The position numbers and the translations under genes were made by a program. Source: an uncultured Steroidobacteraceae bacterium (GTDB taxonomy: Bacteria > Chloroflexota > Limnocylindria > QHBO01). Taken from it: a stretch of 32,529 nt of DNA. The stretch is from assembly GCA_964452225.1 (NCBI GenBank), contig CAYVLM010000001.1, positions 11,810 through 44,338 on the forward strand. The letters run 5' to 3'. Under the pieces are notes generated by a model. The model did no database searches and was not told where the DNA came from. It saw only the letters and a program-made list of their open reading frames with translations. How positions within the stretch are numbered: the stretch's first letter is position 1; the number at the start of each line of letters is the position of its first letter. This document shows positions 1 to 32,529 of the stretch, in pieces.

Positions 1-82
1 TCTGACCGGATCGGCCCGTGGGCCACCGGCAACGGCCGAGGCGAGACGGCCCCAGGTGGTTCCCGTACGGAGGGACAGTTAC

Positions 83-1270
83 GTGCCCATGCGCAGGTTT
101 TTGAGAGTCGGTGGCGGGATCCTCGTCTCGCTCGGGGTGGTTCTGGCGGCCTGTTCCAGCGGTGGCAGCTCGCCCAGCGCGGTCACCTCCGCGACGGCCG
201 TCGCGAGCCAGGCAGCCATGAGCGAGGCGCCATCGACGAGCCCGGCATCCACGCTGAAGATCGGCGTGGTGACCGATGTCGGAACGATCAACGACAAGAA
301 CTTCAACGAGTACACGTACAAGGGCGCACAGGCCGGCGCGCAGGACCTTGGCGAGTCCAGCGACGTCCCGTACGCGGTCCCGAAGGACGCGTCGGAGTAC
401 GCCAGCCTGATCCAGAACTTCGTCAGCCAGCAGTTCGACATCATCGTGACCACCGGGTTCAACCTGACGGCCGAGACGATCAAGGCGGCGAAGGCCAACC
501 CGGACATCTGGTTCATCGGCGTTGACCAGGCTCCCATCTGCATCGACTCGACGGGCGCACCTGCCACGGACAACTGCGCGAGCGACCCGGCGACGATACT
601 GCCGCACTACGTGGCCCTCGGCTTCGAGGAGGACCAGGCCGGCTACCTGGCCGGGATCGTCGCCGCGGCGATGAGCAAGACCGGCACCATCGGCGCCATT
701 GGCGGTATCACCATCTGCGCGCCCTGCGTTCGCTACATCCAGGGCTATGAGCTCGGCGCGAAGTCCTACAACCCGAACATCGTGGTCAAGACCGCGTACA
801 TCACGACGAGCGACTTCACCAAGGCGTTCGCCGACCCGGTGACCGGCAAGACCTTCGCGACGCAGTTCATCGCCGCGAACCACCCGGACGTGCTCTTCCA
901 GGTGGCCGGCAACACCGGCAACGGGATCCTCGACGCCGCGTGCGACGCGAACATCTATGCGGTCGGGGTGGACGTCGACCAGTACCTGTCGTATCCAAAT
1001 GCCGACAAGTGCATCATCACGAGCGCCGAGAAACACCTGTCGGTGGCCGTGGAGGACACCATCAAGGCCATAGCCGCGGGAACCCAGCAAGCCGGGGACG
1101 CGCACTACGACGCGACCAACGACGGCATCGGGGTCTCCGACTTCCACGACAAGGCGAGCCTGATCCCGTCCGACGTCCAGGGCAAGCTTGACGCGGCCCT
1201 GGCGGGCATGAAGGATGGCTCGGTCGTCACCTGCCCGCCTGCCCCCCAGTGCGGGGCTCCGCCCAGCTGA
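83..1270 (+). CDS. BMP-family (PnrA/Med-like) ABC transporter substrate-binding lipoprotein, probably nucleoside-binding
   Basis: Signal peptide plus lipobox (VLAAC|SS). Family-typical stretches include KIGVVTDVGTINDKNFNE, DIWFIGVDQ and GFEEDQAGYLAG. It is followed by its cognate ATPase and two permeases. The start is ambiguous: GTG 56, GTG 83 (GGAGGG 8 nt upstream) or ATG 89. Confidence 0.9.
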   Translation: MPMRRFLRVGGGILVSLGVVLAACSSGGSSPSAVTSATAVASQAAMSEAPSTSPASTLKIGVVTDVGTINDKNFNEYTYKGAQAGAQDLGESSDVPYAVPKDASEYASLIQNFVSQQFDIIVTTGFNLTAETIKAAKANPDIWFIGVDQAPICIDSTGAPATDNCASDPATILPHYVALGFEEDQAGYLAGIVAAAMSKTGTIGAIGGITICAPCVRYIQGYELGAKSYNPNIVVKTAYITTSDFTKAFADPVTGKTFATQFIAANHPDVLFQVAGNTGNGILDAACDANIYAVGVDVDQYLSYPNADKCIITSAEKHLSVAVEDTIKAIAAGTQQAGDAHYDATNDGIGVSDFHDKASLIPSDVQGKLDAALAGMKDGSVVTCPPAPQCGAPPS

Positions 1271-1302
1271 GATCGGCTCGATCTGCTGGACCCTGAAACG
1301 CT

Positions 1303-1335
1303 CGAGGGCGGGCCGGCCACTCCGGTCCGCCCTCG
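1303..1335 (+). terminator. Intercistronic GC-rich stem-loop (partial terminator or attenuator) between the binding-protein gene and the ATPase gene
   Basis: CGAGGGCGGGCCGG / CCGGTCCGCCCTCG arms pair over about 13 bp with one G-T wobble around a 5-nt loop. The hairpin lies 33 nt after the stop at 1270. This is the usual way ABC operons over-express the binding protein. Confidence 0.45.
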
Positions 1336-1374
1336 TTGACTGTTCGGCGACCTGACCACCCGACCGAGGCGAGG

Positions 1375-2949
1375 ATGACTGAACAGGCCCAAGGGGCGAT
1401 TCGGCCCCCGGCCCTCGAGATGCGCGGCGTGACGAAGCGCTATCCGGGCGTGGTCGCGAACGACCACATCGACCTGGAGGTGCGGCCAGGCGAGATCCAC
1501 GCGCTGCTCGGCGAGAACGGCGCCGGCAAGACGACCCTGATGAACGTCCTGTTCGGGCTCGCCACGCCCGACGAGGGGGAGATCAGGCTCGACGGCGAGC
1601 CGGTCCAGATCGCGAGCCCCGCGGACGCGATCGCTCATGGCATCAACATGGTGCACCAGCACTTCATGCTCGTCCCGGTGCTGAGCGTCACGGACAACAT
1701 CCTGCTCGGGGACGAACCGATCGCGAACCGGATCTTCGTCAACCACCGGGCCGCCCGGGCGCGCATCACCGAGCTGGCGCAGTTCTTCGGCTTCCCTGTC
1801 GATCCGGACGTCAAGGTGGGGACGCTCTCGGTCGGCTGGCAGCAGCGCGTCGAGATCCTCAAGGCCCTGTACCGCAATGCGAGCATTTTGGTCCTCGACG
1901 AACCAACAGCCGTGCTCACGCCCCAGGAGACGCGCGAGATCTTCGGCGTGCTCCGGCGGCTGACGACCGAGGGCTACAGCATCATCTTCATCAGCCACAA
2001 GCTGTACGAGGTCCTCGAGATCGCCGACCGGATCACCGTCATCCGGCGCGGGCACGTCGTCGGCGAGCGGCTCCCAGCCGAAACGAACGAGGACGAGCTG
2101 GCGGAGATGATGGTGGGCCGCGAGGTGCAGCTGACCGTCGACCGCGGCGAATCGCATCCAGGGGCGCCGGTGCTCACCGTCGAGAATCTCCACGTCAGGG
2201 ACGACCGCGGCCACGAGGTGGTGCGCGGCGTCGACCTCGAGGTCCGGGCCGGCGAGATCCTGGGCATCGCCGGCGTGGCCGGCAACGGCCAGGACGAGAT
2301 GGTCGAGGCGCTCATCGGACTGCGGCGGCCGACCTCGGGGCGGGTGACGCTCGCCGGCACGGACGTGACTGGCCACACGCCCCGGCAGATGAACGAGGCG
2401 GGAGTCGCCTACGTGCCGGCCGACCGGCACCGCTTCGGACTCGTCCTGCCCTTCGAGGTCGCCGACAACGTGGTCCTGACCAGCTACTACCGCGCCCCGT
2501 TCGCCCGGGGGGTTGTGCGTGACGACGAGGCGATCCGCACGGCGGCCCGCGAGAGCATCGAGCGTTTCGACATTCGCACCCCGTCCGAGACGGTCGCCGC
2601 CGGGACGCTCTCGGGGGGCAACCAGCAGAAGGTGGTCGTCGCGCGCGAGTTCGACCGGGATCTCCGGCTCCTGGGGCTCGATCAGCCGACGCGCGGCCTC
2701 GACGTCGGCAGCATCGAGTTCATTCACCGGCAGACGATCGCGAAGCGGGACGCCGGGACGGCGATCCTCCTCGTCTCGGCCGAGCTCGACGAGGTGCTGG
2801 AGCTCTCGGATCGTGTTGCGGTCATGTTCCGCGGTCAGCTCGTCGCCGTGCTCGATGGACGAACGGCCGATCGCAACGAGGTCGGACTGCTGATGGCGAC
2901 CGGGCGTACCGATCGCTCCCAGGACGAGGCCGGCGAGGCCGCGTCGTGA
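1375..2949 (+). CDS. ABC transporter ATP-binding protein, duplicated-NBD sugar/nucleoside type
   Basis: Two nucleotide-binding domains. NBD1 has Walker A GENGAGKTT, signature LSVGWQQRVEI and Walker B ILVLDEPT. NBD2 has GVAGNGQDE, LSGGNQQKVVV and LLGLDQPTRGLD. ATG 1375 has GAGG 6 nt upstream; the longest ORF starts at TTG 1336. Confidence 0.95.
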   Translation: MTEQAQGAIRPPALEMRGVTKRYPGVVANDHIDLEVRPGEIHALLGENGAGKTTLMNVLFGLATPDEGEIRLDGEPVQIASPADAIAHGINMVHQHFMLVPVLSVTDNILLGDEPIANRIFVNHRAARARITELAQFFGFPVDPDVKVGTLSVGWQQRVEILKALYRNASILVLDEPTAVLTPQETREIFGVLRRLTTEGYSIIFISHKLYEVLEIADRITVIRRGHVVGERLPAETNEDELAEMMVGREVQLTVDRGESHPGAPVLTVENLHVRDDRGHEVVRGVDLEVRAGEILGIAGVAGNGQDEMVEALIGLRRPTSGRVTLAGTDVTGHTPRQMNEAGVAYVPADRHRFGLVLPFEVADNVVLTSYYRAPFARGVVRDDEAIRTAARESIERFDIRTPSETVAAGTLSGGNQQKVVVAREFDRDLRLLGLDQPTRGLDVGSIEFIHRQTIAKRDAGTAILLVSAELDEVLELSDRVAVMFRGQLVAVLDGRTADRNEVGLLMATGRTDRSQDEAGEAAS

Positions 2950-4112
2950 CGGGCCAGGGCGCAGGCGCCCGGCTGCGCAGCCTCGCGGGACGAGCCTGGT
3001 CCCTGACCGCACTGCCCCTGATCGCGATTCTGCTCGCACTCATCGTCGGCTCGGTCCTGATTCTCGCGTCGGAGCTGCTGATCACGAATCGGCCCTTCGA
3101 CCCGACGCTGCCGCTCACCGCCTACCGCTGGCTCTTCGAGGGGGCGCTCGGAACGCCCGACGCGATCGTCGAGAGCCTCGTCTTCACCACACCGCTGCTG
3201 CTCGCGGGCCTCGCGGTCGGCCTTGGGTTCCGGGCCGGCCTCTTCAACATCGGCGCGCTCGGGCAGTTCCTGATGGGTGCCCTGGTTGCGTGCTGGGTGG
3301 GGATCTGGCTGAAGGACGCGCCCGGCATCGTCGCCATCCCCGCCGCATTCCTCGGCGGCATGGTCGGCGGGGCGATCTTCGGTGCCATTCCCGGCTACCT
3401 GAAGGCGGTCTCGGGCGCGCACGAGGTCGTCACGACCATCATGCTCAACTACGTCGCGATCGCCGTGCTGGCAGCCATCGTCAGCGGCCCGCTGAAGGCA
3501 CCGGGCGCGCCGAACCCGATCACCGAGGAGATCGGAAACGCTGCCTTTCCGGTCCTGGTCGGCCGCGACGGCCACCTCGGGATCCTGATCGCGCTCGCGG
3601 CGGCGTTCGTCATCGCCTGGCTCCTGTACCGCACGACCCTTGGATTCGAGATCCGCACGGTCGGTGCCAACGCCGATGCAGCCCGCTACGCGGGCATGCG
3701 GCCCAAGCTCATCATGGTGCTGACCATGGGCATTTCCGGCCTCCTGGCCGGCATGGCCGGTGCGGGGCAGGTCCAGGGCATCAGCCACATGCTCACGGGA
3801 TCGTTCAGCACGACCGTCGGCTTCGACTCGATCGCGGTCGCCCTGCTCGGGCGCTCGAACCCCCTCGGGATCGTGGTGGCGTCACTCCTCTTCGGCGCCA
3901 TGCGTGCCGGCGCGGGCCTCATGCAGATCCGTGCGGGCATTCCGCGTGAGCTCGTGGACGTCGTCCAGGCAACCATCCTGCTCTTCCTGGTGGCCAGCCC
4001 CGTCCTGCAGCGGATCTTCCGCCTGCGGAGCGCCGCCGCCACCGCCCTGACGGGCACCGAGTCGCTCACCCAGGGTTATGGAGGGGCGGGCGAGGAGACG
4101 GTGAAGCCCTGA
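2946..4112 (+). CDS. ABC transporter permease (BMP/nucleoside-type importer)
   Basis: Polytopic hydrophobic protein. GTGA start/stop overlap with the ATPase gene at 2946-2949. High GC3 in this frame. Confidence 0.9.
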   Translation: MTGQGAGARLRSLAGRAWSLTALPLIAILLALIVGSVLILASELLITNRPFDPTLPLTAYRWLFEGALGTPDAIVESLVFTTPLLLAGLAVGLGFRAGLFNIGALGQFLMGALVACWVGIWLKDAPGIVAIPAAFLGGMVGGAIFGAIPGYLKAVSGAHEVVTTIMLNYVAIAVLAAIVSGPLKAPGAPNPITEEIGNAAFPVLVGRDGHLGILIALAAAFVIAWLLYRTTLGFEIRTVGANADAARYAGMRPKLIMVLTMGISGLLAGMAGAGQVQGISHMLTGSFSTTVGFDSIAVALLGRSNPLGIVVASLLFGAMRAGAGLMQIRAGIPRELVDVVQATILLFLVASPVLQRIFRLRSAAATALTGTESLTQGYGGAGEETVKP

Positions 4113-5188
4113 TGGACCAGCTGATCAACGCGCTCTACGCGATCCCCGTGCTCGGCGTCCTCTTCCAGCTCGTCGGCTACCTGGTCGACACGATCGTGAA
4201 CTTCGGGCCGATCATCCTGCAGGGTGCGACGCCGCTCGCGCTCGGCGCGCTTTGCGGCGTGCTGTGCGAGCGATCGGGCGTGGTCAATATCGCCATCGAG
4301 GGCACCATGCTGGCCAGCGCGTTCACGGGCTGGGTGGTGGGCATCGCGCTGGCCCCGGTCTTTGGCGGCTCGCCCAGCTGGTTCTTCGGCGTCACCCCGG
4401 CGATCTTCCTCGCCCTCCTCGCGGCGCTGGCAGTCGCGGCGCTGATCAGCCTGCTGCACGCGTGGCTGTCGATCACCGTTCGGGCCGACCAGATCATCAG
4501 TGGCACCATCATCAACATCGCCGCGTTCGGGGTCACCGGCTACCTGAACACGCTGCTCGCCCAGAGCTCGCCGACGAGCGCCGGCAGCTTCGCCCAGTTC
4601 AACCCGCCCCACGCATTGCTCGATGTCCCTGTGGTTGGCTGGCTCTTCAACGCCTTTCTCAGCCAGGGACCAATCACGATGTCGGTGATCGTCATCGTGA
4701 TCGCGCTCCAGATCCTCCTGTTCCGGTCGCGATGGGGCCTTCGGACGCGGGCGGTCGGCGAGCACCCCAAGGCGGCCGAGACCGTGGGCATCAGCGTGAT
4801 CGCCCTTCGCTACCGCAACGTCATCCTCGGCGGGCTCTTCGCCGGGCTCGCCGGCGCGTTCCTGAGCATGGAGGCGACGAACTCGTTCCAGGCCGGGATG
4901 ACCGCCGGTCGCGGGTTCATCGCCCTGGCCGCGCTCATCATCGGGCGCTGGACGCCGCTCGGCGCGTGGGGTGCCGCCCTGCTCTTCGCAACGTCGCAGG
5001 TGCTCGGCCAGGCCATCGTCATCGCCCCGCCCACCGGGACGCTCGGGAACGTGCTCACCGCGATCCCTGCCCAGTTCTACGACGCGCTCCCCTACGTGGT
5101 GACCATCGTGGTGCTCGCCGGCGTGGTCGGCCGGAGCATTCCGCCGGCCGCGGACGGACAGCCATACGAACGCGAGTCGGCCACCTGA
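4112..5188 (+). CDS. ABC transporter permease (second subunit)
   Basis: Polytopic hydrophobic protein. TGATG overlap with the upstream permease (stop 4110-4112, ATG 4112). Confidence 0.9.
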   Translation: MDQLINALYAIPVLGVLFQLVGYLVDTIVNFGPIILQGATPLALGALCGVLCERSGVVNIAIEGTMLASAFTGWVVGIALAPVFGGSPSWFFGVTPAIFLALLAALAVAALISLLHAWLSITVRADQIISGTIINIAAFGVTGYLNTLLAQSSPTSAGSFAQFNPPHALLDVPVVGWLFNAFLSQGPITMSVIVIVIALQILLFRSRWGLRTRAVGEHPKAAETVGISVIALRYRNVILGGLFAGLAGAFLSMEATNSFQAGMTAGRGFIALAALIIGRWTPLGAWGAALLFATSQVLGQAIVIAPPTGTLGNVLTAIPAQFYDALPYVVTIVVLAGVVGRSIPPAADGQPYERESAT

Positions 5189-5219
5189 CCGACCCGTGGC
5201 GTGCGCGCGACGGTGCGGA

Positions 5220-5984
5220 TCAGCCCGCCTCGCCCGCCGGCGGCTCGGCCGCCTCGGTCCCCTCCGGCCCGATCGGGTGTGACACGGGCGGAACTTTCAG
5301 CAGATCCATCGGGAGCCCCGCGGCCGCCAGGTCGCTGGCCGCGCTCATCGAGTCGTAGTCGACTGAGCGGAAGCCAATGGCCAGGTCCGGCTGACCGAGG
5401 TAGATCACGGCGTAGCGGGCCCGGGCGTGGGCTCCGCAGCCGACTGACCCGCACGCCACGAAGTGCGCCTGCCCCACCAGCTTGTGCACCGTTTCGTGGG
5501 TGTGTCCGAAGCAGAACAGGTCATCTCCCGCGTCCGAGGCGATCCGCGCGAAGGTACGGGATGGCCGGTCGGCCCACAGGTACTCGGTCTGCTTGATCGG
5601 CGTGCCGTGAAAGAGCAGGATGCTGCGCCCCTCGGCCGACAGGCGCAGGGTCACCGGCAGCTGGCGCAGCCAGGCCCGATGCTCATCGCTGACCGTCCGC
5701 ACGGTCCAGTCGAGCGAGGCCCGCCCTGCCGCCTCATCCGCCTCGGTGGCCCAGATGGCGCCCGCCTGCTCGCGGCCCATCCCCACCGCTTCGTCCCAGT
5801 TGCCCTGGACGGTCGCAATGCCCAGGTCCCGGACCGTGGCGATCACCTCGTTCGGATGAGGTCCGCGTCCCACGAGGTCGCCGGCGCACCAGATCGCGTC
5901 GCAGCCGATGGCGGCGATGTCGGCGAGCACGGCCCGCAGCGCGGGCAGGTTGCCGTGGACGTCTGTGATGACAGCGATTCGCAT
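5220..5984 (-). CDS. Metallophosphoesterase family protein (YfcE/MJ0936-like)
   Basis: All calcineurin-like phosphoesterase motifs are present in order: VITDVHGN, CAGDLVGRGP, GNWDE, LFHGTP, FGHTHE. Confidence 0.9.
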   Translation of the reverse strand: MRIAVITDVHGNLPALRAVLADIAAIGCDAIWCAGDLVGRGPHPNEVIATVRDLGIATVQGNWDEAVGMGREQAGAIWATEADEAAGRASLDWTVRTVSDEHRAWLRQLPVTLRLSAEGRSILLFHGTPIKQTEYLWADRPSRTFARIASDAGDDLFCFGHTHETVHKLVGQAHFVACGSVGCGAHARARYAVIYLGQPDLAIGFRSVDYDSMSAASDLAAAGLPMDLLKVPPVSHPIGPEGTEAAEPPAGEAG

Positions 5985-6055
5985 CGGCCGATTCTAGGCC
6001 GCCGCGCGGCCTGTGCGAACGCGTACCGGGGTGGGAGATCCGGCGGCAGCTCCGA

Positions 6056-7141
6056 CTACGAACCTGCGGCCATGGCAAAGGGTGCCGCGACCACGCTCAC
6101 CCGGCCGGCGACCGCGCGGGCCAGCTCGCGCATCGCCTGCGCGGCGCGCGAGGTGTCTGCCTCGGGGTGCTGGGTGGAGGTGACCGGCACGCCGGCGTCC
6201 CCGCCGCTGCGCACGCCGGGCTCGATCGGGATGCGGCCGAGCACATCGAGCTCCAGCTCGCGGGCGATCGTCTCGCCGCCGCCGGAGCCGAACAGATCGT
6301 GCTCCGTCCCGCAGTGGGGGCAGACGAAGCCGCTCATGTTCTCGACAACGCCCAGGATCCGGACGTTGACCTTGCTGAACATGCCGATCGCCTTGCGTGC
6401 GTCGGCCAGGGAGACTTCCTGCGGCGTGGTGACGATCACCGCGCCGGTGAGCGGGATCAGCTGGCTGATCGAGAGCGCGGCGTCGCCGGTCCCGGGCGGC
6501 AGGTCCACGACGAGGTAGTCGAGCTCCCCCCACTCGACGTCCCGCAGGAACTGCTGGATCGCCGAGTGGATCAGCGGGCCGCGCCAGATGACCGGGGCGT
6601 CCCCGGTCAGGAAGTACTGGATGCTCATCATCTGCACGCCGTGGCTGGTGACCGGGTTCACCCGGCCGCCGGTACCGGTGACGTGGGCACCCATGGTGCC
6701 CATCATGAGCGGCACGTTCGGGCCGGTGATGTCCGCATCCAGGAGCCCGACGCGGGCTCCGTCCCGCGCGAGGCTCACGGCGAGGTTGACGGCCACGGTG
6801 GTCTTGCCGACCCCGCCCTTCCCGGACGCGACCGCGATCGTGTTCTTCACTCCTGGGATCAGGTCCGCCGCCGGACCGCCGAACGAGCGCTTGACGTTGC
6901 TCGCCCAGTCGACCCGGACGGACTCGGCTCCCAGCGCCCGAAGCCCCTCGACGATCTCGTCCTCGATCGTGGCCTTCAGGGGGCAGGCGGGCGTGGTCAG
7001 CTCGATGGTCAGGGCAACGTCGGCACCGGTGATCTCCACGCCCTTCACCATGCCGAGCGACACGAGGTCGCGGTTGAGCTCCGGATCCTTGACGCGGGCC
7101 AGCGCCTCGGTGATCTTCTCGTTCGTCAGCTGATCAGGCAT
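6056..7141 (-). CDS. mrp: Mrp/NBP35 (ApbC) family Fe-S cluster carrier ATPase with N-terminal DUF59-like domain
   Basis: N-terminal ITEALARVKDPELNRDLVSLGMV (DUF59-like), deviant Walker A ASGKGGVGKTT and C-terminal CPHCG motif. ATG at 7141 is preferred over the longest-ORF start at 7186. Confidence 0.93.
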   Translation of the reverse strand: MPDQLTNEKITEALARVKDPELNRDLVSLGMVKGVEITGADVALTIELTTPACPLKATIEDEIVEGLRALGAESVRVDWASNVKRSFGGPAADLIPGVKNTIAVASGKGGVGKTTVAVNLAVSLARDGARVGLLDADITGPNVPLMMGTMGAHVTGTGGRVNPVTSHGVQMMSIQYFLTGDAPVIWRGPLIHSAIQQFLRDVEWGELDYLVVDLPPGTGDAALSISQLIPLTGAVIVTTPQEVSLADARKAIGMFSKVNVRILGVVENMSGFVCPHCGTEHDLFGSGGGETIARELELDVLGRIPIEPGVRSGGDAGVPVTSTQHPEADTSRAAQAMRELARAVAGRVSVVAAPFAMAAGS

Positions 7142-7298
7142 CGGTTGGTTCTCAGCGTCCTTTCGACGGTGACGGGCATCCTGCATTGGCAGCCCGAGGG
7201 TAACAGACCGCAGGCACCCATCGGTACATCATCTGTTGAGGATGCGGCCGCCCGTCGGGGGGCGTCGAACCTCGGGCGACCCGCAGGGCGGCTCGCGT

Positions 7299-8162
7299 TC
7301 AGGGAAGCCCGTCGAAGAGGTGGCTCTCGCGAGCCGGCGGCGCGCCGGCCGGCACCCGAAGGTTGCTCCTGGCGAGGCGGTACGACTCGCTCGACAGGAA
7401 CGCCTCCCGCGTCGCCGCGGACCAGTCAGCGAAGGGTCCGGCCGATCCCGTCTGGGAGACGTGGCGCGCGATCGCCGCGCGCTTGAGCTCGGCGAGCTCA
7501 CCGAGGTCGATGGTGAGCGTTTCGGCACCGTCCGGTGACCCGTAGCCGGGCGGCGGCGTGGGGGCCAGCGCGACCCGGCTCGCCGGCACCACCAGCTCGT
7601 ACAGCTTCGCAGCCCGCCACGCGACCTGGTCCTCCTCGAGGTCGTCCTCGTAGGCGAGCGGCTCCCCCGCCCGCTCGAACGCCACGTTCACCGCCTTTGA
7701 CAGGACCACGTGGTCGGGGTCGCCCGTCACGCCGTCAGGGCCGAAGCTGAGGATCACCTCGGGCCGATGCATGCGAATCGGCTCGACGATCCGGCCGACG
7801 AGCTCATCGAAATCCGCGCTTGAGAGCTGGCCCTCCGCGTAGTCGAGCGTTCGCACCACGCGCACGCCCAGCAGGCCCACCGAGCGCCGGAGCTCGTCCT
7901 CGCGCACCGTGTCGACGTTGCGCCAGACGACCGCATCGGACCTGGGGTCGCGGTTCTTCCCGCCCGGCGCCGGCGACTTGCGTGCCAGGCGCGGGTCGAA
8001 CGTGCCGCGCGTGGCGCAGACCACCACGACGTAGGCTCCCTCGCCGGCGGCCTTCGCGATGGCTCCCCCGAATCCGAACGCCTCGTCGCCCGGGTGGGCG
8101 ACCACCGCCATCAGGCTGCGGGCGGGATCTCGCTCGCGAACGGGGCGCCAGATGGACGACAC
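7299..8162 (-). CDS. PIG-L (LmbE-like) family N-acetylglucosaminyl deacetylase
   Basis: N-terminal VVAHPGDEAFGFGG zinc-site motif with an internal HRPE/PDH region. Start is uncertain (GTG 8162 or ATG 8111). Confidence 0.8.
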   Translation of the reverse strand: MSSIWRPVRERDPARSLMAVVAHPGDEAFGFGGAIAKAAGEGAYVVVVCATRGTFDPRLARKSPAPGGKNRDPRSDAVVWRNVDTVREDELRRSVGLLGVRVVRTLDYAEGQLSSADFDELVGRIVEPIRMHRPEVILSFGPDGVTGDPDHVVLSKAVNVAFERAGEPLAYEDDLEEDQVAWRAAKLYELVVPASRVALAPTPPPGYGSPDGAETLTIDLGELAELKRAAIARHVSQTGSAGPFADWSAATREAFLSSESYRLARSNLRVPAGAPPARESHLFDGLP

Positions 8163-8180
8163 GGGCGCGAGTCTAGCAGC

Positions 8181-9248
8181 CTAGACCTCGATCTCGACGG
8201 GCATCGCGGCACGGCCGTCACTGCCGTCGGGCGGCCTCCTGCGGCGCTCCACCGGCGGTGCCGGATCGAGGAAGCTGGCGCGGTCCGCCGTCTCCAGCGC
8301 GACCTGCACCTCCTCCATCGAGAGCATCTCGTTGCGCAGCACGAGCGAGATCTCGTCGCGGAGGTGCGAGCGAAGCATCTCGGGACCATCGGTCGAGAGG
8401 GCGAACGAGACCCGGTGCTCCTCGAGGGCCCGGAGGATGCGGCGCATCTCTGCCAGGTCGCGCACCACCCGCGTGTTCAGATTCGACGAAGGGCAGACCT
8501 CGAGCACCACCCCGCGCTCACGGAGGAGCCCCATCACCATCGGATCGTCCGCGGAACGGACCCCGTGCCCGATCCGCTCCGGGTTGAGCGCCTCCACGGC
8601 CTCGCGTACCTCGTCGGCCCCGCCGGTTTCGCCGGCGTGCACCGTCACGCCCAGGCCTGCCCGGCGACAGGCGTCGAAGATCTCCCGGTATTCGGCGAAG
8701 CGGAAGTCCGGCACCACGGGCCCGGCCATGTCCACGGCGATCACGCCCCGGTCGCGCCAGGCGATCGCCTTGGTGGCGATGATCTCGTTCAGCTCGCGGC
8801 TGAAGGCGCGGTCGAGGCAGAAGATGAGGCCCGCACGCACCTGGGGATACTCCAGCACGGCGCGGTCCATGCCGCGCACGGCCGCGGCGATGATGTGATC
8901 CAGGTCCTGTTCGCCGCCGCGGTTGCGCTTCATCGGGTTGAAGCGCAGCTCGAGGCGGGTGATGTTGTTCTTCCGGTAGGCCCCGCCGATCACCTCGTAG
9001 ACGCTGCGCTCCACGGCAATGGGGCTGGACTGGATCAGCTCGGTCCAGTGGAAGAGGTCCAGGTAGGCCTGGAAGGAGCGCCGGCGGCGGGCCGTGATCA
9101 GGTCACGAAAGGCCCAGTAGTCCTTGGTCGGAAGGCGGATCCCCTGGGCGTGGGCGATCCCCCACATGATCGCCGGCGTCACCGCGGCGCCAAGGTGGAC
9201 GTGCAGCTCCGTGAGAGGGGTCCGGCGGTCAAGCCTCGGTCGCGGCAT
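8181..9248 (-). CDS. add: Adenosine deaminase family protein
   Basis: LTELHVHLGAAV (HxH metal site), TVHAGETGG and ALSTDGPEM are the hallmark adenosine/AMP deaminase motifs in the correct order. Confidence 0.9.
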   Translation of the reverse strand: MPRPRLDRRTPLTELHVHLGAAVTPAIMWGIAHAQGIRLPTKDYWAFRDLITARRRRSFQAYLDLFHWTELIQSSPIAVERSVYEVIGGAYRKNNITRLELRFNPMKRNRGGEQDLDHIIAAAVRGMDRAVLEYPQVRAGLIFCLDRAFSRELNEIIATKAIAWRDRGVIAVDMAGPVVPDFRFAEYREIFDACRRAGLGVTVHAGETGGADEVREAVEALNPERIGHGVRSADDPMVMGLLRERGVVLEVCPSSNLNTRVVRDLAEMRRILRALEEHRVSFALSTDGPEMLRSHLRDEISLVLRNEMLSMEEVQVALETADRASFLDPAPPVERRRRPPDGSDGRAAMPVEIEV

Positions 9249-9348
9249 GCTCCTCGTGTCGTGCGTTTCGCCGGAGTGTAGCAGCGGTGCGGCGCCCGAC
9301 GGGCGACGGGCCGAGGCCCACGGCCCCTACGCTACAATCGCCTCCGGC

Positions 9349-9744
9349 ATGGACATCAAGGCCTTCATCGAATGGACGAGCCACGACCTCGGATCGGCGG
9401 TCGCGACCATCTTCCCGTATCTCCTCGTCGGGCTCGTCGGGCTCTACGTCCTCTGGTTGGTGGTCGGGTACCTGCGGGTCTCGCAGGTGGGCATCGCGGC
9501 CGAGGCGCCCGCAGGACCGAGAGCCCTGCCCGCACCGTCCGGGCCCGGGGCCGCGACGGTCGTGCGTCCCCGCGGCATCCCCTACTGTCCCGTCGATCAG
9601 CTCCAGCTCTCACCCGGAGCCGGATACTGCACCCGCTGCGAGGGCGACCTGCTCGTCGACTGCGCCAACTGCGGCACCACCATCCGTGCCGCCGATCCGA
9701 GCTGCTTCCACTGCGGGACCCGCGCGACCCAGGCATCCGCCTGA
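9349..9744 (+). CDS. Small membrane-anchored double zinc-ribbon protein (function unknown)
   Basis: One TM helix (IFPYLLVGLVGLYVLWLVVGYL), a Pro-rich linker, then CPVD..CTRC..CANCG..CFHCG (four CxxC-like pairs). ATG 9349 was chosen because the upstream part of ORF 9124-9744 overlaps add antisense and is Arg-rich. Confidence 0.6.
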   Translation: MDIKAFIEWTSHDLGSAVATIFPYLLVGLVGLYVLWLVVGYLRVSQVGIAAEAPAGPRALPAPSGPGAATVVRPRGIPYCPVDQLQLSPGAGYCTRCEGDLLVDCANCGTTIRAADPSCFHCGTRATQASA

Positions 9745-9769
9745 CTGATCCAGGGTCGATCCGCCGAAG

Positions 9770-10744
9770 TCATTTCCCCATCACCGACGCCGCATAGGCG
9801 CGGATGGCCGCGATGTACGGCTCCTGGATGTAGCCGCGGCCCTGCTCGATCCCCCAGAAGGTGGCGAACTGCGGTGGTGCCAGGACCTTCGTGACCAGCT
9901 TGGCATTGGCGGCCTCCTGCGCGACCTGCAGGAACGCGGCGATCTTGTCGAGCGGCATGTCGGTCTGCAGCGACTTCAGCGAGCCGAGCAGGTCGATCAG
10001 GTCGATGCCGGCGGTTGGATCGAGCATCCGGTGGATGACGGCGGCCACCAGGAGCTGCTGCCGGGCGTCACGGTCCCAGTCACTGGTGGTGTGGCGGCTG
10101 CGGGCGAATCCCAGCGCCTGGGTGCCGTTGAGGTGCTGCGGACCCGCCTTGATCGAGAAATGGATCGAGGGATCGATGATCGTCTTCGGCACGTTGACGT
10201 CGACACCGCCAATGGAGTCCACCAGCGCGCTGAAGTCGTTCATGCTGATCTCGACGTAATAGTCGATCGGCTGGTTCAGCGTGGCCGCAATGGCCTGCTT
10301 CATGACCTTCTCGCCGTCGAAGTACGCGATGGCGTTGATCTTCAGGCGCCAGGTCGCGCCGTTGCCCAGCGGGATGTCGACGATGTCGCGGGGGAACGAG
10401 ATCAGCGAGACCTTCGATCGAGCGGCGTTCACGCTCATGACGATGATCGCGTCGGTCAGCTTGCCCAGCCCCTGCGCGACCCGGGAGGGAGTCGAGTCGT
10501 TGCCCAGGATGAGCACCGTCACCCGCCTGCCGGCGAACGGGTTCGGCGTGGGGCTGGGCGTCGGCGTGGGGCTCGGGGTTGGGGTCGGGGTCGGGGTCGG
10601 CGTGGGGCTCGGGGTCGGGGTCGGCATGGGTGTCGGGCTGGGCGTCGGCGTCGCCACGAGCGAGCAGGCGCCCAGGCTGATCACGACGGCTCCGATCAGG
10701 CAGAGGGCGCGAAATGACGGCCGGTGCCGCCGGGGTGGTTGCAT
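9770..10744 (-). CDS. LCP (LytR-CpsA-Psr) family cell-envelope glycopolymer transferase, lipoprotein-anchored
   Basis: Lipobox ISLGAC|S and a 38-residue PT linker. LCP core motifs are [27 protein letters not shown] and [25 protein letters not shown]. Confidence 0.88.
10538..10651 (-). repeat. Low-complexity coding repeat (PT/PS linker of the LCP protein)
   Basis: Imperfect tandem GGGGTC/GGCGTG hexamers on the + strand encode [38 protein letters not shown]. Confidence 0.9.
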
Positions 10745-10785
10745 CGGGCGGCATGATAGCGGTGCCGGGCTGCTAGGCTCGCGCT

Positions 10786-11199
10786 GTGCGAACCATCGAG
10801 GTCACGGTCGCGAGCGGCGAGCGGCCCTCGATCGTCGACCTGACTGATGCCTGCGCCGGCTTCCTGGCCGACGTCGCGGGTGGCGGGGACGGGATCCTCA
10901 ACGTCTTCGTGCCCCACGCCACGGCCGGGGTGGTCGTGATGGAGCTCGGTGCGGGCAGTGACGCCGACCTGCTCGAGACGCTGTCCACCCTGCTGCCGCG
11001 CGACGACCGCTGGCGGCATCGCCACGGCCCGCGCGGCCACGGCGCCGACCACGTGCTGCCCATCATGGCCCCACCCTCGATCAGCCTGCCCGTGATCGGT
11101 GGGCGGCTGGCGCTGGGCACCTGGCAGTCGGTCGCGCTCGTGGACACCAACACCGAGAAGCGCTCTCGCAGCGTCCGGCTGTCGTTTCTCCCTGGCTGA
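10786..11199 (+). CDS. yjbQ: YjbQ/UPF0047 family protein (secondary thiamine-phosphate synthase-like)
   Basis: The length (137 aa) and the motifs DLT...[21 protein letters not shown] and [10 protein letters not shown] are characteristic of UPF0047. GTG start at 10786. Confidence 0.9.
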
Positions 11200-11202
11200 C
11201 CG

Positions 11203-13284
11203 TCAGGAACCGGCGAGCTGGGCGACCTGGGCGCGAACGGTTGCCGGGTCGTTGGTCGGCGCCTCGCACGCATAGCCACGGCAGACGTAGGCGGTCGCCC
11301 GCCCCCCGCGCGGCCGCTTCCCGGCGAGCACCGGCCACTCGTCCGGGGTGTCCCATGTGTCGCCGGCGGTCGGAGCGCTCACCACCACGAGATCCGGCGC
11401 ATACGGCCCCAGCGCCGCGGATCGCAGGGCCTCGGCGCCCGGATCGTTGGGGCTCGCCCCCGCGATGACCGCGTCAATGGGGTCGCTGAGCGCCCGGTCA
11501 ACCGCGCACAGCATCCGGCCGAAGAGCGTCGGCTGCCGCTCCAGGGCAGGTCCGACGGCGCGCAGGATGCTGCGCGCCCGCCGATCGTGGCTTGGATCGG
11601 CGGTGACGAGGGCCAGTCGCTGCAGCAGATCGGCCGCGACGGCGTTCCCGGAGGGCGTGGCGGCATCGACGAGTGAGCGCGGACGCGCGACGAGGACGTC
11701 GTGCTCCGCCGACGTGTCCCAGAAGGTCCCGGAGCCGGCGTCCCAGAAGTCGGCCACGGCCCGCTCCACGAGCGATTGCGCGAGCAGCAGGTCGTCGACC
11801 CGTCCGCTCGCGGCATGGGCGGCCAGCAGCCCGTCTGCCAGGCAGACGTAGTCCTCCAGGAAGCCTGGCGTGTGGCCGCGCCCGTCCCGGGCCGTGCGCC
11901 AGACTCCGCCGTCGGCGCGCACGAGGACGGTGCGGATGAAGGCGACCAGCCGATCGGCGGCTGCCAGCAGCTCCGGGCGTCCGAGCGCGGCGCCGGCCTC
12001 GGCGAGCGAGCGCAGCAGCAGGCCGTTCCAGGCGGCGAGCTGCTTGCCGTCGCGTGCGGGCCGGACACGCTCCTCGCGCGCCCGGGCCAGCGAGGCACGC
12101 GCGCGCGCGAGCAGCGCCGCCGGCGGCAGCTCGGCTCCGGCGCTGAGGATCGAGCGTCCCTCCCAGTTGCCCTGCGGGGTCACGCCCCAGTGGGCGGCCA
12201 CCGCATCCACCTCCCCGGCGCCAAGACCGTCCGCGGCCAGGACGGATCTGAGCTCTGCATCGGTCCAGGTGTAGAAGCGCCCCTCCTCGCCTTCCGAGTC
12301 CGCGTCGAGCGCGGAGGCATAGCCCCCGTCGGGGGTCTCCAGCTCGCGGACCACGAAGGCGAGGGTCGATTCGACCACCGCCCTGTACTGCTCCTGGCCG
12401 GTGGCACGCCAGGCCTCGAGGTAGGCATGCGCCAGGAGCGCGTTGTCGTAGAGCATCTTCTCGAAGTGCGGCACCAGCCAGCGCGCATCGGTGCTGTAGC
12501 GGGCAAAGCCACCGCCCACCTGGTCGCAGATGCCGCCGTGGGCCATGGCATCCAGGGTCGTGGTGACCATCGCCAGGGTTGCCGGATCGTGCGAGCGACG
12601 CCAGGCCCGCAGCAGGAACTCAAGCACCATCGGGGCCGGGAACTTGGGCGCCGGGCCGAACCCGCCGAATCGCGGGTCGAAGGTGGCGGCCAGGTGCCGG
12701 ACGGCACCCTCCACGATCGTGGTCCCCGGGTCATGGTCCCCCGGCGGCACCGCGAGCTGCTCCCGGAGGTGCGCGGACAGCCGGCTGCCCTGCGCCGTCA
12801 CCTCCCCCCGGCGGGTTCGGTACGCTTCTGCCACCGCGGAGAGCACCCGGCGAAACCCGGGCATCCCGTGCGCGTCCTCCGGTGGGAAGTAGGTCCCGCC
12901 GAAGAACGGGTCGAGATCGGGCGTCAGGAAGACCGACATCGGCCAGCCGCCGGAGCCGGTCATCGCCTGCACCGCGGCCATGTAGATCTCGTCGATGTCG
13001 GGGCGCTCCTCGCGATCGACCTTGATCGAGACGAACTCACGGTTGAGAAGCGCGGCCGTCTCGGCGTCGGTGAACGACTCGCGCTCCATGACGTGGCACC
13101 AGTGGCAGGCCGCGTACCCGACGGAGAGGAAGATCGGGCGGTCCTGTTTCCGGGCGTGCTCGAGCGCCTCGGGGCCCCACGGGTACCAGTCGACCGGGTT
13201 GTGCGCGTGTTGGAGGAGGTACGGGCTCGTCTCACCGGCGAGCCTGTTGGCGGGGATCTCCTCGGCCGGGCCTGGACTGCGCAT
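11203..13284 (-). CDS. Thioredoxin-domain protein of the DUF255/YyaL (SSP411-like) family
   Basis: N-terminal [18 protein letters not shown] and [17 protein letters not shown] (Trx-like CxxC), followed by a long alpha/alpha-barrel-like region typical of the family. Confidence 0.92.
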
Positions 13285-13335
13285 GCAGCAAAGTGTGGCA
13301 AACCCGTGCCCGCGGGTCGACCCCCGCCCCGGAGC

Positions 13336-14112
13336 TCAACCCCCCGGCATGGTCCTCGACGACGCCTGGAACGCCGTGGCGCCGAGCGACGACGGCTGTC
13401 CCGGCCCGTTGCAGGGTGGAACGAGGATCCCGCCCGTGGCAGGCGTCAGCGGGACGTCGGTGCTGTCCCCGGGCAGGCGGAGGGTCATGGAGAGCGGTGA
13501 TCTCGGCGTCGACTGGCACCAGTTGCTCCAGTGGATGCCCATCTCGATCACGACCCTGGACATCACCACGACGGTGGTCCGGGGAGCGGTCGCCGTCGCC
13601 ACCACGTTCCCGTTGGCGTCCCGCAGCTCCAGCGTCGCGCTTCCGTCGATCGTGCAGCGGTTCAGCGAGGTGACGCCGCGGGCCAGCACCGTGGTCCCGG
13701 TCGAGCCGGCGGCGCCACCCCAGGCATCGGTCGACCACGCGAGGTCCGCGGCACGGCAGGCCGACGTCGCCGCGGCGCTCGGTGGAGTCGTCGGGGTGGC
13801 CGCAACGGTTGCCACCTGCGACGACGCAGCGGTCGACGCGGGGGCCGACACGGCGGCCGACGGCGAGGGCCCTCCCGTGCCCGCACCGGCCGGGCTCCCC
13901 CCGCCACGCACCAGCATCACGGCCACCGCCGTCCCGGCCACCACGGCGGCCGACAGCGCCGCCAGGCGACCGATCCGCAGCAGCGTCCGCCCCCCACCCT
14001 CGAGTCCTCGGTGCGCCCGGTCAAGGGCCGCAGGCAACCGCCGCGGCAGGTAGCCCTCCTCGCGGGGTCCTGACACCCGGAGCAGGTCTTCGAGACGATC
14101 GTGGTCATTCAT
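13336..14112 (-). CDS. Putative membrane anti-sigma factor with extracytoplasmic DUF4232-like Cys-containing domain
   Basis: ATGA overlap with the ECF sigma gene. It has a roughly 40-aa cytoplasmic head, one TM helix (LAALSAAVVAGTAVAVMLV), an Ala/Ser/Thr/Pro linker, then C..ADL...NRC.IDG...L.L.D.NG...C...PPC, the pattern seen in DUF4232. The longer ORF to 14469 is rejected because it overlaps the sigma gene and is Arg-rich. Confidence 0.65.
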   Translation of the reverse strand: MNDHDRLEDLLRVSGPREEGYLPRRLPAALDRAHRGLEGGGRTLLRIGRLAALSAAVVAGTAVAVMLVRGGGSPAGAGTGGPSPSAAVSAPASTAASSQVATVAATPTTPPSAAATSACRAADLAWSTDAWGGAAGSTGTTVLARGVTSLNRCTIDGSATLELRDANGNVVATATAPRTTVVVMSRVVIEMGIHWSNWCQSTPRSPLSMTLRLPGDSTDVPLTPATGGILVPPCNGPGQPSSLGATAFQASSRTMPGG

Positions 14113-14657
14113 CGGAATCCCTCCTCGCCGAGCTCGTCCCGCAGGGTGTCGAGAGCCCGACTCACGTGGCTTCGGGCCGACACGGGGGCGATGCCCAGCA
14201 CGGCGCCGATCTCCCCGTAGGGGAGGTCGGCTCGATAGCGCAGGTAGACGGCGAGCCGCTGCCGCTCCGGCAGGCGCTCGACCGCGTCCCACACCGCGAT
14301 CGCGGCGTCGCGGTCGACCCGGGTCGTCTCCGGCCCGGGGGCCAGCCGCGCGGCGAGCCCCTGGACTCGCCGGCGCCAGCGATGCTGGTCCATGCAGATC
14401 CGGTAGAGCGTCCGGAAGAGCCACGGCTCGGGACTGCTCACCGTCGCGCCGGCGTCCAGGGCCGCCCACAGGCGAAGGAGCGCTTCCTGCGTCGCGTCGC
14501 TCGCCTCCTCCGGTGCAAGACCAAGGTGGCGCGCGAAGCCGTACATCTCGGCACCCCGCCGCTCATGCAGGTCGGCGACGGTCGCACGATCGGCGTCCGT
14601 CGTCGCCTCGGCCCGTCTCGGGAGCTCGGCGCGCAGGGTCTCGGGTGTGGTCATCAC
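14109..14657 (-). CDS. ECF-type RNA polymerase sigma-70 family factor
   Basis: Region 2 (ATQEALLRLW..., LFRTLYRICMDQHRWRRR) and region 4 HTH (PERQRLAVYLRYRADLPYGEIGAVLGIAPVSARSHVSRAL). Confidence 0.9.
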   Translation of the reverse strand: MMTTPETLRAELPRRAEATTDADRATVADLHERRGAEMYGFARHLGLAPEEASDATQEALLRLWAALDAGATVSSPEPWLFRTLYRICMDQHRWRRRVQGLAARLAPGPETTRVDRDAAIAVWDAVERLPERQRLAVYLRYRADLPYGEIGAVLGIAPVSARSHVSRALDTLRDELGEEGFR

Positions 14658-14714
14658 ATGGGCATCGACGCCCGGGCGGAACGAAACGTTGAACGATCCG
14701 CCGCCAGGGCCGCG

Positions 14715-16628
14715 CTACAGCCCGATGCCCGCCTCCTTCTCGGCGCTCACCGCCTCCGCGACCAGGAACTGCTGCTGGTAGAGGCGGGCGTAGAGGCCCT
14801 CGTGGTGCAGCAGCTCGGCATGGGTTCCCCGCTCCACGATCCGTCCGCGCTCGAAGACGCAGATGAGGTCGGCACGGAGGATCGTGGAGAGCCGATGTGC
14901 GATGGCGATGGTGGTGCGGCCCTCCATCAGGCGCGCCAGGGCGCCCTGGATCAGGCGCTCGCTGACCGTGTCGAGGGCCGAGGTCGCCTCGTCGAGGATC
15001 AGGATGCGCGGATTCTTGAGGAGGACGCGGGCGATGGCGATTCGCTGCTTCTCTCCGCCGGACAGCTTGTAGCCGCGCTCACCGACGACCGTCTCGTATC
15101 CGTCGGGCAGCTCGAGCACCCGGTCATGGATCGCGGCAGCGCGGGCCGCCGCCTCGATCTCCGCCATCGTCGCGTCGGGCCGGGCGTAGCGCAGGTTCTC
15201 CAGGACCGTGTTGTGGAAGAGGTACGTCTCCTGGGTGACGACGCCGACCTCCCGGCCGAGCGACTCCAGCCGGATTCCACGCACGTCGATGCCGTCGATC
15301 AGGACGGCGCCGGCGGTGACGTCGTAGAGGCGCGGGATCAGGTACGTCGTCGTGGTCTTGCCGGCCCCCGAGGGGCCCACCAGGGCGACCAGCTGGCCGG
15401 GGGCCGCGGTGAACTCGATCTCGTCGAGCTCGAACGGGCGGATCGCCACCTCCGTGCGGTCGCCCCCGGCCGCCGCGGCGCGAGCCGCCAGCTGCGTGGC
15501 GCTGGCCGGATAGCTGAAGCGGACCCGATCGAAGCGGACCGCGCCACGGAGCGTGCCGGGCTCGAGGGTCACCGCCCCCGGCGCATCGGTGATCTCGTGC
15601 GGCATCTCGAGGTACTCGAAGATCCGGTCGAAGAGCGCCAGCGCACCCTGGATCTCGATCTGGACGTTCAGCATCTGGCCCAGGGGGAAGAAGATCCGGC
15701 TCTGGAGCGTGGTGAAGGCCACGATGGTGCCGATGCTGATGCGCGTGTCGCCACCGATGATCAGCGTGCCGGCCAGCATGTAGACGAGGGCCGGCATGAT
15801 CGAGAAGAACGTCCCGATCAGGGCGAAGAACCAGCGGCCGAGCATCTGCTGCCGGATCTGGAGCCCCGACAGCCGAGCCGACTCCGCGGTGAAGCGGTCG
15901 ATGGAGGTCCGCTGCTGGCCGAATGTCTTCGAGAGCAGGATCCCCGAGACGGAGAGCGACTCCTCGGTGATGGCGCTCACCTCGGCAAGCGACTCCTGGG
16001 TCAGGGTCGACAGCCGCCGGCGGACCCTGCCGACCCGGTACGTGATGAAGGCGAACACCGGCAGCATTCCCATCGAGAGGGCGGTGAGCCGCCAGTCCAG
16101 GACGAGCATGGCGATCACCGTGCTGACCACCGTCGCCAGGTTCGCGAGCAGCCCCGAGGCCGTGTCGGTCAGCACCGACTGCACGCCGTTCACGTCGTTG
16201 CCGATGCGGCTCTGGATCTCGCCGGTGCGCGTCTCGGTGAAGAACCGGAGCGGCATCCACTGCAGGTGGCTGTAGAGCGCCACCCGCAGGTCGTTCATGA
16301 CGCTCTGCCCAACGTAGTTCGAGAGGAACGACTGCCCGACGCCGATGAGGCTGGAGATGACCGGCAGGACGATCATCAGGCCGGTCTCCAGGTAGAGCAC
16401 GCCAAGGTCGCGCGGCCCGGTGAGGTCGTCGATGACGAGCTTGAGCAGGATCGGGTTGATGACGCCGATGCCGCTCGTCACGAGGATCGCGATCGCGATC
16501 ACCGCCAGCCGGCCGCGGTACGGCGCGAAGAACCCCACGATACGGGCCAGGGTCCGCCGACCGCTCCCCGGCCGTCGCTGGAGGTTGGGTTCCGGGCCGC
16601 CCCAGTGCCCCCGGCGGCCGCGCGTCAT
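14715..16628 (-). CDS. ABC exporter, fused permease/ATPase (MsbA/multidrug type)
   Basis: Six-TM N-terminal half. Walker A GPSGAGKTT, signature LSGGEKQRIAIAR, Walker B ILILDEATSALD and H-loop IAHRL. Confidence 0.93.
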   Translation of the reverse strand: MTRGRRGHWGGPEPNLQRRPGSGRRTLARIVGFFAPYRGRLAVIAIAILVTSGIGVINPILLKLVIDDLTGPRDLGVLYLETGLMIVLPVISSLIGVGQSFLSNYVGQSVMNDLRVALYSHLQWMPLRFFTETRTGEIQSRIGNDVNGVQSVLTDTASGLLANLATVVSTVIAMLVLDWRLTALSMGMLPVFAFITYRVGRVRRRLSTLTQESLAEVSAITEESLSVSGILLSKTFGQQRTSIDRFTAESARLSGLQIRQQMLGRWFFALIGTFFSIMPALVYMLAGTLIIGGDTRISIGTIVAFTTLQSRIFFPLGQMLNVQIEIQGALALFDRIFEYLEMPHEITDAPGAVTLEPGTLRGAVRFDRVRFSYPASATQLAARAAAAGGDRTEVAIRPFELDEIEFTAAPGQLVALVGPSGAGKTTTTYLIPRLYDVTAGAVLIDGIDVRGIRLESLGREVGVVTQETYLFHNTVLENLRYARPDATMAEIEAAARAAAIHDRVLELPDGYETVVGERGYKLSGGEKQRIAIARVLLKNPRILILDEATSALDTVSERLIQGALARLMEGRTTIAIAHRLSTILRADLICVFERGRIVERGTHAELLHHEGLYARLYQQQFLVAEAVSAEKEAGIGL

Positions 16629-16643
16629 CGCGACACCATCGGC

Positions 16644-17384
16644 TCAGGCGAGCAGGATCGAGAGGAATGCCTGGGCAGCCTCCAGCCCGACCTCGGCCCC
16701 CGCCTCGCGGACCCGATCCCGCACCCGCTGCTCGGTCGCGTCCCAGTCGGGAAGCTGGCTCGCGTGGCAGCGCAGCGCTCGGAGCGCGACGTCGAGCCGG
16801 TCGGCGACGTCAACCCACAGGTTCGGGTGGTCCGCCCCCGTGATGAGCACCTGGCGGACCTTCCACGGCTCGAGGCCCTCGTCCAGCAGCTCGGGGAAGT
16901 TCAGCCGGTCGCGGGCCGCGGGGTACACGGCGGCCATCGTCGCCTCCCCCGTCGCCAGGTGGTCGGGGTGCGCCATGAACGGGTTGCCGTCGACGCGGCG
17001 CTGGGGGTTCTGGGCAATCACCAGGTCCGGGCGGTACCGGCGGATCTGACGGACGATGTCGCGCCGGAGGTCGAGCGACGGGGTCAGGTAGCCGTCCGGG
17101 TAGCCGAAATGCACGATCTCGCGGACGCCGAGCACGTCGGCGGCCGCGCGCTGCTCGGCGATCCGGGTGGCGGCGAGCATCGCGGGAGTGACCGCGGGAT
17201 CGTCGGTGCCCTTGCTGCCGTCCGTCGTGACGACGTAGTCGACGCGGGCCCCGAGTCCCACGAGGTGCGCGATCGTGGCGGCTGCTCCGAACTCGGCATC
17301 GTCGGGATGGCTGAAGATGGCGAGCACGCGCTCGATGGGCTCGATCAGTGTCTGGCGCTCGGACTCGGTCATGTGGTTGCGCAT
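16644..17384 (-). CDS. PIG-L (LmbE-like) family deacetylase, second paralogue
   Basis: VLAIFSHPDDAEFGAA and HPDHLATGEA motifs. Start is uncertain: ATG 17384 or 17372 is preferred over the longest ORF (17456), which would leave only 13 nt before divergent csoR. Confidence 0.8.
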   Translation of the reverse strand: MRNHMTESERQTLIEPIERVLAIFSHPDDAEFGAAATIAHLVGLGARVDYVVTTDGSKGTDDPAVTPAMLAATRIAEQRAAADVLGVREIVHFGYPDGYLTPSLDLRRDIVRQIRRYRPDLVIAQNPQRRVDGNPFMAHPDHLATGEATMAAVYPAARDRLNFPELLDEGLEPWKVRQVLITGADHPNLWVDVADRLDVALRALRCHASQLPDWDATEQRVRDRVREAGAEVGLEAAQAFLSILLA

Positions 17385-17430
17385 GGTATCGCGATCCACG
17401 CGGGCGAGCGCACCCGGAGCCTTCGCAGCG

Positions 17431-17459
17431 TTGACCGTCGTCCGGGCGCGCCGCATACT
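17431..17459 (+). promoter_or_regulatory. Candidate promoter TTGACC-N17-CATACT for a leaderless or near-leaderless csoR transcript
   Basis: The -35 TTGACC is at 17431-17436, the spacer is 17 nt, and the -10 CATACT is at 17454-17459. The csoR ATG lies 10 nt downstream and no SD is present. Confidence 0.4.
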
Positions 17460-17470
17460 ACCCCCGGGTA
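17459..17470. promoter_or_regulatory. CsoR-type operator-like GC-rich pseudo-palindrome TACCC-CC-GGGTA
   Basis: TACCCCCGGGTA lies between the candidate -10 and the csoR ATG. It has the same TACCC...GGGTA architecture as described CsoR operators. Confidence 0.45.
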
Positions 17471-17868
17471 TGCAACCAGCCGATGAGCGAGCGCTCCACT
17501 TCCGCCACAGCTACACGAAGGACCGCCGCGACCTCCTGAACCGCCTCAAGCGGATCGAGGGCCAGGTCCGCGGCATCCGCCGCCTGGTCGAGGGTGAGGC
17601 GTACTGCCTGGACATCCTCCAGCAGGTCGAGGCAATGACGGCGGCCGCCGACCAGGTCGGGCTCCTGCTGCTCGAGGACCACATCGACGGCTGTCTCGCC
17701 CACGCGGTCGCCACGGGGGAGGGGGAGCCCTACCTCAAGGAGGTCATGGCCGTCGTGCGGCGTGCCATGGGACGGCGGCCGGGTCGCCGCGCGTCGGGTC
17801 GGGCAAGAGGAGGGGAAACTGATGGGAGTGCCGCAGGGGGGAACCACGGCACTCCCACGGCAGTGTAG
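17470..17868 (+). CDS. csoR: CsoR/RcnR-family metal-sensing transcriptional repressor, Cu(I)-type ligand set
   Basis: DLLNRLKRIEGQVRGIRRLVEGEAYCLDILQQV...EDHIDGC. The C...H-x3-C fingerprint matches Cu-sensing CsoR. A basic, Gly-rich C-terminal tail is atypical. Confidence 0.88.
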   Translation: MQPADERALHFRHSYTKDRRDLLNRLKRIEGQVRGIRRLVEGEAYCLDILQQVEAMTAAADQVGLLLLEDHIDGCLAHAVATGEGEPYLKEVMAVVRRAMGRRPGRRASGRARGGETDGSAAGGNHGTPTAV

Positions 17869-17888
17869 GCATTCTGGCGCTCGGCTGC

Positions 17889-20735
17889 CTACTCCCCGAA
17901 CATCGTCAGCTGTTCGCCGCCCCGCTCGATGAGCGGATCGAGCCCCAGGACCGGCTCCAGCCAGTCGAGGGAGGCCCCTTCCCGGGCGAACAGGGTTCGC
18001 AGATGCTGCCACTTGAGGAAGTGCCAGTTCTGCCGCTCGATCTCGCTCCGCAGCCACGGGGACCGCTCGAGCTTGAGCCGCACCAGCTCGCTGCGCTCTG
18101 CGGGAAACAGGAGAATCCGGGCCTGCTGGTCCGTTGGCGGGATGGCCCGGCCCCGCTGCAGCACCGCCTCGCCGAGCATGGCGGTCCATTCGACCTCCAG
18201 GAGGAACGCGAACCGGTTGCGGATGTACCAGAGGGCGTCGACGGCGCCAAGCTGCTCCGCCGGGGCGTGGACGATCAACGGCAGGTAGGCGCGTCGTTCG
18301 TCCTCCGCCAGCCAGTCGCCCAGGGTTCGGCCGTCCAGCTGCTTTCCCTGCTCACGGCGGCTGATCCACACCCGCAACCCCAGCCGATGGCCGTAGTCGG
18401 CAAGGAGCGCGAGGATCGCGGTGTGGTCCGCGAACCGCGAGCCGAGGTCGTCCTCCGTCCGTAGCTGGCCCTGCTCCCCCGTCCGCGCATACGCCGCCAG
18501 GCATGCCCTCACCAACTCCTCGTCCGGAGCCTGCAGGCCCGGGAAGAGCCGGTAGATGCGCTCGAGGAATCCGGCCTCGTCGAGCCGCCCCGCCGTCGAG
18601 AGGATGGAGTACGTCGCCCACTCCACGCGGTCGGCGAGCGGCTGCTCGGCGATCTCGGGGTCGCGCAGCCACCACGACGGGCGATCGGGCTCGCCGAGCC
18701 TGACCAGCTCGGGATGGTCGTCACGCCAGAGCTCTTCCCGGAGCAGCGACGCGAGCAGCGTGCTGCCGCGGCTCGAGGTGTCGGCCCGTTCGTCGGCCTG
18801 GCCGTCCTCGCCGGCCTCCGGTGAGGCGTCCGCATCTCCCTCCGCATCGGCACCGGGCAGTGCGGCGGCGCGCGTGCGGGCCACCCGGCCCAGGAGGCCC
18901 GACCGCTGAAGCTCCAGGAGCACCGCGGCGGCGACCCGCGTGAGCCCGGCCGGTTCGCCGCGGTCTCTCAGCAGGCCGACCACGGCCCGCGACACGCTGG
19001 AAGCCAGCTCCGGGTACGTCAGGTGACCGTGCTCCGCACCAAGCTGGAGGGGACGAGCGCCGACGGCCGACCGCAGCCGGTCCTCTGCCGACGGCTTGCG
19101 GAAGTGAAGGGCAACGCCGTCACCGGACCGGCGTGACTCGCGGTGCACGAGTCCGGCCAGGTCGAGGCCGGCGGCCGCACCGGCGACGGCGACGGCGAGC
19201 ATCCGGTCGGGGTCGTCACCATCAAGGAGCACGTTGAACCAGCCGCCCGGGCGCAGCGCGCCGGCCGCGGATGCCATCGCGTGGCGCAGGGCCGTCGCCT
19301 CGGCCAGATCGATCGCCGCGGCAGCGGTGCCGAAGAGCGGCTCCAGGCGGAGCGTCTCCGCGGCCTCACGACCGATGAGCCACGCCGTGGCCAGATACTC
19401 GAAGCTCAGCTCGTCCACCGACGCCGGAGGTGGCGGAGTCCCCAGCACAAGGTCGATTCCCTCCGTCGGAAGGTACTGGCCGGCCACGGCGGGCCTGGTG
19501 CGGACCCACAGCACGTTGGCGGCCCCGATGCCGCCGAGATCGTCGAAGTCCGTGGCGAAGCGGGCGCCCCGTCGCTCGCGCCCCAGCGCCGCTATCGCCG
19601 TCCGCACGTCGCGGAAGGACGCCTCGAAGAGGCGCCAGACGTTCACCTCTCGCTGGTGTCGCGACGCGGGCTGGCGAACATGCCCGGCGGTGATGCGCAG
19701 CGACGCGACCCGGCCGGGATATCCGTTCAGGCGGCTCGCGGGCAGCAGGCAGGCCGCGAGGGCAAGGCGGAAGATGGCCGACAGCGCCGGTTCGCGCATC
19801 TCCGCCTCGATCTTGGCGGCGATCGTCTGCAGCGCGTAGAGGTTGCGCGGGGTGTAGAGGGCGAGAACCTCGTCCACGAGGTCCCGACGACCGTCGAGCA
19901 CCGGGAATCGCTCGCGAAGCTGCTGGACGTGCGGCCCCTCTCTCACCTCGGCGACGGCCTGCGGGGACGGCGGGTCGGGATGCACGGTCGACTGGAACCG
20001 GCGGGCATCCAGGTTGGTGGGAGGATCCGGGCTCACCGGCGGCGGAGGCGGCGGCCCGCCGGGCTCGCCGAGAGGCGGCTCACCCTCGTAGCCGGATGGT
20101 CCTCCCGTCAGCCCGACTGGCGCGGGCGGGAGCTCCTCGTCGCCTTCCGTCGCGTCGGACGGTGGCTCGGCCTCGGCGGCCGGCGACGCGTCGATGCCCA
20201 GCTTGGCGAGGTCCGATGCCTCGATCGGCGCGACGCGCTCCGCAGGCCCCCCGACGCTGATGTCACAGCTCGGGCAGCGGTAGACCTTCCTTCCCGGAGC
20301 GTCGCCGTCGCGGGGCCAGATGAACTGCTCGCCGACGACGGGACGGCGGCACGCCGCACAGCGGGTCGCGTAGAGCTCCTCGATGTGCTGGCGCAGCGGG
20401 ACGTCCACTCGCTTGGAGCCTGCCAGCTGGGTGAAGGCAGCATCCAGGACCGACGCGTCGGGCGCGAGGAGGAACGCCTGTGCCGCCAGCTGAGCGAAGG
20501 GGCTCGGATCGGCGGCGATGGCCCGCATCCCGTTCGCGACGGCGCGGCGCGCAGTCCAGCCGGTGCCGGCCCATGGATCGAGAACGGTGTCCCCCGGCGA
20601 GGCGAAGGCGGTGAGCTCCGCATCGAGCAGGTTGTCCGCGGGCGACGGGAAGTACCGCTCCAGGAGCGCGAGGCCGGGGAGACGTCGGGGAAGGACGACG
20701 TGGTCCAGGCTCCTCCGTTCGGCGGCCTCGCTCAT
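17889..20735 (-). CDS. 948-aa multidomain protein, function unknown. Domains: SAM-methyltransferase-like fold with inserted Zn ribbon (COG1743-like), Pro-rich insertion, degenerate motif IV, helical/wH-like middle, nuclease-like C-terminal domain.
   Basis: Motif I VLDPWAGTGWT (res 51-61). Zn ribbon CAAC...CPSC (126-157). DLVLGTPPPPASVDELSFEYLATAWL (428-453) parallels the DPPY...LSDFFYVWL block of Zn-ribbon adenine methylases. C-terminal VDALWY...FAFLLEVEWT. AGGAG SD overlaps the stop of the upstream gene. The CDS itself is solid (high GC3); the function is not. Confidence 0.8.
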   Translation of the reverse strand: MSEAAERRSLDHVVLPRRLPGLALLERYFPSPADNLLDAELTAFASPGDTVLDPWAGTGWTARRAVANGMRAIAADPSPFAQLAAQAFLLAPDASVLDAAFTQLAGSKRVDVPLRQHIEELYATRCAACRRPVVGEQFIWPRDGDAPGRKVYRCPSCDISVGGPAERVAPIEASDLAKLGIDASPAAEAEPPSDATEGDEELPPAPVGLTGGPSGYEGEPPLGEPGGPPPPPPVSPDPPTNLDARRFQSTVHPDPPSPQAVAEVREGPHVQQLRERFPVLDGRRDLVDEVLALYTPRNLYALQTIAAKIEAEMREPALSAIFRLALAACLLPASRLNGYPGRVASLRITAGHVRQPASRHQREVNVWRLFEASFRDVRTAIAALGRERRGARFATDFDDLGGIGAANVLWVRTRPAVAGQYLPTEGIDLVLGTPPPPASVDELSFEYLATAWLIGREAAETLRLEPLFGTAAAAIDLAEATALRHAMASAAGALRPGGWFNVLLDGDDPDRMLAVAVAGAAAGLDLAGLVHRESRRSGDGVALHFRKPSAEDRLRSAVGARPLQLGAEHGHLTYPELASSVSRAVVGLLRDRGEPAGLTRVAAAVLLELQRSGLLGRVARTRAAALPGADAEGDADASPEAGEDGQADERADTSSRGSTLLASLLREELWRDDHPELVRLGEPDRPSWWLRDPEIAEQPLADRVEWATYSILSTAGRLDEAGFLERIYRLFPGLQAPDEELVRACLAAYARTGEQGQLRTEDDLGSRFADHTAILALLADYGHRLGLRVWISRREQGKQLDGRTLGDWLAEDERRAYLPLIVHAPAEQLGAVDALWYIRNRFAFLLEVEWTAMLGEAVLQRGRAIPPTDQQARILLFPAERSELVRLKLERSPWLRSEIERQNWHFLKWQHLRTLFAREGASLDWLEPVLGLDPLIERGGEQLTMFGE

Positions 20736-20741
20736 CGGCTC

Positions 20742-21581
20742 CTACGGTTCTTCGAGCAGCTCTTCCTCGAGCTCGGGCTCGGCAGAGTATTCGGGGAGGC
20801 TGGTGTCGAGCTCCTCGACCTCCTCCGTCTCCTCCTCGAGCTCCTCGCTCTCCTCCTCGTCATCGTACCGGAGCGGCGACCCCTTGAGGTACGGTCTGAC
20901 GTCACTCGGGCGGCCGCTCGTGTTCCCCGGGAACGAGACCTTGCCGAAGTTGGCGGGGTGCGCGAAGGTCTCGCGGACCATCACCCGGATCTCGTCGCGG
21001 GCGACGATCGTGATGGCCGCCTCGTACCGGTTGCCCCCGGCCATCAGCTTCACCAGCCGCGCACCGATGCGGGGCTCGACCTGGCCGATCTCGTCGTCGC
21101 GAACGAAGGCCATCAGGTGATCCCCGTCCGGCTTCAGCGCAACCTGGTCGCCCGGGGAGAGCGACGCCAGGCTATCCCGGCCGGCCAGGTTGATGAGGCG
21201 CGCATGGCCGGTCTTGCCCATCTCCTCGATGAAGAGGGCGGCCGGCGCCTTCTCGGGCTTGCCGTCACTCGCCGCTGCCGCGCGGGCGGCCTTCTGGGTG
21301 CCGGAGAGGAGTCGAAGGCGCTCCACGTTGCGCTCCGCGATCCGGTTGGTCGCGTCGCGCGCCAGCGCCTGCTCGTAGGCCTCGAGCGCCTCCCCGTGAC
21401 GGCCGAGCTCGGCGAGAGCCTTACCGAGGCGGTTGTACGCATCGGTGTCCGGCCCGAGCTCGAGGAGCTCGCGGTTGGCCGTGACCGCGCTGTCCCAGTC
21501 GCCGCGCGTCGCCAGATCGATCGCCCGGTCTGCAAGCTGACGCCGCTGACGGTTGGCGGCGTCCATCTCCCCAATGGTCAT
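20742..21581 (-). CDS. TPR-repeat protein with HIRAN-like central domain and poly-acidic C-terminal tail (function unknown)
   Basis: Two TPRs (WDSAVTANRELLELGPDTDAYNRLGKALAELGRHGEALEAYEQALARD). Central L.PGDQVALKPDGDHLMAFVRDDEIGQVEPRIGARLVKLMAGGNRYEAAI. Tail DDEEESEELEEETEEVEELD...EEELLEEP. ATG 21581 has GGGAG 6 nt upstream; the longest ORF reaches 21668. Confidence 0.8.
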   Translation of the reverse strand: MTIGEMDAANRQRRQLADRAIDLATRGDWDSAVTANRELLELGPDTDAYNRLGKALAELGRHGEALEAYEQALARDATNRIAERNVERLRLLSGTQKAARAAAASDGKPEKAPAALFIEEMGKTGHARLINLAGRDSLASLSPGDQVALKPDGDHLMAFVRDDEIGQVEPRIGARLVKLMAGGNRYEAAITIVARDEIRVMVRETFAHPANFGKVSFPGNTSGRPSDVRPYLKGSPLRYDDEEESEELEEETEEVEELDTSLPEYSAEPELEEELLEEP

Positions 21582-21658
21582 CGTCTGCTCCCGTCTCGGG
21601 GTCGTCTCACGAGGTAACCAAATGCCCTCGGCACGGGCGCCCCGGCCAAAGGCGCCTT

Positions 21659-21687
21659 GTTGTATCACCGCCCTCGTGGCCTGTCAA
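21659..21687 (-). promoter_or_regulatory. Candidate promoter TTGACA-N17-TACAAC upstream of the TPR/methyltransferase-like operon
   Basis: On the minus strand, TTGACA is at 21687-21682, the spacer is 17 nt, and TACAAC is at 21664-21659. The -35 is perfect but the -10 lacks the terminal T. Confidence 0.3.
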
Positions 21688-21706
21688 CGCGTGCCGACTT
21701 CAACGG

Positions 21707-22483
21707 TCAGGGGCGATACATGAGGAGCGCCACCAGAAGCCCGAGCACCGCGAGGCTCCCGAACTCGACGACCACGGCCCGCGCGCTGGCGCCACGATCC
21801 AGCGCCTCGGCGGCACCCCCCCACGCGTAGAAGGCCAGGGCCAGGATCGCCGGTCCCACCAGACCGGGCAACGCCAGCAGGTCCAGGGCGAGGGCCACCT
21901 GGCCGATGGCGAGCGCGTGAAGCAGCGACTGGCCCACCGCGTGGACTCCGCCCCGGCCGCGCAGCTCCGCAGAGCGCAAAGCCGCGAGGAACGACACGAG
22001 CACCACCAGGAGCATCGGCGGCGGCCATCCATTGTTGCCGAAGACCGCGTCGACACCCGCCGCCATGGCGAAGACGACGGCGGTGAGCACCAGGTCCAGC
22101 AGGGTCCGCTCGAGCGCGACCGGTTCGCCACGGATCTCGAGGACCAGCGCCCCCCACAGGAGCACGGCCAGCGGAGGCACCCCGAGGAGGCTCGCGCCGC
22201 CGGGCACCAACCGGCCCACCAGCGTGGCCGCGACGCCCGCGATCGCGAGCGTCGTGTAGCGGGCAAGGCCGAGCCCGGGCTTGGCCGGACCAATGAGCGC
22301 CACGGCGCCGAGCCCCCCGACGCCGAGCTCCACCGCGATCGCGATGGCCAGGCCCAGCGGACCGGAAAGCCATCCTGCCGCCGCGACCACCGCGAGCAGG
22401 ATCGCAAGCGGAATGCTCCATGGGTTGGCGACGTGCAGCCGGCTGGCGGGTGCACGGCCGATCGATCGAAGGCGGAGGATCAT
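21707..22483 (-). CDS. Polytopic integral membrane protein (about 8 TM helices), function unknown
   Basis: This is the only one of three overlapping open minus frames with hydrophobic-helix composition and high GC3. ATGA start/stop overlap with polX (22480-22483). Confidence 0.7.
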   Translation of the reverse strand: MILRLRSIGRAPASRLHVANPWSIPLAILLAVVAAAGWLSGPLGLAIAIAVELGVGGLGAVALIGPAKPGLGLARYTTLAIAGVAATLVGRLVPGGASLLGVPPLAVLLWGALVLEIRGEPVALERTLLDLVLTAVVFAMAAGVDAVFGNNGWPPPMLLVVLVSFLAALRSAELRGRGGVHAVGQSLLHALAIGQVALALDLLALPGLVGPAILALAFYAWGGAAEALDRGASARAVVVEFGSLAVLGLLVALLMYRP

Positions 22484-24228
22484 CGGCGGTCCAGGAGGCC
22501 CGCGGCGTCGCGCGTGTTCGCCACGTCATCGGCCGTGAGCCACGCACGACGCGCCATGGAGACCGCGTAGTCGAGCTGGGCGAGCTCCTCGGTTCGGTGG
22601 GCGTCACTGGCCACCACGAGCCTGGCGCCCGCCCGCGCGGCCGCGCGGGCAAGGTGATCGTCGAGATCAAGTCGCGGGCTGCCGTTCATCTCGAGGAGAG
22701 TACCTGTTCGGGCGGCGGCCGCGAAGACCGTCGGCCAGTCCAGCGTCAGCGGGTCCCGCCGGTTCACGATCCGACCGGTGGGGTGGGCGACGACGTCGAC
22801 GTGCGGGTTCTCGATCGCGGCCAGCGCCCGGCGGGTCAGCTGCTCCGTCGGCTGTCCGCGGCCGGTGTGGATGCTGGCCACCACCCAGTCGAAGCGCGCA
22901 AGCAGCTCGTCGGGATAGTCCAGGCTGGCGTCGGCACGGATCTCCATCTCCGTCCCGTGCAGGATGCGAAACGGCGCCAGGGCCGCGTTGAGGCGCGCGA
23001 TCTCCATCCGCTGCTCCTCGACCCGCTCGGGCGACAGACCGCGCGCGATGCCCAGCGACGGCGAGTGGTCGGTGAGGACCAGGTATTCGCGGCCGCGGGA
23101 CCTGGCCGCGCGGGCCATCGCCTCGATCGAGTCCACGCCGTCCGACCAGTCGGAGTGGACATGGGTGTCGCCCCGCACCTGGTCGGGACGCAGCAGATCA
23201 GGCAGCGCTCCGGCCGCAGCCGCCTCGATCTCGCCGTCGTCCTCGCGCAGCTCCGGGGGAATCCATGCCAGCCCGAGCCGCTCGTACACCTCCGCCTCCT
23301 CCGCGGCCAGGAGCAGCTCGCCGGTCTCCATGACCCGGAATCCCTTCTCGCTGAGCGAGAGGCCGATGTCGAGCGCGCGTCCGCGAAGGGCCACGTTGTG
23401 GGCTGCGCTGCCCGTGAAGTGCACGAGATGCGTCCCCCACGCGGCCGGGCGACAGAGCATGAGGTCCACCTGGGGGCCGTCGCGGAGGACGATGCTCGAC
23501 TTGTCGCTCCCGGCGCTCAGCACGCGATTCACCTGCGGCAGACGCGTCAGCCGCTCGACCAGCGCTCCGGGTTCGGTCGCGGCGGCGAGCAGATCCAGGT
23601 CGCCGATGGTGGCCCGCCGGCGTCGCAGGGAGCCTGCCGCCTCGATGCGCTGTACGCCGCGGACCCTGCGGAGCTGCTCCAGAAGGCCCGCCACGAGCGC
23701 GTCGGCGTCGTGCAGCAGGAGGCGAGCGCTGCGCTGCTCGATGCGGGCAATGCCCGCCAGGATGTTCTCCTCGGTCCGCGACGAGAGGCCCTTGAGCCCG
23801 CGAAGGCGACCGTCAGAGGCGGCGGCGCGCAGCTCCTCGACGGACGCGATCCCCAGCTCGCCGTGCAGGAGCTTCACGGTGCGCGGCCCGACGCCCGGGA
23901 TGCGCAGCATGTCGAGCAGGCCGGACGGAACCTGGGCCTGCAGCCGCTCGTGGTACTCGAGGCGTCCGGTGCGCGCGAGCTCCGACAGCTTGGACGAGAG
24001 GGCGGCCCCGGCTCCGGGGATCCGCGGCGGGTCGCCCGCCCGGTACCGGGCCGCGACATCCTCGGGCCAGCGCTCGACGGCATCGGCGACGCGACGGTAG
24101 GCCACGGCCTTGTAGACGACCTCGCCGGTGATCTCGAGCATGTCCGCGATCTCGTTGAAGATCCGGGCCAGCTCGCCGTTGCTGATGACGGGGTTCGCGG
24201 AACCCGGTGCGCTGCGGGGGCGGGGCAT
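22480..24228 (-). CDS. polX: Family X DNA polymerase with C-terminal PHP 3'-5' exonuclease/phosphoesterase domain
   Basis: N-terminal NGELARIFNEIADMLEI...YKAVAYRRVA (8-kDa/HhH). Catalytic GSLRRRRATIGDLDLL plus QVDLM. PHP motifs GDTHVHSDWSDG, LTDHS and SDAH. Confidence 0.95.
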   Translation of the reverse strand: MPRPRSAPGSANPVISNGELARIFNEIADMLEITGEVVYKAVAYRRVADAVERWPEDVAARYRAGDPPRIPGAGAALSSKLSELARTGRLEYHERLQAQVPSGLLDMLRIPGVGPRTVKLLHGELGIASVEELRAAASDGRLRGLKGLSSRTEENILAGIARIEQRSARLLLHDADALVAGLLEQLRRVRGVQRIEAAGSLRRRRATIGDLDLLAAATEPGALVERLTRLPQVNRVLSAGSDKSSIVLRDGPQVDLMLCRPAAWGTHLVHFTGSAAHNVALRGRALDIGLSLSEKGFRVMETGELLLAAEEAEVYERLGLAWIPPELREDDGEIEAAAAGALPDLLRPDQVRGDTHVHSDWSDGVDSIEAMARAARSRGREYLVLTDHSPSLGIARGLSPERVEEQRMEIARLNAALAPFRILHGTEMEIRADASLDYPDELLARFDWVVASIHTGRGQPTEQLTRRALAAIENPHVDVVAHPTGRIVNRRDPLTLDWPTVFAAAARTGTLLEMNGSPRLDLDDHLARAAARAGARLVVASDAHRTEELAQLDYAVSMARRAWLTADDVANTRDAAGLLDRR

Positions 24229-24309
24229 CGGCGGCCATTCTACGCATGGACACGGTGGAGGCCCGCCCCTCCACTCGGAGAGAGACGGGCCTCGCGCGCG
24301 GGACGGGCG

Positions 24310-24468
24310 TCAGCGTGAGCGGCGAAGTCGCGGGAGGGCCAGGTGCAGGACCCGGTTGCGGCGGCGGATGCCGGTGTCGCGGAACCGGGGCTCCTTGGCC
24401 TCATCGCCCAGCTCGAGCTGATGGAGTCCGCCGCCGATTCCGTAGTAGACGGACGAGCTCTTGTACAT
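24310..24468 (-). CDS. Unannotated 52-aa basic small protein (hypothetical)
   Basis: ATG is preceded by AGGAAG about 5 nt upstream. The product is MYKSSSVYYGIGGGLHQLELGDEAKEPRFRDTGIRRRNRVLHLALPRLRRSR. Nearly all codons end in G/C, as in the flanking genes. It falls below the 60-aa cutoff of the ORF track. Confidence 0.4.
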   Translation of the reverse strand: MYKSSSVYYGIGGGLHQLELGDEAKEPRFRDTGIRRRNRVLHLALPRLRRSR

Positions 24469-24493
24469 TGGTGCTTCCTGACTCTTTCGTGAG

Positions 24494-24514
24494 CCGGCGT
24501 CCCCGGGACGCCGG
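24494..24514 (-). terminator. Perfect 9-bp GC stem-loop between the two small ORFs (attenuator or terminator candidate)
   Basis: CCGGCGTCC-ccg-GGACGCCGG. There is no U-tract, which is common in high-GC genomes. A second hairpin, GTGGAGG-N6-CCTCCAC at 24255-24274, sits between small ORF 2 and polX. Confidence 0.4.
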
Positions 24515-24527
24515 AATGGTGCGTGCT

Positions 24528-24638
24528 TCAGATGGATCGGACCGGCCGGTCCTGGATCATTGGGCGAGAGTCGGCTCCCGCACGAACCGCTGCCAGGTCC
24601 AACGTGACCAGCAGCAGCAGGATGACGAGCAGTGCCAT
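24528..24638 (-). CDS. Unannotated 36-aa hydrophobic peptide (leader peptide or small membrane protein candidate)
   Basis: ATG 24638 has GGAG 6 nt upstream. The product is MALLVILLLLVTLDLAAVRAGADSRPMIQDRPVRSI. GC3 is about 77%. It is the first ORF downstream of the near-consensus promoter. Confidence 0.3.
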   Translation of the reverse strand: MALLVILLLLVTLDLAAVRAGADSRPMIQDRPVRSI

Positions 24639-24640
24639 TG

Positions 24641-24662
24641 GTGACTCCGATGTGACTCCGAT
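24641..24662. repeat. Perfect 11-nt tandem duplication GTGACTCCGAT x2, duplicating the SD on the minus strand
   Basis: Positions 24641-24651 and 24652-24662 are identical. The minus strand reads ATCGGAGTCAC ATCGGAGTCAC CA ATG. Confidence 0.9.
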
Positions 24663-24670
24663 CCCGGTTG

Positions 24671-24757
24671 TGTAACTGGTTATGGCTTACTTGGTGGTTA
24701 CAGCGTGACTATAGCCGAGGGGCTGTAACTTGTCAACAGCCGTATACTGGTTACAGC
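24671..24757. promoter_or_regulatory. Phased operator-like repeats: two TGTAAC-N20-GTTACA units 53 bp apart
   Basis: TGTAAC is at 24671-76 and 24724-29. The 10-nt TGGTTACAGC is identical at 24695-24704 and 24748-24757. The inner arms GTTACAGC (24697-24704) and GCTGTAAC (24722-24729) also form an inverted repeat bracketing the minus-strand -10. Confidence 0.45.
24708..24736 (-). promoter_or_regulatory. Near-consensus sigma-70-type promoter TTGACA-N17-TATAGT reading toward the small ORFs and polX
   Basis: On the minus strand, TTGACA is at 24736-24731, the spacer is exactly 17 nt, and TATAGT is at 24713-24708. The region is locally AT-rich in a 70% GC genome. Confidence 0.55.
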
Positions 24758-24758
24758 A

Positions 24759-25400
24759 ATGACTGTGAGCGTCGATCCCACCCCCGAGCCCGAGCGGGCA
24801 TCCGACCTGTTCGTCGACTTCGCGAACACGCTCTCCTTCGATCACGGTGAGCCGATCGAGGGGCTGCCGGACACGGATGCGCTCCTCACCTGGCTCCGGC
24901 AGCACGAGCTGCTCAGCGACCGCGCACGGGCAGCAGAGGCGCATCGGCTGGCGCACAGTCCGGCGGAGGCCGCCCGACGCATGGAGCGCTTCCGTTACCT
25001 TCGCAGCCTCCTCCAGGAGATGGCAGGGCGCCTGGGGCGCGGCGATCTCCCGACGCGGGAGGAGCTCCGCCGGCTGAACCACATCCTCAAGCACGGCCTG
25101 CACTACCACCAGCTGGAGGCCGAGGCGGACGGCGCCCGCTACTCCCTGGCGCAGGTCGGGGACCGTCTTGACCAGGCACGCGCCGCCATCGCCGGCTCGT
25201 TCGCCTACTTCCTGGCGGAGGGCGATCCGTCACGGCTGCGGGTCTGCGCCAACGACGGCTGCCGGGAGGTCTTCGTCGACCGCTCCCCCACCGGGCGCCG
25301 GCGCTGGTGCACGATGCGTGTCTGCGGCAACCAGGCGAAGGTGGCCCGCCACCGGGCCCGGCAGCGTTCGCATCTTCCGGTGGAGGCCGGGGCCGACTAG
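24759..25400 (+). CDS. CGNR zinc-finger (ABATE/DUF1470, COG5516) putative transcriptional regulator
   Basis: C-terminal LRVCANDGCREVFVDRSPTGRRRWCTMRVCGNQAKVARHRARQR (zf-CGNR) after an ABATE-like N-domain (FVDFANT...). There is no SD. TATACT ends 10 nt upstream of the ATG, which suggests a near-leaderless transcript. Confidence 0.88.
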   Translation: MTVSVDPTPEPERASDLFVDFANTLSFDHGEPIEGLPDTDALLTWLRQHELLSDRARAAEAHRLAHSPAEAARRMERFRYLRSLLQEMAGRLGRGDLPTREELRRLNHILKHGLHYHQLEAEADGARYSLAQVGDRLDQARAAIAGSFAYFLAEGDPSRLRVCANDGCREVFVDRSPTGRRRWCTMRVCGNQAKVARHRARQRSHLPVEAGAD

Positions 25401-25628
25401 AATATCCGCGGCTCGACGGCATCCGCCATCGGCCGATCAAGCCCGCAACGAGGCCGCAGCACAGCACCCGTGGACGCCGGTTCCTGTAGACCCGAACCAC
25501 GCGCGCGCTCCGGACGCCCGGATCGCAGCAGGATGAGCGCCTAGCGACGACGCTGACGCGACCGTCCTCGCGATCCCGACCACCCGCGCGCGCCACCGCA
25601 GCAGACGCGACAGCGAGGTGGTCGTTCC

Positions 25629-26897
25629 ATGCTCTTCCTGAGCCAGCTCATCGGCAAGCCGGTCCTGGACCGGGTCGGCGAGCCCTTCGGCAGGGTCCGC
25701 GACCTGATCGTGGCCCTCGGTGAGCAGTACCCGCCGGTCACGGGCCTCGTGGTGCGCGTCACGGGCGGACGGGAGATCTTCCTGCCCTGGAGCGACGTTG
25801 AGGAGATCGACCGGGCCGGCGCCCGACTCCACACCTCGAGCATCGACATCACCAGCTTTCGCCAGCGCCCGAACGAGATCCGCCTCTGGCTCGACCTGCA
25901 GGACAAGCAGATCGTGGACGTCGAGGGGCGCAAGATCGTGCGCGTCAACGATATCCAGCTGGCGCCGGTCCGCGGGCGCCTGCGCCTGATGGCGGTCGAC
26001 GTCGGGCTGGCGGGCATCCTCCGCCGGCTGGGACTCTCTGGCCCCGGAGAGCGGCTGGCACGTGCCCTCCGGCTTCCGATCGAGAACTACATCGAGTGGG
26101 AGGACGTCGATCCGGTCGAGTCAAGCGTCAGCTCGCTGAAGCTGCGCGTGCCGCACCAGGCGCTCGCCACCCTGCACCCGGCCGACGTGGCGCACATCGT
26201 GGAGCAGCTGGCGCCGCGCGATCGGACCGGGATCCTGGCTTCCCTCGACGACGAGCGAGCAGCGGACGTCATCGAGGAGCTCTCAGCGGAGGACCAGGTG
26301 GACGTGCTCGAGGCGCTGCCGCCGGAGACTGCCGCCGACATCCTCGAGGAGATGGGTCCCGATGACGCCGCCGACCTGCTCGCCGACCTCTCCGAGGAGC
26401 GTCAGCGTGAGCTCCTGGGGCTCATGGAGCCGGACGAGGCCAACGAGGTCCGCGAGCTGCTCACCTACGGCGAGGAGACGGCCGGCGGCCTGATGACCAC
26501 CGACTTCATCACCGTGGGCCGGGACGAGACCGCGCAGCAGATCATCGACCGTCTTCGGGAGCTTCGCCCGGATGCGGACCAGGCCTACTACCTGTACGTC
26601 ACCGATGCCGACGGCATCCTGGTCGGCACCATCACCCTGCGCGGGCTGATCATCGCCGACCCAGAGACCTCCATCGCCGACTTCACGCGTCCCGATCCGA
26701 TCTCGGTCACGGTCGAGACCGATGCCGACGAGGTCGCCCGGGCCATCGCACGCTACAACCTCCTCGCGCTGCCGGTCGTCGACGACGAGGGCCATCTCCA
26801 GGGCGTGGTCACCGTTGACGACGCCATGGAGCGCGCGCTGGGCGAGGAGTGGCGCAAGCGCCTTCCCGAGCTCTTCGAACCGGTCGAGGAGAAGTGA
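25629..26897 (+). CDS. Soluble PRC-barrel + MgtE N-domain + CBS-pair protein (MgtE cytoplasmic sensor module without the membrane pore)
   Basis: N-terminal PRC-barrel-like LIGKPVLDRVGEPFGRVRDLIV. MgtE_N acidic helices (HPADVAHIVEQL...DVLEALPPETAADILEEMGPDDAADLLADL). Tandem CBS (GGLMTTDFITV..., LLALPVVDDEGHLQGVVTVDD). It ends without TM helices. GAGGTGG SD lies 7 nt before the ATG. Confidence 0.88.
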   Translation: MLFLSQLIGKPVLDRVGEPFGRVRDLIVALGEQYPPVTGLVVRVTGGREIFLPWSDVEEIDRAGARLHTSSIDITSFRQRPNEIRLWLDLQDKQIVDVEGRKIVRVNDIQLAPVRGRLRLMAVDVGLAGILRRLGLSGPGERLARALRLPIENYIEWEDVDPVESSVSSLKLRVPHQALATLHPADVAHIVEQLAPRDRTGILASLDDERAADVIEELSAEDQVDVLEALPPETAADILEEMGPDDAADLLADLSEERQRELLGLMEPDEANEVRELLTYGEETAGGLMTTDFITVGRDETAQQIIDRLRELRPDADQAYYLYVTDADGILVGTITLRGLIIADPETSIADFTRPDPISVTVETDADEVARAIARYNLLALPVVDDEGHLQGVVTVDDAMERALGEEWRKRLPELFEPVEEK

Positions 26898-28204
26898 CCC
26901 GGCTCGCCGTTCCTCGCCCGATCAGGCGCGCGCAGCGATCGCTCCGCGATCGGCTGCCGAACTTCCGCACCCATCGCACCGGCATCCTCGCCTTCCTCGG
27001 GGTCATGGGGCCGGGCCTCATCGCGGGCCTGGCCGGCAACGACGCCGGCGGGATCTTCACCTACTCGGTGCTCGGCGCCCAGACCGGGCTGCAGCTCCTG
27101 TGGATCCTGCCGATCACGACGGTGATGCTGATCATCGTCCTCGAGATGGCGGCGCGCATGGGCGCCGTCTCGGGACAGGGGCTCGGCGACCTGATCCGCG
27201 ACGACTTCGGCATCCGTTGGACCCTCTTCGCCATGGTCGTCCTGCTCATCGCCAACGGCTCGAACATCGCCGCCGAGTTCGCCGGCGCGGCGGCAGCGCT
27301 CGAGATCTTCGCCGTTCCCCGCTGGATCGTGGTTCCCGTCGTGGCGGCCGGCATCTGGGCCCTCGTCGTGTTCGCGAGCTACCGGGTCGTCGAGCGTGTC
27401 TTCCTGTCGGTCGCGGTCGTCTTCATCGCCTATGTGGTCAGCGCCTTCGTGGCCGGCCCGGACTGGGGACGGGTCGGGAGCGCACTGGTGACGCCCCAGG
27501 TCAGCTTCGAGCCGAGCACGCTGCTGCTGATGGTGGCCACCGTGGGGACCACCGTGACCCCGTACATGTTCTTCTACCTGCAGTCATCGGTCGCAGACAA
27601 GGGGCTCGGCCCGGAGGAGCTCAACCTCGAGCGCGCCGACGCGATCCTGGGCGGGATCTGGACCAACGTGATCGCCCTGTTCATCGTGGTCGTCACCGCC
27701 GTCACCCTCTTCGGCCGCGGAATCGAGCTGCGCGACGCCGCCGATGCCGCCCAGGCGCTGGCCCCGGTCGCCGGCCGTTTCGCGGAGGCGCTCTTCGCCT
27801 TCGGCCTCTTCGGAGCTTCGGTGCTCGCAGCGACGGTGATGCCGCTGACCACCAGCTACACGGTGTGCGAGTCGTTCGGCTGGGAGTCGGGGGTGTCGCG
27901 CCGCTTCCGGGAGGCGCCGGTATTCATGGGCCTGTACACCGCGCTGATCGTGATGGGCGCGGCGGTGGTCCTCATACCCGGGATGCCCCTCACGGGGCTG
28001 ATCATCGTCAGCCAGAACCTCAACGGCATCCTGCTGCCGGTAATCCTGGTCTTCATGCTGCGCTTGGTGAACAATCCGAGGATCATGGGATCGCATACGA
28101 ACCCGACCTGGCTGAACGTCCTGGGCTGGGGACTGACCGGGCTGGTGAGCCTGCTCACCCTGGTCCTGGTGGGAAGCGCCGTGATCGGCGCCGTGACCGC
28201 CTGA
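26894..28204 (+). CDS. NRAMP/SLC11-family transporter with a non-canonical metal site (NRMT-like, probable Mg2+-type)
   Basis: GPGLIAGLAGNDAGGIFTYSVLGAQTG (TM1) and VGTTVTPYMFFYLQSS (TM6) align to the NRAMP DPGN and MPH motifs but read DAGG and TPY. About 11 TM helices. GTG 26894 overlaps the upstream stop (GTGA); an alternative GTG is at 26849. Confidence 0.9.
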   Translation: MTRLAVPRPIRRAQRSLRDRLPNFRTHRTGILAFLGVMGPGLIAGLAGNDAGGIFTYSVLGAQTGLQLLWILPITTVMLIIVLEMAARMGAVSGQGLGDLIRDDFGIRWTLFAMVVLLIANGSNIAAEFAGAAAALEIFAVPRWIVVPVVAAGIWALVVFASYRVVERVFLSVAVVFIAYVVSAFVAGPDWGRVGSALVTPQVSFEPSTLLLMVATVGTTVTPYMFFYLQSSVADKGLGPEELNLERADAILGGIWTNVIALFIVVVTAVTLFGRGIELRDAADAAQALAPVAGRFAEALFAFGLFGASVLAATVMPLTTSYTVCESFGWESGVSRRFREAPVFMGLYTALIVMGAAVVLIPGMPLTGLIIVSQNLNGILLPVILVFMLRLVNNPRIMGSHTNPTWLNVLGWGLTGLVSLLTLVLVGSAVIGAVTA

Positions 28205-29238
28205 TGAAGCCGCGCCCCCCGCTGGTCGGGCCGCTGAGCGGGGTCCGGTCGCTGCCCATGCGGCTGCGCCGGCCGGTCAAGACCGCGAGCGGGGAGGGCG
28301 GCGAGGAACCAACCCTCGAGCCGCACCCCGAGGTGGTGGAGGCGCCGGGGCTGCGCTGGATCGACGTCGAGCGCCCACGCCTCGCAGATCGGCTCTGGCT
28401 CGCGGAGAACTTCGGCTTCCACGAGCTCGACCTGGAAGACGTCGCCAGCCACAACCAGCGTCCCAAGCTGGACGCCTACGACGAGTACATCTTCGTGGTC
28501 GTGCAGTTTCCGAGCTTCGACCCCGAGACCAGCCGTCTCGACGCCGTCGAGCTCGACGTGTTCATGGGTCCGGACTACCTGATCACCCTCCCCAACGAGC
28601 CCATTCCGCCGCTGCGCGCCCTCTTCGAGCGGGCGCAGGGCCGCGAGGAGGTCCGTGCCGAGGTCATGGCCAACGGCTCCGGTCGCCTCCTGTACGAGAT
28701 TCTCGACCGATGCGTGGACGCCTCCTTCCCGATGCTGTCGCAGATCGGTCGCAAGCTGCGCCGCATCGAGAACGACATCTTCGAGGGCCGAAGCGGGGAG
28801 GTCGTCCGCGACATCAGCAACGCCAAGCAGGAGATCATCAACTTCCGGGCCGTGATCCGCCCGCAGCGGGTGGTCTTCCACGATCTCGAGCGCGCGAAGC
28901 AGCGCTACCTCCCGGAGGACCTCGACGTCTACTTCGACGACCTGACCGATGCCTCCGAGCGCATCTGGGACATGCTCGAGAACTTCAAGGAGATCGTCGA
29001 GGGGCTCGAGGACACCAACGAGTCGGTGCTCTCCCATCGGCTCAACGACGTGCTGCGCATCCTCACCGCGGTCACGGTGATCCTCCTGCCCCTCACCCTG
29101 GTGACCGGCTTCTTCGGCATGAACGTGGGATTCCCCGGCGAGCCGCGGGCGCCCGCCTACTTCTGGGGCATCGTGATCGCCATGGCGATCATGCTCGTCG
29201 CCCTGGTGGTCTTCTTCCGGAGGCGCGGCTGGCTGTAG
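28204..29238 (+). CDS. corA: CorA-family Mg2+/Co2+ transporter
   Basis: Two C-terminal TM helices with the signature FFGMNVGFPG (GMN). The cytoplasmic domain is typical (LRWIDVERP..., FHELDLEDV). TGATG overlap with the NRAMP gene stop. Confidence 0.9.
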   Translation: MKPRPPLVGPLSGVRSLPMRLRRPVKTASGEGGEEPTLEPHPEVVEAPGLRWIDVERPRLADRLWLAENFGFHELDLEDVASHNQRPKLDAYDEYIFVVVQFPSFDPETSRLDAVELDVFMGPDYLITLPNEPIPPLRALFERAQGREEVRAEVMANGSGRLLYEILDRCVDASFPMLSQIGRKLRRIENDIFEGRSGEVVRDISNAKQEIINFRAVIRPQRVVFHDLERAKQRYLPEDLDVYFDDLTDASERIWDMLENFKEIVEGLEDTNESVLSHRLNDVLRILTAVTVILLPLTLVTGFFGMNVGFPGEPRAPAYFWGIVIAMAIMLVALVVFFRRRGWL

Positions 29239-29373
29239 TCCGACCGACCGTCGGTCCAAGAATACGCACGCGGACAGCCACCCCCGGGCCGATGGTCACG
29301 ATCGACCGATCTGGATGGCCCGTTCGCCGCATGGGGTCTTGACAAGCCGGCAGTTGCGTGGGAGCCTCAGGCT

Positions 29374-29406
29374 GCACATATGTGCGTCATGATGCTCAAT
29401 TGTGCG
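29374..29406. promoter_or_regulatory. Perfect 12-nt palindrome GCACATATGTGC plus a direct repeat of its 3' half (TGTGCG) 20 nt downstream: candidate SorC/DeoR operator
   Basis: The palindrome is at 29374-29385. TGTGCG occurs at 29381-86 and 29401-06. The site is in an AT-richer patch just upstream of the regulator gene, and a TTGACA lies at 29339-44. Confidence 0.4.
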
Positions 29407-29437
29407 AGCTGAACGGAGACAGGACGGCTTGCTGACG

Positions 29438-30409
29438 ATGACGGGCCGGCGGACCAGCAGCAGCGACGTGCGCCAGATGGTGCGCATCACGCAGCTCTAC
29501 TACCGCATGCACCTCAGCCAGGAGCAGATCGGCGAGCGCCTCGGCCTCAGCCGCTTCCAGGTCGGCCGGCTCCTGGCCCGGGCGCTGCGCGAGGACATCG
29601 TCAAGATCGAGATCCGGCACCCTGTCGCCCGCCTGATCGAGCTCGAGGATGCCCTCGCCGAGCGGTTCGGTCTCGGGACAGCCGTCGTCGTGGACGTCCC
29701 GACGTCGACCTCCGAGAAGGCGGCCGAGCAGCTCGCCCGCGAGGCCGTCGCGGGCGCCGCGGTGCGCTTCCTCGCCGACCTCCACCCGAACGGCTCGATC
29801 GGAGTCTCCTGGGGGCGGACGATGCTCGAGCTGGCGCGCCAGCTCGAATCTGGCTGGACGAGCGCCACCGAGGTCGTCCAGCTGAACGGCGCTACCTCCC
29901 TTTCGGCCGAGCCGACGCGTGCCAACGAGATCGCGGAGCGGTTCGGCGCGACGACCGGGGCCGCGATCCGGATGCTCGCCGCGCCGGCGATCGTGGGCAG
30001 CCCGGCGCTGCGGCGAGCACTCGAGGATGACCCCTCGGTCGGAGCGACGATCGAGGCTGCCCGAGCCACCGCGACCGCGATCTTCTCCCTCGGCGTCCTG
30101 ACCCCGCAGAGCGTCCTCGTCGGCTCGGGCTTTCTCACCCCCGGGGACGTGGCGGATCTCCGGGCGGCGGGCGCGGTGGGCGACATCATCGGCCGCTTCC
30201 TGCGCGTGGACGGCGCCACCGCCTCGCTGGAGCTGGACCAGCGGACCGTGGGGCTTCCCCTTGCTGACCTGGCCGCCAAGCCGATCTCGATCGGCGTGGC
30301 GGCGGGCGCCGGCCGCGGGCCGATCTCGCTGGGCGCGCTGCGCGGCCGCTACCGCAACGTCCTGATCGCCGACGCCGACACGGCGCAGTGGGTGATCGAC
30401 CATGGCTGA
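29438..30409 (+). CDS. SorC/DeoR(Bsu)-family sugar-phosphate-binding transcriptional regulator
   Basis: N-terminal HTH (MVRITQLYYRMHLSQEQIGERLGLSRFQVGRLLARALREDIVKIEI) followed by a sugar-phosphate-binding domain (GVSWGRTM..., QLNG). Start is uncertain (GTG 29402, ATG 29438, ATG 29477). Confidence 0.88.
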   Translation: MTGRRTSSSDVRQMVRITQLYYRMHLSQEQIGERLGLSRFQVGRLLARALREDIVKIEIRHPVARLIELEDALAERFGLGTAVVVDVPTSTSEKAAEQLAREAVAGAAVRFLADLHPNGSIGVSWGRTMLELARQLESGWTSATEVVQLNGATSLSAEPTRANEIAERFGATTGAAIRMLAAPAIVGSPALRRALEDDPSVGATIEAARATATAIFSLGVLTPQSVLVGSGFLTPGDVADLRAAGAVGDIIGRFLRVDGATASLELDQRTVGLPLADLAAKPISIGVAAGAGRGPISLGALRGRYRNVLIADADTAQWVIDHG

Positions 30410-31070
30410 GCGCATCGTGCCGAGTGAAGAGCTGGTCCGGCAGCTGGTGGAGCGCGCGCTGGACAGGCAGGTGGCCTCGGACACCCGCGAGGGGACGGGC
30501 GCCAGCGAGTTGACGGCGCCGGCTACCCCGGGAGACCCCCCAACTCCCATCGTGCCGACCGCGGCCGCGGCCCCCGGGGCGGCGGCCGGCGGCGGGCGAA
30601 CCGTCGCGATCGGCGCCGACCACGGCGGCTACCTGCTCAAGCAGGCCCTCGCGAAGGCACTGTCCGACAAGGGCTACGCCGTGACCGACTGCGGCACCAC
30701 GTCCACCGAGACTGTCGATTACCCGGACTTCGCATATGCCGTTGCCCGACTCGTGGCGGACGGGGCGTGCACCTACGGGATCGTCGTCGACGGGGCGGGC
30801 ATCGGATCCGCGATCGTGGCCAACAAGGTGCCCGGCGTCCGGGCCGCCAATGCCCACGACACCTCCATGGCCCGTAACGCCCGCGAGCACAACTACGCCA
30901 ACGTGCTGACCCTCGGCGCTCGGATGATCGGCGAGGGGCTCGCGCTCGAGGTCGCGGACACCTTCCTTGCCATCCCCTGGGGCGCGGAGCGCCACGGCAA
31001 GCGGGTGGCCAAGATCACGGCCATCGAACGGCAATACCTCCGAACGCTACCTGAGGACCAGGACGCATGA
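30402..31070 (+). CDS. rpiB: Ribose-5-phosphate isomerase B (RpiB/LacAB family) with a roughly 65-aa N-terminal extension
   Basis: The core is [14 protein letters not shown]...DCG...VDYPDFA...[24 protein letters not shown]...[18 protein letters not shown]. The extension holds an amphipathic helix ([16 protein letters not shown]) plus a Pro/Ala/Gly linker. 8-nt overlap with the regulator gene. Confidence 0.92.
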
Positions 31071-31921
31071 CGATGCTGCCCGACACCCGGGACCTGCTGA
31101 TCGAGGCCGTCACCCGCGAGGTGCTGACGGCACTGTCATCCGGCGACACCTGCGGCCAGTGCGGCGGCTCGTGCGCCGCCCACTCGCCCGACAAGGTGCG
31201 CGAGGTCGTGACCAATGGCGCGTCGCGGATCGCCTACCGCGGTCGGGGCGGCGACGTCCCGCGTGACCTGGCCCCGTATATCGACCACACGCTGCTCAGG
31301 CCGGACGCCACCGCCGGGGACATCGACGAGCTGTGCGACGAGGCGATCGAGTACCGCTTCGCGGCCGTGTGCATCAACCCGACCTGGGTCCGCCGGGCGG
31401 CGGACCGGGTCCGGGGCACCGGCGTGGCGGTCGCCTCGGTGATCGGCTTTCCGTTCGGCGCCAGCACCCCCGAGGTCAAGGCGCTCGAGGCTCGCCGAGC
31501 GATCCGCGACGGCGCGCGTGAGATCGACATGGTGATCAACATCGGCGCCCTCAAGAGCGGCATGCACGACCAGGTCCGGGAGGACATCGAGCGGGTCTCC
31601 GATGCCTGCCACGAGTCGGGTGCATTGAACAAGGTGATCATCGAGGCCGCGCTGCTCTCCGACGAGGAGAAGGTGATCGCCTGCCACCTGGCCAAGGAGG
31701 CCAGGGCCGACTTCGTCAAGACCTCGACCGGCTACGCGTCGGGCGGCGCGACCGTGTACGACGTCGCCCTGATGCGCGAAACGGTCGGCCCGCGAATGGG
31801 CGTCAAGGCGGCCGGGGGGATCCGGACGACCGAGGACGCGCAGGACATGATCGCCGCCGGCGCGACCCGGATCGGGGCCTCGGCGGGGATCAGGATCGTG
31901 AGTGGAGAGGGGCGCGCATGA
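31067..31921 (+). CDS. deoC: Deoxyribose-phosphate aldolase (DERA) with a roughly 65-aa N-terminal extension
   Basis: [38 protein letters not shown] (Schiff-base Lys) and GVKAAGGIR. The extension holds the helix [16 protein letters not shown] and the motif [15 protein letters not shown] overlap with rpiB. Confidence 0.93.
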
Positions 31922-32529
31922 GCAATATTGACCTCCGGGCGTACGTGTTCCTGGACAGCCTCCAGGCGCAGTACGCCGCGTTTCTGGGCACGGTCGCGCA
32001 GGGGTTCCTGCCGCTGGCCGGCGACGCCTCGCTGTCGGTCGAGGTCTCGCCCGGCATCGAGATCAACCGGCTGACCGACATCGCCCTCAAGTCCACCTCG
32101 GTCAAGCCCGGGATGCAGATCATCGAGCGCTACTACGGCATGCTCGAGGTCCACTCGCCGTCCCAGGCGGAGGTGCGCGCCGCGGGCGCGGCGATCCTGC
32201 GCGAGATCGGGCTCGAGGAGACGGACCGCATCAAGCCACGCGTCTTGTCAAGCCAGATCATCCGCCGGATCGACGACCATCAGGCGCAGCTGGTCAACCG
32301 CACCCGCCACGGCCAGATGCTCATCCCGGGCCAGACGCTCTACGTGCTGGAGCTTGAGCCCGCTGCCTACGCGGCGCTGGCGGCCAACGAGGCCGAGAAG
32401 GCCGCCCACATCAACATCCTCGAGGTCCGCGCGTTCGGTTCCATGGGCCGCGTCTATCTCGGGGGCGAGGAACGAGACATCGACGTCGGCTGGCGAGCGG
32501 CTCTGGCGGCGATCGAGGGGCTGGAGGGC
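31918..32529 (+). CDS. CsoS1D-like tandem-domain BMC-T microcompartment shell protein (3' end outside the window)
   Basis: I translated this by hand; it is absent from the ORF track because no stop falls in the window. The product is [60 protein letters not shown]...[42 protein letters not shown]. This closely parallels the CsoS1D pattern as I remember it ([13 protein letters not shown]...GFLP.PGD....EVSPG....TDIALK...E.EPA.Y...AANEAEKA). ATGA overlap with deoC. Confidence 0.85.

Follow-up and report, generated by a model that had tools for sequence, protein, structure and literature searches.

NucS/EndoMS is a clamp-dependent mismatch endonuclease of the PD-(D/E)xK type, which serves housekeeping repair in Actinobacteria and Archaea. 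HIRAN domains, as found in HLTF and in bacterial and phage proteins, bind free 3'-OH DNA ends. In Type IIG/IIL and MmeI-like enzymes one polypeptide contains a PD-(D/E)xK nuclease as well as a methyltransferase fold. R.NmeDI, whose C-terminal domain defines a further point of comparison, has been described (PMC2095814).

We analyzed a gene pair within a window of 32,529 nucleotides (the whole stretch of DNA considered; position 1 is its first letter). The operon is real, strongly conserved and found in soil Chloroflexota. Its large protein appears to be derived from a DNA methyltransferase and has lost the catalytic motif, and the most informative feature, missed in an earlier sequence-only reading, is a clamp-type motif at its C-terminus. 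The pair looks more like an uncharacterized DNA repair or replication factor than like a defence system.

Operon structure and promoter

The features of the locus are collected in Table 1. The TAG stop codon of the small gene (20742-20744) is separated by 6 nt from the ATG of the large gene (20733-20735), and the coupling of the two minus-strand genes, with AGGAG placed over the stop codon, could be read exactly as the sequence-only reading had it. The dedicated promoter that had been postulated is likewise present precisely where it was placed. The pattern CGTTGACA-N17-(TGn)TACAA precedes the TPR gene, 90-125 nt 5' of the ATG, and is conserved in 75/75 Limnocylindria-type loci. A consensus promoter scan did not list the site at 21659-21687 because its -10 hexamer lacks T6; in our view its conservation in all 75 loci weighs much more than agreement with a consensus would. 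A GTG-extended start of the small gene (to 21668) was rejected: it would overrun the promoter, and the homologues begin at MT(I/L)GE. The data support a dedicated, translationally coupled two-gene operon.

Neither mobile-element genes nor a GC shift were found around the operon, as had been stated. The pair had also been described as lying directly downstream of polX; this is incorrect, since a 258-aa membrane ORF (21707-22483) lies between polX and the TPR gene.

Table 1. Positions of the genes, promoter and protein features of the operon in the window
Feature	Positions	Strand	Remarks
Large gene	17889..20735	-	ORF, 948 aa; putative pseudo-methyltransferase with Zn ribbon, winged-helix segments, nuclease-like domain and clamp-type motif
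Small gene	20742..21581	-	ORF, 279 aa from ATG; TPR / HIRAN-like barrel / acidic-tail protein
AGGAG Shine-Dalgarno of large gene	20739..20743	-	read directly; overlaps TAG stop of small gene
Operon promoter	21659..21687	-	TTGACA (21682-21687), 17-nt spacer, extended -10 TG-A-TACAAC (21659-21667); read directly
Small protein, TPR domain, residues 3-102	21276..21575	-	two TPR motifs and capping helix; Pfam, AF2, Foldseek
Small protein, HIRAN-like barrel, residues 127-205	20967..21203	-	six beta strands and one helix; AF2 pLDDT about 77
Small protein, acidic tail, residues about 239-279, ...DDEEESEELEEE.EEVEELDTSLPEYSAEPELEEELLEEP	20745..20867	-	Glu/Asp-rich; homologue alignment
Large protein, SAM-binding motif I, residues 50-61, TVLDPWAGTGWT	20553..20588	-	aligns to motif I of known methyltransferases
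Large protein, CxxC...CxxC Zn ribbon, C126, C129, C154, C157	20265..20360	-	inserted in methyltransferase fold
Large protein, Pro-rich disordered insertion, residues about 183-265	19941..20189	-	lineage-specific; AF2 pLDDT <50
Large protein, degenerate catalytic motif IV, residues 428-440, DLVLGTPPPPASV	19416..19454	-	family alignment
Large protein, PD-(D/E)xK-type nuclease-like domain, residues 764-908 (D833, E847-V-E849, R881)	18012..18446	-	AF2 topology, Pfam, conservation
Large protein, QLTMF, residues 942-946	17898..17912	-	beta-clamp-binding-type motif on disordered tail

Domain make-up of the two proteins

The two TPRs proposed for the small protein were recovered by Pfam above the cut-off (TPR_1, TPR_2 and TPR_16, the first two at residues 18-80), and Foldseek matched them to TPRs of the Hop/SGT/CHIP type. 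The AF2 model shows helices at residues 3-102 (pLDDT about 90), then a six-strand barrel and a disordered tail. The suggested HIRAN-like domain held at the level of the fold but not of the Pfam profile. The barrel matches PDB entry 3k2y (Foldseek, E 1.4e-3, TM 0.63), which we take to be a HIRAN-family structure, and its best BFVD match, a phage protein (E 5.9e-4), carries the name 'HIRAN domain', whereas Pfam HIRAN was non-significant, reaching no better than E 0.046, in one of nine barrel segments. As the fold matches lie near E 1e-3 and the model has a pLDDT of about 77, the barrel may be called HIRAN-like at the fold level only. The 40-residue acidic tail is as Glu/Asp-rich as described, nearly invariant across 27 homologues and still acidic in the sister clade.

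The N-terminal half of the large protein is a circularly permuted N6/N4 DNA-methyltransferase fold of the PF01555 type. Its motif I (DPWAGTGWT) is intact and aligns with that of M.RsrI, TTHA0409, M.MboIIA, CcrM and M.PvuII; WAGTG and a downstream acidic residue (AADPSP) are invariant within this lineage. The Pfam PF01555 match of the large protein is below the cut-off, which 18/30 family members, distant ones included, do pass (best E 1.8e-21). The four ribbon cysteines are invariant or nearly so in 30 diverse family members. The half had been likened to the COG1743 Zn-ribbon methyltransferases, which holds for the fold and the Cys4 ribbon but not for kinship with COG1743/DUF1156: the relationship is of the PF01555 type, and neither the large protein nor any of 30 family members matched DUF1156 (PF06634) when scanned with Pfam. 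The Pro-rich insertion reported earlier is real; in the family alignment it is confined to Limnocylindria-type sequences, and the short motifs LPPAPVGL and GGPPPP are conserved inside it. The AF2 model of this half is poor (pLDDT <50).

The suspected mutation of the catalytic motif is borne out by the family alignment. The motif IV columns read GTPPPPAS, that is TPPPP and not DPPY, where distant active relatives have FTDPPY; the D/N/S and the aromatic residue are both missing. The loop differs among 70%-identical relatives, close ones showing for example GSVTDAAT or GALPPPAN, and two of its prolines are nearly invariant across the whole family. The most distant relatives retain both LDPFxGSG and FTDPPY. 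Most Chloroflexota members have lost the motif IV catalytic residues, and many of them also the GxG of motif I (FCR...). Because motif IV is degenerate and variable and the PF01555 match lies below the cut-off, we regard the methyltransferase as probably dead.

Winged-helix segments connect this fold to the C-terminal nuclease-like domain, for which AF2 gives an alpha-beta-beta-beta-alpha-beta core (pLDDT 80-93) in which strand 2 begins at D833 and strand 3 contains E847-x-E849. The homologue alignments show conservation of D833 and of E(D)847-V-E849, in agreement with the D...ExE pattern noticed before; this variant is the form used by BamHI. A protein 99% identical to the large one has a weak precomputed Pfam match to PF27126 (NmeDI_C); on the active relative P0459 this match is unmarked, i.e., stronger. 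PDB searches by sequence and by fold found nothing for this domain; of the AlphaFold models the fold search, which had been proposed as a check, recovered the HIRAN-like barrel and the TPR but not the C-terminal domain. The acidic EVE residues are lost in 5/30 diverse family members, and cleavage is therefore not a universal function of the family.

The last residues of the large protein (932-948) have a pLDDT <50 in the AF2 model, and the QLTMF at its extreme C-terminus fits the bacterial beta-clamp-binding motif, a newly recognized feature that is conserved family-wide. The pattern Q[LIM]x[LM][FL], mostly 0-2 residues before the C-terminus, is present in 120/120 close homologues and in about 85% of the distant full-length ones (54/64 of the full-length representatives, 53/62 of the homologues that a second search gave), and in only one of 21 outgroup methyltransferases.

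Distribution and gene neighbourhoods

In GTDB, 250 species genomes encode a relative of the large protein; the family is spread over several Chloroflexota lineages, in housekeeping surroundings. Large-protein homologues are 64-99% identical and distant full-length relatives 22-43%; the small protein shares 69-100% identity with its homologues and 46-50% with the sister-clade versions. That both proteins are 64-86% identical among the homologues listed, across so many species, argues for a core gene under purifying selection, as does the syntenic, housekeeping neighbourhood without GC shift or mobile genes.

The synteny expected of a functional pair was upheld: the TPR gene directly precedes the large gene in 75/75 Limnocylindria loci with upstream DNA and adjoins it in 3/3 sister-clade loci, where the large protein is 34-44% identical and the flanks are different. 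The co-occurrence extends to only part of the family. The TPR partner is restricted to the clade of ~900-1000-aa proteins, where it is always adjacent, but was not found next to the 750-870-aa Dehalococcoidia/Anaerolineae-type homologues in about 80 loci. As for the supposed linkage to polX, it is uninformative within Limnocylindria since the entire neighbourhood is syntenic there; it gains weight from the sister clade, because the flanks differ and yet the order polX-TPR-large persists in 2/3 loci.

Of 62 homologue loci flanked by 3 kb or more, 32 have at least one DNA-metabolism gene nearby, the other half having no such neighbour. A divergent recA lies 84-733 nt upstream of the homologue in 16 loci, usually together with recX and rny, and dnaG follows in 10 of these 16. 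Seven loci have a divergent polA about 600-800 nt upstream, five a co-directional DnaC/IstB-like ATPase 98-164 nt upstream, two uvrA and one uvrD; several loci with recA or polA are closely related to one another and hence non-independent. The neighbourhoods differ by clade, yet they are repeatedly DNA-metabolic, and this setting speaks more for housekeeping DNA metabolism than for defence, in line with the earlier suggestion of a repair or DNA-end-processing module rather than a classic defence island. PADLOC defence models gave no match except a weak generic MTase_II, and literature searches found no description of this two-gene system, which supports the claim of a pairing without a named counterpart. 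Overall the domain calls of the sequence-only reading were essentially right and its interpretation is partly supported.

Proposed role and comparison with described systems

From the domains and the state of their motifs, the conservation, the operon and the neighbouring genes shown above, we propose as the likeliest reading, with about even confidence, that a methyltransferase-nuclease fusion was exapted into a DNA-processing factor recruited by the clamp, i.e., a housekeeping DNA-transaction module and not a defence system. Its ancestor would have been a single-chain methyltransferase-endonuclease whose methyltransferase half then lost the catalytic motif and probably came to serve in DNA recognition; it may still bind SAM. 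The PD-(D/E)xK-type domain at the C-terminus may cleave DNA or may once have done so. The terminal QLTMF peptide would anchor the large protein to the beta sliding clamp, so that it would act where clamps are loaded, at replication forks, gaps and repair patches. The small protein would be a dedicated partner produced in stoichiometric coupling with the large one: its barrel could grip a free 3' DNA end, its TPR could bind a peptide from the large protein or from another factor, and its acidic tail could regulate or mask a DNA-binding surface. The nearby polX might fill the processed gap; that it is set apart from the operon by the membrane-protein gene and by the operon's own promoter counts against this step.

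The order of the genes also allows a quite different, though in our view unlikely, explanation: a nuclease kept in check by an inhibitor of its own, in which the acidic-tail protein is a DNA-mimic or immunity-type partner that silences a potentially toxic nuclease, with no specific link to clamp or repair. The small gene is upstream, with the 6-nt gap and the Shine-Dalgarno sequence over its stop codon, and translational coupling would ensure that the inhibitor is made first; the near-invariant 40-residue acidic tail and the strict co-occurrence of the partner with the long-clade large protein fit as well. However, the nuclease-like domain, D...ExE intact, is found in the short clade too, where no partner is adjacent; the pair, inherited vertically as a core locus, does not resemble toxin-immunity cassettes; and the clamp-type motif and DNA-metabolism neighbourhoods are left unexplained. 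Such inhibition could coexist with clamp recruitment as a regulatory layer.

We think it improbable that the locus is a restriction-modification-type or other anti-phage module, be it a single-chain methyltransferase-endonuclease or its decaying remnant, even though a methyltransferase is joined to a type II restriction-endonuclease-type domain (NmeDI_C), PADLOC reports its weak MTase_II matches and distant relatives retain all catalytic methyltransferase motifs. With motif IV lost here and in most Chloroflexota members an active restriction nuclease would be lethal because there is no self-methylation, and a decaying remnant would not keep such conservation across 948 residues; 64-81% identity over 80 related loci, fixed synteny and the lack of mobile genes, GC shift or defence-island neighbours also speak against defence. 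Slightly less probable still is a methyltransferase, of DNA or RNA, that remains active through a non-canonical catalytic loop, e.g., an orphan epigenetic or rRNA/tRNA methylase. SAM binding may persist, given the invariant WAGTG and AADPSP acidic residue, and the two motif IV prolines are nearly invariant family-wide, but a loop lacking the D/N/S and aromatic residues and varying among 70%-identical relatives, and the loss of the motif I GxG in many Chloroflexota members, are hard to reconcile with catalysis. The JGI name 'RsmD' on distant relatives reflects the generic SAM-binding region only, and the nuclease-like domain, clamp-type tail and neighbour genes point to DNA rather than RNA.

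How does the proposed clamp-recruited factor compare with the described systems? With the beta-class N6-adenine/N4-cytosine methyltransferases (PF01555) the large protein aligns over residues about 20-76, from an 'HxxxKPxxL'-like segment through motif I, and weakly in the motif IV region (family profile); it differs by its permuted order (I...IV, not IV...I), the Zn ribbon after motif I, the dead motif IV, and a 3-4 times greater length with extra domains. The COG1743/DUF1156 methylases have the Cys4 ribbon and large size in common with it, whereas the PF06634 match is lacking. The large protein has the single-chain architecture of the Type IIG/IIL and MmeI-like enzymes, and P0352, P0377, P0387, P0390 and P0459, the active distant relatives, may be of a kind resembling such methyltransferase-endonucleases; its domains, however, run the other way round, from methyltransferase to nuclease, it has lost catalysis, and its gene is passed on vertically and has clamp- and repair-related neighbours. 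The PF27126 match relates the C-terminal domain of the family to that of R.NmeDI and to PD-(D/E)xK type II endonucleases, but the match is weak in this lineage, there is no cognate active methylase or restriction context, and the domain sits behind a pseudo-methyltransferase and bears a clamp-type tail. The small protein shares the six-strand and helix barrel of HIRAN proteins, preceded here by a TPR at the N-terminus and followed by a long acidic tail instead of being fused to a helicase or nuclease. NucS/EndoMS, to which no sequence relationship was detected, is comparable as a functional analogy only: it combines a DNA-recognition module with a PD-(D/E)xK nuclease and a C-terminal clamp-binding peptide, as the large protein would, with the dead methyltransferase and its Zn ribbon as the recognition module.

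Operon structure and flanking genes

The operon lies in a window with a G+C content of about 70% throughout and without a compositional break around the two genes. The sequence-only reading had described two ORFs, a gap of 6 nt between the small gene and the ATG of the large gene, an AGGAG (20739–20743) sharing bases with the TAG of the small gene (20742–20744) and a promoter upstream, and all of these were found as described, so the operon itself is borne out. The promoter was read directly from the sequence; a consensus promoter scan did not list the TTGACA/TACAAC site because its -10 hexamer ends in C. In 75 of the 75 related loci the arrangement CGTTGACA-N17-(TGn)TACAA is present 90–125 nt upstream of the small gene with adjoining bases that vary, which identifies the predicted promoter as phylogenetically footprinted. 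An alternative GTG start of the small gene at 21668 is unlikely, since the extension would overlap the promoter and the homologues all start with MT(I/L)GE.

Coordinates of the features described in the text
Feature	Position	Strand	Remarks
Large gene	17889–20735	-	ORF, 948 aa
Small (TPR) gene	20742–21581	-	ORF, 279 aa counted from the ATG
5′ leader of the TPR gene	21582–21658	-	about 70 nt in the window
Promoter	21659–21687	-	TTGACA (21682–21687), 17-nt spacer, TG-A-TACAAC (21659–21667); read directly
Membrane ORF	21707–22483	-	258 aa, multi-pass; start overlaps polX stop (ATGA)
polX	22480–24228		ORF beyond the membrane ORF
Nuclease-like domain	residues 764–908 of the large protein	-	alpha-beta-beta-beta-alpha-beta unit in AF2

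Straight after the -10 hexamer the leader carries a block, ACAAGGCGCCyTTyGGCCGG, which most of the 75 related loci conserve. The leader had no match in Rfam; it may be structured or regulatory. No SOS box (GAAC-N4-GTTC) was found across the entire window.

The polX gene had been placed directly next to the operon, which is wrong, as the membrane ORF lies in between and is apparently co-transcribed with polX. A local Pfam scan of this ORF gave no match; it is labelled DUF5656 in the precomputed annotation of a 99%-identical contig and is conserved with 42–66% identity among Limnocylindria-type loci. The remaining neighbours are ordinary (a CsoR-type repressor, a PIG-L deacetylase, an ABC exporter, a CGNR regulator and MgtE/CorA-type proteins). 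An ORF of 1234 aa on the plus strand (13782–17486) was rejected as a gene, being a high-GC shadow ORF antisense to the ABC-transporter and PIG-L genes.

Domains and C-terminal motif of the large protein

Matches of the large protein to known proteins are limited to residues about 20–100, corresponding to motif I of beta-class N6/N4 DNA methyltransferases; the motif, DPWAGTGWT, aligns with M.RsrI and TTHA0409 and is invariant within the lineage. Both proteins were scanned with Pfam, NCBIfam and PADLOC, with matches only to the TPR and, below threshold, to motif I (PF01555 with 16.9 bits, under the cut-off of 26.7). In sequence searches of the PDB, whether the query was the protein alone or a family profile, the methyltransferase motif I and IV regions were the only ones to match, leaving the C-terminal domain unmatched. 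An exhaustive search yielded 1381 relatives, of which 200 reach E<=1e-30; these include full-length proteins with 22–43% identity. The most distant members (P0352, P0377, P0387 and P0390) have the canonical motifs LDPFxGSGVT and FTDPPY, and PF01555 matches 18 of 30 diverse members (best E 1.8e-21). By these motifs and matches the family is classified as a circularly permuted methyltransferase with motif I before motif IV. Motif I is followed by a Cys4 ribbon, in which C126, C129 and C154 show no variation among 30 diverse members and C157 almost none, and by a Pro-rich insertion (residues about 183–265) that is lineage-specific in the 30-member alignment.

Most Chloroflexota members of the family have lost the GxG and/or the DPPY sequence. 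The protein of the window has kept WAGTG, whereas its motif IV position reads GTPPPPAS instead of the TDPPY of the distant active members, and the motif IV loop varies even among 70%-identical relatives (GSVTDAAT, GALPPPAN and others). With TPPPP at motif IV and a loop that is not conserved in close relatives, canonical methyl transfer is very unlikely. The label "RsmD", which would make the protein an rRNA methylase, was discarded as it reflects the generic SAM-binding region alone.

A group of proteins of 1200–1350 aa (P0468–P0479, for example P0475 of Burkholderia cepacia with 1347 aa) are separate, HTH-containing DNA methyltransferases that have only the permuted methyltransferase and Zn-ribbon half in common with the family and carry no C-terminal clamp-type motif. 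The profile that gave the best PADLOC match of the large protein, MTase_II, has 1344 positions, a length near that of these proteins.

The AF2 model of the large protein is poor in the N-terminal half (pLDDT below 50) and good from about residue 480 to 930. The nuclease-like domain falls into the latter part, its elements H764–784, E788–791, E834–838, E842–848, H856–864 and E871–877 having pLDDT values of 80–93. D833 opens strand 2 and is invariant, and E847-V-E849 closes strand 3, with E or D at position 847 and E849 kept in at least 90%. In this ExE a glutamate replaces the lysine of PD-(D/E)xK, and D...ExE is the PD-(D/E)xK variant of BamHI. As modelled, the domain has a core topology of the PD-(D/E)xK type, strands 2 and 3 of which bear the acidic residues, and it may cleave DNA in a metal-dependent manner.

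When 16 C-terminal segments were compared with Pfam, the matches were all weak, to a winged helix (Stork_head, 5 members) and to NERD (E 0.2). Precomputed annotations, for which the 99%-identical protein P0001 stood in for the large protein of the window, place PF27126 (NmeDI_C) on family members, marked "weak" on P0001 and unmarked, that is stronger, on the active distant relative P0459. R.NmeDI, whose C-terminal domain NmeDI_C represents, is a type II restriction endonuclease (PMC2095814).

The acidic residues of the nuclease motif are lost in 5 of the 30 diverse members. In the alignment of these members (A3) the acidic motif is gone from P0281, P0290, P0297, P0301, P0353 and P0358 (FVVQWT, FVVISS, FAFHQT, FALSDT, FALSST), which belong to the short clade, that is to the relatives of 750–870 aa. 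The short-clade members without these residues still keep the C-terminal clamp-type motif, and this combination suggests a non-catalytic role in those lineages.

The domain calls of the sequence-only reading are in essence upheld; its account of the large protein had omitted the C-terminus, ...GGEQLTMFGE, in which QLTMF stands 2 residues from the end. The consensus of the bacterial beta-clamp-binding pentapeptide is QL[S/D]LF. We searched the last 30 residues of the homologues for Q[LIM]x[LM][FL] and found it, mostly 0–2 residues from the C-terminus, in all 120 of 120 close homologues, in 54 of 64 full-length representatives and in 53 of the 62 homologues of a second profile search, so about 85% of the distant homologues keep it; among outgroup methyltransferases with only the N-terminal module in common it is present in 1 of 21. 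Residues 932–948 around the motif are disordered in the AF2 model (pLDDT below 50). Sequence, position and context agree with QLTMF being a putative beta-clamp-binding peptide, and recruitment by the clamp would be the single most informative functional inference for the large protein.

The small protein and the distribution of the gene pair

The TPR of the small protein (residues 18–80) scores above the Pfam cut-offs with TPR_2 (35.0 bits, cut-off 27), TPR_1 (34.3 bits, cut-off 27.8) and TPR_16 (33.2 bits, cut-off 32.7). An AF2 model built from a 27-sequence alignment has confident helices at 3–102 (pLDDT about 90), a six-stranded barrel with one helix at 127–205 (pLDDT about 77) and a disordered tail. 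The Foldseek comparison proposed in the sequence-only reading was run on the AF2 models of both proteins. Against the PDB the large protein gave only weak methyltransferase matches, owing to the poor N-terminal half of its model, and the small protein matched TPR modules of the Hop/SGT/CHIP type and, with its barrel, 3k2y (L. plantarum lp_0118; E 1.4e-3, TM 0.63 on target), which we take to be a HIRAN-family structure. A separate comparison with BFVD gave as its best match a phage protein that bears the name "HIRAN domain" (E 5.9e-4), with a poor rmsd of 17 Å over 203 columns. The Pfam HIRAN family (PF08797), however, did not match the small protein of the window, and its best value among nine homologous barrel segments was E 0.046, in a single one; when the barrel segment was searched against the PDB as a profile, the matches, to mitochondrial IF3, were not significant. 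A HIRAN-like barrel is thus plausible at the level of the modelled fold, short of an established identity. The 40 residues of the acidic tail are near-invariant including the hydrophobic positions (...EEVEELDTSLPE[YF]S.EPELEEELLEEP), which speaks for a specific interaction site and against a simple spacer.

Relatives of the large protein were found in 250 species-representative genomes, and the best 80 of them all come from Limnocylindria-type Chloroflexota MAGs (64–81% identity). The gene order polX, membrane ORF, TPR gene, large gene, (CsoR), PIG-L, ABC is conserved in Limnocylindria, with the TPR gene present in 75 of 75 loci having upstream DNA; since the entire region is syntenic, this alone says little on functional linkage. 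In the sister clade, where identity is 34–44% in the large protein and 46–50% in the small one, the flanks differ and the TPR gene is nevertheless upstream of the large gene in 3 of 3 loci having upstream DNA, directly adjacent in two and with a 181-aa opposite-strand ORF called in between in L084. polX is upstream in two of these three loci, the third having a hipBA-like insertion. The persistence of the pair despite different flanks is real evidence that the two genes belong together and, more weakly, that polX belongs with them.

The hipBA-like toxin-antitoxin pair (HTH_3 and HipA; L168:1158–2608) lies directly upstream of the TPR gene at the place that polX takes in two other sister-clade loci. 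A DUF885 gene always follows the large gene in the sister clade (L084, L085, L167 and L168), in place of the CsoR/PIG-L/ABC block, and is duplicated in L168.

In about 80 metagenome loci of the short clade (Dehalococcoidia/Anaerolineae-type MAGs), scanned with a narrower alignment than the most diverse one, an adjacent TPR partner was not found. The co-occurrence of the pair thus holds in the long clade (large proteins of about 900–1000 aa) and fails in the short clade, and the linkage to polX is retained in modest form and not as an immediate neighbourhood. Clustering of the short-clade neighbours and Pfam scans of the cluster representatives gave the genes listed below.

DNA-metabolism genes near short-clade homologues of the large gene
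Gene	Short-clade loci	Placement
recA	16	divergent, 84–733 nt upstream
recX	15	following recA
RNase Y	14	following recA
dnaG	10	further upstream
polA	7	divergent, about 600–800 nt upstream
tandem DnaC/IstB-like AAA+	5	co-directional, 98–164 nt upstream
uvrA	2	downstream
uvrD	1	downstream

At least one of these genes is present in 32 of the 62 loci having at least 3 kb of flank, which amounts to a handful of independent associations, not 32, as the loci within a group are related. Differing DNA-metabolism neighbours in differing clades are nevertheless what one would expect if the gene served replication or repair.

Twelve of the 16 recA-linked loci (L101, L103, L104, L111, L113, L115–L117, L133, L139, L141 and L158) have a perfect SOS box of the Gram-positive type, GAAC-N4-GTTC, in the spacer between recA and the large-gene homologue, 73–82 nt upstream of the ATG of the latter. 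In the main recA-linked group the box stands beside back-to-back extended -10 promoters, TGGTATAAT towards recA and TG(G/A)TATACT towards the homologue. The geometry of the box fits repression of recA.

Possible role and comparison with known systems

From composition, conservation, operon structure and neighbourhoods, which are directly established, we infer all activities, and we give even chances to a clamp-linked housekeeping role in DNA repair or replication. The large protein would descend from a methyltransferase-endonuclease fusion and be recruited by the clamp to process DNA, and its methyltransferase half would now be a non-catalytic DNA-binding, perhaps SAM-binding, module; in the long clade it would act with its dedicated TPR/HIRAN-like/acidic-tail partner, near polX. 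Far less probable is any specific order of events, for instance that the large protein, placed by the clamp at a repair patch or primer-template junction, incises or trims the DNA with its nuclease-like domain, after which the 3′ end is held by the HIRAN-like barrel, the gap is filled by PolX and a DNA-binding surface is gated by the acidic tail. There is a substantial chance, though well short of even, that we are dealing with an unrecognised clamp-dependent repair/replication-surveillance nuclease family of several Chloroflexota lineages, one branch of which would run a new short-patch repair pathway. Such a family would have been exapted from a methyltransferase-endonuclease fusion, with the dead methyltransferase reading bases or lesions and the nuclease incising at clamp-marked sites, and the one branch would have gained a HIRAN-type 3′-end-capturing partner and polX as gap-filling polymerase.

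The operon might also encode a nuclease-inhibitor pair, which we consider improbable and which could coexist with the clamp-linked role as a regulatory layer; the predicted nuclease core and the conserved acidic tail have to be set beside the short-clade loci, where the partner is not adjacent. Still less probable is a restriction or defence module, or a remnant of one. The annotation of NmeDI_C on family members points to such enzymes, and against PADLOC-DB v2 there was no system-specific match, only the generic MTase_II (residues about 35–115, best E 8.6e-7) and a TPR match at E 0.012. The surroundings showed no sign of a defence island or of mobile elements except for one Y1-transposase-like gene, several kb off in L082, and the earlier preference for repair rather than defence holds. 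A non-canonical methyltransferase that is still active is the least probable of the three; the invariant motif I would suit it and the degenerate motif IV would not.

If the clamp-linked role holds, several Chloroflexota lineages possess an undescribed nuclease that is tethered to the clamp and has an inactivated DNA methyltransferase as its scaffold. A restriction-modification-type enzyme would then clearly have been domesticated for the maintenance of the genome. The bacterial sliding clamp would gain a new client, a HIRAN-like protein of bacteria would be given a first cellular role, and bacterial PolX would be placed in a functional context. Mutations can be aimed precisely at the clamp motif, the three acidic residues and the acidic tail. 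A phyletic comparison with MutS/MutL/NucS could reveal a repair gap filled by the large-protein family, a question that bears on the base-excision repair erosion reported for Limnocylindraceae (PMC13212565).

Among known systems, the likeness to COG1743 seen in the sequence-only reading has to be given up: there was no match to COG1743/DUF1156, and DUF1156 is absent from the Pfam results for the large protein and 30 family members. A mobile restriction-modification cassette was likewise rejected, as the locus is vertically inherited and syntenic and the catalytic motif is dead. Compared with PF01555 the large protein is a permuted fold of that type with a failing catalytic motif, and its nuclease-like domain appears related to NmeDI_C, weakly so for the lineage of the window. 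Literature searches returned no description of the family. The nearest functional analogue is NucS/EndoMS, which unites a module for recognition with a PD-(D/E)xK nuclease and a clamp peptide at the C-terminus; we found no sequence relationship to it. The operon is best seen as a variant on both restriction-modification-type fusion enzymes and clamp-tethered repair nucleases.

Follow-up and report, generated by a model that had tools for sequence, protein, structure and literature searches.

A magnesium-uptake operon of a soil Chloroflexota bacterium: a pore-less MgtE-like protein, an NRMT-type transporter and, in one genus, an added CorA

We found that the three-gene locus in the window analysed here, a stretch of 32,529 nucleotides, is a magnesium-uptake operon of the mgtE-like-fragment/nrmT type from a soil Chloroflexota bacterium (matching proteins bear the name Candidatus Limnocylindria), with corA added behind it in this genus; the system is already known, and what is new in this form of it is modest. 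Shin et al. (2014, PLoS Genet; PMC4072509) reported that most nrmT genes follow a gene for an "MgtE-like fragment", with the C. acetobutylicum Ca_c0685 operon and ACP_2976/2977 of Acidobacterium capsulatum among their examples, and speculated that the fragment regulates the transporter by feedback. [quoted passage not shown] Our locus shares with the 2014 operons a homologue of the MgtE cytoplasmic domain directly upstream of an NRAMP-related transporter, together with the proposed feedback role, but it has a conserved leader with a uORF and a Shine-Dalgarno (SD) helix in place of the M-box, and corA is appended in the genus. The two N-terminal PRC-type barrels described below are not mentioned there (no matches for "PRC" or "barrel"; PMC4072509). 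As a whole explanation we favour, as reasonably probable, a system in which the first gene product gates NRMT by Mg2+ feedback, CorA is an add-on and the uORF leader controls the operon.

The three genes and their products

The preliminary description had three ORFs overlapping through GTGA and TGATG and encoding a soluble MgtE-type protein, an NRAMP and a CorA with a GMN motif; all three lie on the plus strand (Table 1), the junctions are confirmed in the sequence, and Pfam matches bear out the identities. At the A/B junction (gaaGTGAcc), the GTG start of B (26894-26896) and the TGA stop of A (26895-26897) produce a 4-nt GTGA overlap, which is kept in every same-genus genome and in one other genus. 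At the B/C junction (gccTGATGaag), the stop of B (28202-28204) and the ATG of C (28204-28206) overlap by 1 nt; this overlap is confined to the window, same-genus relatives having an 8-nt gap instead. An 838-aa ORF at 26722-29238 arises by read-through of the CorA frame in high-GC DNA and is not a gene. The CGNR gene is found upstream of A in the window's genus, in genomes of two further genera and in about 40 metagenome contigs.

Table 1. Positions of the operon genes and leader elements in the window
Feature	Position	Strand	Remarks
ABATE/zf-CGNR putative regulator gene	24759..25400	+	directly upstream of operon; Pfam
TAGAAT, -10-like element	25398..25403	+	overlaps TAG stop of upstream CGNR gene in this window
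5' hairpin P1 of leader	25410..25434	+	MFE and centroid folds
CGAGG, probable ribosome-binding site of uORF	25449..25453	+	invariant in alignment A3
uORF, MDAGSCRPEPRARSGRPDRSRMSA	25470..25544	+	GTG start, 24 codons, TAG stop; frame conservation
Anti-SD GACCACC	25578..25584	+	complementary to GGTGGTC in the ribosome-binding site of A
SD region of gene A, GAGGTGGTC	25615..25623	+	sequestered by anti-SD in predicted fold
Gene A, soluble MgtE-like sensor protein	25629..26897	+	422-aa ORF
Parts of gene A product			PRC-type barrels aa 1-67, 83-156; MgtE_N aa 176-283; CBS pair aa 285-404; C-terminal helix aa 407-415
Gene B, NRMT/NrmT, NRAMP-related transporter	26894..28204	+	GTG start, 436 aa
Gene C, CorA Mg2+/Co2+ channel	28204..29238	+	344 aa; GMN aa 305-307 = nt 29116-29124

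Gene A encodes what in an MgtE channel is the cytosolic sensor half, with two PRC-type barrels added N-terminally and without the pore. Pfam identified PRC (E = 1.5e-11), MgtE_N (5e-29) and two CBS domains (3.9e-21), and a search of the protein did not find the MgtE pore domain (PF01769), to which the Mg1 site belongs; we rejected A as an MgtE transporter despite source names like "magnesium transporter". The AF2 model (pLDDT 88.8) places two beta-barrels before MgtE_N, so that the PRC domain of the preliminary description is present but is not the single barrel claimed there. Neither is it an addition peculiar to the soluble form: the same PRC-MgtE_N-CBS module is also fused to a real MgtE pore (P0144, P0146, P0148, P0176) and to a P-type ATPase (P0233). 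Foldseek superimposed A on the Mg2+-bound MgtE cytosolic domain 2YVY with a TM score of 0.86 and an rmsd of 1.9 Å at 40% identity. In common with the T. thermophilus MgtE cytosolic domain (2YVY/2ZY9; Maruyama et al. 2018, PMC5882242), A has the N domain and CBS fold and acidic ligands for Mg4 (D91/D247, here D245/D398), Mg6 (D95, here D249) and Mg7 (E59, here D213), with E401 at the position of D250; none of D245, D249 and D398 varies among 79 homologues. It differs from T. thermophilus MgtE in having no pore, in failing to conserve the plug-helix ligands of Mg2 and Mg3 (E258, D259) and in carrying about 170 extra N-terminal residues, the two barrels, so that it would act, if at all, in trans. 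The position of MgtE D226 is an Asn in A.

Gene B matches Pfam Nramp (PF01566) with E = 2.2e-87 over profile positions 3-355 of 357, and its best PDB match is the Eggerthella lenta transporter EleNRMT (7QIA, E = 1.7e-111, 402 residues aligned). The metal site D50/G53/T219/Q374 corresponds to D55/G58/T224/Q379 of EleNRMT (residue roles taken from PMC8806188), and because these four residues match a solved magnesium transporter we assign B to NRMT/NrmT, in agreement with the earlier label of a non-canonical NRAMP. In the TM1 motif NDAGG the Asp is kept and a Gly replaces the NRAMP Asn, giving a D-x-G-G site; in TM6 (GTTVTPYMFFYLQ), with its GTTVTPY motif, T219 aligns to EleNRMT T224, the metal-binding Met is lost, and Tyr and Leu replace both TM6b His of NRAMPs; Q374 is the helix-10 Gln. 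B therefore has the D, G, T and Q of EleNRMT (7QIA/7QIC; Ramanadane et al. 2022, PMC8806188) and lacks the proton-path histidines. EleNRMT was studied without a partner protein and is functional alone in proteoliposomes (PMC8806188). By homology to it, B would import Mg2+ in hydrated form, and Mn2+ as well, with no coupling to protons.

Gene C encodes a CorA channel. It matches Pfam CorA (PF01544) with E = 5.8e-67 over profile positions 3-292 of 292 and T. maritima CorA with E = 5e-37, and it shares with the latter (2IUB/4I0U) the full-length profile, the GMN motif, here flanked by hydrophobic stretches, and two C-terminal TM helices, differing by a 50-residue non-conserved N-terminal extension. 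On the NCBIfam equivalog TIGR00383 it scores 185.7 bits against a cut-off of 200.75, and on ZntB 59.5. Its place in the operon is a local matter: corA stands behind A-B in 7/7 genomes of the window's genus and in 2 metagenome contigs, and was found neither in the A-B operons of other genera of the family nor within 6 kb of A in any of 80 distant loci. To call the locus a dedicated three-gene unit, as was done before, was thus an over-reading. One could envision that A regulates CorA, or both transporters, and that the three genes form one obligate complex, given that in this genus they are coupled and predicted to be co-transcribed; however, the absence of CorA from the distant loci and from the other genera, and the occurrence of CorA orthologues (63–71% identity) alone in genomes without A-B, make this highly improbable. 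CorA, moreover, has a Mg2+-sensing cytoplasmic domain of its own, as established for the T. maritima protein.

Pairing of the sensor with NRMT and its possible role

The preliminary description would have been undermined had A not been syntenic with NRAMP elsewhere, but synteny holds. Among 80 loci examined, 76 had enough downstream sequence to be informative, and in 69 of these NRMT lies directly downstream of A on the same strand, usually with the A stop and NRMT start overlapping or nearly abutting. The loci span more than 12 phyla, with representatives from Chloroflexota, Acidobacteriota, Nitrospirota, Firmicutes, Actinomycetota, Deltaproteobacteria, Armatimonadota, Dormibacterota, Eremiobacterota, Saccharimonadales and archaea. 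DA[GSA]G is present in all 69 syntenic NRMT partners and DPGN in none. In the Coriobacteriales loci examined, the partner gene that precedes NRMT specifies a protein that is longer and membrane-anchored (L040, 616 aa). In a sample of 151 evenly drawn Chloroflexota genomes, 62 of the 64 that carry NRMT also encode an A-type protein, the other two showing split A-like matches, and an A-type gene directly precedes at least 46 of the 74 NRMT genes.

We propose that A, like the MgtE cytosolic domain, would dimerise and close when it binds Mg2+ of the cytosol, and that the closed form would dock on NRMT and throttle import, releasing it again as Mg2+ falls. A would in this manner provide the uncoupled NRMT with a feedback brake such as is built into MgtE and CorA; CorA would need no such partner and may share only the transcript. 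Alternatively, A could work on its own in the cytosol in response to Mg2+ or Mg-ATP, whether as a buffer, as a metal chaperone or as a regulator acting on other targets, and simply be expressed together with Mg2+ importers. The one published test, with the A. capsulatum pair, found that co-expression of the fragment left rescue by the transporter unchanged, and the authors themselves raised a metal chaperone as an alternative (PMC4072509). Furthermore, about 40% of the A-type genes of Chloroflexota have no NRAMP gene after them; of 87 full-length ones, 39 have none within the 600-nt cutoff, although in 3 of the 39, which are long A forms, NRMT lies about 610 nt further on. In addition, 7 of the 76 informative loci are A orphans beside housekeeping genes, and a large metagenomic clade of A homologues adjoins unrelated AhpC/redoxin genes. 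The unaccompanied Chloroflexota genes and the redoxin-adjacent clade indicate that A is not solely an NRMT subunit. We nevertheless consider an independent A rather unlikely: co-occurrence with NRMT across genomes is near-perfect, the tight stop/start linkage suggests a fixed ratio of both proteins, and covalent fusion of the module to two other transporter types argues that A acts on transporters.

Evidence for magnesium as the probable substrate

A role in Mg2+ homeostasis, as originally suggested, is supported by the M-box (Mg2+) riboswitch directly upstream of A in 4/4 Firmicutes orthologous loci; Shin et al. likewise reported the M-box upstream, as frequent in the family and not universal (PMC4072509). 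Within the window, Rfam gave no match at gathering score, hence no M-box, and at E <= 10 the region 24300-25800 yielded no match of relevance. The genome, which is 88% complete, has a single CorA and a single NRMT, the two encoded here; in the assembled sequence we found no MgtE pore (PF01769), no MgtA above cut-off and no Mg2+ importer besides these two.

The pair might instead handle Mn2+ or another transition metal here, with A sensing Mn2+. EleNRMT transports Mn2+ besides Mg2+ (PMC8806188), and the A. capsulatum transporter, whose operon has no M-box either, rescued a defect in Mn2+ transport instead of one in Mg2+ transport, millimolar Mg2+ being needed for the Mg2+ strain (PMC4072509). 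However, the Thr of the EleNRMT site is needed for Mg2+ and much less for Mn2+ (PMC8806188), and it is kept in B as Thr219. In the same genome another NRAMP gene, whose product has the TM6 methionine, adjoins a gene for a DtxR/MntR-type repressor; this NRAMP is a better candidate than B for the Mn2+ importer. As the A-B pair is in addition predicted to be co-transcribed with CorA, and no other Mg2+ importer was found in the assembled genome, we regard the transition-metal reading as improbable and retain Mg2+ as the probable substrate.

The leader and its upstream reading frame

A conserved leader of about 230 nt, with a uORF and a helix predicted to sequester the SD region of A, appears to stand in this lineage where the M-box would be expected. 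The GTG-to-stop frame of the uORF is present in 45/45 distinct leaders, at lengths of 15-25 codons, and the GTGGA and CCTAG anchors are spaced by a multiple of 3 nt in all 45, across 6 length classes. In an anchor-based control the uORF frame was open in 44/45 (one sequence being mis-anchored), as compared to 20 and 2 for the other frames. The start MDAGS is conserved, variation falls chiefly at third codon positions, and CGAGG lies exactly 16 nt before the GTG in 41 of the 45. This conservation of reading frame supports a putative short translated leader peptide. In the genus, PEP or PDP is followed by Arg-rich residues, but other clades have RPRP, so the Pro/acidic pattern is not uniform across the family.

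RNAalifold predicts the anti-SD/SD helix, and over 28 distinct sequences 97.4% of cells are paired, as against 19–57% when the partner columns are slid. The helix is almost invariant and therefore carries little covariation; in the inner hairpin between its two arms, both sides change at 3/6 pairs. The alignment and the folds did not establish a pairing that would compete with this helix. The minimum free energy of the whole leader was not better than that of shuffles (z = -0.74).

Judging from this conservation, the leader may control expression of the operon. The uORF would be translated from its GTG (24 codons in the window), the anti-SD downstream would mask the ribosome-binding site of A, and progress or stalling of the ribosome on the uORF could decide whether the helix opens, by analogy with mgtL and corL of enterobacteria; the A/B and B/C overlaps would then hand translation on to NRMT and CorA. 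The leader would thereby take the place of the M-box of Firmicutes orthologues. Like the ORFs of enterobacterial mgtA and corA (PMC11552253), the uORF is short and lies in the 5' leader of an operon for Mg2+ transport; mgtL and corL precede mutually exclusive RNA structures, and the genus uORF has its PEP/PDP and then Arg-rich residues. It differs in its unrelated sequence, its GTG start, a Pro/acidic pattern not conserved family-wide, and an output that is a predicted ribosome-binding-site mask and not a Rho site.

More tentatively, and with the odds in our judgment against the two parts holding together, one could envision a leader-peptide switch of Chloroflexota that responds to Mg2+ and has not been described before, consisting of a GTG-started MDAGS... 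uORF of about 23 codons followed by an anti-SD/SD helix and replacing the M-box, alongside a PRC-MgtE_N-CBS module that is a portable Mg2+ sensor and gates unrelated transporters, acting in trans on NRMT and in cis on an MgtE pore or P-type ATPase.

Upstream of the uORF, TA[GC]AAT lies 190-250 nt before the A start in 52/53 close relatives, and in the 45-sequence alignment A3 five of the six positions of TAGAAT are invariant and G3 nearly so, which suggests a promoter element of the operon. Every relative also folds a predicted hairpin at the place of P1, with a stem of differing sequence (e.g., CGATGGC/GCCATCG as compared to GCTCCTC/GAGGAGC).

Composition of the operon and the nature of its products

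The three plus-strand genes A (a soluble MgtE-like protein), B (an NRAMP homologue) and C (a CorA) lie in a window of high GC content (about 70%). Consistent with the preliminary description, ORF calls and direct reading of the junctions place a 4-nt GTGA stop/start overlap between A and B (gaaGTGAcc) and a 1-nt overlap between B and C (gccTGATGaag); the A/B overlap is kept within the genus and beyond, and the B/C overlap is not conserved, being replaced by an 8-nt gap in same-genus relatives. Pfam finds no MgtE pore domain in A, and NCBIfam concurs, with A aligning to just positions 24-249 of an mgtE model that is 450 positions long, so the earlier reading of A as a soluble protein with a PRC barrel, MgtE_N and a CBS pair stands, as does that of C, which is an ordinary CorA with its GMN motif at aa 305-307 (E 5e-37 against T. 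maritima CorA). The genes 3' of the operon are unrelated to it.

Features of the operon and its flanks (window coordinates)
Feature	Position	Strand	Basis or content
CGNR gene	24759-25400		ABATE/zf-CGNR putative regulator
TAGAAT	25398-25403		conserved; bounds the 230 conserved nt 5' of A
uORF	25470-25544		GTG-started upstream ORF
Anti-SD	25578-25584		GACCACC
SD element	25617-25623		GGTGGTC, in the A ribosome-binding site
A	25629-26897	+	ORF call; Pfam PRC, MgtE_N and two CBS domains
A tail	26835-26894		residues 403-422
B	26894-28204	+	ORF call; Pfam Nramp
C	28204-29238	+	ORF call; Pfam CorA over the whole profile
3' genes	29402-32529		SorC/DeoR-type regulator, RpiB-like and DeoC-like genes, start of a microcompartment shell gene

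The best solved relative of B is by far EleNRMT of Eggerthella lenta (7QIA), with an E value of 1.7e-111 as compared to 1e-20 to 1e-25 for ordinary MntH proteins. The EleNRMT metal site is defined by D55, G58, T224 and Q379, of which T224 is required for Mg2+ (Ramanadane et al., PMC8806188). The alignment puts D50, G53, T219 and Q374 of B at the equivalent positions, and B lacks the two TM6b histidines of proton-coupled NRAMPs; by these sequence marks B is an NRMT, a member of the NRAMP-related Mg2+ transporter clade, in keeping with its earlier designation as a non-canonical NRAMP. NRMTs form the fourth class of bacterial Mg2+ importer and are uncoupled, which raises the question of how cells prevent overload through them; since 2014 the evident candidate for a brake has been the MgtE-like protein encoded beside them. 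In one same-genus genome (L085, G002:C3, 2478-3780), the match to the NRMT gene is split over two frames, with aa 1-239 in one and aa 236-434 in the other so that the pieces overlap, a frameshift due to either a pseudogene or an assembly error.

The structural model of A is of high confidence (pLDDT 88.8). Two small beta-barrels, at aa 1-67 and aa 83-156, are followed by MgtE_N, which is helical, by the CBS pair and by a short C-terminal helix; superposition on 2YVY, the cytosolic domain of MgtE in its Mg2+-bound form, gives a TM score of 0.86 and an rmsd of 1.9 A at 40% identity. When a HMMER alignment of A was set against the sites listed by Maruyama et al. 2018, A was found, at the level of aligned residues, to keep Mg2+ ligands of the MgtE regulatory sites, and none of 79 homologues departs from D245, D249 or D398.

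Residues of A aligned with the Mg2+ sites of Thermus thermophilus MgtE
Site	T. thermophilus MgtE	A
Mg4	D91 / D247	D245 / D398
Mg6	D95	D249
Mg7	E59	D213
Mg5	D250	E401
Mg5	D226	N377
Mg2, Mg3	plug helix E258, D259	not kept

The place of the acidic plug helix is occupied in A by a tail that carries a family-wide C-terminal motif, LP..W..R.PR (alignment A2; EEWRKRLPELF in the window), and that may serve as a contact to the membrane or to the transporter; the PRC barrels are the other candidate for contact with NRMT. On the favored reading, cytosolic Mg2+ would close A, which would then brake NRMT in trans.

Distribution of the pairing and of the A family

The A-B pairing has been described before, and so has the idea of feedback: in 2014, Shin et al. 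(PMC4072509) named NrmT and speculated that the MgtE-like fragment gives "cytoplasmic feedback regulation of transport". That paper makes no mention of PRC barrels, the eLife NRMT structure paper is silent on the fragment, and none of the later papers searched deals with it. We found the pairing to be far wider and tighter than previously reported. A profile scan taking one genome per species yielded 80 loci, two of them archaeal, spread over more than 12 phyla, and in 69 of these an NRMT gene lies directly downstream on the same strand; the remaining 11 are either cut by contig ends (4) or true orphans beside housekeeping genes (7). Every NRMT partner in these loci bears the TM1 motif DA[G/S/A]G. 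In an even sample of 151 Chloroflexota genomes, an NRMT orthologue is present in 64, and 62 of these also have a full-length A-type gene (the two exceptions have split A-like matches), a co-occurrence whose Fisher value overstates independence because the genomes are related. The synteny that the preliminary description put up as a check holds well beyond this organism. Within the same sample, A is directly upstream of at least 46 of 74 NRMT genes, and several further NRMT genes either adjoin the long A form or are interrupted by a contig end; conversely, of 87 A-type genes, 39 lack an NRAMP gene in the 600 nt that follow them, 3 of these being long forms with NRMT about 610 nt away.

One of the two main rival explanations gives A a target other than NRMT; co-expression of the Acidobacterium capsulatum fragment left transporter rescue unchanged (Shin et al. 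2014, PMC4072509). The PRC-MgtE_N-CBS module also occurs fused to other membrane proteins: to a genuine MgtE pore in proteins of about 600 aa (P0144, P0146, P0148 and P0176), once to a P-type cation ATPase (P0233, 1314 aa) and, in Coriobacteriales, to a membrane segment that Pfam does not recognise. The family is very large (13,812 clusters at 50% identity, E <= 1e-3) and consists mostly of stand-alone proteins of 400-440 aa; on a quick tree of 147 tips, those with a membrane part group together (5 parsimony changes). The wide pairing, the kept Mg2+ ligands and the fusions to other transporter types together sharpen the case for testing A as a brake on NRMT; should NRMT prove not to be its target, what remains is just a transporter operon whose genes are correctly annotated.

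Because the PRC barrel is found in pore-bearing fusions, a PRC-barrel-bearing MgtE subfamily exists, and the soluble A proteins appear to be related to it. The idea that the barrel is an adaptor peculiar to soluble proteins linked to NRMT was ruled out, since both the pore-bearing MgtE and the P-type ATPase fusion carry it. What is new here, the two-barrel N-terminus and the fusions of the module, is descriptive.

Several other arrangements were encountered. A large metagenomic clade of stand-alone A homologues (L142-L177; 43-45% identity), many from desert soil, has no NRAMP gene nearby and sits upstream of two AhpC/redoxin-type genes (e.g., L163, 3501-4748, and L176, 3396-4748); one member, L162, is directly upstream of a full-length MgtE. 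Variant layouts include A-NRMT-A (L010) and A followed by two tandem NRMT-type genes (L032, L068 and L074), and a P-type ATPase gene lies downstream in L065 and L068.

The appended CorA and the other metal transporters

The proposal of a dedicated three-gene unit reads too much into the operon. The order CGNR-A-B-CorA is found in all seven other genomes of the genus and in two metagenome contigs, and CGNR-A-B without CorA in the family's other genera and about 30 metagenome contigs; no CorA lies within 6 kb of A in any of the 80 cross-phylum loci. Orthologues of the CorA (63-71% identity) occur on their own in genomes where a full-length MgtE is present in place of A-B. These distributions rule out CorA as a third partner conserved alongside A and B; it is a local, genus-limited addition, and as a new element it carries little weight.

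In the assembly (88% complete), CorA and NRMT are each encoded once, both in this operon, and a search of the same assembly gave no MgtE pore, no MgtA above the cut-off and, elsewhere, one CNNM/CorC exporter. The operon thus holds all recognisable Mg2+ importers found in the organism's assembly.

The CGNR gene is kept directly upstream of A-B in several genera, and in a related genome without A-B its orthologue (61% identity; L182, 3340-3909) is convergent beside a full-length MgtE. It may be functionally linked to Mg2+ transport, or the arrangement may be conserved synteny only.

The leader of A and the link to Mg2+

The 230 nt from the conserved TAGAAT to the A start are strongly conserved (45 distinct sequences) and occur once per genome, solely upstream of A and solely in this family. 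A shared Mg regulon signal is ruled out by that placement and by the stand-alone CorA orthologues of G008, G009 and G018, which lack the leader. Rfam gave no M-box or other relevant known RNA (gathering score, whole window; E <= 10, 24300-25800); between 24600 and 29500, no intrinsic terminator was found, and the single sigma-70 promoter match is on the minus strand at 24736. Transcription of the operon is predicted to start at about 25410. A riboswitch aptamer was dropped as an explanation because the invariant blocks, GTGGAYGCCGGTTCC and GCCTAG, are the two ends of a conserved ORF of 15-25 codons, which starts GTG GAY GCN GGT TCC (MDAGS) and ends GCC TAG. The frame runs from GTG to an in-frame stop in 45/45 leaders. 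In a separate control, the distance between the conserved start and end blocks, taken as anchors, is a multiple of 3 in 45/45 across six length classes, and frame 0 is open in 44/45 as compared to 20 and 2 for the other two frames. Differences within the first five codons fall mostly at third positions, and CGAGG lies exactly 16 nt 5' of the GTG in 41/45.

Downstream of the uORF, the anti-SD is predicted to pair with the SD element of A, with 97% of cells paired as compared to 19-57% when the partner columns are slid, and the hairpin enclosed by this helix has both-side changes at 3 of 6 pairs. The uORF stop precedes the anti-SD by 9-11 nt in one subgroup and by 30-41 nt in all others. RNAalifold on the MAFFT alignment recovered the SD helix only, because the variable hairpins are misaligned, and the minimum free energy of the whole leader was not better than that of shuffles (z = -0.74). 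Comparison of leaders shows that both the ORF and the SD mask are conserved. Their layout resembles that of mgtL/corL of enterobacterial Mg2+ transporters (PMC11552253); here we infer both translation and control. Under such an arrangement, uORF translation would govern access to the A start, and the gene overlaps would hand translation on to B and C. The putative leader peptide switch is new, a testable candidate, and would offer a concrete case of Mg2+ control outside Proteobacteria and Firmicutes.

The other main rival, that the A-B pair serves Mn2+, has in its favor the finding of Shin et al. 2014 (PMC4072509) that a Mn2+ defect could be rescued with the transporter of A. capsulatum. The link to Mg2+ is shown through orthologous operons: an M-box, the Mg2+ riboswitch, is directly upstream of A in 4/4 Firmicutes loci (in tandem in one) and in 0/7 non-Firmicutes loci scanned. 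The organism's Mn2+ importer is probably a second NRAMP homologue, on contig C283 of its own genome (L004; the locus covers 623-1306 and 1303-2067), which is cut by the contig end and has an unusual TM1 (ADVDAAS instead of DPGN); it is the likelier Mn2+ importer because it keeps the TM6 Met (AVIMPW) and immediately follows a gene for a DtxR/MntR-type repressor. The tandem M-box riboswitches belong to a Pelosinus MAG, where they stand 5' of A-B (L070, 5278-5455 and 5596-5767).

Follow-up and report, generated by a model that had tools for sequence, protein, structure and literature searches.

An NRMT-type SLC11 transporter between an MgtE-like partner gene and corA in a soil-type Chloroflexota genome, with Mg2+ as its probable main substrate

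Described NRMT systems and the present locus

NRMTs (NRAMP-related magnesium transporters) form a described branch of the NRAMP family (SLC11) that carries Mg2+, as well as Mn2+, rather than serving as scavengers of iron and manganese. EleNRMT, from the gut actinobacterium Eggerthella lenta, whose structures are available (7QIA, 7QIC, 7QJI and 7QJJ), binds Mn2+ with an affinity of ~100 uM, tighter than the ~400 uM for Mg2+, excludes Ca2+ and shows no proton coupling (Ramanadane et al. 2022, PMC8806188). The same study published the signature of the clade as DxxG-TxxA/T and found that T224 is required for Mg2+ transport, the exchange T224A abolishing transport (PMC8806188). In Clostridium acetobutylicum, CabNRMT/NrmT (Ca_c0685, Ca_c3329) is under M-box control, and the association of NrmT with a gene for a homologue of the cytosolic domain of MgtE, there split into two genes, has already been reported (Shin et al. 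2014, PMC4072509). The NrmT of Acidobacterium capsulatum (Acp2977), with its partner gene (Acp2976) directly upstream and no riboswitch, chiefly carried Mn2+ when expressed in B. subtilis, where it rescued a Mn2+ uptake defect fully and a Mg2+ uptake defect only weakly (PMC4072509). Good Mg2+ transport was accordingly ascribed by the authors to some NrmTs only (Shin et al. 2014, PMC4072509). An upstream M-box singles out those NRMTs whose Mg2+ transport is proven, and membership of the clade does not depend on it. Co-expression of the partner left complementation unchanged in the one published test (Shin et al. 2014).

The locus described here lies in a window of 32,529 nucleotides (the whole stretch of DNA that was analysed, from contig CAYVLM010000001.1 of assembly GCA_964452225.1), which belongs to a soil-type Chloroflexota MAG. 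Its transporter shares with EleNRMT an identical helix-1 stretch, AGNDAGGI (EleNRMT D55 and G58), the Thr at the Mg2+-critical position of helix 6, the Glu of helix 3 and the Gln of helix 10, as well as the loss of both helix-6b His and of the helix-3 acidic residues (PMC8806188). EleNRMT reads GTTIAPW on helix 6, whereas the present protein has Thr222 for Ala, Tyr224 for Trp and Leu229 for Asn, and it is only here that corA stands in the operon. With C. acetobutylicum NrmT, compared by its published description, the sequence of Ca_c0685 lying outside the comparison, the locus shares the clade concept and a partner gene for an MgtE cytosolic domain, while lacking the M-box and the splitting of the partner; the site signature of a Clostridium homologue in our set (locus L054) is likewise D-G-T-T-P-Y. 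The likeness to A. capsulatum NrmT, again drawn from description and not from that protein's own sequence, lies in the upstream partner gene and the missing riboswitch, and the Acidobacteriaceae homologues in our set differ in having TxxA-P-W where TxxT-P-Y is found here and in belonging to another subclade. From the canonical Nramp/MntH proteins (DraNramp, ScaDMT, EcoDMT and BfraNramp) the transporter retains the SLC11/LeuT fold, the helix-1 Asp and the helix-10 Gln, but DPGN has become DAGG, A-x-x-MPH has become T-x-x-TPY, the helix-3/6b residues of the proton pathway are lost and the protein falls in a separate clade. It is, in short, an ordinary further member of an already described branch: the published signature, the clade placement and the usual partner gene pair show that the preliminary description, which had read the substitutions as those of NRMTs, was right in doing so, and taken by itself the transporter is scientifically little beyond another NRMT.

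Clade placement and metal site of the transporter

The transporter gene (26894..28204, + strand) encodes 436 residues. Although the open reading frame is listed as 26849-28204, the GTG at 26894 is the preferred start, because it runs into the stop codon of the gene before it, it yields the 436-residue product recorded in public protein data (P0002), and relatives align from residue 1. The Pfam Nramp profile (PF01566) matches with E=2.5e-87 over 353 of its 357 positions, and the substituted columns of the metal site are conserved among the transporter's relatives, so that the motif changes are not a matter of chance. In phmmer searches EleNRMT (PDB 7QIA) is matched at E=2e-111 against 1e-24 for the best canonical Nramp, and identity reaches 46.5% with EleNRMT (over 402 residues, ungapped) as against 26-28% with DraNramp and BfraNramp. 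An IQ-TREE phylogeny of 83 rows, in which DraNramp and BfraNramp are the only canonical anchors and from which CabNRMT was left out, parts these two by a branch with an SH-aLRT of 100 from an NRMT side of 81 rows that includes the transporter. EleNRMT falls in the transporter's own subgroup, and weakly supported forks set the Acidobacteriaceae sequence further away from the transporter than EleNRMT and a Clostridium sequence that is linked to an M-box. Foldseek, given the AlphaFold2 model of the transporter (pLDDT 82), likewise places 7QIA at the top (TM 0.87/0.94, E=1.4e-27; DraNramp 2e-15), and the NCBIfam MntH model and TIGR01197 both score below cut-off (125 bits against 430 and 61 against 272). 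That the transporter belongs to the NRMT clade of SLC11 is nearly certain, and the position outside the MntH clade that the preliminary description had implied is borne out by phmmer, tree, Foldseek and NCBIfam scores.

In the AlphaFold2 model, breaks lie at residue 50 in helix 1 and at 221-222 in helix 6, and the unwound centres of these two helices are the metal-binding place of SLC11 proteins. The helix-1 motif, N49-D50-A51-G52-G53 (27038..27052, + strand; codons of N49 at 27038-27040, D50 at 27041-27043 and G53 at 27050-27052), keeps the Asp of the canonical D-P-G-N and exchanges its Asn for Gly53. On helix 6, G218-T219-T220-V221-T222-P223-Y224 (27545..27565, + strand; G218 from 27545, T219 at 27548-27550, T222 at 27557-27559, P223 at 27560-27562 and Y224 at 27563-27565) takes the place of the canonical G-A-x-x-M-P-H, with Ala replaced by Thr219, Met by Thr222 and His by Tyr224. 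In a MAFFT alignment of 76 sequences, GNDAGGI and GTTVTPYMFFYLQS match YMDPGNF and GATVMPHVIYLH of DraNramp, and FIDPGNW and GAVVMPHNLFLH of the B. fragilis Nramp, column for column; phmmer alignments to PDB chains make the same assignment without shift. The three substitutions named in the preliminary description (Asn to Gly, Met to Thr and His to Tyr) thus hold at the aligned columns of canonical Nramps, and neither alignment reassigns the motifs to DPGN and MPH. A fourth change, Ala to Thr219, was absent from that account and is functionally relevant, Thr219 being the equivalent of T224 in EleNRMT; the end coordinate given there, 27589, lies a few codons beyond the motif, which is harmless. 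The site pattern, D-x-x-G with T-x-x-T, agrees with the published NRMT signature in its Thr form (D50-A-G-G53 and T219-T-V-T222; PMC8806188).

Beyond the two motifs, the proton-pathway positions of helix 3 (27245..27277, + strand) carry L118 for E124 and I125 for D131 of DraNramp, and E128, the helix-3 Glu that lies closest to the metal site, is retained (DraNramp E134, EleNRMT E133). On helix 6b, the alignment columns place Y224 at DraNramp H232 and Leu229 (27578..27580, + strand) at the second His, H237, and on helix 10 Gln374 (28013..28015, + strand) is conserved (EleNRMT Q379, DraNramp Q378). The mapping of the helix-9 Arg positions depends on the alignment, which gives Y/T pairwise and S/R in the multiple alignment.

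The six-residue signature D-G-T-T-P-Y occurs in 12 of ~70 representatives of 50% clusters. These representatives and loci L084-L113 serve for unbiased counts, since loci L004-L083 came from a search built on a 9-sequence alignment with patterns that include the motifs themselves, and signature counts among them are biased. The signature is found too in the NRMT of Clostridium muellerianum, where an M-box (152.8 bits) precedes the partner-NRMT pair. A covariation of the Met position (Ala versus Thr or Ser) with the His position (Trp versus Tyr) was considered on raw counts (A-W 36, S-Y 14) and is not claimed, since phylogenetically independent contrasts are too few (independent-pairs test, p=1). 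In its preference between Mg2+ and Mn2+, the TxxT-P-Y subtype of the site might differ from the TxxA-P-W proteins that have been studied.

The partner gene, corA and the operon

Directly upstream of the transporter lies the partner gene (25629..26897, + strand), whose soluble product of 422 residues has no membrane domain and consists, by Pfam, of an N-terminal PRC-barrel region (2-62), MgtE_N (182-283) and a pair of CBS domains. It matches the cytosolic domain of Thermus thermophilus MgtE (2YVY) at E=1.4e-45 by phmmer, and its AlphaFold2 model superposes on 2YVY with a TM of 0.87 (target-normalised), an rmsd of 2.2 A and 39% identity. In common with that domain (2YVY/2ZY9) are the N domain, the CBS pair and the acidic residues of sites Mg4, Mg6 and Mg7 (here D245, D398, D249 and D213; in MgtE Mg4 is D91/D247, Mg6 D95 and Mg7 E59, PMC5882242); unlike MgtE, the partner is a separate polypeptide without a transmembrane pore and bears ~170 extra N-terminal residues with PRC-barrel-like beta modules. 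At its Mg5 site, Asn stands at the D226 position, and in MgtE this site was disabled by combining D226N with D250A (PMC5882242). The partner would most likely act as a sensor of cytosolic Mg2+, with feedback on the transporter.

The pairing itself is widespread: of 80 NRMT loci spread over many phyla, ~57 have a partner gene immediately ahead of the transporter gene and in the same orientation, and so have 29 of the 30 loci examined in relatives. Here the start codon of the transporter gene and the stop codon of the partner gene run into each other as GTGA (26894..26897, + strand), which indicates translational coupling of the two, and relatives in the genus show the same abutment. A natural fusion of partner and transporter was sought among the homologues, and none stood. 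The candidate at L006 (863 aa) is interrupted by a stop (2950-2952), after which a new start follows at 2962, P0199 (CBS with a truncated Nramp) looks like a gene-call artefact, and the N-terminal extensions of P0233, P0246, P0250, P0224 and P0242 have no Pfam domain.

Downstream, corA (28204..29238, + strand; 344 aa; Pfam CorA, E=5.9e-67; GMN motif at 29116-29124) begins on the last base of the transporter gene, the stop of the one sharing a base with the start of the other in TGATG (28202..28206, + strand). This arrangement, with corA immediately downstream of the NRMT gene, is present in all eight genomes of the genus, whereas the other 22 relatives' loci and the 80 loci of other taxa showed no case of it. 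The neighbouring Mg-related genes of which the preliminary description had spoken are real and are, by Pfam, the MgtE_N/CBS partner upstream and CorA downstream.

Ahead of the partner gene is an intergenic leader with a GAGGTGG ribosome-binding site (25401..25628, + strand). Rfam scans at gathering and at permissive thresholds found no M-box (RF00380) in the window and no recognisable riboswitch of any kind in the leader; as a positive control, the same scan detected the M-box ahead of the partner and NRMT genes at two Firmicutes loci (L054 and L067). Scans of 25300-29500 for sigma-70 promoters and intrinsic terminators found nothing and, at 70% G+C, were probably uninformative. Such an operon at the level of a genus, with partner, NRMT and CorA translationally coupled and no riboswitch, would offer a clean system for studying the role of the partner.

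The genome holds one CorA and one CNNM, and neither an MgtE pore nor an MgtA above cut-off was found in the assembly, whose completeness of 88% means that the absence of further Mg2+ transporters is not established. Among the assembled sequence, the operon holds both recognisable candidates for Mg2+ uptake. Elsewhere lies an Nramp-like paralogue that retains the Met and adjoins a gene for a DtxR/MntR-type repressor; this paralogue probably covers Mn2+.

The main substrate

Taken as a whole, the evidence makes it probable that this is an NRMT-clade transporter in a coupled three-gene unit with Mg2+ as its main substrate, a reading drawn from sequence and predicted structure. The fold is that of LeuT-type SLC11 proteins, helices 1 and 6 being unwound, and the metal site has Asp50, Gly53, Thr219, Thr222, Tyr224 and Leu229; this wider site of hard ligands only would, by analogy with the biochemistry of EleNRMT, admit Mg2+ with most of its hydration shell, and Mn2+ as well. 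Transport, on the same analogy, would be uncoupled from protons, with the membrane potential and the Mg2+ gradient as the driving forces of uptake. The transporter gene forms the middle of a translationally coupled unit of partner, NRMT and CorA, which the CorA channel gene joined in this genus only. A further step, which we put forward tentatively and with more doubt than confidence, is that NRMT and partner together amount to a split MgtE, in which the partner (two PRC-barrel-like beta modules with MgtE N and CBS domains) may dock on the transporter, perhaps via the beta modules, and close it when cytosolic Mg2+ suffices; the same unit would deliver CorA in this genus, and post-translational gating would replace control by a riboswitch.

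The preliminary description had gone further than clade, holding the protein to be a Mg2+ transporter rather than a Mn/Fe importer. The NRMT assignment stands; the affinity of EleNRMT for Mn2+ and the behaviour of A. capsulatum NrmT make the preference for Mg2+ over Mn2+ likely and not proven for this protein, which lacks a riboswitch as well. The DxxG-TxxA/T signature alone does not separate the two as main substrate in vivo. The most serious alternative is an NRMT-clade protein whose main cellular substrate is Mn2+, or a mixture of Mn2+ and Mg2+, with a partner that responds to a cue other than Mg2+. It draws on the lower Km and Kd of EleNRMT for Mn2+, on the lack of an M-box in the window and on the A. 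capsulatum NrmT, likewise with a partner gene and no riboswitch, which rescued the Mg2+ mutant only at millimolar Mg2+ and the Mn2+ mutant fully. We nevertheless consider it unlikely, given that the transporter gene is coupled to corA throughout the genus, that an M-box-controlled Clostridium homologue has the identical six-residue site signature, and that the Met-retaining paralogue beside its repressor gene is the better candidate for Mn2+ uptake. The tree, by the weakly supported forks described above, also groups the protein with EleNRMT and the M-box-linked Clostridium sequence rather than with the Acidobacteriaceae. Furthermore, environmental Mg2+ exceeds Mn2+ by orders of magnitude, so that a carrier with neither selectivity nor coupling would for the most part transport Mg2+ (as argued in PMC8806188).

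That the Thr at the Met position points instead to Al3+, Ca2+ or some other hard cation is suggested by Thr222, which sits where the plant NRAT Al3+ transporters have their threonine (DxxN-AxxT; PMC8806188). NRATs, however, keep the helix-1 Asn and the helix-6 Ala where Gly and Thr are found here, as in NRMTs; SiNRAT (8ONT) ranks near the bottom of the PDB matches (E=6.4e-6), EleNRMT excludes Ca2+, and 'TxxA/T' is already counted as a single NRMT signature (PMC8806188), all of which renders this reading very improbable. A canonical proton-coupled Mn2+/Fe2+ importer (MntH) whose odd motifs are a misalignment is less credible still and is rejected, for apart from the annotations of homologues and the weak NCBIfam MntH match, everything (phmmer, motif alignments without shift onto DPGN and MPH, alignment columns, the 125 bits, and a tree and fold search that side with EleNRMT) tells against it, and the Met, the Asn, both helix-6b His and the acidic E124 and D131 of helix 3 are all absent.

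For reconstructions of metal homeostasis in soil Chloroflexota (Limnocylindria-like MAGs), the locus should be counted as Mg2+ uptake. Close homologues carry the public label 'Mn2+/Fe2+ NRAMP family transporter', which is probably wrong for this clade.

Metal site and clade membership of the transporter

The open reading frame at 26849-28204 (+ strand) encodes an SLC11 protein that matches the Pfam Nramp profile over practically its full length (E=2.5e-87). Its start codon is most likely the GTG at 26894, preferred because it shares bases with the upstream gene's TGA stop (GTGA), because it yields a 436-aa product with 100% identity to P0002 in the public protein collection and because the proteins of relatives align from residue 1. 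In this frame, the helix-1 motif N49-D50-A51-G52-G53 lies at 27038-27052 and the helix-6 motif G218-T219-T220-V221-T222-P223-Y224 at 27545-27565 (both + strand), with 27041, where the preliminary description began, falling on the Asp codon. The unwound centres of helices 1 and 6 are the metal-binding places of the SLC11 fold, and the AlphaFold2 model of the transporter (mean pLDDT 82.2, pTM 0.82) shows breaks at residue 50 in helix 1 and at 221-222 in helix 6. In a MAFFT alignment that also included 71 unbiased representatives and three SLC11 proteins of solved structure, both motifs share columns with YMDPGNF and GATVMPH of Deinococcus Nramp and with FIDPGNW and GAVVMPH of Bacteroides fragilis Nramp, a placement repeated by phmmer pairwise alignments. 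Given this agreement between alignments and model, the substitutions first reported from the sequence (Asn to Gly, Met to Thr and His to Tyr) are real; a shift back to DPGN/MPH on proper alignment was looked for and did not occur, and a fourth, previously unnamed substitution replaces Ala with Thr at T219.

Canonical SLC11 sites read DxxN and A/CxxM, those of NRATs DxxN-AxxT and those of NRMTs, the NRAMP-related Mg2+ transporters, DxxG-TxxA/T (Ramanadane et al., PMC8806188); the D-A-G-G / T-T-V-T of the transporter is the NRMT signature in its Thr form. Among ~70 full-length sequences representing 50%-identity clusters, gathered without motif constraint, this DxxG-TxxT-P-Y variant occurs 12 times, alongside DxxG-TxxS-P-Y (16), the EleNRMT type DxxG-TxxA-P-W (13) and DxxG-TxxT-P-W (9), and is common rather than odd. 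Thr occupies both helix-6 positions in every one of the relatives' loci (L084-L113) with readable positions.

The assignment to the NRMT clade likewise holds, and places the transporter outside canonical MntH. A search of all PDB sequences ranks Eggerthella lenta EleNRMT first (7QIA and related entries; E=2e-111, ungapped over 402 residues), against 1e-24 for the top-scoring canonical Nramp; computed identities are 46.5% to EleNRMT, 28% to DraNramp and 26% to BfraNramp. A maximum-likelihood tree of 83 rows (LG+C20+F+G4, SH-aLRT support), anchored by two canonical Nramps, splits these from the other 81 rows with support of 100, and the transporter sits deep within the NRMT side, in one subgroup with EleNRMT and closest to Chloroflexota and Limnocylindrales sequences. 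Foldseek searches of the PDB with the model returned 7QIA first (TM 0.87/0.94, rmsd 2.5, E=1.4e-27), then DraNramp (2e-15) and, below it, human NRAMP1 and DMT1, ScaDMT, EcoDMT and plant NRAT, and the NCBIfam MntH model scored 125 bits, below its cut-off of 430. Observation and interpretation in the preliminary description were both right, and the transporter is an ordinary representative of a clade known since 2014, with a structural characterisation from 2022.

Substrate and coupling

EleNRMT transports Mg2+ and Mn2+, not Ca2+, and does so without proton coupling; its Thr224 contributes one more oxygen ligand, and no Mg2+ transport is detectable in the T224A mutant (PMC8806188). The counterpart of this residue is T219. 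Both helix-6b histidines and polar residues of helices 3 and 9 are replaced in EleNRMT, with the Asp of helix 1 and Glu133 of helix 3 kept (PMC8806188), and the transporter repeats this pattern of proton-pathway losses on helices 3 and 6b: relative to DraNramp, E124 has become L118, D131 I125, H232 Y224 and H237 L229, with E134 (E128) and Q378 (Q374) retained. The helix-9 arginine positions differ by alignment, reading Y/T in the pairwise and S/R in the multiple alignment. By analogy with EleNRMT, the transporter would take up largely hydrated Mg2+ (and Mn2+), uncoupled and driven by membrane potential.

Rfam scans of the window, and of the operon leader at permissive thresholds, found no M-box and no other Rfam family. 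The same search found M-boxes before partner-NRMT pairs in Clostridium muellerianum (L054:924-1093, 152.8 bits) and in an Eubacteriales MAG (L067:2673-2911). As the Clostridium NRMT carries a site signature, D-G-T-T-P-Y, identical to that of the transporter, it provides the best indirect evidence that this subtype may serve Mg2+. A T-box leader follows the NRMT gene in the Clostridium locus. Within the assembly (2.4 Mb, 479 contigs, 88% complete) there is no MgtE pore domain and no MgtA above cut-off, the only CorA is the operon's copy, and one CNNM/CorC-type protein is present.

The chief rival reading, that Mn2+ is the main substrate in vivo, has a precedent in the NrmT of A. capsulatum, for which it was the principal one (Shin et al. 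2014, PMC4072509), and is unlikely here. A second Nramp-like gene (contig C283, L002:623-2067, cut by the contig end) is directly preceded by a DtxR/MntR-type repressor gene (domains Fe_dep_repress, Fe_dep_repr_C and FeoA), which makes it a more natural candidate for Mn2+ import. Its product, likely a Mn2+ importer, keeps the Met (DVDAAS / GAVIMPW, or DxxS-AxxM-P-W) and groups in the tree with three representatives of the same signature (SH-aLRT 96); this subclade, basal on the NRMT side, is, as far as could be told, uncharacterised.

The MgtE-like partner

Immediately upstream, the gene at 25629-26897 encodes a 422-aa soluble partner with a PRC barrel (2-62), MgtE_N (182-283) and two CBS domains in Pfam. 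Its sequence match to the T. thermophilus MgtE cytosolic domain (2YVY) has E=1.4e-45, and its AlphaFold model (pLDDT 81.6) superposes on that structure with a target-normalised TM of 0.87 and an rmsd of 2.2 A. With MgtE chain numbering converted to native by alignment and Mg sites assigned after PMC5882242, Mg4 (D91/D247; partner D245/D398) and Mg6 (D95; D249) are kept, Mg7 remains acidic (E59; D213) and Mg5 (D226/D250; N377/E401) is half lost. Asp is found at positions 245, 249 and 398 in at least 18 of 20 partner homologues, and Asp or Glu at 213 in all 20. Through these retained N/CBS interface sites, the partner is a putative sensor of cytosolic Mg2+ and a candidate restraint on the transporter.

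[quoted passage not shown] 2014, PMC4072509). In ~57 of 80 wider NRMT loci (Acidobacteriota, Nitrospirota, Syntrophia, Clostridia, Patescibacteria and archaeal MAGs), the gene immediately upstream, on the same strand, encodes a full-length partner with its N-terminal beta region; the partner gene is also present at 29 of the 30 relatives' loci. Pairs in archaeal MAGs (Methanocellaceae, L057; Nanoarchaeota, L009), with NRMTs 49% identical to the transporter, have bacterial sequences around them in the tree, a pattern suggestive of the two genes having moved together by horizontal transfer.

Ahead of its MgtE-like part, the modelled partner has two beta-rich modules (~1-67 and ~83-124), within an N-terminal region (residues 1-170; 25629-26140) conserved across phyla. 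The second carries the motif DKQIVD..G.KVVRVND without a Pfam call and, in the model, looks like another PRC-barrel-like domain; a full-text literature search found no paper naming PRC-barrel together with MgtE. Upstream of the operon, 24759-25400 encodes a putative stress-induced regulator (ABATE / CGNR zinc finger).

A recently attached corA

Downstream, corA (28204-29238) encodes a product with a GMN motif, its ATG sharing one base with the transporter stop codon (TGATG). An NRMT gene is followed by corA in 8/8 genomes of the genus, in 0/22 other relatives' loci and in 0/80 wider loci; the attachment is young. One sister genus (G016) has an orthologous CorA (68% identity) on a separate contig, and the remaining sister genera have only paralogues at 32-34%. 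Translational coupling of the two genes was seen in this genus only (including L085-L090 and L099), and three of its five near-complete genomes have a second CorA elsewhere. At L099 (G002:C3:62680-63979), in one genome of the genus, the NRMT match falls into two pieces in different frames (residues 1-240 and 236-434); the gene is either a pseudogene with a frameshift or was misassembled.

Follow-up and report, generated by a model that had tools for sequence, protein, structure and literature searches.

The locus lies at the downstream end of the window (the whole stretch of DNA that was analyzed, 32,529 nt) and consists of four co-directional genes, encoding a regulator, an RpiB-like protein, a deoxyribose-phosphate aldolase (DERA) and a double-domain BMC-T shell protein, preceded by candidate promoter and operator elements:

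29338..29344, + strand: -35-like box CTTGACA, upstream of the operon
29373..29406, no strand assigned: candidate operator, palindromes TGCACATATGTGCG (29373-29386) and TGCTCAATTGTGCG (29393-29406), 14 bp each
29402 (GTG), 29429 (TTG) or 29438 (ATG) to 30409, + strand: SorC-type regulator (SorC family, DeoR subclass)
30402..31070, + strand: RpiB-like protein (Pfam LacAB_rpiB)
31067..31921, + strand: DERA (Pfam DeoC, TIGR00126)
31918..32529, + strand: BMC-T(dp) shell protein, CcmP-like, incomplete (NCBIfam CcmP)

Read directly from the sequence, the regulator/RpiB junction (ATGGCTGA) is an 8-nt overlap, and ATGA forms a 4-nt overlap at both the RpiB/DERA and the DERA/shell-gene junctions; the 4-8 nt overlaps described in the first-pass annotation are thus borne out (8, 4 and 4 nt), and the overlapping genes represent a translationally coupled arrangement. 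The window was said to cut the locus after the first shell gene, whereas the cut falls inside that gene, at codon 204 of 209 and 5 codons short of the stop. A PnrA-type ABC transporter and an adenosine deaminase are encoded in the window 20-29 kb upstream of the locus.

At the sequence level the regulator has the features of the SorC family, with an N-terminal HTH, a Pfam Sugar-bind domain (PF04198, 172 bits) and a candidate operator of two half-sites. Its closest solved structure is B. subtilis DeoR (8R7Y, E = 5e-39). Asn150 of the regulator aligns with the lysine of the DeoR QLKGG motif (QLNGA here), which we take to be the Schiff-base residue Lys141, and the position is Asn in 51/51 homologues. 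The DeoR lysine is reported to bind deoxyribose-5-phosphate (dR5P) covalently (PMC11229326). Orthology with B. subtilis DeoR was considered as a sign that dR5P is the inducer, and was rejected based on the Asn-for-Lys replacement and on the score against the NCBIfam DeoR equivalog model (NF053881), which is 218.5 bits and below the cut-off of 420.

The two palindromes of the candidate operator are spaced 20 bp, start to start. Allowing up to 2 mismatches, TGCWCAWWTGWGCA matches the 32.5-kb window only twice (0.25 matches expected by chance). Among 51 related loci, all have at least one site ≤200 nt upstream of the SorC gene and 17 have paired sites 20-21 bp apart, while the remainder of these loci (976 kb) contains a single match. 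SorC-family tetramers bind two half-operators (PMC11229326), and the double-palindrome layout, as a putative operator, fits this mode of binding. The palindrome pair upstream of the regulator is conserved, and no counterpart was found in the available portions of the SPU literature. The 8-mers with the highest enrichment in the 51 SorC-upstream regions include CCTTGACA or CTTGACAC. A consensus scan of 29100-29600 gave no full sigma-70 promoter and no terminator; because a full sigma-70 site was lacking in that scan, a promoter at the -35-like box is inferred only.

The RpiB-like protein matches Pfam LacAB_rpiB (PF02502) with 169 bits over residues 68-205, and carries a 67-aa N-terminal extension, composed of an amphipathic helix and a Pro/Ala-rich linker, that is conserved in relatives. 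In alignment with C. thermocellum RpiB (3HE8), the segment ‘ivicgtglg’ corresponds to ‘ivvdgagig’ of the window protein, which places Asp130 (30789-30791) at the position of the catalytic Cys; His163 is retained. Ala132 is at the position of Thr68, a residue that presumably has a role in RpiB. According to PMC11585597, all SPU RPIs have Asp for Cys66 and the isomerase activity of the SPU6 RPI is negligible. The RpiB-like protein is probably not an active R5P isomerase.

DERA is identified by Pfam DeoC (77 bits) and by TIGR00126 deoC, whose match over residues 68-278 scores 283 bits (cut-off 117), and DERAs in the PDB match it with E-values down to 2.5e-77. Across 66 homologues, D154, K218 and K247 do not vary, and their spacings of 64 and 29 residues equal those of D165, K229 and K258 in the assayed SPU6 enzyme. 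In an AF2 model built from a 66-sequence alignment, the pLDDT of 10-residue blocks in the barrel is mostly 81-98.

RpiB and DERA genes adjoin in 70/70 related loci (all with the order RpiB-DERA-Tdp), the two are fused in some SPU3 loci and His163 is kept, which together indicate strong selection on the RpiB fold. These features could be explained if the compartment processed another sugar phosphate and the RpiB-like protein were an active isomerase, using Asp130 as the base and feeding or draining DERA; activity on a rare sugar phosphate is also left open by the authors of PMC11585597. We consider this explanation unlikely, given the negligible R5P isomerase activity of the SPU6 RPI, the additional replacement of Thr68 by Ala132, and the fact that R5P and Ru5P are not connected to DERA by any pathway that lacks a transketolase. 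Moreover, the catalytic triad of DERA is unaltered, and a member of the class has been shown to act on dR5P. Breakdown of dR5P, with a largely inert RpiB-like partner, remains the preferred reading.

The N-terminal extension of DERA (~66 aa, 31067-31264) precedes the region covered by solved DERAs and is conserved in 76 relatives. It is made up of an amphipathic helix, a linker, a Cys motif and the segment KVREVV..GASRI. The helix is only moderately amphipathic, being 24th among 271 windows by hydrophobic moment, and the AF2 model predicts residues 5-24 as helical, at low confidence. When the isolated DERA and RpiB extensions were compared with Pfam at E-values up to 10, no family was matched. 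Searched exhaustively with phmmer in 1.84 billion representatives, the 68-aa extension had only 38 matches, all but two at protein N-termini; among 10 that were inspected, a DERA domain follows the match in 9, and the remaining sequence, a fragment of an RpiB-DERA fusion, has the match in its interior. Nothing in these results points to a mobile module that also occurs on other enzymes.

The Cys motif, C29-x2-C32-x3-C36-x3-S40 (31151-31186), has three Cys residues that are essentially invariant across relatives and a fourth position that is Cys in 50 of 75 sequences. Where the fourth Cys is missing, a His immediately precedes the position in 21/25 sequences. This His/Cys covariation at positions 39 and 40 (Fisher p ~1e-11) is only suggestive, since the test ignores kinship and CAAHC is common (18/66). 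The geometry of the motif cannot be read reliably from the AF2 model because the pLDDT of the extension is 46-64. The element C-x2-C-x3-C-x3-(C/S/T), for which no description was found in the available portions of the SPU literature, might conceivably be a metal site (structural Zn or Fe-S) that could control DERA packaging, the DERA-RpiB complex or redox sensing, although we regard this as a tentative proposal that is more probably wrong than right. If true, the Cys site, the SorC subfamily and the operator would constitute a regulatory and assembly logic specific to SPU3.

Most of the operon lies beyond the window, and we infer that part from a metagenome contig (L090) that is colinear with window positions 24595-32529 and 98.1% identical over 7,936 bp, rather than reading it from the window's own contig. 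Upstream of the locus, L090 and the window share genes for zf-CGNR, MgtE_N/CBS, Nramp and CorA proteins. Contigs with an identical DERA protein were 1.3-2.8 kb long, and this DERA is also recorded on a contig of 44 kb. Exact 61-mers of the window matched no genome contig and, among metagenome contigs, only the one of 2.8 kb. Past the shell gene, L090 encodes BMC-H (102 aa), BMC-P (95 aa), an acylating aldehyde dehydrogenase (AldDH, 487 aa), BMC-T(s) (203 aa) and two more BMC-P proteins (101 and 127 aa); one single-domain PF00936 protein and three PF03319 proteins are encoded there, beyond the window end. The AldDH scores 618 bits against PRK15398 (cut-off 403), and its N-terminus, LSEREIAEIIERVHHRI, has the highest hydrophobic moment within the protein; an N-terminal extension with an amphipathic helix is present on AldDH in the relatives. 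BMC-T(s) has no cysteine in its entire sequence, and the third BMC-P has a basic disordered tail with the C-terminal end ...KAPAARRPRRSRGHGVQGAQ.

The same order (Tdp-H-P-AldDH-Ts-P-P) occurs in 68 of the 69 related loci with enough downstream sequence. The BMC-H, BMC-P and acylating AldDH genes that the first-pass annotation expected downstream are thus present in L090 and in nearly all relatives. It also expected a PduL-type phosphotransacylase and an alcohol dehydrogenase; neither is among the L090 downstream genes, and this absence is typical for SPU3. Across the L090, L005, L006, L007 and L008 loci, the Pfam annotation contains neither PF06130 (PTAC) nor a PduS-like gene. A SorC gene adjoins 52/70 related loci and is absent beside the other 18. 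In support of a link to nucleosides, a nucleoside phosphorylase is encoded ≤10 kb away in 21/86 related loci and a cytidine deaminase in 15/86, in addition to the PnrA-type transporter and adenosine deaminase genes of the window.

Taken by itself, the window contains one shell gene, and an incomplete one, which would agree with an ordinary cytosolic deo-type cluster that has a solitary or satellite shell gene as a chance neighbor and forms no working compartment. We consider this highly improbable: DERA and the shell gene share 4 nt, the DERA and RpiB extensions are outside the span of solved non-compartment homologues, and a full shell set is present in the 98%-identical contig and in 68/69 relatives. 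With DERA and BMC-T in the window and shell and aldehyde genes downstream in L090 and relatives, the earlier reading of the region as the start of a microcompartment locus of SPU type is supported.

The shell ORF scores 19 bits against Pfam BMC, below the cut-off, but its identification as a BMC-T protein is well founded on the NCBIfam CcmP model (337 bits for the incomplete protein of the window, while the complete L090 protein of 209 aa reaches 342, with the cut-off at 340) and on its best solved structures, CcmP 4HT5/5LSR (E = 2e-86). The first-pass annotation called it CsoS1D-like, which is not supported: the protein scores 292 bits with CcmP versus 179 with CsoS1D. A homologue from Chloroflexi RBG_16_72_14 (A0A1F8S633) is 95% identical to the T(dp) of the window and is labelled “SPU3 (main), CcmP-like” by Sutter et al. 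2021 (Nat Commun, Supplementary Data 2); the window protein is therefore CcmP-like rather than CsoS1D-like. Relatives of 87-96% identity occur in many Chloroflexota MAGs, and T(dp) identity to the window protein ranges from 77 to 96% across the 80 closest loci. The putative gating pair E70/R71 (32125-32130) aligns with residues 69/70 of CcmP 5LSR. From its homology to CcmP, it is predicted to assemble as a stacked double trimer whose pore is gated.

The CcmP match also raised the question of a carboxysome or carboxysome-like CO2-fixing compartment, as the name of the model implies; the full-length protein is above the CcmP equivalog cut-off and its best solved relatives are cyanobacterial. This reading was rejected on genomic context and has, in our estimate, next to no probability. 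The Pfam annotation of the L090, L005, L006, L007 and L008 flanks includes no RuBisCO, CcmK/L/M/N or carbonic anhydrase, the operon has genes for DERA and an acylating AldDH in their place, and Sutter et al. 2021 place CcmP-like T(dp) proteins in SPU2, SPU3, HO and MIC3 metabolosomes.

SPU3 is subtype 3 of the sugar-phosphate-utilization (SPU) microcompartments. As described by Sutter et al. 2021 and Dwyer et al. 2024, SPU3 loci encode an AldDH, a PF01791 DERA and a PF02502 RPI, and have no PTAC. Their shells combine a single BMC-H with a BMC-P triplet, a CcmP-like BMC-T(dp) and a BMC-T(s) lacking both a PduS partner and a pore cysteine, and DERA and AldDH have N-terminal encapsulation-type extensions (EPs). 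Here, a DERA with intact catalytic residues and a ~66-aa N-terminal extension predicted to start with a helix lies beside a shell gene, together with a PF02502 RPI that has Asp at the catalytic Cys66 position; L090 contributes the acylating AldDH, BMC-H and BMC-P. The features expected of SPU3 are also present (CcmP-like T(dp), no PTAC, N-terminal EPs on AldDH and DERA). Judged by its predicted proteins, the locus agrees gene for gene with the SPU3 description of Sutter et al. 2021, with the label itself taken from the published class of the 95%-identical homologue. The first-pass annotation had defined SPU by DERA, RpiB, a DeoR-type regulator and shell proteins. The DERA and shell part of this definition stands; the regulator part does not, the class being DERA plus AldDH plus shell. 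The regulator is not class-defining because in the SPU6 model locus it is a GntR protein, and 18/70 related loci have no adjoining SorC gene. The locus is an ordinary, widespread member of the catalogued SPU3 class. In all, the region very likely contains the regulator gene and promoter-operator of an SPU3 operon together with the first three of its nine structural genes, and the operon would serve a compartment that splits dR5P. The host is probably a member of the Limnocylindria (Chloroflexota).

SPU compartments were thought, in the earlier annotation, never to have been characterized; this view is outdated, with enzymes (Dwyer, PMC11585597) and shells (Du, PMC12747264) now described. As given in Dwyer, Sutter and Kerfeld 2024 (PMC11585597), the SPU6 DERA is active on dR5P in vitro, the RPI is inactive (Cys66 -> Asp), the two proteins form a complex, and all SPU DERAs and RPIs have N-terminal extensions. 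SPU-type shells have been assembled and imaged by Du et al. 2025 (PMC12747264). Our literature search found no study of an SPU3 locus, an SPU3 enzyme or shell, or an SPU compartment in its native host.

The predicted role of the SPU3 type is the breakdown of dR5P from DNA. The SorC-type repressor would bind as a tetramer to the two palindromes and be freed by a sugar phosphate, for which dR5P is a plausible, unproven candidate. BMC-H would form the facets of the shell, which would also contain T(s) trimers, stacked T(dp) trimers and three kinds of pentamers, and N-terminal helices would recruit DERA, AldDH and the RpiB-like protein, the last acting mainly as a catalytically inert partner or scaffold for DERA. 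[quoted passage not shown] With phosphotransacylase, alcohol dehydrogenase and PduS all missing from the operon, the shell would need to let CoA, acetyl-CoA and NAD(H) through, and the most plausible route is the gated pore of the CcmP-like T(dp).

SPU is among the most widespread microcompartment classes and is thought to allow soil, sediment and freshwater bacteria to use DNA debris. The window and 80 related loci represent one very conserved nine-gene version that is widespread in Limnocylindria-type Chloroflexota and Acidimicrobiia. While the general picture of SPU compartments is unchanged by this locus, the operator motif provides a concrete handle for induction and reporter work, and testable leads on assembly of the enzyme core come from the Cys motif and from the inactive-looking RpiB.

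At the level of locus type, the SPU3 loci of Sutter et al. 2021 and Dwyer et al. 2024 show no difference from the window; an adjoining SorC gene with a double palindrome, an RpiB N-terminal helix in unfused loci and the DERA Cys motif were not found in the available SPU3 text. The SPU6 locus of Chloroflexi bacterium GWB2_54_36, the only one whose SPU enzymes have been assayed, has the same regulator-RPI-DERA order, and shares with the window the ~70-aa N-terminal extension and D/K/K triad of DERA as well as the Asp for Cys66, N-terminal helix and linker of the RPI. It differs in its regulator (GntR/UTRA rather than SorC), in its AldDH, which unlike that of SPU3 has a C-terminal EP and belongs to the EUT2/3 branch, and in its shell, where T(dp) falls in the ‘blue’ clade and is not CcmP-like, and a T(s) of this kind is missing.

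B. subtilis DeoR, the repressor of dra-nupC-pdp, likewise has the same domain layout, controls a DERA operon and uses a two-half operator, although the candidate operator of the window, TGCWCAWWTGWGCA, is unrelated to the ATTGAA...TTCAAT of DeoR. CcmP, the BMC-T(dp) of beta-carboxysomes (4HT5/5LSR), aligns over its full length with the Glu-Arg gating pair kept, but in the context of a carboxysome, whereas the context here is a heterotrophic aldehyde-oxidizing metabolosome. The SPU-type ‘archaeal microcompartments’ of Hodarchaeales (Du 2025 preprint) have no T(dp), and add a PTAC, a citrate synthase, an MNdh/T(s) Fe-S pair and a flavoprotein-DERA fusion. Shared with the L090 operon are the DERA and AldDH core, the BMC-P triplet and a basic disordered tail on one pentamer, which in L090 is the third BMC-P.

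Based on sequence comparison, the end of the window is the 5' end of a microcompartment operon of the SPU3 subtype (SPU, sugar-phosphate utilisation class of bacterial microcompartment, BMC). The window has a G+C content of ~70% along its whole length, and from 29.4 kb to its end there are four plus-strand ORFs with third-position G+C as high as in real genes. Profile searches support the identities proposed in the first-pass annotation for the regulator, RpiB and deoxyribose-phosphate aldolase (DERA); scores are included among the features below.

Features of the window
2-5188: PnrA/Bmp-type ABC transporter (binding protein, double ATPase, permease)
8184-9326, minus strand: adenosine deaminase
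25557-29238: PRC/MgtE_N/CBS protein (without the MgtE membrane domain), then Nramp and CorA
29373-29386 and 29393-29406: candidate operator upstream of the SorC gene, two 14-bp palindromes (TGCACATATGTGCG and TGCTCAATTGTGCG, respectively) 20 bp apart
29402/29438-30409, plus strand: SorC-family regulator, HTH and PF04198 sugar-binding domain (172 bits)
30402-31070, plus strand: RpiB-like protein, PF02502 (169 bits, residues 68-205 only)
31067-31921, plus strand: DERA, TIGR00126 (283 bits, residues 68-278)
31151-31186, plus strand: Cys motif C-x2-C-x3-C-x3-(C/S/T), DERA residues 29-40, conserved in homologues
31918-32529 and past the window end, plus strand: double-domain BMC-T shell protein, T(dp), NCBIfam CcmP (337 bits), Pfam BMC weak

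The gene junctions read ATGGCTGA, ATGA and ATGA, giving the translationally coupled arrangement described earlier (overlaps of 8, 4 and 4 nt). By comparison with a 2.8-kb contig (99.8% identity to the window), the shell gene comprises 209 codons; the window thus ends 5 codons short of the stop, inside the first shell gene and not after it, as had been stated. The metal-ion transport genes directly upstream (25557-29238), with overlapping or abutting ORFs, are kept in the related contig L090 and appear unrelated to the microcompartment.

The CcmP profile match identifies the ORF at 31918 as a shell gene, as proposed. Its description as "CsoS1D-like" captured the protein class but missed the precise clade, with scores against solved structures of 292 bits for CcmP, 230-245 for HO shell T proteins and 179 for CsoS1D. 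A Glu-Arg pair (E70/R71) aligns with CcmP residues 69/70 and is the putative pore-gating pair, as in CcmP and CsoS1D. The full-length T(dp) (L090 7325-7954) scores 342 bits against an equivalog cut-off of 340 for the NCBIfam family ‘beta-carboxysome protein CcmP’; since a metabolosome T(dp) exceeds this cut-off, automated annotation may call such proteins carboxysome components in non-autotrophs.

L090, a 14.8-kb JGI metagenome contig, served as a proxy for sequence past the window end. Its alignment to window positions 24595-32529 spans 7,936 bp at 98.1% identity, with a single gap, and it shares the upstream genes encoding a zf-CGNR regulator, the MgtE_N/CBS protein, Nramp and CorA. The genes 3' of T(dp) encode, in order, BMC-H (102 aa), BMC-P (95 aa), an acylating aldehyde dehydrogenase (AldDH, 487 aa; PRK15398, 618 bits, cut-off 403), a tandem-domain, PduT-like BMC-T(s) lacking cysteine (203 aa) and two further BMC-P proteins (101 and 127 aa), followed by an unrelated LiaF_C-like gene that marks the operon end. 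Hence, of the downstream genes anticipated in the first-pass annotation, those for BMC-H, BMC-P and acylating AldDH are present in the proxy, while PduL and alcohol dehydrogenase are absent from the L090 operon, as are Pta and PduS. The third BMC-P of L090 (11059-11442) carries a Pro/Ala/Arg-rich basic C-terminal tail (...KAPAARRPRRSRGHGVQGAQ); among 66 related loci, this tail has at least 20 aa in ~30 and a net charge of at least +4 in 22.

The SPU class was named by Axen et al. 2014 and enlarged by Sutter et al. 2021 to >280 loci from 26 phyla, in seven subtypes. SPU3 as described in the latter study combines AldDH, PF01791 and PF02502 enzymes, the first two with N-terminal encapsulation-type extensions (EPs), with a shell of one BMC-H, a BMC-P triplet, a CcmP-like T(dp) and a T(s) that has neither a PduS partner nor a pore cysteine. 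L090 agrees with this description gene for gene. In addition, the supplementary tree file of Sutter et al. 2021 labels A0A1F8S633 (209 aa) as "bmcType=SPU3 (main), ccmPlike"; this protein is the T(dp) of Chloroflexi RBG_16_72_14 (locus L015) and is 95% identical to that of the window. Both observations bear out the earlier proposal that an SPU-type locus starts here.

Scanning the GTDB species, each represented by one genome, yielded 502 confirmed relatives of T(dp); the best 80 loci were analyzed. Among these, the order Tdp-H-P-AldDH-Ts-P-P occurs in 68 of 69 loci with at least 4.3 kb downstream and RpiB-DERA-Tdp in 70/70, while a SorC gene lies directly 5' in 52/70; loci without an adjacent SorC are mostly labelled Acidimicrobiia or other Actinomycetota. 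Chloroflexota-type labels (Chloroflexi, Chloroflexia, “Candidatus Limnocylindrales”) predominate among the 80, and Acidimicrobiia make up most of the others, which suggests a Limnocylindria-type Chloroflexota bacterium as the probable host of the window, even though the two closest named contigs share only ~85% DNA identity with it. One of these contigs (L013, DATHRO010000023.1) is labelled Candidatus Deferrimicrobiaceae, probably a binning error, as its relatives are all Chloroflexota. Locus L005 has its second and third BMC-P genes fused into one 241-aa ORF with two EutN domains (13744-14469), and a T(s) with a long N-terminal extension and a C-terminal PRPRRRRP. A second DERA paralogue (42-46% identical), which may be a cytosolic enzyme, adjoins the operon in several Limnocylindria loci, lying 0.2-1.3 kb downstream of the last BMC-P in L044, L049, L052, L054, L060 and L063, and upstream on the opposite strand in L059.

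The catalytic residues of DERA are conserved: D154, K218 and K247 are invariant among 66 homologues, and their spacing (64 and 29 residues) equals that of D165/K229/K258 in the assayed SPU6 enzyme. The RpiB-like protein has lost its catalytic Cys; Asp130 (30789-30791) aligns with that residue of C. thermocellum RpiB (“ivicgtglg” vs “ivvdgagig”), as in all SPU RPIs, where Cys66 is replaced by Asp (PMC11585597). The next Thr is Ala132, while His163 is retained. Residues 1-67 of the RpiB-like protein consist of a conserved helix (PSxxEVRxLVxRxVD) and, after it, a variable linker rich in Pro and Ala. The AldDH of L090 has its most amphipathic 14-mer, LSEREIAEIIERVHHRI, at the very N-terminus. DERA residues 1-66 lie outside the region covered by solved DERAs and open with a helix (residues 5-24 in the AF2 model, pLDDT ~60).

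In the DERA extension, the helix and a variable linker are followed by C29-x2-C32-x3-C36-A-A-x-(C/S/T)40 and KVRxVVxxGAxRI. Among sequences with a residue at the position, Cys29 is found in 69/71, and Cys32 and Cys36 each in 71/71; at position 40, 50 sequences carry Cys, 22 Ser and 3 Thr. Of the 25 sequences lacking Cys40, 21 have His one residue earlier, at position 39; this count is uncorrected for phylogeny, and CAAHC, which combines His39 with Cys40, is frequent as well. More distant representatives share the motif, and an RpiB-DERA fusion contains it at an internal position. The pattern may reflect a metal site, a reasonable guess for which the AF2 model is too uncertain here to give support.

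The candidate operator palindromes are the only two matches in the window to the consensus TGCWCAWWTGWGCA (up to 2 mismatches). At least one site lies within 200 nt upstream of 51/51 related SorC genes, with paired sites 20-21 bp apart in 17/51, and the remaining 976 kb of related loci hold one match; the pattern was derived from the same sequences, making this enrichment somewhat circular, but the contrast is still extreme. The second palindrome overlaps GTG 29402, so that the regulator start is TTG 29429 or ATG 29438. The pair is likely the operator of a distinct SorC subfamily. The regulator is closest to B. subtilis DeoR (8R7Y, E 5e-39), with a score under the equivalog cut-off. Its Asn150 (29885-29887, counted from ATG 29438) aligns with the lysine of DeoR QLKGG, presumably Lys141, the residue reported to bind deoxyribose-5-phosphate (dR5P) covalently. 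This Asn is invariant in the regulator and 51/51 homologues, whereas DeoR, which has the lysine, binds dR5P covalently (PMC11229326), and the effector chemistry must therefore differ. The paired half-operators would suit binding by a tetramer, as solved for DeoR and CggR (PMC11229326).

We propose that a SorC-type repressor tetramer holds the operator until a sugar phosphate frees it, whereupon nine structural genes would be produced in fixed proportions. BMC-H would tile the facets, with T(s) and stacked T(dp) trimers inserted and the three pentamer paralogues on vertices. DERA, AldDH and the RpiB-like protein, the last mainly a partner or scaffold for DERA, would cluster via their N-terminal helices and become enclosed. 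dR5P entering the shell would be cleaved by DERA to G3P, which exits, and acetaldehyde, which is kept inside and converted by AldDH to acetyl-CoA and NADH. As the operon encodes no phosphotransacylase (PTAC), alcohol dehydrogenase or PduS, acetyl-CoA, CoA and NAD(H) must exchange with the cytosol, for which the large, gated pore of T(dp) is a plausible route. Neighbouring genes support a link to deoxynucleoside catabolism: within 10 kb of the operon, 21/86 related loci have a PNP/UDP-family nucleoside phosphorylase and 15/86 a cytidine deaminase (loci with such neighbours include L004, L018, L020 and L032). In the window, the PnrA-type transporter and adenosine deaminase lie 20-29 kb upstream, not adjacent; they might supply the pathway with nucleosides, or be unrelated to it.

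The first-pass statement that SPU compartments were never characterised experimentally is outdated. Dwyer, Sutter and Kerfeld (Commun Biol 2024, PMC11585597) studied the SPU6 locus of a Chloroflexi MAG: once stripped of a ~70-aa N-terminal extension, its DERA is a soluble dimer that acts on dR5P. The R5P isomerase activity of the RPI is negligible. They reported N-terminal extensions on all SPU DERAs and RPIs, often overlooked by gene callers, and T(dp) as typical of SPU loci without PTAC; the main text does not mention the DERA-extension cysteines. Du et al. (bioRxiv 2025, PMC12747264) assembled Hodarchaeales SPU-type shells in vitro and in E. coli, imaged them and found cargo recruitment to be EP-dependent. 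Neither study covers SPU3 or a native host, and we found no description of the operator, the regulator's Asn or the DERA Cys motif in the SPU papers examined. The K/R-rich tail of one Hodarchaeales pentamer binds nucleic acid (PMC12747264), and the basic tail of the third L090 BMC-P is reminiscent of it. The locus adds a further instance to a catalogued, very common type, and the system is not new in kind; it is of use as an additional well-delimited example and for the leads that the operator and the Cys motif offer.
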